The position numbers were made by a program, and so were the translations under genes. This document shows, piece by piece, positions 1 to 64,000 of a stretch of DNA of 64,000 nt. Every line of letters begins with the position of its first letter. Position 1 is the first letter of the stretch. The DNA is taken from contig CM120646.1 of NCBI GenBank assembly GCA_051362555.1, positions 1,984,001 through 2,048,000 on the forward strand. The letters are read 5' to 3'. Below the pieces are notes generated by a model, which had not been told where the DNA came from, did no database searches, and was given only the letters and a program-made list of their open reading frames with translations. This DNA comes from Lingula anatina (lineage: Eukaryota > Animalia > Brachiopoda).

Positions 1-2429
1 CTGGCTTTCTTGCATTTGACCTGAAACAAGAATTTTTGTGTGAAATTTTTTATGGAGTCAATGGGTGATCAATGTGATAATGAATCTGATCATACTGCTC
101 AAATGGGTGGAAGGTGGATTTTGAGTTTTTCATTTCCGATTGCCAACATGTAGACTGCATTCTATATTGAATTATGTTGTATTTTTTTTTTTTTTTTACA
201 GTTCTTTGGTTGGGAGGCAACCCAAAGATATTCGTGTGATCTAAAAGCAGATCAAAGATTTAATTGACTAATCTCAACAAAATTTATAATTTAAATACAT
301 ACATATTTCACCATAAATAATTGTAACAGAGAAAGTATTAAACACAAATATGGAGGTGTTAGAGACACCTGGCCCAAAGAGTAGCATTTTCGCATATTTT
401 TTTTATGCACAGTCTATGTGGTTCATGATTTAAGTTGTTATTAAAGCCACTCAGTTCATAGGACCTATGACCTAATATTAGCCATAATTTCCCACCAGCT
501 TACTGTGTTATTGCCCTTATTCCTTGGTCAAATTGGTGCATTTGTCTCTAAGTAAGTGAAAATATGCCCCACTTGTGTCAAAACTCCTCCAACCCAGTTT
601 GTTTAAGGACAGCGATATGGTGGTGTTGAAACAAAATCAACGATGTTTTCACGCCAGAGTTAAACTGCTCTGTTTGTGTCATGTTATGGCATTTAAGCGG
701 CATCGGCAGCACTCTAGCAAGTTTACCAAACAGCCTAAAATGCCTCCATGACGTCAAAATCTTAAGTAGTGATTTAAAGCTACCCCTGATTTGTGTGTTT
801 TAGCAATGGTTTGTTTTACATAATGCTGGATATTGGGTGAAAGTAAATAAAAGTTTGTCTATGTTCTTTAACTGTTTAGATGGCCTTATTCCAGTGAGAC
901 TATATACAACTAATTTCCAGATATAAGCAGACTGAAAACGTAGTCTAAATAAAGTGTAGGTCCTATTGGTGTGTTTATGTAACTAGGGGATCAGATTGAT
1001 ATGATAAGGAAAGAAAAATTTTATCATGGAAAGAAAAAATATATATGTGTGATTATGGCCAATATATATTATTAAAGTGTAGGCTGCCCGTATAGTAAGA
1101 TATTTTGTGTGTAAAATATGAGAAAAAATTTAAAAAGTGTGATTTAACCCAAAATTGTTATAGAAGTTATTTATTGTACTGGATTTATTAGGCTTGAAGA
1201 AAATATTTTTGTTATCATGATGACATATTGGAATATTAGTCATTTTCAAATTCAAGTATGAGGATTCTTGGTTTTTAACCTCACAAAGGAAAGATTAGAT
1301 AACTAATGCAAGGAAACTGAACTCATCAAGGAAACTTGACCTCATTGACCTAGGTGGCTTCCTGTGGTGGAAGTGGAAAAAGTTCTGACCAGCCCCTATC
1401 ACCCCCATTGACCAGTGGTCATTTTGGTTTAATTGGTCATTCTATAAATGCTCCACCCTTGGGACTATCTCCTTCCACACTTGTTGTCTTTAGAGAGGAT
1501 ATTGTATCGTATTGAGTTTCAATCTCTGTCACTCACATAAAAACTTGCAATGAGTCGTCAGCCGTTTTAGATGTAATAACTCCAAAATTGAAACATCGTT
1601 GTTCATTAACATCATACAACCAGTATTTATGTATCTTTACATATTGATTTTTAACTGTTTTTTCCCAATAATAGCAACAGACTTGCTTCTCAAACTCCTG
1701 TTTAGAGTCATTCCTGCTTCTAGAATTCAGATGTGAGTGACATGAAATAAGATGACCTTTTTGAACAGAACTTGGCTGTTCATTTGAAGCATGCAGGAGT
1801 TGCTGAGCAGAATGGGAATTGTATTTAATCAGAACGGTAACCTTTCAAATGGAAGAAATCTACATAATTTGTCAATTCAAATCTCTTTTGAGATTCAGAC
1901 ATTATGGCTAAGTGCTTTTCTCTCTATTTTTCTGTTTTTTTTTCCTGTTTTTTTCTGTACCTGAGCAAAGAAATTGAGGTAGAAATCAAGAAAAGAGACC
2001 CCAAAATATGGGTTAAATTTTACATAACTAACTACAGTGAAAAGCTGGTATTTAGTTGAGTAAGATAAGATTTTTTGCAATTGTCTGTTATGTGTATTGG
2101 TTGAGATGGACTGGGGGGAGAGAGATGACTCTCAGACCCACCACCCACCTTCTTCCCACCCGTTCCCCTAATATTTTGAGAGCTTCGTAAATTTCCTAAA
2201 TAGTTCAGTGGTAGGGTTTGGATTCACTGTGGTATGCCAGTGCCCTAATTCTTAGTGCATCGTTGCTTCTTGGCATAGCGGTGACCGGTGACCGTTGTGA
2301 AAAGCTTTCATTTTACGTGTACCCTGAGTTCCAGTCTACTGGAAACTCACACCCTATTATCAACATAGCTGGGTCATTTTCTGTTATGTGATGGAGAGGA
2401 TATATGCCCGGTACAGGTACAGGTAGGTA

Positions 2430-2706
2430 AGCATTAGTACCCTGAAGTTCTGTCGACAGAGAACATATATTACTGTCAGTACTCGTGAAACGTTGAGGAT
2501 AAATTGTGAGTCTGAGATATTAGTACCCGGAAGTTCAAGGTACCTTGATTCGGAGACTGTGACAAAAGTGTTAGGTGTATAGACAACTTTCAGTGATCTG
2601 TTTGTTTAAATTGTGAGTCTGGGTTATAAATGGTACCCTGAAGTTGAAGGTAGAGACTGTGGCCAAAGTGTTAGCTGTGTTGACAACTGTCAGTGATCCG
2701 TTTCTG
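2430..2706. repeat. Degenerate tandem repeat, unit about 100-107 bp
   Basis: TAAATTGTGAGTCTG...GTACCC.GAAGTT.AAGGTA...GAGACTGTG.C.AAAGTGTTAG.TGT...GACAACT.TCAGTGATC occurs twice, plus a partial upstream copy. Confidence 0.75.
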
Positions 2707-3054
2707 TTTACACACCTGACCGAAGGTGACACCTGTCATGTTGTGAACAATGGGGGTTGTTTACCTGTTAGGAACTGATGATGCCAGTCAGCATGCAATA
2801 TCCTGATGGTTATCTGCTGGTATTGAATTCCTTTTACGTAAATGCAAATACCATTGTTCAAATAGAACCTTGATGAAAAAAAAAAGACGATTTCTGATAG
2901 AAAATTGAAAACTGTTTGTAGCCTAAATTTAGCATAAGTAAGACAAAGATGCAAAAGCCTAAAATGTATGTGGACTGTGAAAAGAATCCATCATGATTTA
3001 CATCCTTCAAAAAATAATTTTTTCTAGAGATTCAATAGTGAACAAAACACAATC

Positions 3055-3070
3055 TTACTATCAGGTAAGT
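3055..3070 (+). other. Candidate splice donor of an upstream non-coding (5' UTR) Sema5 exon
   Basis: Perfect CAG|GTAAGT (GT at 3065). Coding exon 1 is preceded by an acceptor at 6941-6942, so an upstream exon is expected, but this pairing is unproven. Confidence 0.3.
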
Positions 3071-3757
3071 GTGAATCCTTAATTTCAAATTTAGTCATTA
3101 TAAAATAATGTCCATGTGCTGTGAATAATAAAACCATGATAAACCTACAAATAGTAAAGCCTTGATAACTTGTTTCATGACCAGGCAAAGTGGTATTTCT
3201 AATATAGAATCAAATTGAGATATACCTGAATTAATAGCACAGTTTGACAAGCTTCCTTCTTAGTTAATTACTTTAAGTAATAGTTTTGGTGTTATCAATT
3301 AACAAGGAACCAATTTCAGCGTGACCAGATCTGTTTCCCCATATGTTTTGGAACACAGACATTAAAAACAAGGATAGGTTTAATGACCAGCTTTTTTTTA
3401 TTCTAATCATGATTCAAGAATAGCGAGAAGGGGCAGTTGGGGGGGGGGAGGAGAGAGATATCATCTTTTATCCGTTGCACACTGCCCCATCTAAATTGTA
3501 GTGACCAATTGAATGACATGTATGACTATATTTGTATGTGGTTAAGATGTTTATAACACAGATACATTTATTTATATACATATATAAAGTGTTTGCCAGG
3601 TGAGTTGATTTTATTTCTCTGAAGACTTTGGTGTAGGTGAGTTTTGTTTAGAAATATTAAGATGGAGGATTAATTACGTATAGAATACTGGTGAAAGGAA
3701 AGTATAGAGAAGATTGTGAAGTCTGAAGAGTCTTTTTTTTTAGTAATTTTACAATGA

Positions 3758-3760
3758 TAT

Positions 3761-3795
<35 letters not shown>

Positions 3796-3798
3796 TTT
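3758..3798. repeat. (TTTA)n microsatellite
   Basis: Directly visible. Confidence 0.9.
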
Positions 3799-6105
3799 TT
3801 GTGAAGTCCAGTACTATATACAGTTTATCTCTTGGAATTCAGAAATGAGCGTTTTTCTACACGCATACACACAGTTATACAGTAGAAAAAATCCATTTCT
3901 CTCTCAGTGAGTTAAATTGGGTTTCAGATGCATTCCCTTATGAGATTAATCCAGCTTTTATGAACTAAGAATAAACGGGCAATTTATATCTGTATTTTAG
4001 CATCCCTCTGGGCGGTTCATCTCCTCCCTCGTCCTGTGGAGATTTTGCAATGTATAATAGCTGTAATTAGGGTGAATCAGTTCAAAAACTACCAATAAAG
4101 AAGCTATATAAATCTACAGGAATGTATATATGAATGTGTTTTTTGGTGTTGCTCATCCTATATACTTGCCACAATAAGGTTGAGTCAGAGAATCAGATAC
4201 CTTCGGGATCTTCCCACAAACAAGTCATTATCCAGGTCTATCTACCGCAGGTAAAATGGGGCTTAATGGAAAGACGCGCTCATCTAACTTCCTCAACATC
4301 AGTTCACTCTATTAAGACAGAGCCGACACATATTAATCATTGTATTAGCGATGCTGTTGCAATATCTCCTCTAGTAAAAGGTTTATGTGATTTAGATGTT
4401 TGTGTTTTTTTCTGATGATTCTTTGGTGTTTTATTTTAAAAAGTTTGATGTGCCTTTTATGTGCCTTTTCCTTGTATGAGAAAAAGAACCCAGAGCTGAT
4501 AAGGAAAATTAATAAGATTGAATATTTATTCTTTGGAATTACAGTGAGATTAGGTCTAAGTTGTATATTTGACATCATTTGACCAGACCAAATGGGTGTC
4601 ATAAATTATCACAGATGGCCATTATATTTGTTGACAAAATACAGTCATTTGTACTCACCACACTGTCTTTGACACCAGGGGGTGTGATAATACAAGATGC
4701 ACCCACTGATAACATACCGGAAGGGAGGGAGGGGTCACTTTATGATAACGTCAAAGTTTTCCCTCACTTTACTAGCTTTTCTTCATTTCTGTAGTTTTTG
4801 TAAAAATTCACACCATAGGAAATGTCAAAGATATAGCAAAACAAATGTGCATTTTCTAGATTTTAACATCAAGAACAACAAAGAAAGCAAAGATGACAAA
4901 GATGGATTTGATGGGGCAGTCGTGGGAGGGGAGGTGGTGACAGATCAGAATGTTGTTCTGAGTTCACAACATATTAGAGGCAAGGTTTTTGGCACATCAC
5001 AGTACTACAATATTAAGACTTGTAAATATTTGTGGGAATTATGTTATGGTACAAAGTGAAAATTGGCCTCTCTGCCGTAAGGGGGTGTGAGGCTTGGCGA
5101 TGAGATGTGATAAGATCTCTTCCCATTTAGAGTGACATATTTACTTTATGAGAAATGGTAAGGTGTACTTTTAAAGTTTAATGCTCACATTGCTCAAGTA
5201 CAGAGGAAAGGAACAGATTTTCAACTTGTTGCTGGTTTTGAGAAAGTGCTATAGATACATATATTTGGTTTGCCAATTTAGGGCAGGCCAACCCTAAATA
5301 TGGCAGTTGCACATCTGAACAGTGCCAGTTTTTTTCTAATCACACAATGATATGAGTGTTACACTCACTCCAAAATGACACAGAAGATGACATCTATAGG
5401 CAAGAAGTCAAAATACATGTCAGTATTTTTATTTCAGTAAACAAGTGTCTTTATTTTTTCTTAACAATATTCGCAAAGCCATTTATTTGCCTGCAAAGCA
5501 AGGCAGGTGTGAAAAGGACTCTTTTCATGCTTTTGCAGAAATAGAATAGATCAGTGTTGATACACTGAGATGATTTCAGATATTTTTTGTGAGGATTAGA
5601 TTTCAAAGGGTGTGTTTTAAATAGGGTTAAGTTAACTTGGGAGTTGGACTGTGTATTACAACAATGGGAATGAATGGTCTGTATTTTAGTATGTGGATCT
5701 GTATGATGAAAAAATGGATAACCCGGAAGGATGCATGGCAGAGCGGGATGAGTATTAAAATTTAGACATGTGGAAATGAGATGAAATGAATCAAAATATC
5801 CAACAAATTTCAGAGAGTTATTCTTTTTTCGCACTCGTAGAAGGAAACAAACAAAGCATTTTTTGGTGCAGAACATTGTATGAGGGTATCATTTTAGGAG
5901 GAAAAGTGTTCAGGCCTGTTTTTTTTCTGACACATTAATTATCAATTGGGAATACAGTCGTTGCCCTTTTCTCATAGCTCTTCATGCTAATATAAAGTCA
6001 ACCTTAATTTTCACAAAGTTGATGTGTTTTGGTCCAAATTGATACATCTTAACTATACTGTAAACCTAGATGTCTAGAATGGCAATGTTGAGCCTCACAT
6101 AACAG

Positions 6106-6170
6106 CCCTTACGGAAAAGTCCTGTAGGAAATTGGCCCAATTTTCTATAGGATCCTACAGGACTTTTTCT
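6106..6170. repeat. Short compound palindrome (possible MITE relic)
   Basis: AAAAGTCCTGTAGGA ... TCCTACAGGACTTTT outer stem; inner CCTGTAGGAAATTGG / CCAATTTTCTATAGG. Confidence 0.6.
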
Positions 6171-6952
6171 GGAGTCCACATTGGGCCAGGTGTGAACTGT
6201 CCATTGCATGTCACAGTAGTGTCAATGTCAGGGTTACTTTTAGCAGATCATTCCCCACATACCACCCCGTATATCATAGGAGACTTCCGTGTCAGGATAT
6301 AGCATTGTAAAGCCTGCCACTGACAACTTAATATCAGGGTTATAACGAGTAACAAGATGGCCAACAATGGGCCATGGGCTATGTGGTAGCAGAGTGAGTC
6401 TTGTCAAGTGTCTTGAGTTACCAAGGATGGTCTGTTGTATTGTTTGTGCCCCATTTTCCAGAAAAAGGGTTTAGAAAGGACATTGCATAATACATTTGGT
6501 ATTGACTGAGTAAAAAATGTAGAAGTTTTGGTATGCAGCACCTGTTTTTCAAGGGCAGGGGTTGACTGATTTTGATATTGTGTTTCATCTCATGGGAAAG
6601 AGAGCTTATTTTTCAAACTCATACAGTGTCTGGTTTAGAAATAATTTCTCTTTAAAAGAATTGTTTGAGTTCAAGTTTAAGTTAAATTTAGAGGTAATTA
6701 AATTTTTAATACCTTGAGGGATGTATGTAAGATAGACCACAATTTGATGTTTTATTAATGTGTTTGTATCCTGTAGGTAGGTCTCCAAAATAAAGTAAAC
6801 ATTGAAAGTAAATATTGAAAATCGGAACTTATAGTTTATATTCCTTATCAAGTTCAATAGCAATTATTCTTCCTCCAATTTACATAGAACATAAGAAGAC
6901 TGAACAAATGGTTTTCATTTACTATTTTATTTCTCTTTACAGATATTTGAGG

Positions 6953-6961
6953 ATGGAATAA
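6953..6961 (+). promoter_or_regulatory. Minimal upstream ORF (ATG GAA TAA) in the Sema5 5' UTR
   Basis: AGGATGG context, 10 nt into the exon and 57 nt upstream of the main ATG. Confidence 0.55.
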
Positions 6962-7009
6962 CACTAAGAAAAGATTAAACATTGTGGACCTACTTCTGGC
7001 TGTGGAAAG

Positions 7010-7124
7010 ATGGCGTACGATATTGTAGCGTTAACTTTAGTGATATTAGGATGGCTAGCAGGACTGGTTACCATGGATACTGAGCTACCCCGCGAATATG
7101 ACTACAGAATTATTTCCTATCAAG
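7010..7124 (+). CDS. SEMA5: Sema5 coding exon 1 (signal peptide)
   Basis: Acceptor ttctctttacAG at 6941-6942; AAAGATGG start; MAYDIVALTLVILGWLAGLVT hydrophobic leader; ends DYRIISYQ with donor G|GTAAGA, phase 1 matching exon 2; in-frame upstream stop at 6959-6961. Confidence 0.85.
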
Positions 7125-10100
7125 GTAAGATTATTTATTTATTTATTTACTTATTTTTTACAGATCTTCACATGGTACCTATAAAAATCCACTTTGCTTA
7201 CTACATGTCACATTTGAGATTTTGATGTGGTTGTTGTATCCAATACTCCCTAGAAACATGTGTTTTACACTTAAAAGTAATTTGAAGGCATCGGCCCAAA
7301 TCAATGAGAAAAGATATTTCTTGTCATGTATACTCTTTATTATATATTACTGTATTTTCCATATATTTGTTTTCAAGCTCCTTATCATTGAACTAATTGA
7401 AAACTATATTCTCATATTTCAAAAGTATAAATCACAAACACCCTCTATCAGTCAGAATTTTAATGGAATGATCAGATCAAACTTTAACAGACAAAGTCTC
7501 ATACACCAGATTTCTAAAGGCAGCAGGAATAAGTTTTTTCCCACTGTCAGATCAACAAGATTGAAAACTATATCAGACAGGTTAAGTCCATTGTGAAGAA
7601 CCTGGTTTCTGATGGACACTTGAGAAGAGACTGAAGAGTCTGGCATTTTTTTAATAAGGGAAGCAATGGGCACTTGCACCCATATAGTGACAGATGGGTT
7701 TAAATCCTGGCATGAGGGTTGCATAATGTTCTTGTTATTGTAAAGAAAGTGGGGTCAGTATGTGGAAGCTGTATGGGGAGAGAGGAGGTTGGAGAAGGGA
7801 ATCTGCTATGGGCAGTTCAGACTGGAGCTGTGCTGACCCGAAAATCAGGCAAAAGTACATCACTGATATGTATGTCAGGGAAGTGCAGAGCTTGCTTGTC
7901 GTGTTTATGAATGATTTTAGTGTCTGAGGCACAGTAGAGTTTCCTTGCGTTCAGTCTGATCATACTTCCACAAAAGGCAGACTGATTTAGGGTCTACAAT
8001 AATCCCAGTTTGACAGCTTGACAGTGGGAAGTGCAAAAAGCCTGATAGTGTGTAGAAATTGGTAAAGACGGTTCTTGCATTTTATTCTTGGGAGTGTGTT
8101 GAAGTTAACTGTAAAATGAAATTGTATCAAGAATACAGGTCCATGCATAAAGCGCTTGGTCACTATTAATTATATATAGTCACTGGTCTACAGTACAAAA
8201 AATTGCTGGCCAATGGTCATTTTTAGCTTTTTGTATTTGATGGTTTTATTATCAACTTACACCCTCAAGACATGATTAACGACCAGATTTTACCCCTAAT
8301 TTGTAAGATATATGGCCAGCACTAACCCTCAAAATTTGATGATTTATGATCAAATCGCCTTCTGTTTTGATGGAACGATTTGGATATGTCTTTTTTCCAA
8401 AATGTGTGGAAAAGAAATGATTTTTAAAGAGGTAAACTTGACTTTCTACAACTAAGAAATTTTTTCTTTAATTTTTGAAAAATTACACCACATCTCAAAC
8501 TAGAAACATAACTAACTTTTATTAGCATATGGTGAGATTGCAGAGATGATTAAATCCTCATTATTTGACGAATTGGGCACCCGTCCTGTTTCCGTCCACA
8601 TCTCTGTCTCCGGTCCAGTCTTGTCTGGGCCATATTCACTGTCTGAATCCTCAGTGTCTCCCAGTGTAATGGTTTAAATGTCATGTGGTTGTCATTAGTT
8701 CTGAAGTCAGTCACTGTGTAAGTAGCTGAGAGAATAAATCAGCCTACCCCAGGGTGTCCCAGGGCAGCATACAGAATATGAACAGAAAACAAGACTACTC
8801 TTCTTCAGAAGCTAGGCCCCTCCCATGTGATGCTGCAATCAACTTCTGACTAATTGCAGTCATTTTTATATGCATCCTGTATCATTTTATGCAACCCCCT
8901 CATGCTGTGGACCTTGCATGATGCATTGCAATCAACACCTTTTTGATGAGTCTCTTTATGCGAAAGTTTTTGATTCAAACACAGTTTCACTGTGTGGACC
9001 TTCCTAAATGCTGCAGCCATCTTGATGAGCCCTCTAACTGGGCACCTGTCTGAGACACTTGACCCATTCATTTCCTACCACTGACCACTGTCAGTTTGCA
9101 TTGGACCATTTGGACAGAAGCTATTTGAAAAAGTCCCGGTTCTTGTTAGTAATTTTATCAGGGAGCTGCCCAGTGCCCAGTTGGAGTTCTTGGACAAAAA
9201 ATACTTCCATTAAAAAAAGCCTGAGTTTGTAATTTGTAATCAGATAAGCGTCTGCCGGGTCTAGATTCATAAATTTCTTATGGTGGACATGTGATGTTTT
9301 TCTAATTAAAGTTCTTTCTTGCAAACATATATCAGTGCCATTGCCCAGTACTGATGTTTTTTTTGTTTTTTTTTTCCAATTTTTTTTCGTCTGGGTTTTT
9401 TAATGGTAACTGTATCAGGGACGCCTGTAGTCCAGTCAAAATGGACTTCACAAAAAGTGTATTTTGTAACTTAACTGGTTGATGATACCTTCAGTCTGAT
9501 GCTGAATCCCCTCTGACAGCAGGGAGGAAGCACTCAAATGAAAAAAAATGATTTACAAGTCTGCACTAGTTGCTTGCTGTTTGTTTGTTTGTACATTTAT
9601 GGAAAATTGACACGGATGACATGCAAGGTTAAATTTACAACTTTTTAAAGTCATTCAATTTCTGTGCTTTTGTTTATTGTCTTTTTTCGTGCAATGGAAC
9701 AGACTGGGAACAGAGCAACTAGTACTGTGAAAAGATTTGAAGAGCAAATTATATCTGTTACTGTTTTTTTTTGGTGCTGTTTTGTTTTGTCCATTTCCTT
9801 GTTGATAGTATACACTGTAAACCTGTTGTAAAGTTTATGTTGTATGCTAGATCCCAACTTAAAATCATGTTAAATTTCTCTATAAAAAGGTTTTTATTCT
9901 ATAACTAGTGGCAGGTTTTTACCATATTTGCCCCTAAGAAAACTGCAAGAATCATGCTGGGCTTTTACTTACATCAGATGTCTTACTCAATGTAAAAACA
10001 ACCAAAAAAAGCATTATAATTCACGTCTCTCCTCTCATAGGACCTTGTGGACCAATCCCTATTTCCTTTTCATTTCCATTTAATAAGATTTCAAAACTGG

Positions 10101-13100
10101 AAGCAATCCTGGTTGATTTTAAAACTTGGAACCATCCTAGTTTCAAATTCAATCTTCTTGAACAATTACACTTTTGTCAGAAGTGCCATTGTGATTTCAA
10201 ATTGGATTTAAAAGGAAAAACATGTCCCTCATTTATACTGATAACGGCCATTATTGGGACTGGGTCAAAGATGCCGGGGATGACTTATGCGGTAGGGAAA
10301 GATTGCCAGTTTTTTGGTCGATTCTTTTGTTCTACCGAAAAATTGGATTGTCAGCAAGAAGATTGGATATGATCTATCGCAATTTCAGCTTACTTACACT
10401 CCATGGGGTTACATGGAAAGCTTTTTCTCATAAGGTTTTTGTTTGGAGTCTTTTTTTTTCGTATTCATTTAAGATCTCTTTTCTTGTGAGTCACTTCATC
10501 TCAACTGACTTTTATGACATACACAATTCGTTTTGTAACTTGGTAGACGATATAACAAACAGTTCATTTCTAGACGTTTCTTATTCTCTAAATGCACTAA
10601 ATTTGTTCTTTATACGATTTAACATCGGATGTGTCAACTTTTTTTTCGTATGGGTTATCAGTGTTTGAATTTGTCGTTGTCACGTTATAATACTGCAATC
10701 TGAGGTCAATTTTTATTTCTTTGCACTGGCAGTTACAAGTATGAATTGATTCAAATGAAGTCCAGATGGAAGTAATCTGAATATGGAAGCTTGCCCACAG
10801 TAAAAACATGCCAAAAAAAATTGGGAATGGCTTTGAAAGTTAAAGTTAGGCGATCTTAGCAGTTTAATTTTAGGACGTCATGTGAACTTTTGCCTTTTTT
10901 GGACTACCAAGGGTTGACCTCTTTAAAAGAAATCTCTTTTCAATACAAAGCCCGGTAATTCCGTCAAGACAGAATGATTTAATTTGCAGTTGGCTTCTGC
11001 AGTGTTCGGCATACAGTGGTGCATGCTGCTATAAAAACAGGGCTTGCCTAGTGACATCAGTGAAAGAATTTATTTTAGCAAAAATGCATATTCCTTATAA
11101 AACAGTTAACATAGGATAGAGCTCTGCCATAAGATATAAATGACAAACCTGACACCCCAGGACCACTGTAAATGGTTTACTATTCCATGCCATGGTACTA
11201 GCATAAATATTTCCCCCAGTAAATGAATGCAGCATACACAAATTATACCAATTTCTTCTGCCTTCTGTTTGGACAGATGGCCTGAATGGGAGATGAATGC
11301 ATTTAACTGCTTACATGAACAATAAACAGTCTGTATTGGGTCTATTATAAATTGTTGTATTGGCCCATATATATATATACCTTACCACATTTATCAGATT
11401 TCACCTGCCATTTTCAACTGTTCAGTTAAACTTAATTGATCGTGTAACAGATCTGTTTGGGTGAATATTGTGCATGATAAAGATCAATTCCCACCTGTGG
11501 ATTTGTGTATATGAAGTTAACTCAATAAAGGTTGAAAGGCATTCTAGTATGTGGTATATAGAAAGCATTTAGATAATAACATGAGTGCTAATTTCCTAAC
11601 AGTCCCATGGCCAACACCCAGAGTGCAGCTTGCTTTTTAAAAAGCCATGTTTCGTATATGAAAACACAAACAGGGAGGTGTGTGATGATGCCACTTAGAC
11701 TGATTTCCAGTCCAGTTTGCTCCTGTTTGATCAGACCTAAGTTGATATCCAATGGCCATTTTCTGTGTACAGTTTGATCCACATATTTATGTGTTTAATG
11801 TAAAGTTAGAGCGTGGATCCCATCTGGTGAAGACATAAATTGTTTACCTCTGTTTGTACCAAACAAAAACTGATCTTCTCTATCTGACCACATCTGTAAA
11901 TGTTCATGATTCAACACAATGATAATTAATAGAAGTACGGCTCTTATTAGATGTCCATTACTGTTAGCTGTATCTTGGTGAATGAATTGACTTTGTGGAC
12001 TTTCAGAAGGCATATGATGCCTAAGGGCAATGTAAGGGAAACAAACAAGTTCAGAGTAAATGAAGTAGATTTTGCAATTCCATGAAACCAGCAGTCTTCA
12101 CAATTTTATTGACAAATTTTCACTGGTTTACACTGAGAGAGAGAGCAGGGTTGGCTTTCAAAATGTCCTTCGTGGCATTTTCAAATGTCATTGGCTTGAG
12201 ACCTGTTGCATGAAATAACTTGGGGCCTTAACTTTTTAGTTTTAGATGAAAAATTTACTCTACATCAGTTCAGCATGAGTTCATTTATGTGGACTACTAC
12301 ATGCAGTGCTGGTCACAGCTAATATACACTCAACTAAGGCCATTTGAAAACAGCAGAACTGTACTTCGTATAAATGGTGACCATAAGACCCCAAGATAAT
12401 TTCAAGAACATCAGGGTGATGATGGCTATTCTATAAAGGTAGGATGTTTTGTCCGATCGAAGTAAATTACCCATTATTTTCGAAGGTGTCAAGTTGTGCC
12501 GTTGGTGTGCTTGACCGGGTTACCCATCATGACAGTGAATAAAGTTGACCATTATCTGCCTATTAGGTGACCGTTCAGTGGACATTTGAGAAGGACAGTT
12601 CAAGATAAAAATGGGTGAATTAATTCTACACCCACGGTCAAACGTCAGACATGGGCTGTCAAAATAACCAAGCCTGCCTTCAAGAAAATATTTAAAAAGA
12701 GCCAATTTAAGAAGGAAGTCATCTTTTCATTCTTACTTATATTACTTAAACAGGATGTTCATTTGACACTTTGACAGAAAATCCAGAAGAAAAAAAGCAA
12801 ATGCAAAACATTTTTTTGAAATGTGTTTCCATTGCAATTAAATTTGAAGCTACATACCATTCCATAATTCCTTTGAAATACTAAACATCTCAATTTACAT
12901 CAGGTGAAGAAACCATTGCATAACAGCAATTAAGGACAGAGGGGGCTAGACCTGGTTAATGTACACTTTGATTAACAGTGCAGTCAGAGTACCCTGTGGT
13001 CTTTCTCACATATTATCAGAAGGAGGAGAATGTAACTTCAATACCTTGTTATGCTGTCAGTTTCTCTTTGATTCTGACTAACAAGGTAGTTCAGCTGCCC

Positions 13101-16100
13101 ATTGAGATTCCCAAGCTCTTTGAGCATGACATTTCAGTATATGCAGGTGCAATATGGACCTCTTTATATGCACTGAGGTAATCCTAAGGGATACCAACAT
13201 GCACATAGTGACAGAGGCATGACTGTGACCTGATGAATTTATATAATGTTGCAAGGGGCACATCAGCTGTCTTATCAATTGTACCTTCTTTGAAAGGAGA
13301 GTCAAGGGGCATTCAACGATTTACAGCTGTTTGTGAGGTGGGATTGCGTCTAGAGACAATGTGGAACATTGTGAAAGACGGTTGATTATGTGGAACTGCA
13401 CAGACATGAGGTTTACATACCCAGTGATTGTCATACCAGGTTTCAGAAACTCCAACATAACAGAACCAAAATGCATAAATTTATTTGTCTCATTACCAGT
13501 CTTTCCTCAGTAATGTATGAAACATGCATAGAATTAACAACTCTTGGGATTCTGTCTGTGGTATTTCAAAAGTCCTCTTAATTCAGGTGATTTTCACTCT
13601 GGAAATTGCTTAATCTCAATCCTGTAAAAATACGAAGGAAGGGAGCAGACTGATGATCCTTTCTTTGAAATCTGGGGTCATTTTCAAAATTGGCCAATCA
13701 TGATTTCAAAAGTTTATCTGCTTTGGTGAAGTTGGGGTATCTGTATTCTGTGAGAATTTCCTTCTTAATATGTCCTCTTCAGTGGATGAAGGACTTTGTC
13801 TATGGATGCTTTTGGAGAAAAGGATTATGATTAAAGTGAATTCTATTAGGCGATTTCCTCTCCCAGTGATAAGCGAGTTCAGTTCGGTCTGCAAATTAGG
13901 TGTGATTATGCCAAAAATAGACATGCCACTGAAAAGTATATTTTTATTCAGTAGTGTAAATTTTAAATCAAATTAAGGTCATTGTGGTTTGATTGATCTA
14001 AATATAGTTGCTCTAAGGTTTGTATAGACTGGGTCAACTTTGGATTGAAAATCAGAATAACAGTCCTCCCATTACCTCATTTTCAATCCATATTAGTCTT
14101 TGTCTGAACTGTTCTCCAGCTGGGATGCCAAATCATTGACCTTAATGAACAGGGTACAACCTGTTATTTGATAGAGAACAGGAGATGGGACATGAAGATA
14201 TGGTATAACAAATTTCACTGGTTATGTAGTTGGCCAATAGAATAATTTGTTACTGTGGTTTTTTGCTTTGATAGGTACATAATTTGGGTAGGCATTTAGG
14301 TCTGTATTTTGCATCAGGTATTTTGTGAATTACTTGTGTTTCTGCATTAAATGTAATTATGGAGCATGCTTGAAGAATTTTGGAAAAAGCAGTGATATTT
14401 GTGAAATATGAATGAAGAACAGTGGTGAACCGTGTGGGTTTTCACACAATGAATCCTTTATTATAAGATAACAAAGATTAATTCTAAAGGGACATACCAT
14501 TCGCTATGGTTTGTAGAAATAATGATTATGATCTATTTTCAAAAATTCCATCTTAATGTTGAATTTTTATAGGTATTAAAATACAAATTGCACAAATTAG
14601 TATTACAGCCAGATGTCACACTGGCTAAAGAATTGAAGCAGTACCAAGAGATGCCCCTCTTCTTCAGTTTGAATTACATGTACTGTTATCAGACCTGCTA
14701 ATAGACAAATTCAATTTACTTATTAAATTCTACAATAGATGGCCATGAGAGCAGGGCTTTTATTGTATGGTGATTACATTACTGTGCCATTTACAATGGC
14801 AGTGGGCCTTTTCACTGTGGGGCTTTAATACAATAAACATAATACATTTGTCTATAAAAGTTAAAATGATGCCCCAATTTTTTTTATAAAATAACATTTT
14901 ATACCACCAAACTAATTTTGAATGAAATTCAAGCATATACACCAAGTGGTCCACAGTAGCCCCCTCAATATTACCTTACTTTTGACATTACTTCATTGTA
15001 TGAGATTAAATTACTAGTAAAGCAAAACTGCAAAAATAAATTATAGTTCCATGGCGTTCTCTCTTTTTGACACCTGAAAATTTATGCTAAGATGTCACTG
15101 CCATTGATTACTGGGGTGTACAGGTCTCATATTTATGTATCAGAGACATATAATTTTTCAGCTAATTTTAAAATTAGGCAATTTCTGGTAGGCCAAACTA
15201 TACAGAAGTCTTTCCCAGCCTGGGGGCCGTGTTATTTGGAGTCCGTTAATTGCCAGTATTTTTGCAGAGACACAGTGATTAGTCAGACGGCAAGTCTGGT
15301 TCTGATTCACTTTCGATATATATGTACATAAAATAAAAGTGAGTCAGCGTTTTCTTTCTTTTGTGTAAGTATGGATAGGATAAAACATTTTGAGAATTGA
15401 AACCAGTGTTGAAGTACAGTGTTACTCATAAACTGTGTGTATTTGATCAAACTCGTCAGAAAAGGTTTTGTTGGATCTTTTGCATAAGTTTTCCCTTTTG
15501 CTGGTTTTAGTTTATCTTTTGATATATATATACATAAAGTAAAAGTGAGTCAGCGTTTTCTTTCTTTTGTGTAAGTATGGATAGGATAAAACATTTTGAG
15601 AATTGAAACCAGTGTTGAAGTACAGTGTTACTCACAAACTGAGTGTATTTGATCAAACTCGTCAGAAAAGGTTTTGTTGGATCTTTTGCATAAGTTTTCC
15701 CTTTTGCTGGTTTAAGTTTATCTTTTCGTAACCAACACTTGCGATTCACTGCACAGTTCAAGAACTACCGTAACTCCATCTTGATGTTCATTGTTCTAAA
15801 TTTTCATCCAGAAATTTGAACCAGGTTAGATTTTCCAATCCACAGGCGATTCAACAAGTGGTAAAAGTAGACCACTGCCTTGTCAGGGTTCAGATCATAT
15901 TTTTCCAATTATGCCGTCAGCAAAATCAACACTTTTTCAACTCTGGAATAACTTGATCTAACCTTCAGTGCTGACTTAACAAACACGGATGGTTGTTTTT
16001 GGCTGGTGTTGTAAACTTGGTGCGTTAACCTCTTTTATCCAGGTGTAGAACCACTATAATTTATCCTTGGCCCCTGTGCTGTATACCCAATATCAACCAC

Positions 16101-19100
16101 CAGTAAAACATGGAAAGGGTTAGGGAAAAAATAGGTGGCCCTGAAAAGGGCAGACTGATGGTCATCAACAAAACAAGCTAATAAAACAGTGAAACCATGA
16201 TATGCCATTGAGTTGGTTAGGAAAGTTTGAATTGATTACAAGGCTTGATGGCTGATGCATGTTTGTTGTTTTGTTGTGAGACCTAGAGCAGATATCATTT
16301 TAAATCTTTTTATACAAAAAATAATTGCTTATATTCTAAATTCAAATATATTTTTAATAATTTCTTTTCAAAATCAAAATGCATACATATTACTATTTGT
16401 TATTTTGCATTTTTTATGTTATTTTTTATCTTCCTCTTTTTATTTTTTTCAAAGAAATGCTGTATTGGACATTTTTTTTTTTTTACGTTTGTTGGTAGCA
16501 GTCAGGTGAACATACATGTATACAAGTGGGAGGGGAAGAATACATGTTTACAACTTTGTAACACTGTCAACCACAAGTATGTGTTATCAGCAGTCAATCA
16601 ACACTCCCAGGCTCTAGTTACCAGTGACTTGGATGACAGATATATGAGAATGTCACACTTACTTAAGATGCAGGATACCATGTATGAAATGAGCTCGTCT
16701 TGTACAAGTTTCAAGTCCCATTCTGGTCTGCTCAAACCCCATTTGATATTTATTTTGTTTATTTTTATTTTCATGGTCTTCATTATTTTGATTTTTTAAT
16801 TTGATTGATTTATTGGCAAATAATGTAGTTTGAATTGTGATCATTTCGTTTTTACTAGTGAAAAAAAAACAGTATTTTTTCCTCAAGTAGAGAATCCCAA
16901 ATGGCTCATTGGCAGGGGCCCACTCCAGACTTCCCTGCCTCGTATCCCTGACCCAAGTTGCTGTCCAGCTTGAAAAACCCGTGTCACCAGCCATCACAAA
17001 TGTCACACGAGTAGCCGTGATTGTGTCACACAATCCCAAGTTATGCGACATTGGAATTCTCACTAACAGACCCTGAAGGCTAAAAGGCTTTCAAAGCCCC
17101 CTGATGCCATTTCATAGTACTGGATATCATGTGTCCATTGTGTTTGGGCCCCCGGGGTCACATTTCTCTGCCCATTGAGGGTTCCGTTGTCTGCGCTGTA
17201 TCTTCTAATTACAGCATTCATGGAGGAGAAATTGTATACTGAAACAGTTAAAATGAACCCATACCAATTTTCATTCTTGTGATTGGGGATATTTCTCAGC
17301 GCACTCTTTGAAAAGTGAGCCGTTCTCAGTTGTGATTCCTTGATAAGACATGCTAGTTTCTTTGCCCCAGTCTATCCATTTTAATAGTGGACTTTTTTCA
17401 TAAAATTTGTAAGAAGTCAAATATTTTAGAATAAAGTAATTCAGTTACATTAGTAAAGTTTGGTAAAAAAAAATAATAATAATAATAAGAGAAATAAATT
17501 TTAAAGATTGAAGGAGGATGGCTAAATATTCTTGAATCTTTGGAGGCTGTACCTGGTACATCTACAAGGTTTATTACGTAAAGTGAAAGTGAATAAATCT
17601 TAAGTACAAGTGCTGGGTTGTTGTCATTGGATTACATTATACTTAGTGCGATATAAAAGGGGTTCAGTATATTATATAGCAGGGGTTTTATCTCCCTTCA
17701 AGTCAATTAACACAAGAGCTAACTGATTGACGTGTTTGACACCTCTTGCCCCTAGCAGCTTTCAAATCTATTCTCTTTTCTTTCTCTCGGCCACTTATTT
17801 ACTCCTTGTATAACAATGGCTGTAGGAATGTGGCAGGGAAGGGAGATTACAGGTCCGTTTACAGGAATAACAATTTCTGCAAGTTCTGAACCAAATGCGT
17901 TCACACAATAGTGGAGAGGGTGATTGCTTTATGATGTCAGTTGGTTTCCAGGACGACCGTCTGGAGTTGATTGCTTTGACCTCTGCTGTGGACTGTTTCA
18001 ATGTCACTTCTTAATGAATTTTTTAATTGTGATTTATCATATAATCAACATTTTTGCCAAAAAGAGGAGTTATTATGTTCATACTATTAATGGCAAGAAT
18101 ATAACATTTTGAGGCAAGCTAAAACAGACTGGTTTAAAGAAAAGTATCATAGAAGCATAAATGCATAGATCGAGCTGACAACACTGCTAAAAGAAGACTC
18201 GTGTGAAAGTGCCCCAATGCAAACTTCTTCACTCCTCATTACCTACGCACACTCAATAGATCCCCGCTTGCAAGCATGTTATTCAACATTCATTCATCCC
18301 GCCACGCAAACGAAATTGAGCAGCTCTCATGCCTATTTGAATATAACAACAGAGGTTCATTTGTAAGCTATTTATATTTGGTGGCCCCGAGTCTTGATAT
18401 TATACGACATCAATGAGAGGTCTAAGTGGATAAAAAGTAAGAAAACACCTCGATGTTAAACGTATGTCCGTGTGTGTCTAAAGGTCACTTACAGATGCTG
18501 AGTAGGGATAAGAGGGTATCTGATGACCACTGGGCACAAAGGGTGGACACGAAGTTAACCGAGAGAAAATAGTTTAACAGAAGCCCCGAGGGAAGTCGTT
18601 TTCAAAATTGAAAAGTGAATTGGTCGCTGAATTCCTCTGCTGTGTCACTGACAGTGTCATTGTGGCATTGTCACAGCCTCAGCGGGCCATTGTTGTGACT
18701 GGTAAAGCACATATTTTCATTTGATTTGCTTTTTCCTGGTCCCTTGATTTTCTTGCAGATCACACAACAGGCTTCCATGCTCACCATGTTTTTATTGCTA
18801 ACTCTAGTTAAATGAGAGACAATATTTACCTCCCAGTCAAACTTTAAAACATGCATAAAATGTGAATTCTGAAAAGAAGTAATCTCATTATATTTTGTGG
18901 ATTTTTTTGCCAGGGATTTAAAGTTACCAATTTAAAGTTCGAAAAAAGTGATGAATTGTTGTCATCTTTCATTTTTCAACATGTTTTGATAACTTTCCTT
19001 ATTCTTTCTTTTCATCAAATTTAGAACAGTTACATTATTTAGACCACTGATCTTTGCAGCTGTTTTTCTACACAGGGCCTCCCAGATCAATCCTATCTAA

Positions 19101-19269
19101 ATTGTGTAAAAAATCCTAGACTTGGGATTCCAAGATCTGAAATTGGTGGATTCTATTCCCATAGCCCAGATGCCACTGCTGATAGTGCACCTGTCACAGT
19201 AACAGGTTGTGAATAATGATTTTTGTGGGAAAATATATATACTAGTGTTGGAGAAAGTTGTATTTTAGC

Positions 19270-19359
<90 letters not shown>

Positions 19360-19569
19360 TCTCCCCCACACACACACACACACACAATGCACTTTCTCTG
19401 AAGGTTTTAACTCATTTATATCTGCTTTCATCTTCCCTTCTCCTTGTCCTGCATAACAAGCAATATGAAAAATGCTTAGTGTTGGCAAGACTTGACCACC
19501 CAAACCCACATCAATTTTCCTGTCAGTTGTCCACCTTAAAGGACAGAACTGGAACTAGCTTGTAAATGG

Positions 19570-19645
<76 letters not shown>

Positions 19646-22600
19646 CTTACACCCCATTCTCATAGATTAGATCGACCTACATTGGATCGACCTAACTCCC
19701 TGGGGGTTCACGCTAAATAGCTGTCAGCCGGGCGGACACGAAAGTTAATTACCCCTTAAAGCTTGTAGTAGGCAGGGACGGACACTTAAGGGGGATTATC
19801 TGACAGTAATCTAGTGAGACTCCCCGCGGTGATAGATCGATCTAAAAGTTGTGAGAACAGAGCCATAGACTCTTAAAACTTGGTTAGCTGACTATGCTAA
19901 GTGGACTACATGTTGGTGGCAAAAGAGTGTTTTGGGAAAGATTGGTCTGCAGATAATGTAGTTGACATACTTTAATGGGATATTTTTACCACTGGGAGAA
20001 AAAAATCATTGTCAAGACGATCATAGTTTGTTGTGGGGGGGGGGGGGGGGCAAAGTATTAGTTCATAATCAAAAAGTTAGGTAAACTTGAGCAGCAGTTA
20101 AGACTTGTGAAACAACTTAGATGGCCAATTTCTTCTCAGATTTTTTTTAAAATTTCAGTCGTTTTGTGCCACTGGCCCCTGGTGCTGTTACTCACCGAGG
20201 CATGAAACTGAGGCTATGTCGATAACAACTGCGACAAGTTTTATGTCTTGCATGATGCCTATCTCAGTTTTTTTGGCACCTTTTGGATTCAATTTGAGTT
20301 TTTGCACACATAAATCACCAACTGTTACAACATTTTGAAAAGCATAGGAAGCAATACTGATGCTTATCTTGTTCTATAGAATGTTTTATTCCGCTGTTTA
20401 ACTACAGGGTAGTTCTCACAAAAAAAAAGATATTATATTTTTAACGGAACTTTTTTTGGTCTCATAATTATCTGTAATGATGAATCATTGAAGGAGATGT
20501 CCTAAACAGATTGCTTTACTTGAATGTGCTATAACCAACAAAATGTCATTTTTGTTAAAAAAAGAATCAAAATTTCATCATTCAAAGTATTAACTGAAAG
20601 AAAATTTAAACTAGTAATAAATATGACATCCCTATAAGTTGTGTTTGACAGGAGTCAGGTAGATTACACAATATGGGAACGTAAATATTTTGAAAAGACA
20701 ATACAGACACACAAGGATTTGAGATGTCTGAGGGTGCAGGAACAGGAACGATAAGTGGTCGGATGAAATGACTGCTCTTGTTTAATTGATAACATTTCAT
20801 AAGCCAATTGAAAGAGAATTCCTCTCCTATACAATTGAACACATAAAAGTGGAAGAGGACATGATATTTGACCTGACCACAATGGACAGTCCCAATGAAG
20901 TGACCACCACTTTTGACCACTCAAGACAAACAGAGTGGACAAACACACAACCTGTGGCCAAACTTGACTTAACCCCCTCCGATGGCAGTGGGCAGTAAAT
21001 ATTGGCATTGAAATTAACAGTGGAATGTGAAAGTGAACCAATGTGACTTGAGGCATTGGGTAAACCACCAGTCACTGACCACACAGGTGGACGGGGTTCT
21101 CGGTTGTGGTCAGTCCTTTTGACCACTGACCACCAGGGTTGTTGGTCACATTCCCAATGAAATTTTTGTTCTTCGTAGATTGACCCAACTCTGCGGAGAC
21201 TCTCGCTAAATGCTATCTGACTCTACTAGTTTCTAACTTACGCATATATAACCAGTTTTCTGTGTTCTGCTCATCACCAAGAGCATGTATAAAAAGAACC
21301 TGTATGAAGATGTACAAGAAAGTTGTGGGGGAGCACAGACAAAAAATATTTTATATAGGTGATTGAAATCCAGGTGAATAAATAATTGCACAGTATTACT
21401 GGTAGAGGTACTACTGGTAGAGGTGATACCATTTATAATTTCATTTAATGATAAATCATTGTCAATATTGATAATATGACACAACACAAGACCATAGAGC
21501 CAAGCCTTAACATACTTGATAGACATCTATGGACTTCGCCTCAATCCCACCACTAATACCAGGATATACAACAGCACCAGTGAATCAGGGGCACTTGAAA
21601 CAGTTTAAAAACAACTTAAATTAGATAAAGCATGCTTAGCAAAAAAATGTGATTATTTCGTGATTGTGCTGTTTAAGACTCATCAGGCAGAGGGAAGGTC
21701 TTGCAGACATCATTATGTAAAGACTGATGAACTTCTTGTCATCAAAACTTCCAAAGTGTTTTTTAAGCTGCATAATCATTATTAAAATACAATGAAGTGA
21801 GTTTAAGTATTTTGACCCTGCCAGATGTTGGTAATTTCAAAATCTGTCCCTAAGTTATCATGAGGATTTATTGCGAACATCTGCAAAATTGAAATGATGA
21901 TAGTGTCACAATTGCAAGGCCTCTTGATACTTACGTAACGGTAGTGTCACATACAGATATCTTATCTAAAGCAAAATGACAATTTGTTTTCCCTAGAAAT
22001 CAGATGTGTTGTGGGAATAAAGGAAACAGGATGAAAAAAAAATGAGACAAAACTAAAAGGAACATGGGGACTTAACTTTGTTAGGAGAGGATCATTAAAG
22101 ATCATGGTGATGTAATCGCAAACTGGAATGGTATGAAACAAGGGTTAATGGCAAAGAAATGAAAGGGTTTCGTGCAGTGTGTGATGGTATATGGCATTCT
22201 GGCACACCTATATTTTACATGATAACAATGAATATTTAATTAATGAAGGGGGTACCTTACCATTACTCTCCTGACCATCATATCTATGCTTTCTCACTTG
22301 ACAGCAATTAAGTCACCATTGCAATGGCATTGACATTTGACATATTTGCTTATCTTTGACATTCATTTGGACGAAGTTTCATTACACGAAAAGATGCCAT
22401 TTACGATCACAGGTATGTTATCTCTTAATTGCCACAATTACCACGAGTTAAAAGGTCAGTTTCTGACCAGTGTCACAATGGTTGGACTCTATGATGACCA
22501 GCAGAGAGATCATTAATAAATCTTATCTTGATCATTAAGTCAGTAAAGGCTAGTTTGACACCACGGTTTGATGCATTTGATTACTTAATGACAGGTTTAA

Positions 22601-25600
22601 AATTGCTACAACACTAAAAAGGTTTCTGGCATTTGAGATGGGTAAGATATTTTAATACAGTAGCCCTACACTCATTCTTATAGAAGTAGCAGTTGGCATA
22701 TTAATATTATTATTTTTTGCAGAACCCACCTTATGTCATGGTAATTATCAGTTTATTCAGTTACTTTAAATATATATATGTTAAAACCAAAAAACAAACG
22801 CTCAGGCACGATCAGCTCACGACTCCTATCTTCCAATTCAGTAACAGTTAACATAAACTGATCCTGGCATAACCGAGCTATTTCGAACAATAAATACTTA
22901 ACTAAATTATTAGCTGATGGGTTTAGGATGGATTGACTGGACAACTAAGGTTATAGTGCCTTCTTATTAAAATTCAGCATATAACAATTTGTCTTTTTGT
23001 GTATGATTAAAGAGGAAGGATGCATAATGACGGACACTGATAGATGGATAGACATTCTGAACAATCAGCCTGCCATCAATCAGACATCAATGTTGTTTTT
23101 ATTTAGAGGCAGACAGACAGGCAGACAAACAGACAGACAATCAGGCAAATGAGCAGACAAACAAATAGAAACAGACAGGATAGGTAGATAGCATCATGGC
23201 ATTTTCCTGGCACCCTGTAACTACTTAAGTGGTCAGAACAAATTGTCAGATATCTCATCATTAGTATGGCTCATTAAGGGCAGTTTCAGGACACTAAGCA
23301 GCTTAAACAAATAACATCAAATTGTTTTGCCACTGTTTTAAAGGCTTTTTTGTTCATTTGCAGTTTTACCACTTGACAGTCATGCAGTGACTTGATTTTC
23401 TTTGGTGTTAGAAGTGTTTTCTCTCTCATTTTAGCTCTCAAATTGTCATGAAATCCCATGGGGAGGAGGGGGGGTAACATAAAAGTCTATATTGATAAGC
23501 ATCTTTTCGTGCATCTCCAAAACAGTTTCATTACCATGTTATTATATTTCTGACAAATCTTTTTCTGACATAGATTTGTATGAAAGAAGTCAAGTTGTAC
23601 CGATCAATAAGACAGATTTTATTTTTATGAAGTCACACATCTTATATTCCAATTGTCGTATAAAAGGTTCAACCTCATTCTTGTTATTGCATTGCACTGA
23701 AAAGCCATCTTTTGTCATTGCGCCTTATCATTAGGTCTCTCCCCTATTACTTTCCTATTGTCTCGACACTGGAGTGCTGGTTTCTGATGACCTCTGATAG
23801 CCTTATAGCTGTATAGTGCCTCCCAGGGACCTATTTTCTGTATTGCGACGGGCATGGAGGTGATACGAACTGTTTAGTCATGGCGTGAAACAGGGTGGGC
23901 CCACCATCACCGCCATGACACTGTGGGTCCATGTCGTTGTGTAGTTTCTTTTTTAAATAATGGAGTGTTTTTTTTTCTTTTGTGAAGTAAAATTATACTG
24001 TATCCCCCATTTATCTTTTTTGTGATAAAATTGATTGTTAGTTTGTTCAACAAGTAACACTTAGTTCTAAAGGAAAGAAAGAACACCTGTTTTATATGAC
24101 TAAGACAGTTTTTTTTTTTTTTTTTTTTTTTTTTTGGGGGGGGGGGAGGGGGGGGACATTTCTCCCCTTTCCTGTGTCCTACATTTAACATTAAAACTTG
24201 AAATATTCCATCTTCCCCCTTCCCTTAGCAGAAGTACTGAATCGGATCCTCCCAAAAATAGAGTCTCATATATAACAAGGCTCACTGGAGCAGCCGTCTG
24301 TTCAGTAGCGTAGCGTGTAGGGTAACATTTGCCTGACAAACCCTTTATCAAATAAAAACACTTAAATTACAATTGTTTTTAGAAGGTGAGACAGTGAAAG
24401 ACATAAAATTTGTGTACACCACTGGTTTTATACATTAACATTTTTCATGCTCGCCAAGTGGTTTTTGCATGCAATAAGGAAATCGTGGGCCCCTGGTTAA
24501 GTGGTGTGCACATTAGAGTACTTGCATATCCTTCAGTCTCATGTTGAATCATTACGTGGAAAAACTCAATCAGAAACAGTGGTTGACTTCAGTAATGTAC
24601 ATAACGTGGCTTACAGCTGGTAGAAGAATGGGCATTTTTGATATATATACAATTGTGTGAGGGGAGACTTCTGAATGATATACAATCTCATGGGTGTAAT
24701 ACTGTATTTTAGATACATTGACATTTTAAGATGAAGAATTGTGAAATTTTTCAATTAAAAAATCAATAATGTATCAGTATGAAAAGTAAAATTCCCATTT
24801 TTATTCATAATTTGGAGCACTATTTTTTTGTTCTTATTGTCTTAAGTTTGTCCTGATGTGACCACGGTTTTGTCTTAGGTTAGTCCCGATGTGGCCACAA
24901 CCTCAGCATCTGATAATAACCTTGTATAGCAATCTCCAACCAAACAGGAAAGCATCCAGATGTGACATGATTGCTGCCAGACCACAAGTCATATTTAGTT
25001 AAAGGTACCATACAGGATAGCCAATGGCAAAGGCTCTCCTCCCAGACTGGAGTGTTTATAGTCTGCTCTAATAACTGACCGCAGACCCACAGACAGAAAT
25101 GTTTTATGATTTCGCTGACCTCAAGTCTCCGTCAGTGAAACAAGAACACGTCCAGATGTCTGGCACCGATCTGTGACATCACAACAAGGATGCTTGTGTT
25201 ATAACTTGTAACAGTTCCCGAAATGACATTATTTTATTGATTATGGCCATTTTTTGAAGTGACAGACCATGTATTGTGCTTGTCTTGAACCAGTTCAACT
25301 CTTTCTAATAGGAAAAATAGATCATCAAACGTAATGCCGAATTTTAAGTTTTGGCTGTTGAAATTGGTTCACGTAAAGTTAACTTTTGTATCAGAAATCA
25401 TCATGTGCAAGCAGCCTACATGCGATTTAAAAAAAACAGGAAATTAATAAAAATTAGCCATTGGGTCGCTATTGTGGAGCCAGAAACAATTGAGGCACTT
25501 GTTGGTTTTGCTTGGAGTCAACTTAACCACTTCCACTTCCCATCATATGAAGTCGGATCAAGTTTTAATGATCAATTTGATATACTAATGGTGGTTCGCA

Positions 25601-28600
25601 CCTTCGTTGTTGAAAGTACTGTAATTAAGTATATATTTTACAAATGCCTTCAGATATCTCTGCCTCTGCAATCTCAATTTTCTGGTTATTTTGAGTCTGT
25701 ATAATATCATGCAAATAAACACTGTATTCACTTTGTCTATAGATAGACTTGGGGATTTCTTATTTTCACATTTAAGCAAAAGTCAATACCAGTTTCTCTT
25801 GATAATGTAGCATGGTTCATTCACATATCTGTGGGCATTTCCTGACGTTGCCCTTCACAACTTTTTTCCATCTCTGGCATCATGCAAGAGCCTTAGGCGA
25901 AATGTCATTCAGTGCATTTTGTAATGACAATTGTAATGTTTCTTTCTGTTTTTTGTATAAAAAAGATAATTGAAAACTTTTTGCAATATTTGACAGAAAA
26001 TGTGTTTTTGGGGTAGTGCTCTATTATTATTATTATCATTTATAAATTTATAAACCACTGTTTTTGCCGTAAGCTGAGAAATTGTGATTCTGATGAAAAA
26101 GGGTCAGCGAATGTTTCATGCAAAATAGTTTTGGCAGTTCAGAAATCAAATTTGCACTGTGTAGTCTCTTTTTCTATTGTCAAACAAAAATAGTCTTTGT
26201 ATTTAATTTGAATGAAAAATATATTTGGCAAATTTTAATAAACCCTAATGGCTTCTTCTATTGTTAATTGTTCCAACAAAGTGCCCAACTGTGGAAAATA
26301 GAAGACCCATTAAACTGAGATTCACTGGGAATTAAACGAACCCTTTACTAATGTCACTTGAATTAACAAAGGAGTTACTGAGAGAGAAAATCCGGATTTT
26401 GTGAAACGGGAACATCCTTTTTGACTTGTGGTCTATGTTTTGAATGGAATGAATGCACTACTGAACGTATAAATGCAAAAGTCAAATTCCTCCGTTAAAT
26501 GCTGAACTGTATAAAGAGAAGATCGGTTTAACTACTAGTATCTGCTCCCTTTCTAGCTTTTCTCAACAGTTGCATGTTAGTATATGTTATGTTTTGGACA
26601 CCCTAAGTCTTGAAGTGTAAGACAGTTTTAACAACAATGGTTTCATTCAACAGTATATGGAGGGTTACAGATAAATCCTGCCATTGTTTTATATAGTAAG
26701 ATATTTTGTAACAAATTAGACACATTAGACAAACTACTAATAAGCTGTACTTTATAAACAAGTAGTTGAGTCATCCAGTGAAATATAACCAATGGAAGTA
26801 GGCCATGGCTGCTAATATAATGTCTACCCAGAAAAGTGAGAGACTATCCGGCTGTCTGTATTTCATCTTTTCATCTCTCCATTAACAAATTGCGAGCACT
26901 ATGAAAAGCTGACAAAGATATCTCGGGGGAGCTTATCTTATACTATGTATGTGTTCTATGGAATGTTAATTGGTAAGATTCCTATCCATTTTCCAAAAGT
27001 ACAGTACCTTTATTCTTATTGATAGATGGTCATTAACTTAATTACTTTTTAATCAGCCTAAAAACACTGCAGAGCTTATGTGCTATATGAAATATATCTC
27101 AATCTTTGTTTCTGTCCATATTTTAAAATATTTCTACATCATCCTTGTTGTAATATATTTCTAAAGACCCTACCAAATTAAACTTCATCACCATTCAAAA
27201 TTTTGAGAGAAAAAGTTCTCCCAATATACCAGGTAGAGAAGATCAAGGTAACAGGTGGACTGCAGGTGTAACAGGTGGTTTCTCAGATAGAACCAGAGGC
27301 CAGGTTGTTAACTTTATCCTGATTAAAAAACCCTCCCTAGTTAAAACCATTCCCAGATTTTTTACCCCATTCACACTGGCAATTTGGACTGCGGTTAAGG
27401 GCTGATCGAGGTTTTATCAGGGTTTACTTTTCTAATGTGAACGGACTATGCCCCCGTGATAGGAAGTAGAATTGGTGAAAGGCTGCCATTGTTGATATCA
27501 CCGCCCTTATGTGTCAGGGTCTCTACTAGCTTCATAGCAAAATGTTCTTTGATACTGATCTTTGTTATACAAAAACCAAGTCTCCATTATCTCATCCTCA
27601 TCAACCTATTTTTCTTGAAAATCTAAGTTGTAGGCAAGGATAACCATTCTTTAAAACAAAGCATGATAGTTTTTGATGATAAACCAATATCTTGATATCC
27701 CACTATATTTTGAAGATAAATCCTTTGATGTAGTTCAGATGTTGATGTATTTTAAGTACCCAATCATAAATTTTATTGCTTTCAAATGTAAAAGATTGAA
27801 CAAAAAAATACCAGCATTACCTGGGTAGAAGGCAGTTGTCATGGCAACAAAATGAATGGGGCTTTGCCATCAACAACATGATCTGATGAGCATTTGTAAA
27901 GAACTTGGATTCAAATAAAATAAATGGGACTCTGTGGTGGGTTTTGTTGCCATGGTGATTTTTATGGACAGAGGAAAATATTTGACCTCATGTGACCCTT
28001 GGTTCAGATATATATATGTTGTCGGGGGGGGGGGGGGGGGTCTGCATGGACAAGCGTCCGTTACTTATCAGCATTAATTGGTCTTTCTTTCGTTCCTGTA
28101 TGTTTTCATAGAATCTTTTGTATTTTGATTTTGATTTGTGTCAAATTGTGTGTGTGTAAAGCTATTTGAGGCCTGGGGACCTAAAATATTATCAGAATTC
28201 TTGAGTCATTGTTTTTGTCAAAATCTGTGTGTCATTGTTTTTGTCAAAATTTAACGTGTCATTTGTGTTGTCACTAAAATATGACTGGGGACCTCTGCGA
28301 GTTACCGAGTTACCGCGTTGACGCTTGTGTCAGGGCATTTACGTGTGACTGTCATCAATTTTGGTGCTATTTTTCACTTACATTGTTTCAGGACATATTT
28401 CTATTCATAGTCAAACTGACACTTGAATGGAACAAGGAGGCACAAGTTGCCAGCCTGTGACGGCACTTTTCCACAACTACTGACAGATTCAAGTGGTTAT
28501 TTTCACTAAAATGGTGACTGAACATTATTAGAGCCAATTTAATGAGTAAAATCAACAAATACCGTAATATGTGTACTTCCAGGGTTATTCTAGTGATGTG

Positions 28601-31600
28601 TTGAAATTTTAAGTAGAGGCACAAATTGACTAAATGAGGCACCTTGTCCAGGGAACATGTCTGAGGTCATTTAAGAGTTGGCTTTGGGGTAATGTTTGTT
28701 GAAAAAGAAAAGTAGAGGAAATTTGGCAACTAAAAACCTTTCTGTGAAATGCTGTTATAAGCAGCATTGGTTTGTACTACATACTGTTAAAAAACAGGGA
28801 CTTGTGTTTGGAAGTGTTTTTTTTTAATTGTGCTCTTTGTTAGCTGTATAGTGTATTAAAAAAATAGCACATTGAATCAACAAAATAATTCAAAAGATGG
28901 TTTGCTAATGCCAAGCAATATTTTAGTTAATGTAATTAATGTAAGCAGATATATATTTAGAACAGCAGATGCATGTATGTGACTGGCTGTGCATTAAGAG
29001 TACAGACTGGTTCATCTTAGGCAGTTGATGTTGATTGGAAAAGAAGTCTTTTTGTTGATCTGCTTCAATGGGCAAAGCATAAAACGAAGTCTGACTTGAA
29101 GCATCAAATAGAAAATATCCAATTGAAGTGATTGCCTTTCCTCAGCTGTACTTTTGAACTCCTGCATACAAGTAATGTTAAGGTTGTCTGGAAACAAACC
29201 TTTTTCAGATTCAGAGATCCTAATCTTAAACCACTTTGTACTTAGGCATCTAATTGCTAAGGTCTGTATATGAAGTAGTCTTCATTGAAAGACAAAACTA
29301 GCTGGATTTTCTGGTGAAACAGTTGAAATATTTCATTTTAAGGTAATCTTGAGCATAGTGGTTATGAAATATTGTTCATTTGCATGCTCGAAAAAAAGCA
29401 GTTAATGTTGTTATTCAGAGGAAGATTGATATTCCGCTGAATGTAGTGTTTAGTAGTGTGCTCGGTAATCGGTTTCACCACAAGGGACCAAGATCAAAGT
29501 TCTGCCCATAAAATTCTTCAAGCCTTTTTGCTCTGATCCATTCATTCCTAAACCCCAGGGTTCTTGTAGCATTGGTTCTGCTGATCTGTGATTGTTTGGT
29601 AGGTTGTCATGGTAATTATGATGTCATTTACAAGCTTATAGTGCATCATATTATTTTTGTGCAACTTGCACATGCACACATATATGTATGCACGCATGCA
29701 CACACATATGCAAACACACCTTGGACCAGTGTAGAATTGGTTTAGTTTTTGTCGTTTTCAATGCATTTCATTTTTAATGATCACAGAACTGTTGGTTTTT
29801 AAGGCAGTAACAGTCGGCAGGTTTGTTGATATTGGTCTTGACATTTAAATTGGCACCAGTCTGCGACATGGGAGAGGAGGGAGTACACGCTTGTACTTGG
29901 GTCGTGCGCGCGACACACACGATAACATTTGGTTGTTACGGCAACACTGATTACAGTCGCATGCACGGGGTTAAGCAAAAGGTGACTCTGGTGGTTTTTA
30001 CAAGAGGCAAATATTTGAATAAGTTTGTCTTGAGGTTTTAGTTACCCTGGAAAAAGGGGAGATTTCTACGTGTAATGATTTTTTTTCAACATTTGGAGAC
30101 CATTTATCCCTTGTAAAAGTTGGAAACATGTATATCAGGTTTTGACTACTGTGGCGTTTGACTTTAGGTACAGGATTGTTTTAGGATGGTGAAATAGCAA
30201 AATGTCAACATCTTATGATTTATGTTTATTAAACTCTTTTTAACAAAGTAAATACCTGGGCATTTTATTTGAAAAAACAGGGCATCTGCTTAACCTAATT
30301 AACCAAGGGTGTAACATGATGTTTTTTTCTGCTTAAAGTATCAGACTGATTTCAAACTGAATCTGCCATCATTCTGATATTTTCATTCAATTGCAGTTGC
30401 CACAAAACAAGTCTGACCTAAACTTAACTTCTGTCATACTAAAAACCCTGTCTTTTATTTTGTCACAGGCACAACAGCTGCTCTCAACATTTCACGAAAC
30501 ATTTATCTTGAAGTTGTTCTTGTTTCAAGTTGTTCTTGTTTCGAAGACCCTGAGTTGTACTCTAAACTCAAACAGTGGTTCCAGAACATTAGCAAAAGGC
30601 TTATTTATGGCAACACAAACAACTTACTGTAGTTGGTAATTTTGTGTCTTCTTTTGAAAAGTTGGCAATTAGTGCCGCAGGCGTTAGCTGAAAGTGAACC
30701 AAAGTTTCGTGTAAAATGTATCTTTTGTTACAGGTAAATGTCTGCATTTGAGGTAGACACCACTTTGAAATAATCTTTTAATCTCCTTTGTTTGTTTAAA
30801 TCTGAAATTTGCTCCTCATTTGTGGTTTTGCTTTTAAAAAATGTCAATTTCAAATCCAAGCATTGGAATGTTGACCATGGCTTGTATTGCAACATAATGG
30901 AATAAAAAGAAGCAAATAAAAAATGGATCAGGACCTAACTTGTGAACTCCGATCTTCTCAGGTGGAAAAGCTGAGGGTGACTTTGAAATGGGACTCCTGA
31001 ATTGTTGTTCATGTGAGAGACATCCGAGGTGTTTACCTGAAAATCAAGGTTCCATTCACATGTGTCTTTATGTATAACTTATCTGTTCTACTACGGTTCT
31101 TCTGTTTTTCTTTTTGGGAGTATTGACGTACCAGATACGATCAGTGCTGTTCAATTCAATCCTTGTAGCCCTAGTTGCAGAAGTTGATTATTCTAAGTAG
31201 AAACAGTTGAACTGATCACCTGCTGTGGACCAAGCATGATGTAATGCAATCAACTTCATTTTCAACCACATGAGTGTAATGCACTAGATAAGCTGTAAGA
31301 TTTATTTGAGTATGTTGGTCAGTTTTGATTGCGAGAAGTTAAAAGTTGATTGCTTGACCACAGCATGCTGTTGTGCAATCAACATTTAATGAGTTCTGTG
31401 TGAATACCTCGAATGAGAACAGCAAGTAGGAGGTGCTCGGCCATGTGAATGAGACTACAGAGATCCTTTCTACAAGCTTGCTACACATTATATGATAGCA
31501 TTTCATCCTTGGCTAGTCAAAACGAACACAACAAAAGAGAGATGCTGGGCAATTTGAGCAAAATTTGAAACCAAGATCAATCATTTTGTCGTAACTTCTA

Positions 31601-32333
31601 CTCTTTCTATAATCTGTCACTGACAAGAGAGGTTTTTAATACTGCCAGTTTTGAAAAAAGCCCAAGTTATAAATGAGGAAAAATAAAACATTGCCCTTCC
31701 ATCTGACAGGGAGAAAAAATAACTGCATTATAAGTGCTATTCTAAGATTACTTTCTTCGTTAGGAAGACATCTAATGTTTCCCCATATAACAGAGAAAGC
31801 ACTATTTATGACCTCTTAATAAATAATGAGTCTTCATCATCTTTTCTTCTGTAAATGTGAACTTGCACCCATGAAAACATCAATTTTTTAACCAAAAAAA
31901 ATGTTTAACTGTCTCACTTTAACTTCATCTCAAAGCAAAGGGGAAAAATAACAATATGTCTACATTTTTGCCATATTGTGGAAACAGTATGACATTGATG
32001 TGGAAACATTTACAACTATTAGACACAGACTGATAGAGAACAACTAACCACCATCATCGTTCATCATGCTAAAATAAGTCTAAGAAAAGACAATTAAAAC
32101 CACATTTATTTTAGCCAATTTTGCTTGTATTTGCAATCAGCCAAAATGCTGCACCATGCTGCTTTGTAAATTGTGAGATATATTGAATGTATTCTCTATT
32201 ATCAATTTCTTATTCCAGATTTACAGTCAAGTTCTGCCAGCTACAGAACCTACAGAAACAACGACATCAAAGAATATATGGAATTAACATTAGATATCCC
32301 CAGAAGACAACTGATAGCTGGGGCACGGTAAGC

Positions 32334-32364
<31 letters not shown>

Positions 32365-35300
32365 GAGCAAGAGAGTGTGGAGATAGACAGAAAAACTTGT
32401 GACACTTTTTCCTGTGAAACTATCGAAGCTTCCCACAAACATTACAGTACTACTTAATTTTGAGAGTTTTGTTTTTGCCCATGAATAACTGTAAGTTAAC
32501 ATTGTGTGATCTCCTCACTGTGTATGTGAATATAGTCTAATAATGACATCAGAAAACCAGACAACAGTTCTATATTTTAGAGACTTTGATGAAAATATTT
32601 TATTTATTTTGGTGAAAATATTTTATTTATTTCCACTTTTGTATTATATTACAAAAATTTTTATTTTAATTTCAGAAACCATATTTTGAGATTATCGTTA
32701 GATAGCTTAGACGCCCTGGAGGTGGCGAAATGGGGCACTAAAAATGAGACCAGGGGACTTTGTATGGCCAAGGGACAGTCAGAGGTAGTATGACAACACC
32801 TCATCACATCATAAAAATCTTCTTGTCTTACTCGAAGAGAAAACCATTCATTCCACTAAAACAGGCGGAAAGAGTCGTGTATATTTCAGCAGCTGAATCT
32901 TCTTTTAAAAAAAGCAATTTAACTGGCTGAATTTCAAGTTTTAAGTTTTCACTGTGACTTGATAAAAGATTGAACAAGCAACTGAAAAAACTCCTGGTGT
33001 AGAGTAAATAAAACAAAGACTGAAATCACTTGCTATCAGTGAAAGCAGATGCGAGAAAAACAAGCATTTATTCATTGTTCCTTTCTTGTTTTGTTTTCAG
33101 GAAAACTGCCATAACTTTATCAAAGTATTGCTACGTCATGGGGACCAGTTGTTTGCATGTGGCACCAATGCTTTTTCACCAAAGTGTTCAGTAAGACAGG
33201 TAGGTCATAAAAAGTGCTGCTCCCTTGAATTTTTTTTCTGCTTATTTTGGAAAGACAAAAAAATCAGTGTTTTTCGAGACTTTCAAATAAGCATGTCTGT
33301 TTGTAGAAGAACTTCCAAAGAAACAGTAGAGGATACAGATTTAAAATACACACAAACTTAGAAAATTAGATTCCAAAAGAAAGGGAAAGAAAAGAAGGTT
33401 CAAAGTACGAAAATCAGATAAAAACAGCGACATCTGTCCCCTATTCTCCTTTGCTTTGCCCTAGTTTTAAACATTATGCCTCGAAGCAGCATCAACCATA
33501 ACTAACCCTAATAAACTGCAACGCCTCATAAAATCCTCCCCTGTTTTATTACATTTTCCTTTTAAAGGGCAGACGTGATTAGCTTTACAACAATAAACAG
33601 CATTTGGAGCTGATTTCTGCAAAGCACAGGCTAAAAGCCAGCTTTTGGTAACCTTAGCAGGCTCTGGATTGACTGGAGTTCTGGGACTACCTGGTTTGAA
33701 TTTTAAAACAGAATCTTTTTAAATGGATTAGGTTACTAAGTGCAAGGACTATAGACGTCTAAGGACTATAGACGTCTAAGGACTATAGACGTCTAAGGAC
33801 TATAGACGTTTCTTGAGGATGTAACATACATTTGAATGACATTTTAATCCACTTGGTGTTTTAGAAAAATTAGAATGTAGGAAGCATTGTTTCTGTTCTT
33901 TTTTGTGCCTTTTTCAAAGCTGTTTCAAAGAAAATATCAGGTCTGCACCCAGCAATTTCTAAGGGGAGGGGGTGGTTTAATAAAATCAGATCTCTTTTCC
34001 CCTTTGTTGATTCAACTTTTGAAATGCCGTAGAACTGGTATTGAAGTTAAATTAAGAGTGGCTCTTGGAAACCCCTCCTCCCGTTACACACATGCTGCTG
34101 AATACACAGTGATGACAGTGCTCCAAAGTTCCTTGAAGGACAGCCACAGCTGTTTTAAAGAAAAAAATGATAGCCCCTATATATAGTAGCAGCAAGAAGC
34201 TTCAAAGAAAATGTGCCTCTCAATCCTAGTAATTTATGGGACAGTTTCTTGATCACTCCCAAACCAACTAGCTCAAAACTGACTATTTTGTGCAATGATC
34301 CGTTTTAAAGTCGGCTCTTTTTTTCCAAACCCCAGATGCTTTTGATGGTAGAGGGTATGCCTCGGGATTTTTTGTTTTCTGTTTCTTCCAATTTCCTGTC
34401 ACTGATCCTCTTCAGAGTTCACAACCTGTAGGTTAAGCTCATCTTACAAAAAGACTGCTTTAGGCACATATGTTTCTGTGGATATTTTTTTATTTTTAAA
34501 TTCTGCAACACAAAAGCCACAATGATGAAGCTTTTACCAGAAGTCACAATTTCAGTGATACATCCAATGTAAGTTGGTGAATATTCAGAGAAATGTGTAT
34601 ATTTCTCCCCCCCCCCTCGCCTCCCCCTGCAAAGGATTATTCTGGAGAGCTTTTTTTGTTGTCACATGATATTTTTGCCAGCAAATGATAGGTTGAATCC
34701 CTTTGAAGAGAAACATGTGTTATCTGTAATTAAAAAATGCTCTGAAAAGATTATTGGGAACAGTTGTTGGTCTTTGGTCAACTGAAGAGTTTTTTATTGG
34801 AAGCAACTGTTTATTAAGTTCAAACTTGTTGTATGAGGGAATATCTTTTGCAGACTGCAATGCCCTTGGGTAATTACAAATAGGAGTTTTCCATTTCTCC
34901 TTTTTATTTTGTCATTTGAAAATAGGGTGTTCTTAAAATGGTTCTTATTTTTCATTGCGGAGGTGCTGGAATAAGCTGATTGGATGCCTGTGCATATGCA
35001 TCCTTTATTTGCACCCTCCACACATGCACTGTTGATATGTGGAACTGTGCACCATGAAAAAAAAAAAGATGAGAGACCTGCATAAGAATATATGAAACAG
35101 TACAGAACTGTCATAGTTATGGCATCAGTGAAGCTTAGCAGCAGGTGGCAATGACTTCTTCATCCTCTTTTTTCCACTGGAAGTGAATTTATTGCCACTT
35201 CTCAAGATGTTCTCAGTCATACTAAAGAGACCATACATCATGCTTGAAAAACAAAGTTAGCATTATGCAGATAATAAATCACAGACAAAAACCTCATTTG

Positions 35301-38300
35301 TCATGTCTGGGAACCCTGGATGGAAAATTGGAGCACAGAAAAGCAGCAGGACATGGAATCGGAGCTGACGGTCCAAAGAACAGGGCAATTTTTAGCTTTC
35401 AACGTTTGCTTCCAACCTTGCACCATGCAGATTGATCTTTTTTAGATAATTGTCCAAAGCCTTAATTTTTGGCCTTCTTCCATCAAAGAAGAAAGCATTT
35501 GGCTCCAATACAAAGTGATTTTAAAGCAGTTCCTCAGTTTTCCTAGAAGAGAAAGTAGCAACACTTAAATACACATTTTGGTCACTTTCCTTTTAACCAC
35601 CATAGAGAGTAAATTTCTTGTATTGCACTCTTTTCATGGCATTTTTAAAAAGAAGGAAGATGTCATTTGGTTCCAATAAAAATGGACTTAGAAACCATTT
35701 GACCCCCTGTAGGACAGAGTCATTGAAAACACTTGGATGAGAATGTCACTTGGTTTTCTTTCCTAGCCCAAACAGCTCACTGACATTTGATTTGAAAAGA
35801 TATATGGAAAACACTTGCTGAGGATGGATTTAAGTTTTCAAAACACGACCTCAAATGCCCATGCAGTTTGATTGTTTGGATCTGAAGTGAACTGAAGAAA
35901 AGTGGAAAACATAAAATTATGTTTTTGCCTTTTTGTCCATGAAATGTTATTCAGAGTCTTCCTCTCAGAGAATATACTAAATCTATTATCCTTAAATTCA
36001 ATGACCAGCATATGCTAGACACGATAGAATACACTTTTGTTAATTGATTACTAAAAAAAACTTGATTTAAATACAAATGTATGTGGATTTTACATTTAAA
36101 AAACTATTAAGAATTTGAAATTTTTAAACAACGATTTTATGAAATGTATTTTGCTGAATGATTGAAAAGAGGACATGGGAACATTTGTAGCTTTTCTAAG
36201 GACAAAGATAAGAATGGATAACAGCAATAACAAATTAAATAGAAGAGACAATTGCAGAAAGAATGGATAACAACAATAACAAATTAAATAGAAGCGACAA
36301 TTGGAGCTTCTATTTTTGTTGCCAGTGGCAGCAGGAGAGAAACAATTAAATTTCAGATATTGGTGCCCTTGGCATCGAGGCTTGTTTTCTTTTTACCAGT
36401 GCAGACTAATATAATTTGTTTAAAAACTTGTGTAGGCAAAAATCCCATGGAGAATTTTGTAGTCTGAAAACAATTTGAAAAATTGGGGTTCAACTGTCTG
36501 GGTTTGCTTTTCACCCCAAAAAAAAAGATTTACAGATCTGGTGATTTTTTATACTTTTATTTGTTAAAAACACATAAGTCACTTTTCAATAGTGACTTCA
36601 CAATTTTTATAATTATGCAGTAAGCATATATTGTATTCTTTTGTGAGATACCTAAAGTTTGGAGAGCTTAGGACAATTAATCCCTTTTTGTTTTGCTATT
36701 ACACATCTCTGATCATTTCTGTGTTGTCCCACTCCATATTGTCCCACTCTTTGCTATCCCACTCTTTATTATCCCACTATGAGTTGTCCTGCTTCGTTAA
36801 CTTACCATAATTCAAATGTCTGGGGCACACGCAAAAGGTACCAATCCAATTTTTATATGAGTTTAATTCATAATGCCCATTTTTATTAGTATGCAGGACC
36901 GTTTTAATCACTTCTAATGATGGGTTAATGTTTTTTGTAACGGGAAGAGGCATGAACAGTGTGGTTATCCCCGAGGCTAAACAGATGTGAAAATGATCTG
37001 CAACAGATTAATTATTAATATGAATTGCATTTGGGTTATTTAAATAGATTAGAATTTTTTACATTTAAGTGAAGACATGATATATTGGAAAGTAGTTTAG
37101 AATTCAAGTTGAATTTATATACTACATTTATGTACAATTAAAAAAAATATTGTCCTATTTGTAAGTTTCTTTCTCTGAGAACATAAAGCAGGGAAGGACA
37201 TAAATGTAAACACCACTGCACTTTTTATATCTCAATAAAAAAACATCTTAACCAGTTTACATTTAAGTCTGTATATTTACTGTTGCAGCTAACCAACTTG
37301 GGCGAGGTGACCAGGACTGAAGATGGTGCCTCTAAGTGCCCCTACAATCCTCACCACAACGCCACCACGTTAATGACATCTGAAGGTGATGTCTACGCTG
37401 CCTCCGTGATGGATTTTGCTGCCCGTGATGTTGCAATTTATCGCAATACAGGACCTTCACCTGTTCTTCGCACCGTGCAATATAACTCAAAATGGCTCAA
37501 TGGTATGGTTTGTTGAAATGGATGGTTGTGTGATTTCACTTTCAAAATGTCCTTTTCAAAATTTTACAAATTCAGTTCACATTATTCAAGAATATTTGTG
37601 TTTACTCATTGATTTCATTTTTGTTTGTAATAAATGTTATTGAATTCAAAACTTTTTAGCAATATCCATGATGTCTATTTTGCTGTATACCTCTAGCTAT
37701 ATATTAATGCTTTAAGTTGTAATTTATTCTTCATGAATCAGGATTTTGAAATAAATATTTAAAAATTATATCATTTTTTTCCACAGAGCCAGTGTTTGTG
37801 TCATCTTATGAGATAGGAGAGTTGGTATTTTTCTTCTTCCGAGAAACCGCAGCAGAATATATTAACTGTGGGAAGGTATAAAATCTGACACCATTAATGG
37901 TTCTGACACCATTAATCTGCTATTGATATGATTATGGTGATTGAACCATATTTTGTCACTGCTCTTTATTGAGGAAAGTCAATGAATTCTGTATGAAAAT
38001 TGTTAACTTACTTTTAATTAACTATTTCTTGAAGAAATGCAAACTTTGTTCACAAAACTTATTTTCCCATCTTGTCTTACAGAGCATCTACCCACGAGTG
38101 GCAAAAGTGTGCAAGAATGACAAAGGAGGGAAATTTCTGTGGAAGGATAACTGGACAACTTTCCAAAAGGCTCGCTTGAACTGTTCCATGCCTGGGGACT
38201 ATCCATTCTATTACAATGAACTCCAGAGCACATATTATCTCCAGGAGCAGGAACTGGTGTACATGGTCTTCACAACCCCTGTGTAAGTCATCTATAATGT

Positions 38301-38492
38301 GTGTGACTTTAAAAGGGGAGAGGTACCCCCAACCCACCCACCTATCTACCCCACTCACCCCATTCTTTGAGGGGGGTACGCCCAATTTACCCTCCTGACC
38401 ACCCATCCATCAATCCCCAATTGAAGGGGGGGGGGGGGAAACCCACCTAACCATCGACCCACCCATCCCTTGCCACCCTCTAACCCCCCCCA

Positions 38493-38541
<49 letters not shown>

Positions 38542-41500
38542 CTTTCTATATGCGACGATTTGCAACCAGTTTTAGTGTGTTGCATCAGTCACCTCAGAAG
38601 TTGACATTTTAGAATGGTTGACATTTTCTCACATCAGCTGGTGACAAGGGTTCGTGTCACAGAGCACCTGGTGTCACATGAATCATGGGAGCTTTGGTGA
38701 CATCTGGGACTTAGTGTGTGAAGTCTGTTCACATAAGGGCTGTCTTAGGCCACATTCAGAGCAGTGGACTAACTGGTCCCAGGATCAAATATGGCCAACC
38801 CACTTGAATACTTCCCCACGTGGAACCTGTTCAGTGTCTATTAGCAGATTAGATGCCAGGTTTTTTAGTGGGTTGCCATATTTGACCCACATACTAGTCA
38901 GTCCACTGTTCTGAAGGCAACCTTAAAACATATAAATGATTCAGCTATGCAAAGTGTTAACAGTTGATAAATTAACCGGGCATTTAGATGTCTGTAACAT
39001 AATGTGAACGTATCACACAGGCTATGTTTGATTTAAAAGAATATCTGAAAATAATTCTGTTAGGATAAATCTTTTTAAAGACAGATTTGCTCATTTATTT
39101 GTTTAATCCTGATGGCTTTTTTGCCACAATTACTTAGTTGTAAAGGTGTCCTCAACAAAACAATGGTTGAAGAAAACTGTTTGATTAAAATCTGGTTGAG
39201 TTTATTGAATAATTACTGCATTTCTAATCAATTTTATTGAAATTTATTCAGTAAATGCAGTATTTCTAATCAATTTCATTATTTTAAAAGTTTATTGAAG
39301 AAATAGCACACTTATTACAATTTTTAAAAAGTTTATTTAGATGTTATGTGTTGTATAAGTACTGTTTGAGTTCCTTATGTAATTACTGTATTTGTATTTT
39401 ACAGGAGCAGTATGTATGGTTCGGCAGTGTGTGTATATAATATGACAGCATTCCAGAAGGCCTTTGAAGGTCCATTTAAGTACCAAGAAAGCTCTAAGCA
39501 TGCTTGGGTGCAGCATGAAAACCCATTCCCTAATTACAGGGTCAGTGCAGTGATTTAGTATTATTATTATTATTGTTATAATATGATTTCCTAAACTGTG
39601 GAGGAGGGCTGAAATATTGCCAATAAGTACATTTTTTTCTTTATTTTCTGAATTTATCAACTGTTCAGGAAGTTTTAAAAAGTTGTGATTGAATATTTAG
39701 CACATTTCATGCTTTGCATATTAAAAAATGGTAAAAAATACTATATCCTGCCTTTATGACATCTTTTATTATGTTTTGAAAAATAAAATTTTCTTTTACA
39801 GTGTCAGTCAAACAAGGAACGAGAAGCAGGAATGTCACAGACTGACATTGGCAATGCACAGAAATACCAAATGATGGACAGCGCTGTTCAGCCAGTTACT
39901 CTGCACCCCTTTGCCACTGCTGCCAATGAAAGGTAGCAACAGAGCTGTCTACATTTCTATACTTATTACTTTCTATAATGCTTAAGAATCTTTGACTCAG
40001 ACCAGTTAATTTTCCACAGTCACTCTCAATGACTTTTTTGTCACCATTTCATTTAATTTGGTTAATTTTCATTGTGATTATATGATATTTTAGAATATGG
40101 ATTTGTTTTGGGAAAAAAATAGAAACAACTTTTTCAACAACTATTGAATAGTATAATTCCTGATATATAGGTGGAGCCACATTGTGGTAGACACAGTACA
40201 CTCCAAACACAGGACCCAGTTCCAAGTGATGTTCGTGGTAAACATGGAAGGAGTTTTGAAGAAAATTGTCCATTTGCCAAACAGCACGGAGGCGTGTGTT
40301 TTAGAAGAGATTAATATTTTCCCTAAGGGACAGAATCGCCCTGTTTACAAGATGGAATTGTATAATGTAAGGGGACCAGGTTTTTTATATTTGTATGAAA
40401 TCCAAGTGGAGCTGAATATTTTCAAATTTTGAAATATTTGAATGAGTGATGCATTTTTCTCAACAGAATTCAAGTGGGGTAATCAGTAATTAATTATTGT
40501 ATTCTTCGTGGTCTTTGAAATTAAATTAAGTACCTATTTGGCATCTGTTATTTCTACATCTATTCATACTTTCAGGGCAATATTTATATATCTACCAGTC
40601 AAGAAATAATCAAAATTCAAGTCCACAGATGTCACAGGTTCAAATCACGAAGGTATGTTTGTATTGGAGTTACAGGTAAATGTTATAGATTTTTAAATAA
40701 AGGAAATATGATTGATATATTCTTAGGTTAGATTTTGTCTCAAATTGACTCCCTAAAAAGTATTAATTTACAGTTCTATCATCCAAAAACAGCCATTTCA
40801 ATTTAGTATAATAAGGGCTACCATTATCATTTTGTTTATGAAGGTTATTCATAAAAATATAATATTTCTATGAACATAAGGGACAGATCCAGAAATATTT
40901 TCTAACGTCTTCCAAATTATCTTTGTTAATCCATCTTCCATTTTTGACCATCCTCTGACAAATAAATAAATAAATAAATAAAATGCCCATTTTTGAAAAA
41001 TTCTTCACTGTCTTCAAAGAGACCCAGAAGACGGCCTCCCTCCACCCCTGAACATGTCCTCTGAGTTTATGACTCTCACGTGTTGCAGACAATGATGAAA
41101 ATGCCAACCATCTAACAAGGGGAAATGGCAAATGACTCAATTTTAACCCAAAATTATTTATTATTATTATATATACATAATGATTTATGTTTTATGTCCA
41201 GAACTTGCACGCGGTCTATGGACCCCTACTGTGGCTGGAGCAGTAAACACAACCAATGCAGTCCGCCGCCTCGGGGAAACACCCGCGCTCACTTCTGGCA
41301 CCAGAGACCGATCAACCAGTGTCCTATTATGAATGATCCAAGTAAGTTCACGGTCAGAAAATCAGGAGAGATTTCATAAGTCTGTTTTAACTGGAGGTTT
41401 GTTGAAATACGATATATTTGTTTTCTTCTATTTCTTGAATACTGAATATAAATGTGAATACTGAATATGTGAAGTGGATATTTTGAGAATTTCGCAAAGG

Positions 41501-44500
41501 TTATACTATTATTGTTCACCTGAAATAAAAATGTCTCCTGTCCTCAGTTAATGGAGAGTGGTCTGAATGGACAGCGTGGTCCAGTTGTGGTCAGGTTGGA
41601 GAGTATAGCTCAGGTGACCAATGCCAGTGCAGGAGTAGGTCATGTGACAAGCCAGCGCCCATGTTTGGGGGGCGAGACTGCCCTGGATCTAGTATACAAG
41701 TGACTAACTGTACAAGTAAGAAACCTATTTTAAATCAAATTGAGATTCCATCACAGATTCCTTTGGTATGTGTTAATATATGATTTGCCTAGAAGCTTGT
41801 ATTTGTTTGGTAGATATGAAGTAGTAACATCTGATTTTAGTTTTGAAAAATTTTTTACATTCATAAAAAGACAAACTAAGGTGGTTGAAAATGTTATCTC
41901 CAAAGTTGGCAGAGGAAAATAAACTGAAGGAATCATCATAAATTGGATACTTTATTTATAATTGTGTTATTTTGATTTCAGCTCACGGAGGATGGACACC
42001 ATGGTCCCCATGGACTGCGTGCTCGCAGTCGTGTGGTACAGCCATGCGTTCACGTATGCGGTCATGCAGCAATCCAGCACCCCAGTTTGGTGGGCGTGTG
42101 TGTATTGGCCAGGAAAGAATTGATGAGAATTGTGTAAATAATCCACCATGTCCAGGTAAGCAGACAATACATAAGTAACAGGTCCTTAGCCAGAATTTGC
42201 AAAGAGAGGGGTTCTAGTTCTGATAAAGTGGACCTTAAACCATGAATCTTTGCACCTAGGTCAAATTTTACCCAGAGCGGACCTTTTTCCAGCAAAAAAG
42301 GTGGTTTGTTGGATTGATTGGAATCTATGGAGTTGATATATTGACTGTGCTGTGGATTCAACATGATCCAATATTGTGATGTTTACAAAGATATTTTTAA
42401 ATCAGATGCAGTTTGATTCAATTGAGGCTATCACAGCCTTTATTACTGTGCATAAACGATGCTTTCATATTCATGGTTTCTCCCCTTTTTTCAGTCCCAA
42501 CAAAAATTCCTTTAGATGGGGGATGGACTCGCTGGACAGAATGGGAGGCCTGCACTGCAGAATGCGGTGGTGGTTTCCAGAGGCGTTATCGTTCCTGTAC
42601 CAACCCACCTCCACAAAATGGTGGTGTCCATTGTGATGGCAATAATGAACAATGGAGGACATGTAATAGTGGTACTTGCAATGGTGAGTTAGCAGATTTT
42701 GTTTGGATAATAATGTATTGCAAGGAATTTTTGTAAGTTGCTATCTATTAGCTTTCTGGTAGTTTTGGCATGCCCTCCCAAGTATAATATTTGAAAATTT
42801 GATTGAAGTCATGATTGTGAAATAAGGCATGATTTTAATATCTTTGAGATATTATTCAGTAAATTTTATTCTGAATGATGAAATATATTTAAATATTAGC
42901 CAACTATGGATTCGATTTAAAAATAAAGATGCCTTTCTCTAAGTTTTTCCTCTATCTCTGCAGAAATCCGTAAGTCCAGTGCCTGGACGGGATGGGTGAT
43001 TCGTAACATAACCAATGGTGGCTACATCCAGCAACGATTCCAGTTCATGTGCAGGGCCAGCATTCCTGTGGACAGTGCTCTCCAGGAGCCAACGATACGC
43101 ATGCAAGAACGATTCTGCTTAGAGAGTGGTGAAGACTGCACTGACTCAGGTGAGCTCCATACTAACCCCTCCCCCCTCCCGCCCACGCAGGTGATAAAAC
43201 ACTATTGTAAGCAGTGGTATAATGTTTTAGAGGGTTTTTGCAAATGTGGGGTGGTGGGAAACTACTTGGCGTGTGAAAAATGTGACTTTTTAATGAAAAA
43301 CACTGAGACTCTTATCTCAAAGGAGGAAGGAAAGAATTCCATTAGGAAGGGCAGTGTTGAAGACGTTGGTAATATGCAAAAGAAATCCGATCATATTGCC
43401 TCAATAACTCAAAAGCAACCTGAGATACTGGATGATACAAAACTGACTTCACAGACATACCTTTCTACCCCAATGCCAATTGACCCAGCTCAAAACTCTT
43501 TCAATTCCTCACACATAACAAACAAATCCCTGTCCACATTCAAGAAAGACAATAAAGAGACTAATCAATCTTTACAAAAATATTCTCAAGTGCTTGAGAC
43601 CAAGGACAAGGAGAAAGATATTTACATTGAGAGATATTCTGGGGAAGATAAAAAAAGAGATCATATTATTGACATTCAAAGTGGGAATGATCTTGTAGAA
43701 GACAGAGAGGAGGATGTCATAAATATAGATGGCAGTGGTAGCAATGAGGAGCCAGATCCTGTGTTAGAGGGTACAGATGGCAGTAGTAATGATGAGGAGA
43801 CAGATGCTGAAATTGATGTTTTGGGACAGAATAGCGGGACAACTGATGATCATATTGATGATGATAATGAAAATGACAAATTTAACAGTGGCTCTGGGGA
43901 TGATAAAACCTAACTTCTTAATGAATTTTAGGAAAAAAGTCCATACCATATCAGTATTTTAAGAGATAGAACTGAAAATGTGGTTCAACGTAATATCTTA
44001 TGTAAAGTTTTGATACAAGCACCATGTTAATACATACCAAAGCAGTTGCCATAATTTATTTCCAGCAAAATATTTGAGTACATTCAGTTTGTATTGGTAG
44101 CCTGAGCAGTATTAAGACAAAGGGATTGTTGTTATTTTACCAATGTTTTCCTGTGGGTTATCTGTGTGATTATACCTAGTAAATTTAACTGTTTGTGCTT
44201 GTTCATGAAATGACAAAATAAGAGCACCTTCCACTTTTTACTGCAGTTTCACACCAAGATTGTATTTGCAAGAAAAAATGATATTGATATTCATAAGCAT
44301 GCAAGTCTTAGAGCTGGTCTCAAAGAAAAACCATTGAATGTGCTTTTTCTGTATTGTTGAAATAGTCCAGAAATGGCAGGATTGGGAAGCAATAAGCTAC
44401 GTAAAATATGCTTATCTTATTAGAAAAGAATTCTAGTTCTCTTAAAAAACGGATTTTTACCATAAATCCAAAGTAATGCAATTACAACTGTTACAAAAAA

Positions 44501-47500
44501 AAAAACTGTATATTTAAATTATTAATTGTCAATTTCTCAGTTTTATTAAGATATTTGTTTAATTTGTTTACAATTGATGTCAGTGACATAGACGGTGCAT
44601 GGGATATGTGATTCTAAGAGGATGAGTGTGTGTGTTCTTGACCCTGTCTCATATCCAATATCCCCTTCAGACCCCCTTCCCATAATTCCACCATCAACCA
44701 CTCAAGATGTCACACAGTGGCGACCCCTATTTCAAGACACCTCCAAGCCACACCTGTTTGGTCTTCCGCCCTCTTGTCCTTTCCAAGAAATTCCCATTGG
44801 TCTGTTTTACGAACCCTTGTGATATCTCAAGATTTCAAGATTAGCATGTTCTGCTAAACTGCATGGGGTTTAGAGTAGGCAAACTAAACACTTTGTACAG
44901 GCGGTCGCTATTACAACCAGTCAAACAAGGTTCAATTGTTTAGATTTCATTTGGCTGGACTCTTCAATTTTGCACGCTTCATTTATCCGACACAAATGCT
45001 TGGATTTTTTAAGAAGCATTCAGGAAATTTGCCAAAATATACTCAAAGCAAATTAGTTAAAGAAAGAATTTTGGATACAACCATAATGAAAATAATACTG
45101 TTACCCATGGTGTGGGCAGAAGTGTGTTGAATAATTATCAAAAAAGCCATTAAATTTGAATCTTTTTTGGCTGTTTGTCACATAACACATGCTTCTTAGT
45201 ATCACATATCCTTAAGATCCTGTCACCAGTGTACATCTGTTTCTCTGTCAGTGAGTTCTCAATGTTCAGTGATTTGAAGTAGATGTGTATATGGTCTTTT
45301 TTCACATGGTTTGGAATTTTTGTGAATAAATTAATTTTAAATCTACATATGATGTTAGACCTGGACTGGAGTTGCTGCAGTTTAATGTTGAAATTCAAGT
45401 TGAAGTTGTTTTTTAATTGGCATATCTGATTGGTCAAAAGAGCAGGCAGCTATCAGAAGTGCCCAATCAGATCTTTTGTAATAACTTGCTAAGAATTCCG
45501 GCAAGACAAGCTTTAAAGGTAAGAGACACTTAGTCTCTAGGCATGACATAGCAAATTATGAAATTTGAAATGTTAGATTTTATGCAACACTAACAGAATG
45601 GAGCAGCTGCATAGGAAAATACACTGCAGAGTGATATTCTTCACATGCATCGGAATGTTTGATGGCTATTTTATTCAGTATTTATTTATTTATAAACAAT
45701 CCCAAACCCTTATAATTTTGCACCATTTTAATGACTGCCTGTGCCAAAATTAGTTTGCATGTGATTATGCTACCTTCCTATGTGACTTATAACCTTTGTT
45801 ATAGGTTAATCAATTGTATTTAAGATGGATGATAGATGGTTTAGAATTTATTCTTGTTATATTTGTAGAGTGCAAAAAGTATTTTTAGACACTTTCTTTG
45901 AATATACTAGAAAAGGTCATGAGTTTAGTCAGATGTTTTAGAATGTCAAATCCATTTATGGTTGGTTTGTTCAGAAATAGTTGTGTTCAGGGCATTATTT
46001 TTTGTCAGAATATCGCGAGTTTTGTAATCAATTAGCTTAGTGACTTACGTGGGACATGTTAAGCTGCATTATGAATTTATTTCTGTTTGTTTGATTATTT
46101 ATTAGAAATTTTTTATTGTTGATCATCAAGACAGAGTTCTGCCTGATGATGGTAGTTAATTTTGGATGGGGCATACCAGATTGTAAAAAATTGAGAAACA
46201 ATTAGGGGTGGCTTGAAGACTTTGGGCATACGAGGAAAGATCCTGAAAATGAGATTCATGTAGTTTCGACAATTTATTCCCTTTGCCTTATTTGGAAATG
46301 AGAATTGTTTTGAAAACAATTTATCTTGTGATTGATCTGTCTGAAGAAAACTTTGTTAAAGCAAGAAAAGGGAGGAGGAGTTGTATAAGTTTCTTAATTG
46401 TCATATTAGGTTTACTCATTATTGCATGGCTTTCCCATTAACAGTAAAGTAGACAGAGTTACCATAACACCCCCCTCCCCCCCCCCCCCAAAAAAAAAAG
46501 GTGACAAAAGAAAAAAAGAAATCGTAAATTGAACTCAAGAATACCACCTGTACTAATAATAGTAATATACCTACATTAAAAAAAACAGTCGTTAGACTGG
46601 GAATGTTTTTAACAGATCATGGGTCTTTTGTGTGTTATCAGGAAAGTCATTATTATATTTTGTGAATGGGATTGTCTTTTTGTTCACATTTTGACCCATG
46701 GCATAACTAAATCTTACCACTTGAAGGAAAATTGCAAAAACTTTTAAGATTGTGAACTTTCTTATCTTGGCACTTGATAACACAAGTAGATCCGATTTCC
46801 AGTCTAAAATATCCCTGCCTAAACAGGCCCTTGTAGTATTATAAAATACTGTGCATGATTGCTTTGTCATTTAATTCCATTGATGTTATCATTCAGTTTG
46901 ACCAGGTCCAAGCTATGGTCAGTTAACAGTTTGTGGACAGTTGTACTAAAGAATGACTATTACGTGTGTGGAACATTACTATTTATGAAGTGTTGTTCAG
47001 TGCATGAAGTGGCTATGATGTATACCTGGGGAAAAGTGTGTGAGGATGTCTGACATTCAGTTGATATTAAGCAAAAGGTTACCATGGAGTCCATGCCGAG
47101 TCCTTCTTTTATATCCCCACTTGGCCTTTCTTGATCCCGATTTTGCTGAAAGTAAAGTTTAGTACAAAATAGTGATTTATTGTAATCTCTGTATTTTTTT
47201 TTTTTTTTTTTTTTTTTTGTTTTAAAATTAATTGTGATGCTACATCTTCATTGTGTATATCTGCTCCTGTTCCCCCATCCACCCAACCCACCCACCCCCA
47301 TCCCTACTCCCCCCCCCCCCAAAAAAAATCCAAAAATACATGAAAAAATTTTGAAATGTATTAATTGTATGAGTGCATGTAGGCTGATTGGATATCTAAT
47401 CTTAAACATAAAATCAAACAATATTGTTTAATATTTCAGCTCAAAGGCCAAATGTTAATGGCAGCTGGTCTCCTTGGAAGCCTTGGTCGGAATGCAATGC

Positions 47501-49289
47501 TGAATGCAATGGCGGAATTCAACGACGAGAACGCTCATGCACAAACCCTCCTCCTAGTGGTAATGGGAAAGATTGTGTTGGTTTGCCAATAGAGACACGA
47601 GAGTGCAATACACATTCTTGCAAAGGTACTTTTTGGTTACTATCAACAAAGGATGTTATATATACCTGCTTTTCATTGATTAATTGATTGTTTAGTTGAT
47701 TGATTGTTTATAGGTGAAATTGTGCAGTCTGAAGAAATGTGCACATGTAATATATTTGAAGTACAGCATTACACTTATAACATATTTAACATAATCAATA
47801 TGTAAGGTTAAATTTATTAGTCCAAGATGTTAAAAAAGATGATTTATGGCACAATGCGGGTGTGTATGATTGGGTGTTGTTTTTTTTTTATTTGTGAATG
47901 TATTCTAAATTATCACGATAAAAATTGCCACAATATTATAATGCTTCATTAATCCTGCAAAACTGCACCTCTTGCTAAGCAGCTCCCTCTATCTTCTATA
48001 TTTCCAGGCTCTTGGTCTTGCTGGTCCGATTTTAGTGCATGTAGTGTCACATGTGGAAGAGGTCGGCGGTTTCGCATGCGCACATGTAGTAGTAGTGTCG
48101 CTGGAAAAACATACACTATCCCATGCGCGGGCAGTGATAAAGAGGAAGAGGCATGTGAAATGCCTGCATGCGGTACCGTGCTGCGTATGTATAATATACT
48201 GTTATATATTAAATATTTATGTGCGTGTGTGTGTGTGTGTAATAATGAAATATATTTTGCGTTTAAATTAGGAATGTCTAAAATAGAATAAGTTTGAAAT
48301 GCATGATAGGTAGACTTACAATATATTTATCATAAAGGTATTATTATCTGTTACAATCTTGTGTATATATGTCATATGATGATAACTTGATACATTTTTT
48401 TTACAGAAGAAGATGGCTGGGAGATGTGGACGGCATGGGGCCCATGTACATCAGATCAAAAACAAGTCAGGCGGCGTACTTGTACATTGGTTCTCGGGTG
48501 CGAGGGCCCAGAGGAAGAAACCAGGATGTGTAATGAAATACGTAAGTATATATTAAACGTGGTGCAGAACTGAGTGTCATCATAATGAGTAGTACCTGTA
48601 AATTTATATATCACACTCTTAGCAGTTTGTAACTATTATTGCAGATGGATGTAAACATTTTTTTTTTCAATTTTTAGAAAGTCATTTAAAATGAAGAAAC
48701 TGAACTTAAATTTCTAAAACTTTATTTAAGAATATTATAGATACATGTTTTTTCAAATGAAATTATAAATACATACAAAAGATGCCAGCCTTCGTTGCTT
48801 CAATTTTCATTTTTTTTTAGGTCTGCTTTCATCTCCAAGCATTGATCATTTAGCTTAAATGTTATTTTCATTATCTCTAATTTGTACTTAATCGATTTGA
48901 TTTTAGCCAACATGGCGGCAGTTATGGGTGGACAGGAGAATGGAATCCAAGTCGTCCATGTTGTTGTCGTTGCTCTGTCTGCATTCCTTTTGGGTGGAGT
49001 TATTAGCATTGGGCTTTTCCTGTATATTCGACATTTCCGAAGAAGCAAAGAGGAAATAAAGCAGAACAAGCAAAATAAAATGCTTTATGACAGCAAGCCT
49101 CACTTACATCCCTTCCCATCATTCCCATCAAACATGGATGTCACACAACAAAACGGGAACAATCCTCGATATTACAGCACAGGATCGCTGACTTTAAATA
49201 ATAAAGATAAAATGACAGTTAAAGAGGCCACACTAAAAAGAACATCTCTCATGAGAACTAATTTGTCTTTAACAGACCAGGAGTTATAG
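7010..49289 (+). CDS. SEMA5: Semaphorin-5 (SEMA5A/5B/Sema5c-like), transmembrane isoform, 20 coding exons, 1066 aa
   Basis: Manual splicing of 20 GT-AG exons gives one open frame of 3201 nt. It contains a signal peptide, Sema motifs ([66 protein letters not shown]), PSI (DPYCGW), seven TSP1 repeats (WxxWxxC...RxRxC), a TM helix and a cytoplasmic tail. Sema+PSI+7 TSR+TM is diagnostic of class 5. Confidence 0.96.
15315..15726. repeat. Recent 206-bp tandem duplication in Sema5 intron 1
   Basis: 15315-15520 and 15521-15726 differ at only a handful of positions. Confidence 0.92.
19274..19386. repeat. (CT)n-(CA)n compound microsatellite
   Basis: Directly visible. Confidence 0.95.
19571..19643. 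repeat. (TG)n microsatellite
   Basis: Directly visible, about 36 units. Confidence 0.95.
32219..32327 (+). CDS. SEMA5: Sema5 coding exon 2 (Sema domain start)
   Basis: ttccAG acceptor, DLQSSSASYRTYRNNDIKEYMELTLDIPRRQLIAGAR, donor GTAAGC; phases 1 to 2. Confidence 0.9.
32333..32375. repeat. (AG)n microsatellite immediately after the exon-2 donor
   Basis: Directly visible. Confidence 0.9.
32676..32784 (+). CDS. SEMA5: Sema5 coding exon 3
   Basis: tttcAG acceptor, NHILRLSLDSLDALEVAKWGTKNETRGLCMAKGQSE, donor GTAGTA; phases 2 to 0. Confidence 0.92.
33101..33199 (+). CDS. SEMA5: Sema5 coding exon 4
   Basis: [33 protein letters not shown]; ttttcAG / GTAGGT. Confidence 0.95.
33744..33809. repeat. 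17-bp minisatellite, about 4 copies (AAGGACTATAGACGTCT)
   Basis: Three exact copies plus a 15-nt fourth copy. Confidence 0.95.
36211..36303. repeat. 49-bp-period tandem duplication
   Basis: AGAATGGATAACA.CAATAACAAATTAAATAGAAG.GACAATTG occurs twice. Confidence 0.9.
37289..37502 (+). CDS. SEMA5: Sema5 coding exon 5
   Basis: LTNLGEVTRTEDGASKCPYNPHHNAT...LRTVQYNSKWLN; ttgcAG / GTATGG; phases 0 to 1. Confidence 0.95.
37787..37875 (+). CDS. SEMA5: Sema5 coding exon 6
   Basis: EPVFVSSYEIGELVFFFFRETAAEYINCGK; ccacAG / GTATAA. Confidence 0.95.
38083..38282 (+). CDS. SEMA5: Sema5 coding exon 7
   Basis: [16 protein letters not shown]...[26 protein letters not shown]...FTTP; ttacAG / GTAAGT. Confidence 0.96.
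38315..38539. repeat. C-rich low-complexity tract followed by (CA)n
   Basis: CCCA/CCAC-rich blocks with G runs, then (CA)n at 38495-38539. Confidence 0.85.
39405..39540 (+). CDS. SEMA5: Sema5 coding exon 8
   Basis: SSMYGSAVCVYNMTAFQKAFEGPFKYQESSKHAW...; ttacAG / GTCAGT. Confidence 0.94.
39802..39932 (+). CDS. SEMA5: Sema5 coding exon 9
   Basis: CQSNKEREAGMSQTDIGNAQKYQMMDSAVQP...; ttacAG / GTAGCA. Confidence 0.92.
40171..40366 (+). CDS. SEMA5: Sema5 coding exon 10
   Basis: WSHIVVDTV...VMFVVNMEGVLKKIV...CVLEEI...MELYN; atatAG / GTAAGG. Confidence 0.92.
40576..40652 (+). CDS. SEMA5: Sema5 coding exon 11 (end of Sema, start of PSI)
   Basis: GNIYISTSQEIIKIQVHRCHRFKSR; tttcAG / GTATGT. Confidence 0.92.
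41202..41341 (+). CDS. SEMA5: Sema5 coding exon 12 (PSI domain)
   Basis: TCTRSMDPYCGWSSKHNQC...WHQRPINQCP; gtccAG / GTAAGT. Confidence 0.95.
41548..41715 (+). CDS. SEMA5: Sema5 coding exon 13 (TSP1 repeat 1)
   Basis: INGEWSEWTAWSSC...CQCRSRSCDKPAPMFGGRDCPGSSIQVTNCT; symmetric phase-1 exon. Confidence 0.95.
41982..42155 (+). CDS. SEMA5: Sema5 coding exon 14 (TSP1 repeat 2)
   Basis: HGGWTPWSPWTACSQSCGTAMRSRMRSCSNPAPQFGGRVC...PPCP; phase 1-1. Confidence 0.96.
42179..42310 (+). mobile_element. Diverged copy of the 62290 element in Sema5 intron 14
   Basis: Shares blocks GCCAG(G)AATTT, TGGACCTT..ACCATGAA and ACCTAG...AAATTTTACCCAGAG...GACCTTTTT with 62290-62415. Confidence 0.65.
42495..42683 (+). 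CDS. SEMA5: Sema5 coding exon 15 (TSP1 repeat 3)
   Basis: DGGWTRWTEWEACTAECGGGFQRRYRSCTNPPPQNGG...CNSGTCN; phase 1-1. Confidence 0.96.
42964..43149 (+). CDS. SEMA5: Sema5 coding exon 16 (atypical TSP1 repeat 4)
   Basis: EIRKSSAWTGWVIRNITNGGYIQQRFQFMCRA...ERFCLESGEDCTDS resembles the atypical WTPW...NGGHYEQRFRYTCKA repeat of vertebrate SEMA5A; ctgcAG / GTGAGC; phase 1-1. Confidence 0.93.
43150..43913 (+). CDS. Predicted alternative terminal extension of exon 16 (secreted Sema5 isoform with acidic Ser-Gly tail)
   Basis: Exon-16 frame stays open for 764 nt past the donor to TAA at 43911-43913. The sequence is purine-rich and coding-like in an otherwise stop-rich intron, with an in-frame 48-nt internal duplication and no hydrophobic helix. 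Confidence 0.7.
47440..47625 (+). CDS. SEMA5: Sema5 coding exon 17 (TSP1 repeat 5)
   Basis: VNGSWSPWKPWSECNAECNGGIQRRERSCTNPPP...ECNTHSCK; phase 1-1. Confidence 0.96.
48008..48172 (+). CDS. SEMA5: Sema5 coding exon 18 (TSP1 repeat 6)
   Basis: GSWSCWSDFSACSVTCGRGRRFRMRTC...CEMPAC; ttccAG / GTACCG; phase 1-1. Confidence 0.94.
48407..48541 (+). CDS. SEMA5: Sema5 coding exon 19 (TSP1 repeat 7)
   Basis: EDGWEMWTAWGPCTSDQKQVRRRTC...CEGPEEETRMC; ttacAG / GTAAGT; phase 1-1. Confidence 0.94.
48907..49289 (+). CDS. SEMA5: Sema5 terminal coding exon (TM helix and cytoplasmic tail)
   Basis: ttttAG acceptor in phase 1; VVHVVVVALSAFLLGGVISIGLFLYI TM helix followed by basic RHFRR; ends TDQEL-TAG. Confidence 0.92.
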
Positions 49290-50243
49290 CAAAGGCCCTG
49301 CTGTTGAAGTGACCCATAGGTGTCACTTTTACACATGACAAGCTGGTGTCAGGATTTCGACCCAGTACTTACAGAAAACCTATGCAGCAGCTGAAAATTG
49401 AAATACTGTGATGATGCACTGAGGTTACAGTAATGTAAGCAGTGGAAAGCAGTATTGCTTTGTATATAAGTATATCGAAGATTTTTCTTCCAAACATTAC
49501 ATATGAGAACAATGGATTGTGTTGTAGTGATGCACTGATTCCAGAACTCTGATGTATACTCACTTTGCCCCTGGATACAAGGTGACTGTATTGGAAATGG
49601 AGGGAGGCCATATTTCAGTTGCAATTTGCCCACAGTGACAAATAACTAATGTTGCAACAATTGGTGCTTTTTGTTTAAAAAAATGATGCAGAGTTACAGA
49701 TATGGGTAACAGACAACCATACTTCCTCAATGATTCAACAAATTGTACTCTAGTGAGATGATGACCACAGAGGGAAAAAAAAAGAAGAGTGAAGAAAATA
49801 TCTGGAGTTTTCTTTCTCAGTTTTGCTACCTGTTGATTGTAAAATGGATGAAAAATGATCAAATCTAGTTTTTGACCAAAAACCTAGTGGCCATTTTTAA
49901 CATTATCATAGTATTAATGGGGAACAGAAAGATGGACTGTAACTTACAGATACTGAAGAGATTGATGAGAATGGGGCTTTGAAGAAGATGGCCGTCCACA
50001 TTATAAACAGTATACGTAACCTGGCACTTATGTAGTGACATCTTGTGATATTACTCAAGTAATATTAGTTTGATAGTTTATGAATAATCTAATATTGGTG
50101 TCCCATTAACTCTCTTAATTTCTGATATTCTGTAACATTGTTTTGATGCTGTCGTGGATATTTTTTAAAGATGTGGGTTTCGAAGCCAATAATTGTTGAA
50201 GAGATGATTAAGATGCATAAGTAGACTGTAGAAATGTGAGGAA

Positions 50244-50310
50244 GAAATTTGAGATATTCCTTGAAGGGGAAATTTGAGGTATTCCTTGAAGGGGAAATTT
50301 GAGATATTCC
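50244..50310. repeat. 25-bp tandem repeat (about 2.7 copies) in the Sema5 3' UTR
   Basis: GAAATTTGAG(A/G)TATTCCTTGAAGGG repeated. Confidence 0.9.
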
Positions 50311-53261
50311 CTGTCGTCATAATGGTGCTGGGATAATGAGTTTCTGAGAACAGATGCATTTAGATGTAGATAGGATGAAATGTTTTCCGTGTCTAAACAT
50401 CCTAATTGAAGGATAGACTATTAGTTGAAGCATTTTTCAAATGTTAATTCTCGTATACTATGGCAGAGATTCTCCGTAATTACCGTGTTTTCTATCAGCA
50501 GCACAGAGAGAAAGGAAAACCCGTTCAATGAAGAATTCCACCACTTCATTCAGTATTACTCATATTAAAGTGTCCTACTGTTGTAAGTGACAGTTTCTAT
50601 AAAACAAAGGTGTTTGTTATGATAACAAAATTATTTGCGGCCATGCAACATTGGTTAACTAATTTTACTAAATTTTATCTTGATTTATTTATTATAATTA
50701 TTTTTATTTTATTTGTATTTTTTTATATTATATGAGTTGTTAAAATATCTGAATTACTTTTATTTGTATTGATATGGAATTTCTACTTGTGAATAAGTAC
50801 AAAGAACAGAGGTACATAGATTTGGTTGTACTAGTAGCAGATGGCCACAGTTCTTTAATTATTATTCTGACATAATTATTTATCATTTGCTGTGTTGGGT
50901 CCAATTCCAGACTTATCCTGCCTTCACACAAATTCAACATTAGGCTTGAAATACAGTCCTATTTATGTCACCAGGTTTCTTTATTACAGAAAAAACACTG
51001 TTAACACTCTAGTCTCTAAATTCCTGAATCAAGGGATTTAATCATCTGATAATTGGGATCATTCAAGTTCGCTGAAAGTCTAAGACGTAAAATCATGCCT
51101 GGGATTTTGAGGAGAAAGTGGTCGTAACTCGGTAGATTTGCCAATGCAGTGTGGTAATGGAGGGCAAAAAAATTTTTTCTGGTCGTTTTCTCTAATGCAT
51201 TGCTGAATTACAACACAAATACACCATGTTTGCATGTTGCTGTTGTATTGCTTACTTTTACTTTTACACGTGCAGATATATGATGTCAACCAGTGATGAC
51301 AGTCTCATTTTAGAATGTCTCGGATGATTGCCATTCAAGTTTCATGCATTTTTGTCTTACTTTTACACTGCCCAAACCTCTTCGTTTGTAAATTCAACTG
51401 ACTTTAAATTCTGAACCTACCAGTGGACTTTCTCTAGTTGTTTAATTGACAACTGATCTCCTTAAGACCTTCTTAGCATTATGTTCATGTATTATTGATT
51501 TTTGCAAGTCAGTGACATATGATAAAGGACATGATTGTTATTTGTTGAAGGCATTTTTTTAAACTTAAAAATGTAGATCCTGAGTATAGCAGTTTTTTTG
51601 TTGGTTGTACAGTAAACAATTACATGATTATGGAGATGCAGTTAATAACAATTGTTATGACTGCTATATAAGTGGGGTCTCTTAAAATCAGTGGAAATGC
51701 CTACATTAATGAGAACCCTTAATGTTATCAACTGTGAACAATACCAGAATTTGACTTCAGAATTCACCTGTGCCAATAAAATTTGTTTCACGTTAAGTTT
51801 TCCATTTTGAACTGACGACTGTGGTGGCCTCTTTTGTATACTGATGGGTTTACTGTATTAATGTGATTTGCTGCTATGAAGCTGAATTCTGAGGCAGATG
51901 AAGGCTTGTTGTGCAATGTGTTATTTTCATTAACATATCATGCAGGTAATAGTAAAGTCTGCCAATATGAACTCAATTACACAACGAAAATAAGGAACCT
52001 ATTATTTTCTCTTTTTGTGCAAAGCAAAAAGTCATATACTTAATGTCACATATCTTGTACATATGTATATAGTTGCCTTCATATCATCACAGCATATAGA
52101 AGACGTACTTTTGTACACTTTTACATATGAATATAACATAAAACACGCATGTCTTTATTTTTTTAGTGATTGTCAAGAAAGGATCTAGGAACTAGGCAAT
52201 ATTGGGCCTCTTACTTTTTATGTTGTCACTGAACTCGTATAGCCTGACACTGCCTGCCATTTATAATGGCCACAGTTGTAGATGTAGGTTTGTGATTTGA
52301 GCTTGAAGACTAAGGGCTTATCCCAATGAAAACTATTGTTCTATGTATATCTTCACCACCTCTTTGCATTGAATATAATACAGAAAAGCTGATGATTATA
52401 CGAGTACTTTGGATACAAAAGGTGGTGTGTTAACCTGATTGCATTTAGCAAGAGTCCACTTGGAGTTAGATCGATGGACATAGAATGATAGTTACATTGG
52501 GAATGAACCCTATGACAAATATGATCAGTTGAGGTTAAGACAGCCATTAACATGGTAGACTATGGGATAAAACATTCAAATACCAATTTATTGAGAGCCC
52601 TTCATTGTTATATATGTGCGTTTCTGTATAATGTGTCTTAATTAAAAACAAAATGTGCATGTATTACCAGCATGTTGCTTTGGTTTGTAGTATATATGTA
52701 AAGAAGATAGTAGTATTGCATAAGGAATGCTGTCATGTTGGCAAGCTCTTTGTCAGAGAATGTCTTTTTTAATGAAGTGATAATGTGTAGCAATTGAAGA
52801 CAAGTTTTGGTTTAAATCCAGTCGTCTGTTCTTGCTTAGTCTTCCTTAAGTTAAGGCATTTTTAAACTGAATTGAAAAATATTTTCAGATGATAAGATGT
52901 TTAGCTGTTTTTCAATTCGGTACACTTTTTGAGATTCCAGTTAATGTGCATTTAAGATTTCAGAGTGCTATTTATACATTCTATTCATTTTTTCTCTGGA
53001 TAATGTTTTCATGCTATCGATGTAATTGATTAGGCAATTTCTTACGAGGAAAGGTTTGTTCACGTATTTGGCCATATTTCATGTGTTATAATCAAGTTTT
53101 ATGGAATCATGGTTGAAATTATATCTCATCAGTGTTACGTCTTCCAGAAGTTAGGAAAGAATTCACTTTTTTATGCTGAAGTATCGACTCTAGATACGGA
53201 CGTACCCAGCGTTTTTCCTATATTGTATGTACTCTAAGGAGTAAAACATTTTGTCTTTTGA

Positions 53262-53267
53262 AATAAA
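53262..53267 (+). terminator. Candidate distal poly(A) signal of Sema5 (alternative at 51775-51780)
   Basis: AATAAA followed about 35 nt later by T/GT-rich TTTGGGTTTTATG; coincides with the shift in CpG density. Confidence 0.45.
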
Positions 53268-54575
53268 GATGCTTATTATTGAAAACAAAATACATGATAT
53301 ACTTTGGGTTTTATGATTTCAGTAAGCCGTCTTATCTACCTTCCTTCATGGCAACAGTTTTTCTTTTTGAGCACGTGATCTGAACACGTGATAAGCTATG
53401 TAGTCCCTTATGAAAAAAGAAAAATTGTCTGCGAAATGAACAGAGGACTTGGGCGCGACTTCGATAAAGCCATGACAACATTACTTGCCCTTAAAATTAG
53501 GCGTTCGTGCTCACAAATCCGAGCCTCGAGTTTAACAAACGCTTATCCGTTTATAATTGAGGCATGTTTCCTCAACCAGTCTTTCAATAATTAAGGAATG
53601 CGTCCTGTCGCGCCCTCGCGCGCCTTTCGTTTTTACAAATCTGTTTTTTCGGATAGTTGTTTTCAGCATGTTACCCATTTGAATGTTGTAATATATCATT
53701 TTCAAATCAGTGATTTCACAACTTGCTGTTTGTATTTGGCTTTCTATTTGGCTATCTACAAGGAAGTTACATTTAAATTTTCACCCAGACAATATTTATT
53801 CAAACTGATATTGATACGTAATGGCACGTACACAAAAACAGCGAAACAGAACTTACTGAATTTCGACTTTATACGCCCCTTTATCGATTCGCCTTTCCAC
53901 TGAAATTATTGTCATCTAATTGTTAGACAATTATAGTCTAAAACTGAGGTCGTTATACAGGGGTATATAATCCGAAAGCAAATAAAAATCGCTCATTACC
54001 AGAACTCAGATTGCCCGATATAAGATCATAATCTTATTATATGAAATAAATAAATGTTCTGATTGTCATCGTAAATGTAGCCTTCCTTAAAAATTGAGCT
54101 TGTTGGCGGACAAAGGCGTTTAGTATAGCTAAAACACTATATTCTGCACTATATATATATATATAGTTGCTAGGGTAACCGCACGCCTCTTGGGGCCCTT
54201 TCTTTTACACAATTATAGGCTAATAATATCGAATTCTTCTTGTACATGAAATGTTAAAAGAGATAAACATCTACGAAATCAACAACAGTCAATAACATCT
54301 TCTATAGCATATGTAAATTGAATTTTTTTCCAAATAATTATCAACAATGTTATTGTATGGGTTTCTCGTTTTTTTTTTTAATATAAATTTATAATGTTAA
54401 TAAGAACAAAAATATTTTTCATCTATAATAACTTTGCAGCATTCAAAAGTCTTGACTTCCATGTTTTTTTTTTTGTTTTAATATAATATGCTTCAGGCAC
54501 TTTTGTCCTGAGATCTCATAGTAAATTTAAGAACACATCCGATCATTTTCTTATCAATTCTTAATTACTATCATA

Positions 54576-54824
54576 GGCTGCGTTCACATGAAAAATCTAT
54601 TTTCCAAAAATCTAAAAATCTATTTGCGGTATCTTGTGATCACGGTCTGTGCCCTGAATATCCCACGGCGTAATTACGAGCAGCGCGAGCTAGTTACTTC
54701 CAAAGCTGTAATTAATTCTCGGCGCTGCCAGTAATTACGCCACAGGGTATTCAGGGCACAGACCGTGATCACAAGATACCGCAAATAGATTTTTAGAAAA
54801 TAGATTTTTCATGTGAACGCAGCC
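54576..54824. mobile_element. PIF/Harbinger-like MITE (near-complete palindrome)
   Basis: Termini GGCTGCGTTCACATGAAAAATCTA ... TAGATTTTTCATGTGAACGCAGCC; inverted arms about 100 bp; 3-bp ATA direct repeat on both flanks. Confidence 0.85.
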
Positions 54825-54864
54825 ATAGTTTTTCTCCAAATGTTAAACGGATCATTATTACCTC

Positions 54865-56802
54865 TTAATCCCGGCGACGTAGCTTGCACCGCATTTTCAT
54901 CATAAGGGAGAATGCCTTTTTATACTTTCTGTCCATAAAAGCGTAGACGAGCGGGTTAACGGCTGACGAAGCACCGACCAAAATGCCACAAAAAGTTTGA
55001 ATTATCGCAGCCACCTTGGACAAGTTGTCTACGTTCAGTCGTGCTGCAACTAACTGACAAATGAAATAGGGTCCCCACAAAACGCAAAACATCATCAAAG
55101 TCACAAACGCCATTTTTGCTACCTGAACATGAAGTTTCAGTCTCGCTGTCCATCCTACCGATGGTACTTTAGCTACATTTAAATTTGGTAGCACTCTTTT
55201 GGCTTCTTCTGATACTTTTTCTGCTGCGTTTGGAGTCTGGTGTTTTTCCAAAGTCGAATGTTGGTGTGACATGCAGTCCCCTTTTTTTGCCCGTTGATTT
55301 TGTCGAAGATGATTCTTTTTTGTCGAAATTGGATGGTTCAGTGTTGCCTTGTTTGGACGTTCCTTCTGCTTGCTGGCAATTTGTTCGCAGGGGATAAGTT
55401 CGAGACCATCCGAGATACGTTTTTTTCTTACATACGAAGGAGTAATTTTTGTTAGAGATGCTGCTCTCTTGTCCAAAGTGGATGTTTCCTTGTTGTCTTC
55501 ATTTGTCTTTCCTTCTGATTCTACTGTCACTTGTTCGTAGGGCAAAAGTTCGGGACCATCCGAGATGGTACATATTGCTCTACCATACGAAGGAGCTTTT
55601 TTCATCGGAGATGATTCTTTCTTATTGAAATGTGATGGTTCCGTGTTGTCTTGTTTTGACTTTCCCTCTGATTGAGAGGAGCATACATGTAGTTTGAGCC
55701 CATCCGAGATGCGTTTTGCACTTACATTCGAAGGAGCCTCTTTTATCAGGGATGCCCATTTCTTTTCGAAATTAGATGGTTCCGAGTTGTCTTGTTTTGA
55801 CGTTCCTTCTGATTCTACTGCCAGTTGTTCATATGAGATAATTTCGAGACCTTCCGAGCTGCGCTTTGCACTCTCTTGCGAAGTTGAGTTCTCTATATGG
55901 GATGATTGATCTCGCCTCTCTTGGACAAGCATTGTCTCCTCACAAACCGCAGCTGAGATACAATCTTCTTTTGCTTCTCTTTGTATTGCTGGATTTCTTT
56001 GCTCGTGTTGCTCGATGCGCGGCATCTCAACGTCAAGTTTAACTACGCCCCGTCCTTCTACAATGGGCTTATCTTGTACGTTTTTATGGCGTCTACCTTG
56101 GGCAGAGGGTTTGGTGCTCCAGACACTGACCTGACGGTCATGTTTTCGGGCGTGAAGAAAGATTGCAAGATAGCACGCGCAGGCTGATAGAAAACAGAGG
56201 GGAAAATGCACTATGCGAATCCATCGAATAGACCTCAGAAACACTTCCTCTGGTCTACACCATTTGTCTGGTGTCCAAGTGTTAGTTCCCACTAGCAGCA
56301 ATGCCAATACTGACATGTACGCCCAAGAGAGCACTATATAAACGTTCAGCTTTCTTTGGCTAAATATTGCGGGATACACGTTGCCCCTACATATCTTTGT
56401 GTACCGTTCGAACGCAATCAGCATTAGGTGCATGAGGGATACGGAAACCAGCCATGAGTAGAGTGACAGTCTCCAAATGCAAAAATATTTCGTCGACAGG
56501 AGCTCTTCTAGGTAAACTATTATATAACTGTTTGGAGCACATTTTAAAAAAAGTGGCGGTAAACTTACCCCAGTTAGAGCATCTGCAATAGCCAAACTGA
56601 AGAAAATTGTATTTGTGCGGGTCTTCAGCCATTTGAACTTGACGTAGGAGATGATGACGAGTAGATTGAGGACTATTGCAGTCAAAGAAATCAAATTTCC
56701 AATCGTAGAGAAGGTGACACAAAACCAACTCCTTTCAAAGGAATTGGAAAATGAAACATTGTCATTCTCAAAAATTCCCGAATCATTCGTCACATTCTCC
56801 AT
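54865..56802 (-). CDS. Orphan rhodopsin-class (class A) GPCR, single coding exon, 645 aa, very long ICL3
   Basis: Seven hydrophobic helices with LN(1.50), SLAIAD, C3.25, IAFERY, W4.50, FCVLWGPY and NPLVY plus helix 8 (KYKKAF); N-terminal sequons NVT, NDS, NVS. Confidence 0.95.
   Translation of the reverse strand: MENVTNDSGIFENDNVSFSNSFERSWFCVTFSTIGNLISLTAIVLNLLVIISYVKFKWLKTRTNTIFFSLAIADALTGVSLPPLFLKCAPNSYIIVYLEELLSTKYFCIWRLSLYSWLVSVSLMHLMLIAFERYTKICRGNVYPAIFSQRKLNVYIVLSWAYMSVLALLLVGTNTWTPDKWCRPEEVFLRSIRWIRIVHFPLCFLSACACYLAIFLHARKHDRQVSVWSTKPSAQGRRHKNVQDKPIVEGRGVVKLDVEMPRIEQHEQRNPAIQREAKEDCISAAVCEETMLVQERRDQSSHIENSTSQESAKRSSEGLEIISYEQLAVESEGTSKQDNSEPSNFEKKWASLIKEAPSNVSAKRISDGLKLHVCSSQSEGKSKQDNTEPSHFNKKESSPMKKAPSYGRAICTISDGPELLPYEQVTVESEGKTNEDNKETSTLDKRAASLTKITPSYVRKKRISDGLELIPCEQIASKQKERPNKATLNHPISTKKNHLRQNQRAKKGDCMSHQHSTLEKHQTPNAAEKVSEEAKRVLPNLNVAKVPSVGWTARLKLHVQVAKMAFVTLMMFCVLWGPYFICQLVAARLNVDNLSKVAAIIQTFCGILVGASSAVNPLVYAFMDRKYKKAFSLMMKMRCKLRRRD
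55300..55872 (-). repeat. Four tandem coding repeats of about 141-153 nt in GPCR ICL3
   Basis: Units begin near 55872, 55722, 55581 and 55428; consensus approximately KRISDGLELxxYEQxxVESEGxSKQDNxEPSxFxKKxxSxxKxxPSY. Confidence 0.9.
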
Positions 56803-57538
56803 ATATTTATCCGTTTATATAAAACATAAAAGATCATCTATAGACGAATTGTCACCCGTTTAGAAAAAAAATATTCAGGATATACAAGTATCCGGTTGTT
56901 TTCTGATGTCTCTCCAAGACTACCAGTGCTTTTCTTTGCAATTCTCTCTTAACGCTAAGAGTGACGGACTTTTGCCATTGCTCTGAACGGCTGGCCAATG
57001 AAAAATCATGATGCAGCCATAGTTCTTGCGTCACAATAGTATAATCCTCTCTGTAGGCCGTTGGTTGTCATTCAAGTCGACTTCAGAGCTAGCTAGGGTA
57101 TCGTCATTATTACTCTTATTATTATCACGAATAAGCCAGCTCATGTTGCAAATGCTCTTTACTTTTGACTTAATCCAATCCCGGATTACCGGGGTATGTC
57201 CTCAAACTTTTCAGAAGGCTTTAAACTTGATTAATCATTACACTTGGTTTTGTTCTAGAACCGCGTTTAAACTTTTTTAAACAAAGCCCATTGGGTCATT
57301 TCAAATTTTTGATTAAAATTATTTCAAAATTATTAAATTTGACTGCAACGTCGGTTAGTTGCTAAATGTATATTCCTGTATCAGAGTTATTCATATTTAT
57401 CATTCTTATTGTACTGGATGGTTAACAATATTTACTCAAATGGAATTTAAATATCATGTTGAAGGGTGGTGACAGAAATGTCCAGACCCGTGGACTGTTT
57501 ACCACTGAGATGTAGTATTTAAAACTCTTGATTGAATA

Positions 57539-57771
57539 TTACCTCCCCCAAGGAGGTTATGTTTTCACCCCTGTTTGTATGTCTGTCATCAACATACCTC
57601 AAAAAGTTATGGACCGATTTTGATCAATTTTCAGGAACTGTCAGAAGTGGGCCAAGAAACAGATGATTAGTTCTTGGTGGTGATCCGGATCAATAATCAA
57701 TCAGTAATCAATAATAATTTAAAAAAATTGCTGCCTTGGAGGAAGTCTGCGCTCTCGGTGTGCTTTTCTAG
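57539..57771 (+). mobile_element. Helentron-associated (HINE/DINE-like) non-autonomous element
   Basis: 5' TTACCTCCCCCAAGGAGGTTATGTTTTCACC, GTTTGTATGTCTGTC microsatellite, 3' subterminal inverted repeat CCTTGGAGGAAGT, short stem-loop, CTAG end followed by a T run. Confidence 0.8.
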
Positions 57772-57808
57772 TTTTAACTTACATTCAATTTTAAACGAGA
57801 CTAAGATT

Positions 57809-57856
<48 letters not shown>

Positions 57857-58449
57857 CAGTTAAGGATTAATTTAGTCTATTCGAAATATAACAAAATGAC
57901 TTTTTATTTATAAGAACCTCCACGACTGAACACTAGAATGAAAGCTTGCCCTATTTTGTATGTTGTATTTAATTGGCTGTTAATTTTGCCACTTGCTCAG
58001 CAGAATAACACTTCATTGTTGATAATATTTTTCTGTGACGGACCCCATAAATTAATTGCACCTTCATATGCCGGGTTCATCAACCACGAATCGGAAATAA
58101 TCATTAAATTTACACCCAACAAATGACGCAGGTCTTTGCTCTTTAACGCATAATTGTTTCCTCCGTACATTTAAGCTCTTTAGCACCTAGCTTGTGTTAT
58201 ATCGTCATATCCTCTCCATGATTATATTCTATTTCATCTTAACTGGACACTGTGCAGAACACGCCTGCTCAAGCCGTTTTTAGCCTGCTTTTGACAACCA
58301 GGGTATATACACTTTAAATAAAGTATCCCTTCTCTCCATCAAGTGATTGTAATTAAACCAGGAGATTTTTTTTTTTTTTTGAGATCTTTTTGGACTCCGC
58401 GCTGTCACGTTGTGCAGTCGTTATCCCTGGTGCCTGTTTCACAATAAAC

Positions 58450-58452
58450 AAA

Positions 58453-58487
<35 letters not shown>

Positions 58488-58489
58488 AT
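58450..58489. repeat. (AAAT)n microsatellite
   Basis: Directly visible. Confidence 0.9.
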
Positions 58490-58556
58490 GAACTTAAGTC
58501 AGGTTCCCTGGAGAACAACTTAATTACCAACGTTACACGGTCACATGCGCGCATTT

Positions 58557-58842
58557 CAGTGGCGGATTTATGGGGGCTTTAGGGGGGTCCTGACCCCCCC
58601 CTCTTCGATTTCTGTTAACAATCACACCAATGTTCCCCCCTTAGAAATTTTGATTAGCTGAATCATAGTTCTTAACCGTACCAAATAGCACCGTTCGCCT
58701 TTTAAGATACCAAATTTTTTCGGGGCTCGCTGAAGGGCCCCGCACTCCACGCCAAAGGGAGGGGGGGCGAATGTCGGCTTCGCCGTCCGTCATTCCTAAA
58801 AACCGCGCCCCCCCCTTTCAAATAATCCTGGATCCGCCCCTG
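58557..58842. mobile_element. Non-autonomous TIR element (CAG...CTG ends, hAT-like)
   Basis: CAGTGGCGGATTTATG ... CCTGGATCCGCCCCTG imperfect TIRs with G/C runs; no clear target-site duplication. Confidence 0.65.
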
Positions 58843-58904
58843 CACCTACTCTATCAGGAACAGTGTTACAACATTCTCATGGAAGTTGTAGTCAACTGAG
58901 TCAG

Positions 58905-58953
<49 letters not shown>

Positions 58954-60766
58954 CTATGTGAAACTGTGGCCTGTTTTTCACACAAGGCACTCATATTCGA
59001 AATCCGTCTAATAATTGACTGATATGTTACTTTTAGATCTTGAACGACCAGAGTGCATATTGCATCAAGCACAATGAAAGCCCGATTTTCTGCCCTGTCG
59101 TAAGTCACGGCATCGTCCAGTATAATGTTGAAAAATTATCCGTTAAAAGAGTGACTAACTCTCTGTCTTAAAAGAGAGACCAAATCTATATCTTACATTT
59201 GAAGATATCTCAAAATGTACAGTAGTATAAAAACGCCACTTTATTTTAAATTGATCTATATTGTAGTAAAATAATCAGTGAAGAAAATTCTCGTCTTGAA
59301 TAAAATATAAACCATATTCATTACTAACACAAAATTGAAACAAAATTTACATACAGCGTTAACTTTTTCTAAATGTGAATTCATCATAAATTTAGAGCAA
59401 TCTAACAATATCCACCAAAAACATGAAACAAGCCATGTATATACAATAGTATTTTATTGAGCAAAATGTTTTTATAAAAACGAGAAAATTTATCAAACAA
59501 AATCCGAAGAAGCTCCACATCTTTTGCCAGACCTCCTCCATCCAATAACCATACACTACCCTGAGTGTGATAATATGGATATCTTCCTATAAGAGAAATA
59601 TCTGAATGCACATCAATGGATGCTTATTAACTTTATACCAAGCAGGTGGCACATATGACAAGGTGTGACAGAACGGAATTAACACTAAAAGCAACATCTG
59701 GTGTATGATCAATCCAACTAAAATTACATTTTTTCCCTAGCATACAAACCAGAGGTCTGTAAGCTAACCTTTCCTATTGTCTCCCACGATTTGCCTGGTG
59801 TAGATGAGGCAGAAACTGAACTATTTTTCAATTATTGTATAATTTCGATATCATGAGATACGTGTAAGATACCCAACGTCTTGTGTGATTACACTAATTT
59901 TTGTACGGAATTCTGGCACCAAGGTGGAATAAAGCAAGAATCACTGAAGAAACGACAAATAATAAAAATCACCAATCACGTAATCATTATGATTTAGTTC
60001 CGCTTACAAAGGAGGTTAGTTTTCCTCAAGTCGACACAACAGAGAAAGCGCATACTTGACACATTTGTTGATTTTTTCTCAGAGGTACATGTGTACTAAA
60101 CGACATCGTCATCATTGACTTTTCACAGAGTATGCGTCCCTTTGTACGGCCCAGTAAACATTATGACATTACACGTAGGGCGGTCTGTCATTTGTTCCGA
60201 CATTTGAGAAATCAGTTTTGATTTTCATTTTACATCTCTCCCCCCCCCCCCCACCCCCCGCCCAATCTTCCCCCATGCTTGGCGTCTTGTGGTACAAAAA
60301 TGTCGCTACATTCGAGTAACAATTTCATGGAGGTAAAAAGGCCAAAAAAAACTTAAGGTGTTTTTTAACCAAGTCATGACAGCCGTAACAGATTTTAACA
60401 GAAAGCAACGCTTTTCAGAAATCACTAAAATTGGGGTAAAATAGGCCAAAATTTCTTTTTTAATTATCAATTATGTTGAACAATTAATAAGATATTTTTT
60501 CTGTTTCTGTTCGTCTTTAGGAGTGAATTAAAGAGTTAAGTTTTTTAATATCTATCTTACCAAAAATGACAAATCGATTTTCATCTTACACAAAACGGTT
60601 TTTAGGGTCCACACACCGCATCAAGTTCTATCATTAATGTCTTAAATAAGTCCCCTATAAAAAAAGAACCCAGATAATAAATAAGCCATTGCTTTCCACG
60701 CCTTTTTGAACCCAGATTTTTTTCTTTTCGTCTCAAGTCACTGACAGTATATGTGACAGTCGTCTT

Positions 60767-61384
60767 TTACGGTACAACGCGAACAAGGTAGCCAGAATTA
60801 GTGTGCCACAGATATAGGGGTTTGACTTCAAGTCCAATATCATCAGCCGGAATAAAGGGGATCCCTGTTTTAGGACGAACTTTAGACTCTTTCTTTTCTT
60901 CTTCCCTCATGGCGGCCAGTTGTGAGGCACTCTGTGATCTCCTAGCCTTTTGTTCCGCGATCAGTTTGCCGTAGCCGTAATCTAGGCTTTCGTATAAAAG
61001 TTTTCTAGCTTGGTCGCTAAAGTAATCGCTGGTCGGAGCCTTGCGTTGCGATGTAGCGAACATGTCCAAACCTTTCCTAGGGTTCGCCCCGTCAAAGTAC
61101 GGTGGTGAAGAAGACCAGTAAGTGCTGTCGTTAAGGGGTTTTCTGGCGTCCCCACGGGCGCCGACGGCGGGAGGGAGAATGAGGCGATCGCTGCTCTGTT
61201 TTTTGCTCCTTTTAACCACTACTTTTCTGTACGTCAGGTCCGGCATTGGTTTGTTTATAACCATGTATTTTCCCTTAGCTGAGTAACCGACGGGGTCGGG
61301 GTACTCGTGGAGATGCCAGCCGTACGTTTGGTTGGTAGTGACGGGGCTGTCTTCGCTCCAATAGTGGGGGCGTTGAAGAGGCAT
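60767..61384 (-). CDS. Uncharacterised 205-aa basic, Pro/Tyr-rich protein; single coding exon with a 5' UTR intron
   Basis: GC/CpG-rich ORF against an AT-rich background; GCCACGATG start with an in-frame stop just upstream; strong minus-strand acceptor (long pyrimidine tract, AG at 61497-61496) about 110 nt upstream of the ATG. Confidence 0.8.
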   Translation of the reverse strand: MPLQRPHYWSEDSPVTTNQTYGWHLHEYPDPVGYSAKGKYMVINKPMPDLTYRKVVVKRSKKQSSDRLILPPAVGARGDARKPLNDSTYWSSSPPYFDGANPRKGLDMFATSQRKAPTSDYFSDQARKLLYESLDYGYGKLIAEQKARRSQSASQLAAMREEEKKESKVRPKTGIPFIPADDIGLEVKPLYLWHTNSGYLVRVVP

Positions 61385-61791
61385 CGTGGCTTAGGTACTC
61401 TGGGAATGGCCGGAACTTTGAATATCACAGGCGCGAATATTAGCTACGGAGGGCCTACGACTGAACGCAGCACTGCACTCCGCAAATCTTACAACCTAAA
61501 AATAGAAAAAGAAAAAAAAGATTAACATAAAGCTAGTAAGAGTCAACTACTGAAGAGGCAATGCTTAAAAAATTGGAAGGACCTAAGTGCAAGTGTAATC
61601 TCTGCAACGTATATGGATAATGATAAATTTAAACTGAAATGATGGCCTTATTTTCCTGTTGTAATTTCAATCAACAGAAGTAGTTAGAAATAGTAGTGCT
61701 AAACATTGTATCATCATCTAACTGATTCTGTCGGTGAATAGCTACTCAGCTAATGTTTGTACTTTCATTCTTTCCGACATGAAATAAACTT

Positions 61792-61843
61792 TATTGTATT
61801 GTATTGTATTGTATTGTATTGTATTGTATTGTATTGTATTGTA
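61792..61843. repeat. (TATTG)n pentanucleotide microsatellite
   Basis: Directly visible, about 10 units. Confidence 0.92.
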
Positions 61844-62217
61844 AGAGACATCTTGCTCTAATAACTTTATGTTATTGACCTAAAATAATCCCATACAGCT
61901 TTAGCAGAGTGTTGACGGCTACTACATGTATTTCAAGGGAGGCATTCTGTTACAACTCCCATGGCTACATCATAATCGAATTTCTCGTTTTAATCAATAC
62001 GGATTTGGATTCCCTGAAAGACATTACCTTAAATCACCACACAATGACCCTATGTTACATTGTGAAAAGTGCGAATCGGCTGTTTTTACCAGCAAGACTT
62101 CGACCACTTTATTAAAGTAATGATAAACCAGCCCAGAACTAATGAGCCTGATAAACATTGGCCTACGAATGTAAAACAAGGCTATTGACAGCGACATGCC
62201 CTAAGTTCTAGCACATG

Positions 62218-62574
62218 TAGCTGTGCAGGTGTGACAGGAATGGTAGTCCTAGGAATAAGAGTTCGGTGTCCCAGATGACAAGTACAGGTCAGACCCGTGG
62301 CCAGGAATTTCAAAAGGGGGACTTTTTTTCTGAAAAATTGGACCTTTTACCATGAAACCTTCACGTACCTAGATAAAATTTTACCCAGAGGAGACCTTTT
62401 TACATCAAAAGGTTTTTTTTTTCGAATCCCCCCCCCCCCGGCTACGGGCCGGACAGGTTAGTGTTAGTCTGAGTATTGGGGTTAGTATATGGGACGAATG
62501 TCACCTGTACAAAGTAATGGGAAGCTGACTACGGTTCCTAGCGGACTACCATTCCTGTTACACCGGTGCAGCTA
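62218..62574. mobile_element. Degenerate foldback/MITE with a nested insertion
   Basis: TAGCTGTGCAGGTGTGACAGGAATGGTAGTCCTAGGAA pairs with TTCCTAGCGGACTACCATTCCTGTTACACCGGTGCAGCTA; arms extend about 70 bp. Confidence 0.7.
62290..62452. mobile_element. Short TIR element nested in the previous one
   Basis: CAGACCCGTGGCCAGG ... CCCGGCTACGGGCCGG ends, flanked by an ACAGGT direct repeat; homologous to 42179-42310. Confidence 0.7.
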
Positions 62575-64000
62575 ACAATATGAAATCACATTAACCATAA
62601 ATACAAGTTTGAGTGGCTGGTGGGCTTCTGCCTACACAGTTAAGCGTAATTGTCAGAGAGCTGAAGACGAGTCTCCTTCTACGGGACCTACATGTATCAT
62701 GACCCCTCCCCCCCTCCCCCCCCTCCCCCCCCCCCCCCCCCCCCCCCCCCAATAAATAGGCCTGTGTTTGTTAAAGCATATCAGTGACATAAGAGCGATA
62801 TTAGTTGGCTGATATTAATGTCACCCTGAAATCTCGGGCACACGCAGTGACAAGTGACATCAATTATAAATAAATATTGAGGAAGACCTCCCGTACGGGG
62901 GTAGAGGGGGGGCATCTGTAACGAGTAGGCCTACCTGTACAATGCCTGGAGCAGTGGTCTGAGCCTTGTAATTACCACAGTAATATGCAGTGTTTTCAAA
63001 GACTTAATGTTTGACTTGGACAAGGTTGAGAACCAGTAGGCCCTATATATTGTAGTCGGACACCAAGCCCGGCTGTTCTTACAGCGTTCTTATAACTCCA
63101 GTACAATATTATCCCAGCATGTTTACACAAGTCATGTATCTGTTTGGATGTCGGATGACCGTGAGTCTACCTGAATGTAACGAACCAATGTTTATAGTTA
63201 TTTAACATTCTGTGTCCTTATACAGCTAGCACGGTAACATATATTATACCAAAGTTTTCACAGAGTTGTTTTTTTTACCTTATATGATGACGGACTTCTC
63301 AAGTTGACTTGTAGCGGCTGCTGCGTGTTGGATGGTCGTGCGGTTTCTAATTACGCCAAAAGGTATTAGGCAATTATTGGATTATAATGTTTAAATATTA
63401 AAAGGCTCTAACTTTTTTCATTACTATACTGTATAATAATGTGTATTTCAAACATTTTTATTGTTTACGTAAGGATATGTTGTAATTGAGATACACAACC
63501 ATTTATATGTATTACAATATCAAAAATATTTATATTTTAAGACCTGTGGTAGTTAAAGACATATTACGCATGCGCTGGGGTTACTACCAACACAGAAGTT
63601 CCGCAGCATTCATTGCAGCTTTAAATAGGCTATTAAAATGTTTACTTAACGCTCGGGCTAAGCGAAAAGGGGGCCACTTTAACAATAACCATTAACTGTA
63701 TATCTGTGACTTTTATACAAACTTAATACACTATTATGAAACAGCTACAAGTGTAGGAAAAACAAACCTCTCAGAAAAATCAAGCCGGACAGAGCGCACT
63801 GTTAGGCTATTCTGTATTTGCCAAGAAATCAATTTAAAATTCATGTACTTAAAAATTACTTGTTGTTATGGATAACTCTTAACAAACTCAAGGTTCGATC
63901 CAGAGGTGTGGCTCTGTTGAAATATTCCAATAAAGAGTATGTTAAGTGAATATAACATGACTCGGCCTACTAAATAGCGTAACGCCGTTTATCCCTTTTC

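What the first reader, a model, noticed from the sequence alone, without database searches (positions are those of the whole stretch)
42964..43913. Hidden secreted, proteoglycan-like Semaphorin-5 isoform encoded by read-through of the exon-16 donor
Seen: the frame of TSR4 (exon 16) continues for about 254 codons into intron 16 with no stop, whereas other introns of this gene close within tens of codons. The extension is modular: a 5-Cys cluster (HYCKQWYNVLEGFCKCGVVGNYLACEKC), a K/S/T-rich spacer with three N-glycosylation sequons (NSS, NKS, NQS), and a D/E-rich end with six Ser-Gly dipeptides (YSGED, QSGND, DGSGSNEE, NSGTTDD, NSGSGDD), with no TM helix. Known: Ser-Gly in acidic context is the xylosylation/glycosaminoglycan attachment consensus, and vertebrate SEMA5A switches between attractive and inhibitory activity by binding heparan versus chondroitin sulfate through its TSRs. 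Inference: alternative last-exon use, analogous to the secreted/membrane IgM switch, gives a 1031-aa secreted Sema-PSI-TSR1-4 protein carrying its own GAG chains in place of TSR5-7/TM/cytoplasmic tail. I know of no described semaphorin-proteoglycan isoform, but I could not search for one.
Basis: partly seen in the sequence, partly recalled or inferred. Interest (0 to 1): 0.88.

Follow-up and report, generated by a model that had tools for sequence, protein, structure and literature searches.

The report
Ancient secreted Semaphorin-5 isoform, acidic tail
This invertebrate's Semaphorin-5 gene can read past one splice site to encode a form with no membrane anchor, likely secreted, whose small five-cysteine cap is shared with clams and snails, and here alone that cap is followed by a long acidic tail predicted (untested) to carry sugar chains.

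Summary
Observation confirmed: the exon-16 frame runs 254 codons into intron 16 (the other 18 introns: 1-53) and gives a 1031-aa protein with no membrane helix. RNA reads cover the extension in 3 of 8 runs, at about 15-28% of exon-16 depth, and fall off near 45.2 kb. The poly(A) site itself was not seen.

The first 45 residues are a five-cysteine cap. The same cap ends full-length, membrane-less Sema5 proteins (754-847 aa) of bivalves, gastropods and a cephalopod-linked cluster, with the same TCAG|GTGAG donor in two related loci. These include a spliced cDNA and an automatic RefSeq isoform (Mercenaria X2 beside membrane X1). In molluscs the cap is strongly basic and the protein stops right after it. 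Here the cap is near-neutral and followed by a 209-aa tail with no homologue found.

The secreted isoform is therefore well supported and old. The proteoglycan part is lineage-specific and untested: 1 of 6 Ser-Gly sites fits a strict motif. No paper on the isoform turned up in 9 searches. New variant of a known kind; interest 0.62.

The parts
7010..42683 (+). Sema5 exons 1-15 (hydrophobic N-terminal signal-type segment, Sema, PSI, TSR1-3), shared by both isoforms
   Evidence: 20-exon GT-AG model translates without internal stop; 44-50% identity over about 770 aa to named and unnamed Sema5 proteins; joints 41715>41982 and 42682>42963 seen in reads
42964..43149 (+). Exon 16 = TSR4 (dimerisation and GAG-binding repeat)
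   Evidence: PF23260 E 6e-15; match to human Sema5A TSR3-4 structure 8ckg, E 1.9e-6; inter-chain Cys (human C733) kept, K734 to R, R747 to T, R749 kept
43146..43155 (+). Switch point: 5' donor TCAG|GTGAG, either spliced to exon 17 or read through (G-E-L)
   Evidence: Spliced joint to 47440 in 4 of 4 runs; same TCAG|GTGAG in genomic locus L001 and cDNA L002; Mercenaria X1 and X2 diverge at the same residue
43149..43283 (+). Conserved five-Cys cap (C-x10-C-x-C-x8-C-x2-C), 45 aa; predicted helix plus beta-hairpin at low confidence
   Evidence: Five Cys, Gly and Leu invariant in 27 of 27 aligned rows; a cap HMM built from 19 mollusc-type rows only ranks this ORF first of 2167 six-frame window segments (E 6.7e-7, next 0.76); AF2 pLDDT 64 for the L001 cap
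43284..43613 (+). Lineage-specific K/S/T-rich spacer with three N-glycosylation sequons (43503, 43521, 43563)
   Evidence: Sequence; no homologue
43614..43913 (+). Acidic C-terminal region (33 D/E in 99 aa) with six Ser-Gly (Ser codons at 43638, 43680, 43734, 43833, 43887, 43893), then stop TAA; contains a 38-nt internal duplication (43724/43772)
   Evidence: six Ser-Gly reached by 0 of 20000 local shuffles (partly inflated by the duplication and the SGSG pair); only 43734 fits E/D-G/A-S-G
43914..45330 (+). Likely 3' UTR of the short isoform, with candidate poly(A) signals ATTAAA 45149 and AATAAA 45325
   Evidence: Mean depth 43950-45229 versus 45230-47149: X8 1.51/0.08, X9 2.83/0.45, X6 1.04/0.51, X5 0.68/0.16; no 3'-end pile-up listed (table 6)
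47440..49289 (+). Exons 17-20 (TSR5-7, TM helix, cytoplasmic tail): membrane isoform only
   Evidence: Model; joints 47623>48006, 48184>48407 and 48541>48907 in reads

Best explanation
The gene makes two proteins from one switch at the exon-16 donor: splicing gives the 1070-aa membrane Semaphorin-5, and read-through, likely ending at a poly(A) site inside intron 16, gives a 1031-aa form with no membrane helix that is predicted to be secreted. The short form keeps Sema-PSI-TSR1-4, so it likely still dimerises through TSR4 and binds plexin (inferred). It ends in an old five-cysteine cap shared with molluscs. In molluscs the cap is polybasic and terminal, and most likely tethers the released semaphorin to matrix or cell-surface GAGs, much as the basic tail of class-3 semaphorins does (inferred; class-3 comparison from own knowledge). 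In this lineage the cap has lost most of its positive charge and has gained a 209-aa disordered, glycosylation-prone tail. The acidic Ser-Gly end likely accepts at least one GAG chain (about even odds), which would turn a GAG-binding soluble cue into a polyanionic one with different range and partners. Shown: ORF, read coverage, conserved switch and cap. Inferred: poly(A) site, secretion, dimer, matrix binding, GAG attachment. Odds by step: real coding isoform about 0.9; whole 209-aa tail translated about 0.8; GAG on the tail about 0.5.
For: ORF improbable by chance, including the 209 codons after the cap alone (P about 2e-6), with codon-position bias. Reads cover the ORF in X6 (sense strand only), X8 and X9 at mean depth 2.7-3.3, against exon 16 at 11-18 and the distal intron at 0.08-0.51. 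All 4 listed indels among reads lie after the stop codon and none in the ORF (weak, about 0.16 by chance). 12 of 37 phmmer hits from 1.84 billion representatives carry the cap motif after TSR4. 14 of 14 hits are 754-845-aa Sema5 proteins ending in the cap with no TM; 7 of them carry species names (Mercenaria, Ruditapes, Sinanodonta, Nucella, Babylonia, Pomacea, Bulinus), and Lymnaea is added. L002 is a spliced 4066-nt cDNA that ends its ORF in the cap and continues into about 1 kb of UTR; L001 is genomic DNA with the same donor read through. Mercenaria has both X1 (1091 aa, TM) and X2 (841 aa, cap). The cap has 8-13 K/R per 45 aa in 17 of 17 mollusc-type rows against 4 here. The inter-chain Cys of TSR4 is invariant in 23 of 23 rows (role from PMC10978931).
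Against: No extension reads in X5 at 82% likeness, and next to none in X1, X2, X4 and X7 at 95%. The 95% cut-off can drop divergent alleles, but most X4 reads were 99% alike and X4 still showed none. Coverage is patchy (X6 is near zero at 43630-43949; X8 is only 0.47 just after the donor), depth is low, and the number of reads crossing the donor is known only by subtraction (at most about 7 in X9, 4 in X6, 0 in X8 and X5). No poly(A) end was seen, and an A11 run at 44495 could prime oligo-dT on pre-mRNA. The tail beyond the cap has no homologue, and 3 of the 4 read variants shown in it change the amino acid. Only 1 of 6 Ser-Gly fits the strict motif, and the review PMC8418075 warns that motifs alone are ambiguous. 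One of three key basic residues of the human TSR4 GAG site is lost (R747 to T).
Confidence: 0.75

Rival explanations
1. The secreted isoform is real, but only the cap matters: the 209-aa tail is a neutral extension after loss of the ancestral stop, an acidic disordered appendage with no GAG and no special role.
For: Molluscan forms stop 1-5 residues after the cap; unnamed homologues show unrelated tails of 4-135 aa; no tail homologue; 3 of 4 shown variants are non-synonymous; 5 of 6 Ser-Gly miss the strict motif.
Against: 209 stop-free codons are unlikely for former UTR (P about 2e-6); codon-position bias; Ser-Gly clustering reached by 0 of 20000 local shuffles, each site with 3-5 acidic neighbours.
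Confidence: 0.35
2. In this species the reads are unspliced or intron-retaining pre-mRNA and the cap is a decaying relic of an isoform that still works in molluscs.
Against: All five Cys plus Gly and Leu are kept; the ORF is intact for 254 codons; in X8 depth falls about 40-fold from the ORF (3.21) to the distal intron (0.08); reads also lie downstream of the A11 run.
Confidence: 0.1
3. The extension is a transposon or other foreign coding fragment that happens to lie in frame.
For: A genome-wide repeat check was not possible.
Against: The first 45 codons are homologous, at the same donor, to the ends of molluscan Sema5; no credible Pfam hit; no second copy in the window; reads are few and, in stranded run X6, sense only.
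Confidence: 0.03

Closest known systems
Class-5 semaphorins (human SEMA5A/5B, Drosophila Sema-5c, Capitella and Aplysia Sema5A)
   Same: Sema-PSI-7 TSR-TM layout in the spliced form; TSR4 with the inter-chain Cys and part of the basic GAG site described for human Sema5A (PMC10978931, abstract, section 6 and passages read).
   Different: In the passages seen, class 5 is described as transmembrane (PMC6374515), and soluble vertebrate Sema5B arises by proteolysis (PMC2696441, passages). Here a TM-less form is gene-encoded, ends after TSR4 and has its own C-terminal module.
Mercenaria mercenaria 'semaphorin-5A-like isoform X2' (XP_053408315.1) and molluscan 754-847-aa Sema5 models
   Same: Same switch residue after TSR4, same five-Cys cap, no TM.
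   Different: They stop right after a polybasic cap; this one has a near-neutral cap and a 209-aa acidic Ser-Gly tail. They are automatic models or unnamed assemblies with no description found.
Soluble isoforms from intronic polyadenylation with composite terminal exons (secreted IgM heavy chain, sFLT1, soluble neuropilin-1; recalled, not tested here)
   Same: Read-through of a 5' donor removes TM and cytoplasmic exons and adds an intron-encoded end.
   Different: Those add short tails; here the intron-encoded part holds a cysteine module conserved across molluscan classes plus a long tail.
Part-time proteoglycans made by splicing (CD44 exon v3; PMC2199889, search listing only)
   Same: An isoform-specific segment supplies Ser-Gly sites in acidic context.
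   Different: GAG attachment is proven there and only predicted here; CD44v3 stays in the membrane.
Class-3 semaphorins (secreted, basic Cys-containing tail; own knowledge)
   Same: Works like: a secreted semaphorin with a basic, Cys-bearing C-terminus (fits the molluscan cap).
   Different: No Ig domain, has TSRs, and no homology of the tail was tested or found; not a member.

Membership tests
Class-5 semaphorin gene | Sema and PSI domains followed by TSP-1 repeats including the Sema5-type TSR4 | tested here: met
   PF23260 on exon 16; full-length blastp to named Sema5 proteins, E 0.0; Pfam layout confirmed on the homologue P0182
Class-5 semaphorin gene | Seven TSRs, TM helix and cytoplasmic tail (spliced form) | tested here: met
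   Exons 13-19 each encode one TSR-type repeat by inspection; hydropathy 2.57 at residue 962
Class-5 semaphorin (membrane protein) | TM anchor in the read-through form | tested here: not met
   Maximum hydropathy 0.74 in the tail; the short form is a variant isoform, not a canonical class-5 protein
Intronic-polyadenylation soluble isoform | In-frame read-through of a 5' donor that is also used for splicing | tested here: met
   Joint 43149>47440 in 4 of 4 runs; depth just past the donor in 3 of 4; same donor read through in L001 and L002
Intronic-polyadenylation soluble isoform | Cleavage and poly(A) site inside the intron | tested here: inconclusive
   Depth falls after about 45.2 kb, next to ATTAAA 45149 and AATAAA 45325, but no 3'-end pile-up is listed
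Proteoglycan core protein | Ser-Gly with nearby acidic residues | tested here: met
   Six sites with 3-5 D/E within 7 residues; 1 of 6 fits E/D-G/A-S-G (motif from PMC8418075)
Proteoglycan core protein | Covalent GAG chain on serine | not testable with these tools
   Needs glycoproteomics or a lyase gel shift
Any catalogued domain family (for the five-Cys cap) | Profile or fold match | tested here: inconclusive
   No Pfam family at E up to 1 for two cap sequences; best PDB sequence E 0.19; Foldseek best E 9.6 on a pLDDT-64 model; the wide structural search of the cap alone could not be run

The most novel reading that the evidence does not exclude
Lophotrochozoans have an undescribed, Cambrian-age secreted Semaphorin-5 made by intron read-through and capped by a new five-cysteine module, and this lineage has flipped its chemistry: a polybasic GAG-binding end became a GAG-bearing proteoglycan end. 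The semaphorin would carry its own heparan or chondroitin chains, able to occupy the TSR4 site of itself or of the membrane isoform and so pre-set attraction versus repulsion by RNA processing.
Probability: 0.25. Interest if true: 0.85.

Novelty: new variant of a known kind. Interest (0 to 1): 0.62.

Why it matters
Class-5 semaphorins are treated as membrane cues whose effect is set by outside GAGs binding TSR4. A gene-encoded soluble form, kept across bivalves, gastropods and this more distant lineage, means these animals can switch the cue from contact-dependent to diffusible by RNA processing. It also exposes a small conserved cysteine module that matched no Pfam family here. If the acidic tail is GAG-modified, it would be a natural semaphorin-proteoglycan and a direct test of how GAG type controls Sema5 signalling. 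Practically, some mollusc annotations list the short form under the plain name 'semaphorin-5A-like', so studies may be mixing up two different proteins.

Tried and rejected
The first read lay at 95% likeness showed almost no extension coverage; the second, on other runs at 82%, did, so the two are not directly comparable. The word-index search with exon 16 plus tail against 553-2000-aa proteins found 0 of 2131 candidates. A Sema-exon search gave 296 hits, best 120 listed; none of the long ones had an acidic tail. ESM Atlas: no usable hit for the tail and only TSP1 leads below 0.8 for a cap-containing stretch. Pfam's Cyclin_C_2 hit on the tail (E 0.039) is rejected as below cut-off. The AF2 model of TSR4 plus cap (pLDDT 62) gave no Foldseek match at E 0.001 and best Z 4.7, covering residues 1-68 only. 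The cap-only model gave no match. The complex-prediction tool and the wide fold search of the cap alone were not available, so dimer formation and the fold of the cap stay open. A profile search of PDB with alignment A4 was swamped by the Sema domain. Earlier scan findings: none. Transposon origin and chance ORF were rejected.

Full report
1. Observation. The window holds a complete Semaphorin-5 gene on the + strand. The frame stays open for 254 codons into intron 16, against 1-53 for the other 18 introns. With the gene's own intronic stop rate this has P about 1e-7; the other five frames contain 8-40 stops. The five cysteines, three sequons, six Ser-Gly pairs and lack of a hydrophobic helix are confirmed. 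The extension has no second copy in the window. No genome is held, so a wider repeat check is missing.

2. Transcription. Nine RNA runs under the same species label were listed and eight were laid. At 95% likeness (X1, X2, X4, X7) exons were covered thinly and the bins 43408-44009 were empty apart from 0.06 in X7. The reads differ from the window at many synonymous sites, including five in the last 30 nt of exon 16 shown, so a second lay used 82% on X5, X6, X8 and X9. The canonical splice 43149>47440 appears in 4 of 4. The extension ORF is covered in 3 of 4: mean depth 2.66 (X6, sense strand only), 3.21 (X8) and 3.34 (X9), against exon 16 at 18.2, 11.3 and 12.6; X5 has none. Depth continues to about 45.2 kb and then drops (distal intron 0.08 in X8, 0.45 in X9, 0.51 in X6), next to ATTAAA 45149 and AATAAA 45325. 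No 3'-end pile-up was listed. Reads crossing the donor are known only by subtraction (at most about 7 in X9 and 4 in X6). All four listed indels lie after the stop codon, which is weak support. Against: X4, whose reads are mostly 99% alike, and X5 show no extension; coverage is patchy; an A11 run at 44495 could allow internal priming. The reads fit a minor, sample-dependent isoform but do not prove its 3' end.

3. Conservation is the decisive evidence. phmmer of exon 16 plus tail against 1.84 billion representatives gave 37 hits. The best ones align through TSR4 and on to residue 108, the end of the cysteine cluster. A motif [FY]C-x-C-x8-C-x2-C follows TSR4 in 12 of the 37; it is absent from all 17 rows with a vertebrate-like TSR4 (my label, by sequence) and from the other 8. 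Searching with the end of one 840-aa hit returned 14 proteins of 754-845 aa; all 14 end 1-5 residues after the motif and lack a TM helix. Seven carry names: Mercenaria mercenaria 'semaphorin-5A-like isoform X2', Ruditapes, Sinanodonta, Nucella, Babylonia, Pomacea and Bulinus. Cluster look-up adds Lymnaea and links one cluster, seen on 112 contigs, to a cuttlefish Sema5 fragment (that fragment itself does not reach the cap). Mercenaria also has the 1091-aa membrane isoform X1, which diverges from X2 at the residue matching this window's donor. A metagenome scan confirmed 2 loci among 140 pattern matches. L001 is intron-containing genomic DNA in which the donor TCAG|GTGAG is read through into the cap and a stop. 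L002 is a spliced 4066-nt cDNA whose ORF ends in the cap and is followed by about 1 kb of UTR. All five cysteines, a glycine and a leucine are invariant in 27 of 27 aligned rows including the window. A cap HMM built only from 19 mollusc-type rows picks this ORF first among 2167 window segments (E 6.7e-7; next 0.76) and also scores unnamed homologues that have long inserts between the first and second cysteine. In a 24-row tree the window protein lies outside the bivalve-gastropod-cephalopod clade (100/99), its own position being weakly supported. The isoform therefore likely predates the split of those molluscan classes (Cambrian; own knowledge), and the source is likely another lophotrochozoan (inference).

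4. What is special here. The molluscan cap has 8-13 K/R in 45 residues (17 of 17 rows); here it has 4 K/R and 3 D/E. After it come 209 more codons (P about 2e-6 without a stop): a K/S/T-rich spacer with three sequons and an end with 33 D/E in 99 residues and six Ser-Gly. No relative of this tail was found. Ser-Gly near acidic clusters is the general GAG attachment context (PMC8418075, passages; PMC13405426, abstract). Only the DGSG site at 43734 fits the strict nematode motif E/D-G/A-S-G, and that review says motifs alone are ambiguous. Three of the four read variants shown in the tail change the residue (112 further variant rows were not shown).

5. Mechanism. Shown: alternative use of one donor, a TM-less ORF, a conserved cap. 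Inferred: cleavage and polyadenylation in intron 16; secretion through the shared N-terminal hydrophobic segment; dimerisation, since in human Sema5A TSR4 forms a disulphide-linked, domain-swapped dimer that carries the only effective GAG site (PMC10978931, section 6 and passages) and that cysteine is invariant in 23 of 23 rows. The GAG site is partly kept here (K734 to R, R749 kept, R747 to T). AlphaFold gives the cap a helix plus beta-hairpin at low confidence (pLDDT 64), with no match in Pfam or PDB. The odd fifth cysteine could link chains or bind metal; this is untested. The most likely role is a released Sema5 cue or decoy, held in matrix by a basic cap in molluscs, and in this lineage made polyanionic and, at about even odds, GAG-bearing.

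6. Known versus new. Nine literature searches in the open-access library found no description of a gene-encoded secreted Sema5 isoform or of the cap; subscription papers are not covered. The survey PMC6374515 (passages) lists one Sema5A each for Capitella and Aplysia without such a form. Vertebrate Sema5B is released by proteolysis (PMC2696441, passages). A cricket transcriptome paper mentions further Sema5 isoforms without detail (PMC6040699, passages), and PMC10084454 (passages) added nothing. I did not open the supplements of these papers, which could list isoforms. The short form does exist as automatic database models. Intronic read-through to make soluble receptors is a known mechanism (recalled examples). 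Verdict: a real new variant of a known kind. The secreted isoform with its conserved cap is well supported (about 0.9); the proteoglycan tail is a lineage-specific, untested addition (about 0.5). Interest 0.62.

Noticed in passing
P0162, P0163: In two short gastropod-type ORFs the cap is preceded by non-TSR4 sequence, suggesting the cap is a separate exon with its own acceptor in some snails, rather than a read-through.
   Followed up: no
P0161, P0126, P0173: These continue past the usual stop with a Trp (likely TGA read as W by the gene caller). Two different gastropod-type sequences share a similar peptide after it, which could reflect conserved UTR or stop-codon read-through.
   Followed up: no
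P0127-P0129, P0131, P0132, P0137, P0152: Unnamed homologues keep the cap cysteines but have long, variable inserts after the first cysteine (one lacks it), and one has a 135-aa basic tail: the C-terminus of this isoform evolves freely around a fixed cysteine core.
   Followed up: partly
window 54865-56814 (-): Intronless 649-codon ORF of a rhodopsin-family GPCR (7tm_1, E 5e-25) with an unusually long region between the matched helices, convergent with the Sema5 gene.
   Followed up: no
window 42250-42298: A short intronic element in intron 14 draws many partly matching RNA reads, typical of a dispersed repeat.
   Followed up: no
window 42964-43149 and 47440-47625: Reads under the same species label differ from the window at many, nearly all synonymous, sites (12 of 13 shown in exon 16): very high polymorphism or cryptic species.
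   Followed up: partly
window 60767-61390 (-): A 207-codon ORF with no credible Pfam match.
   Followed up: no
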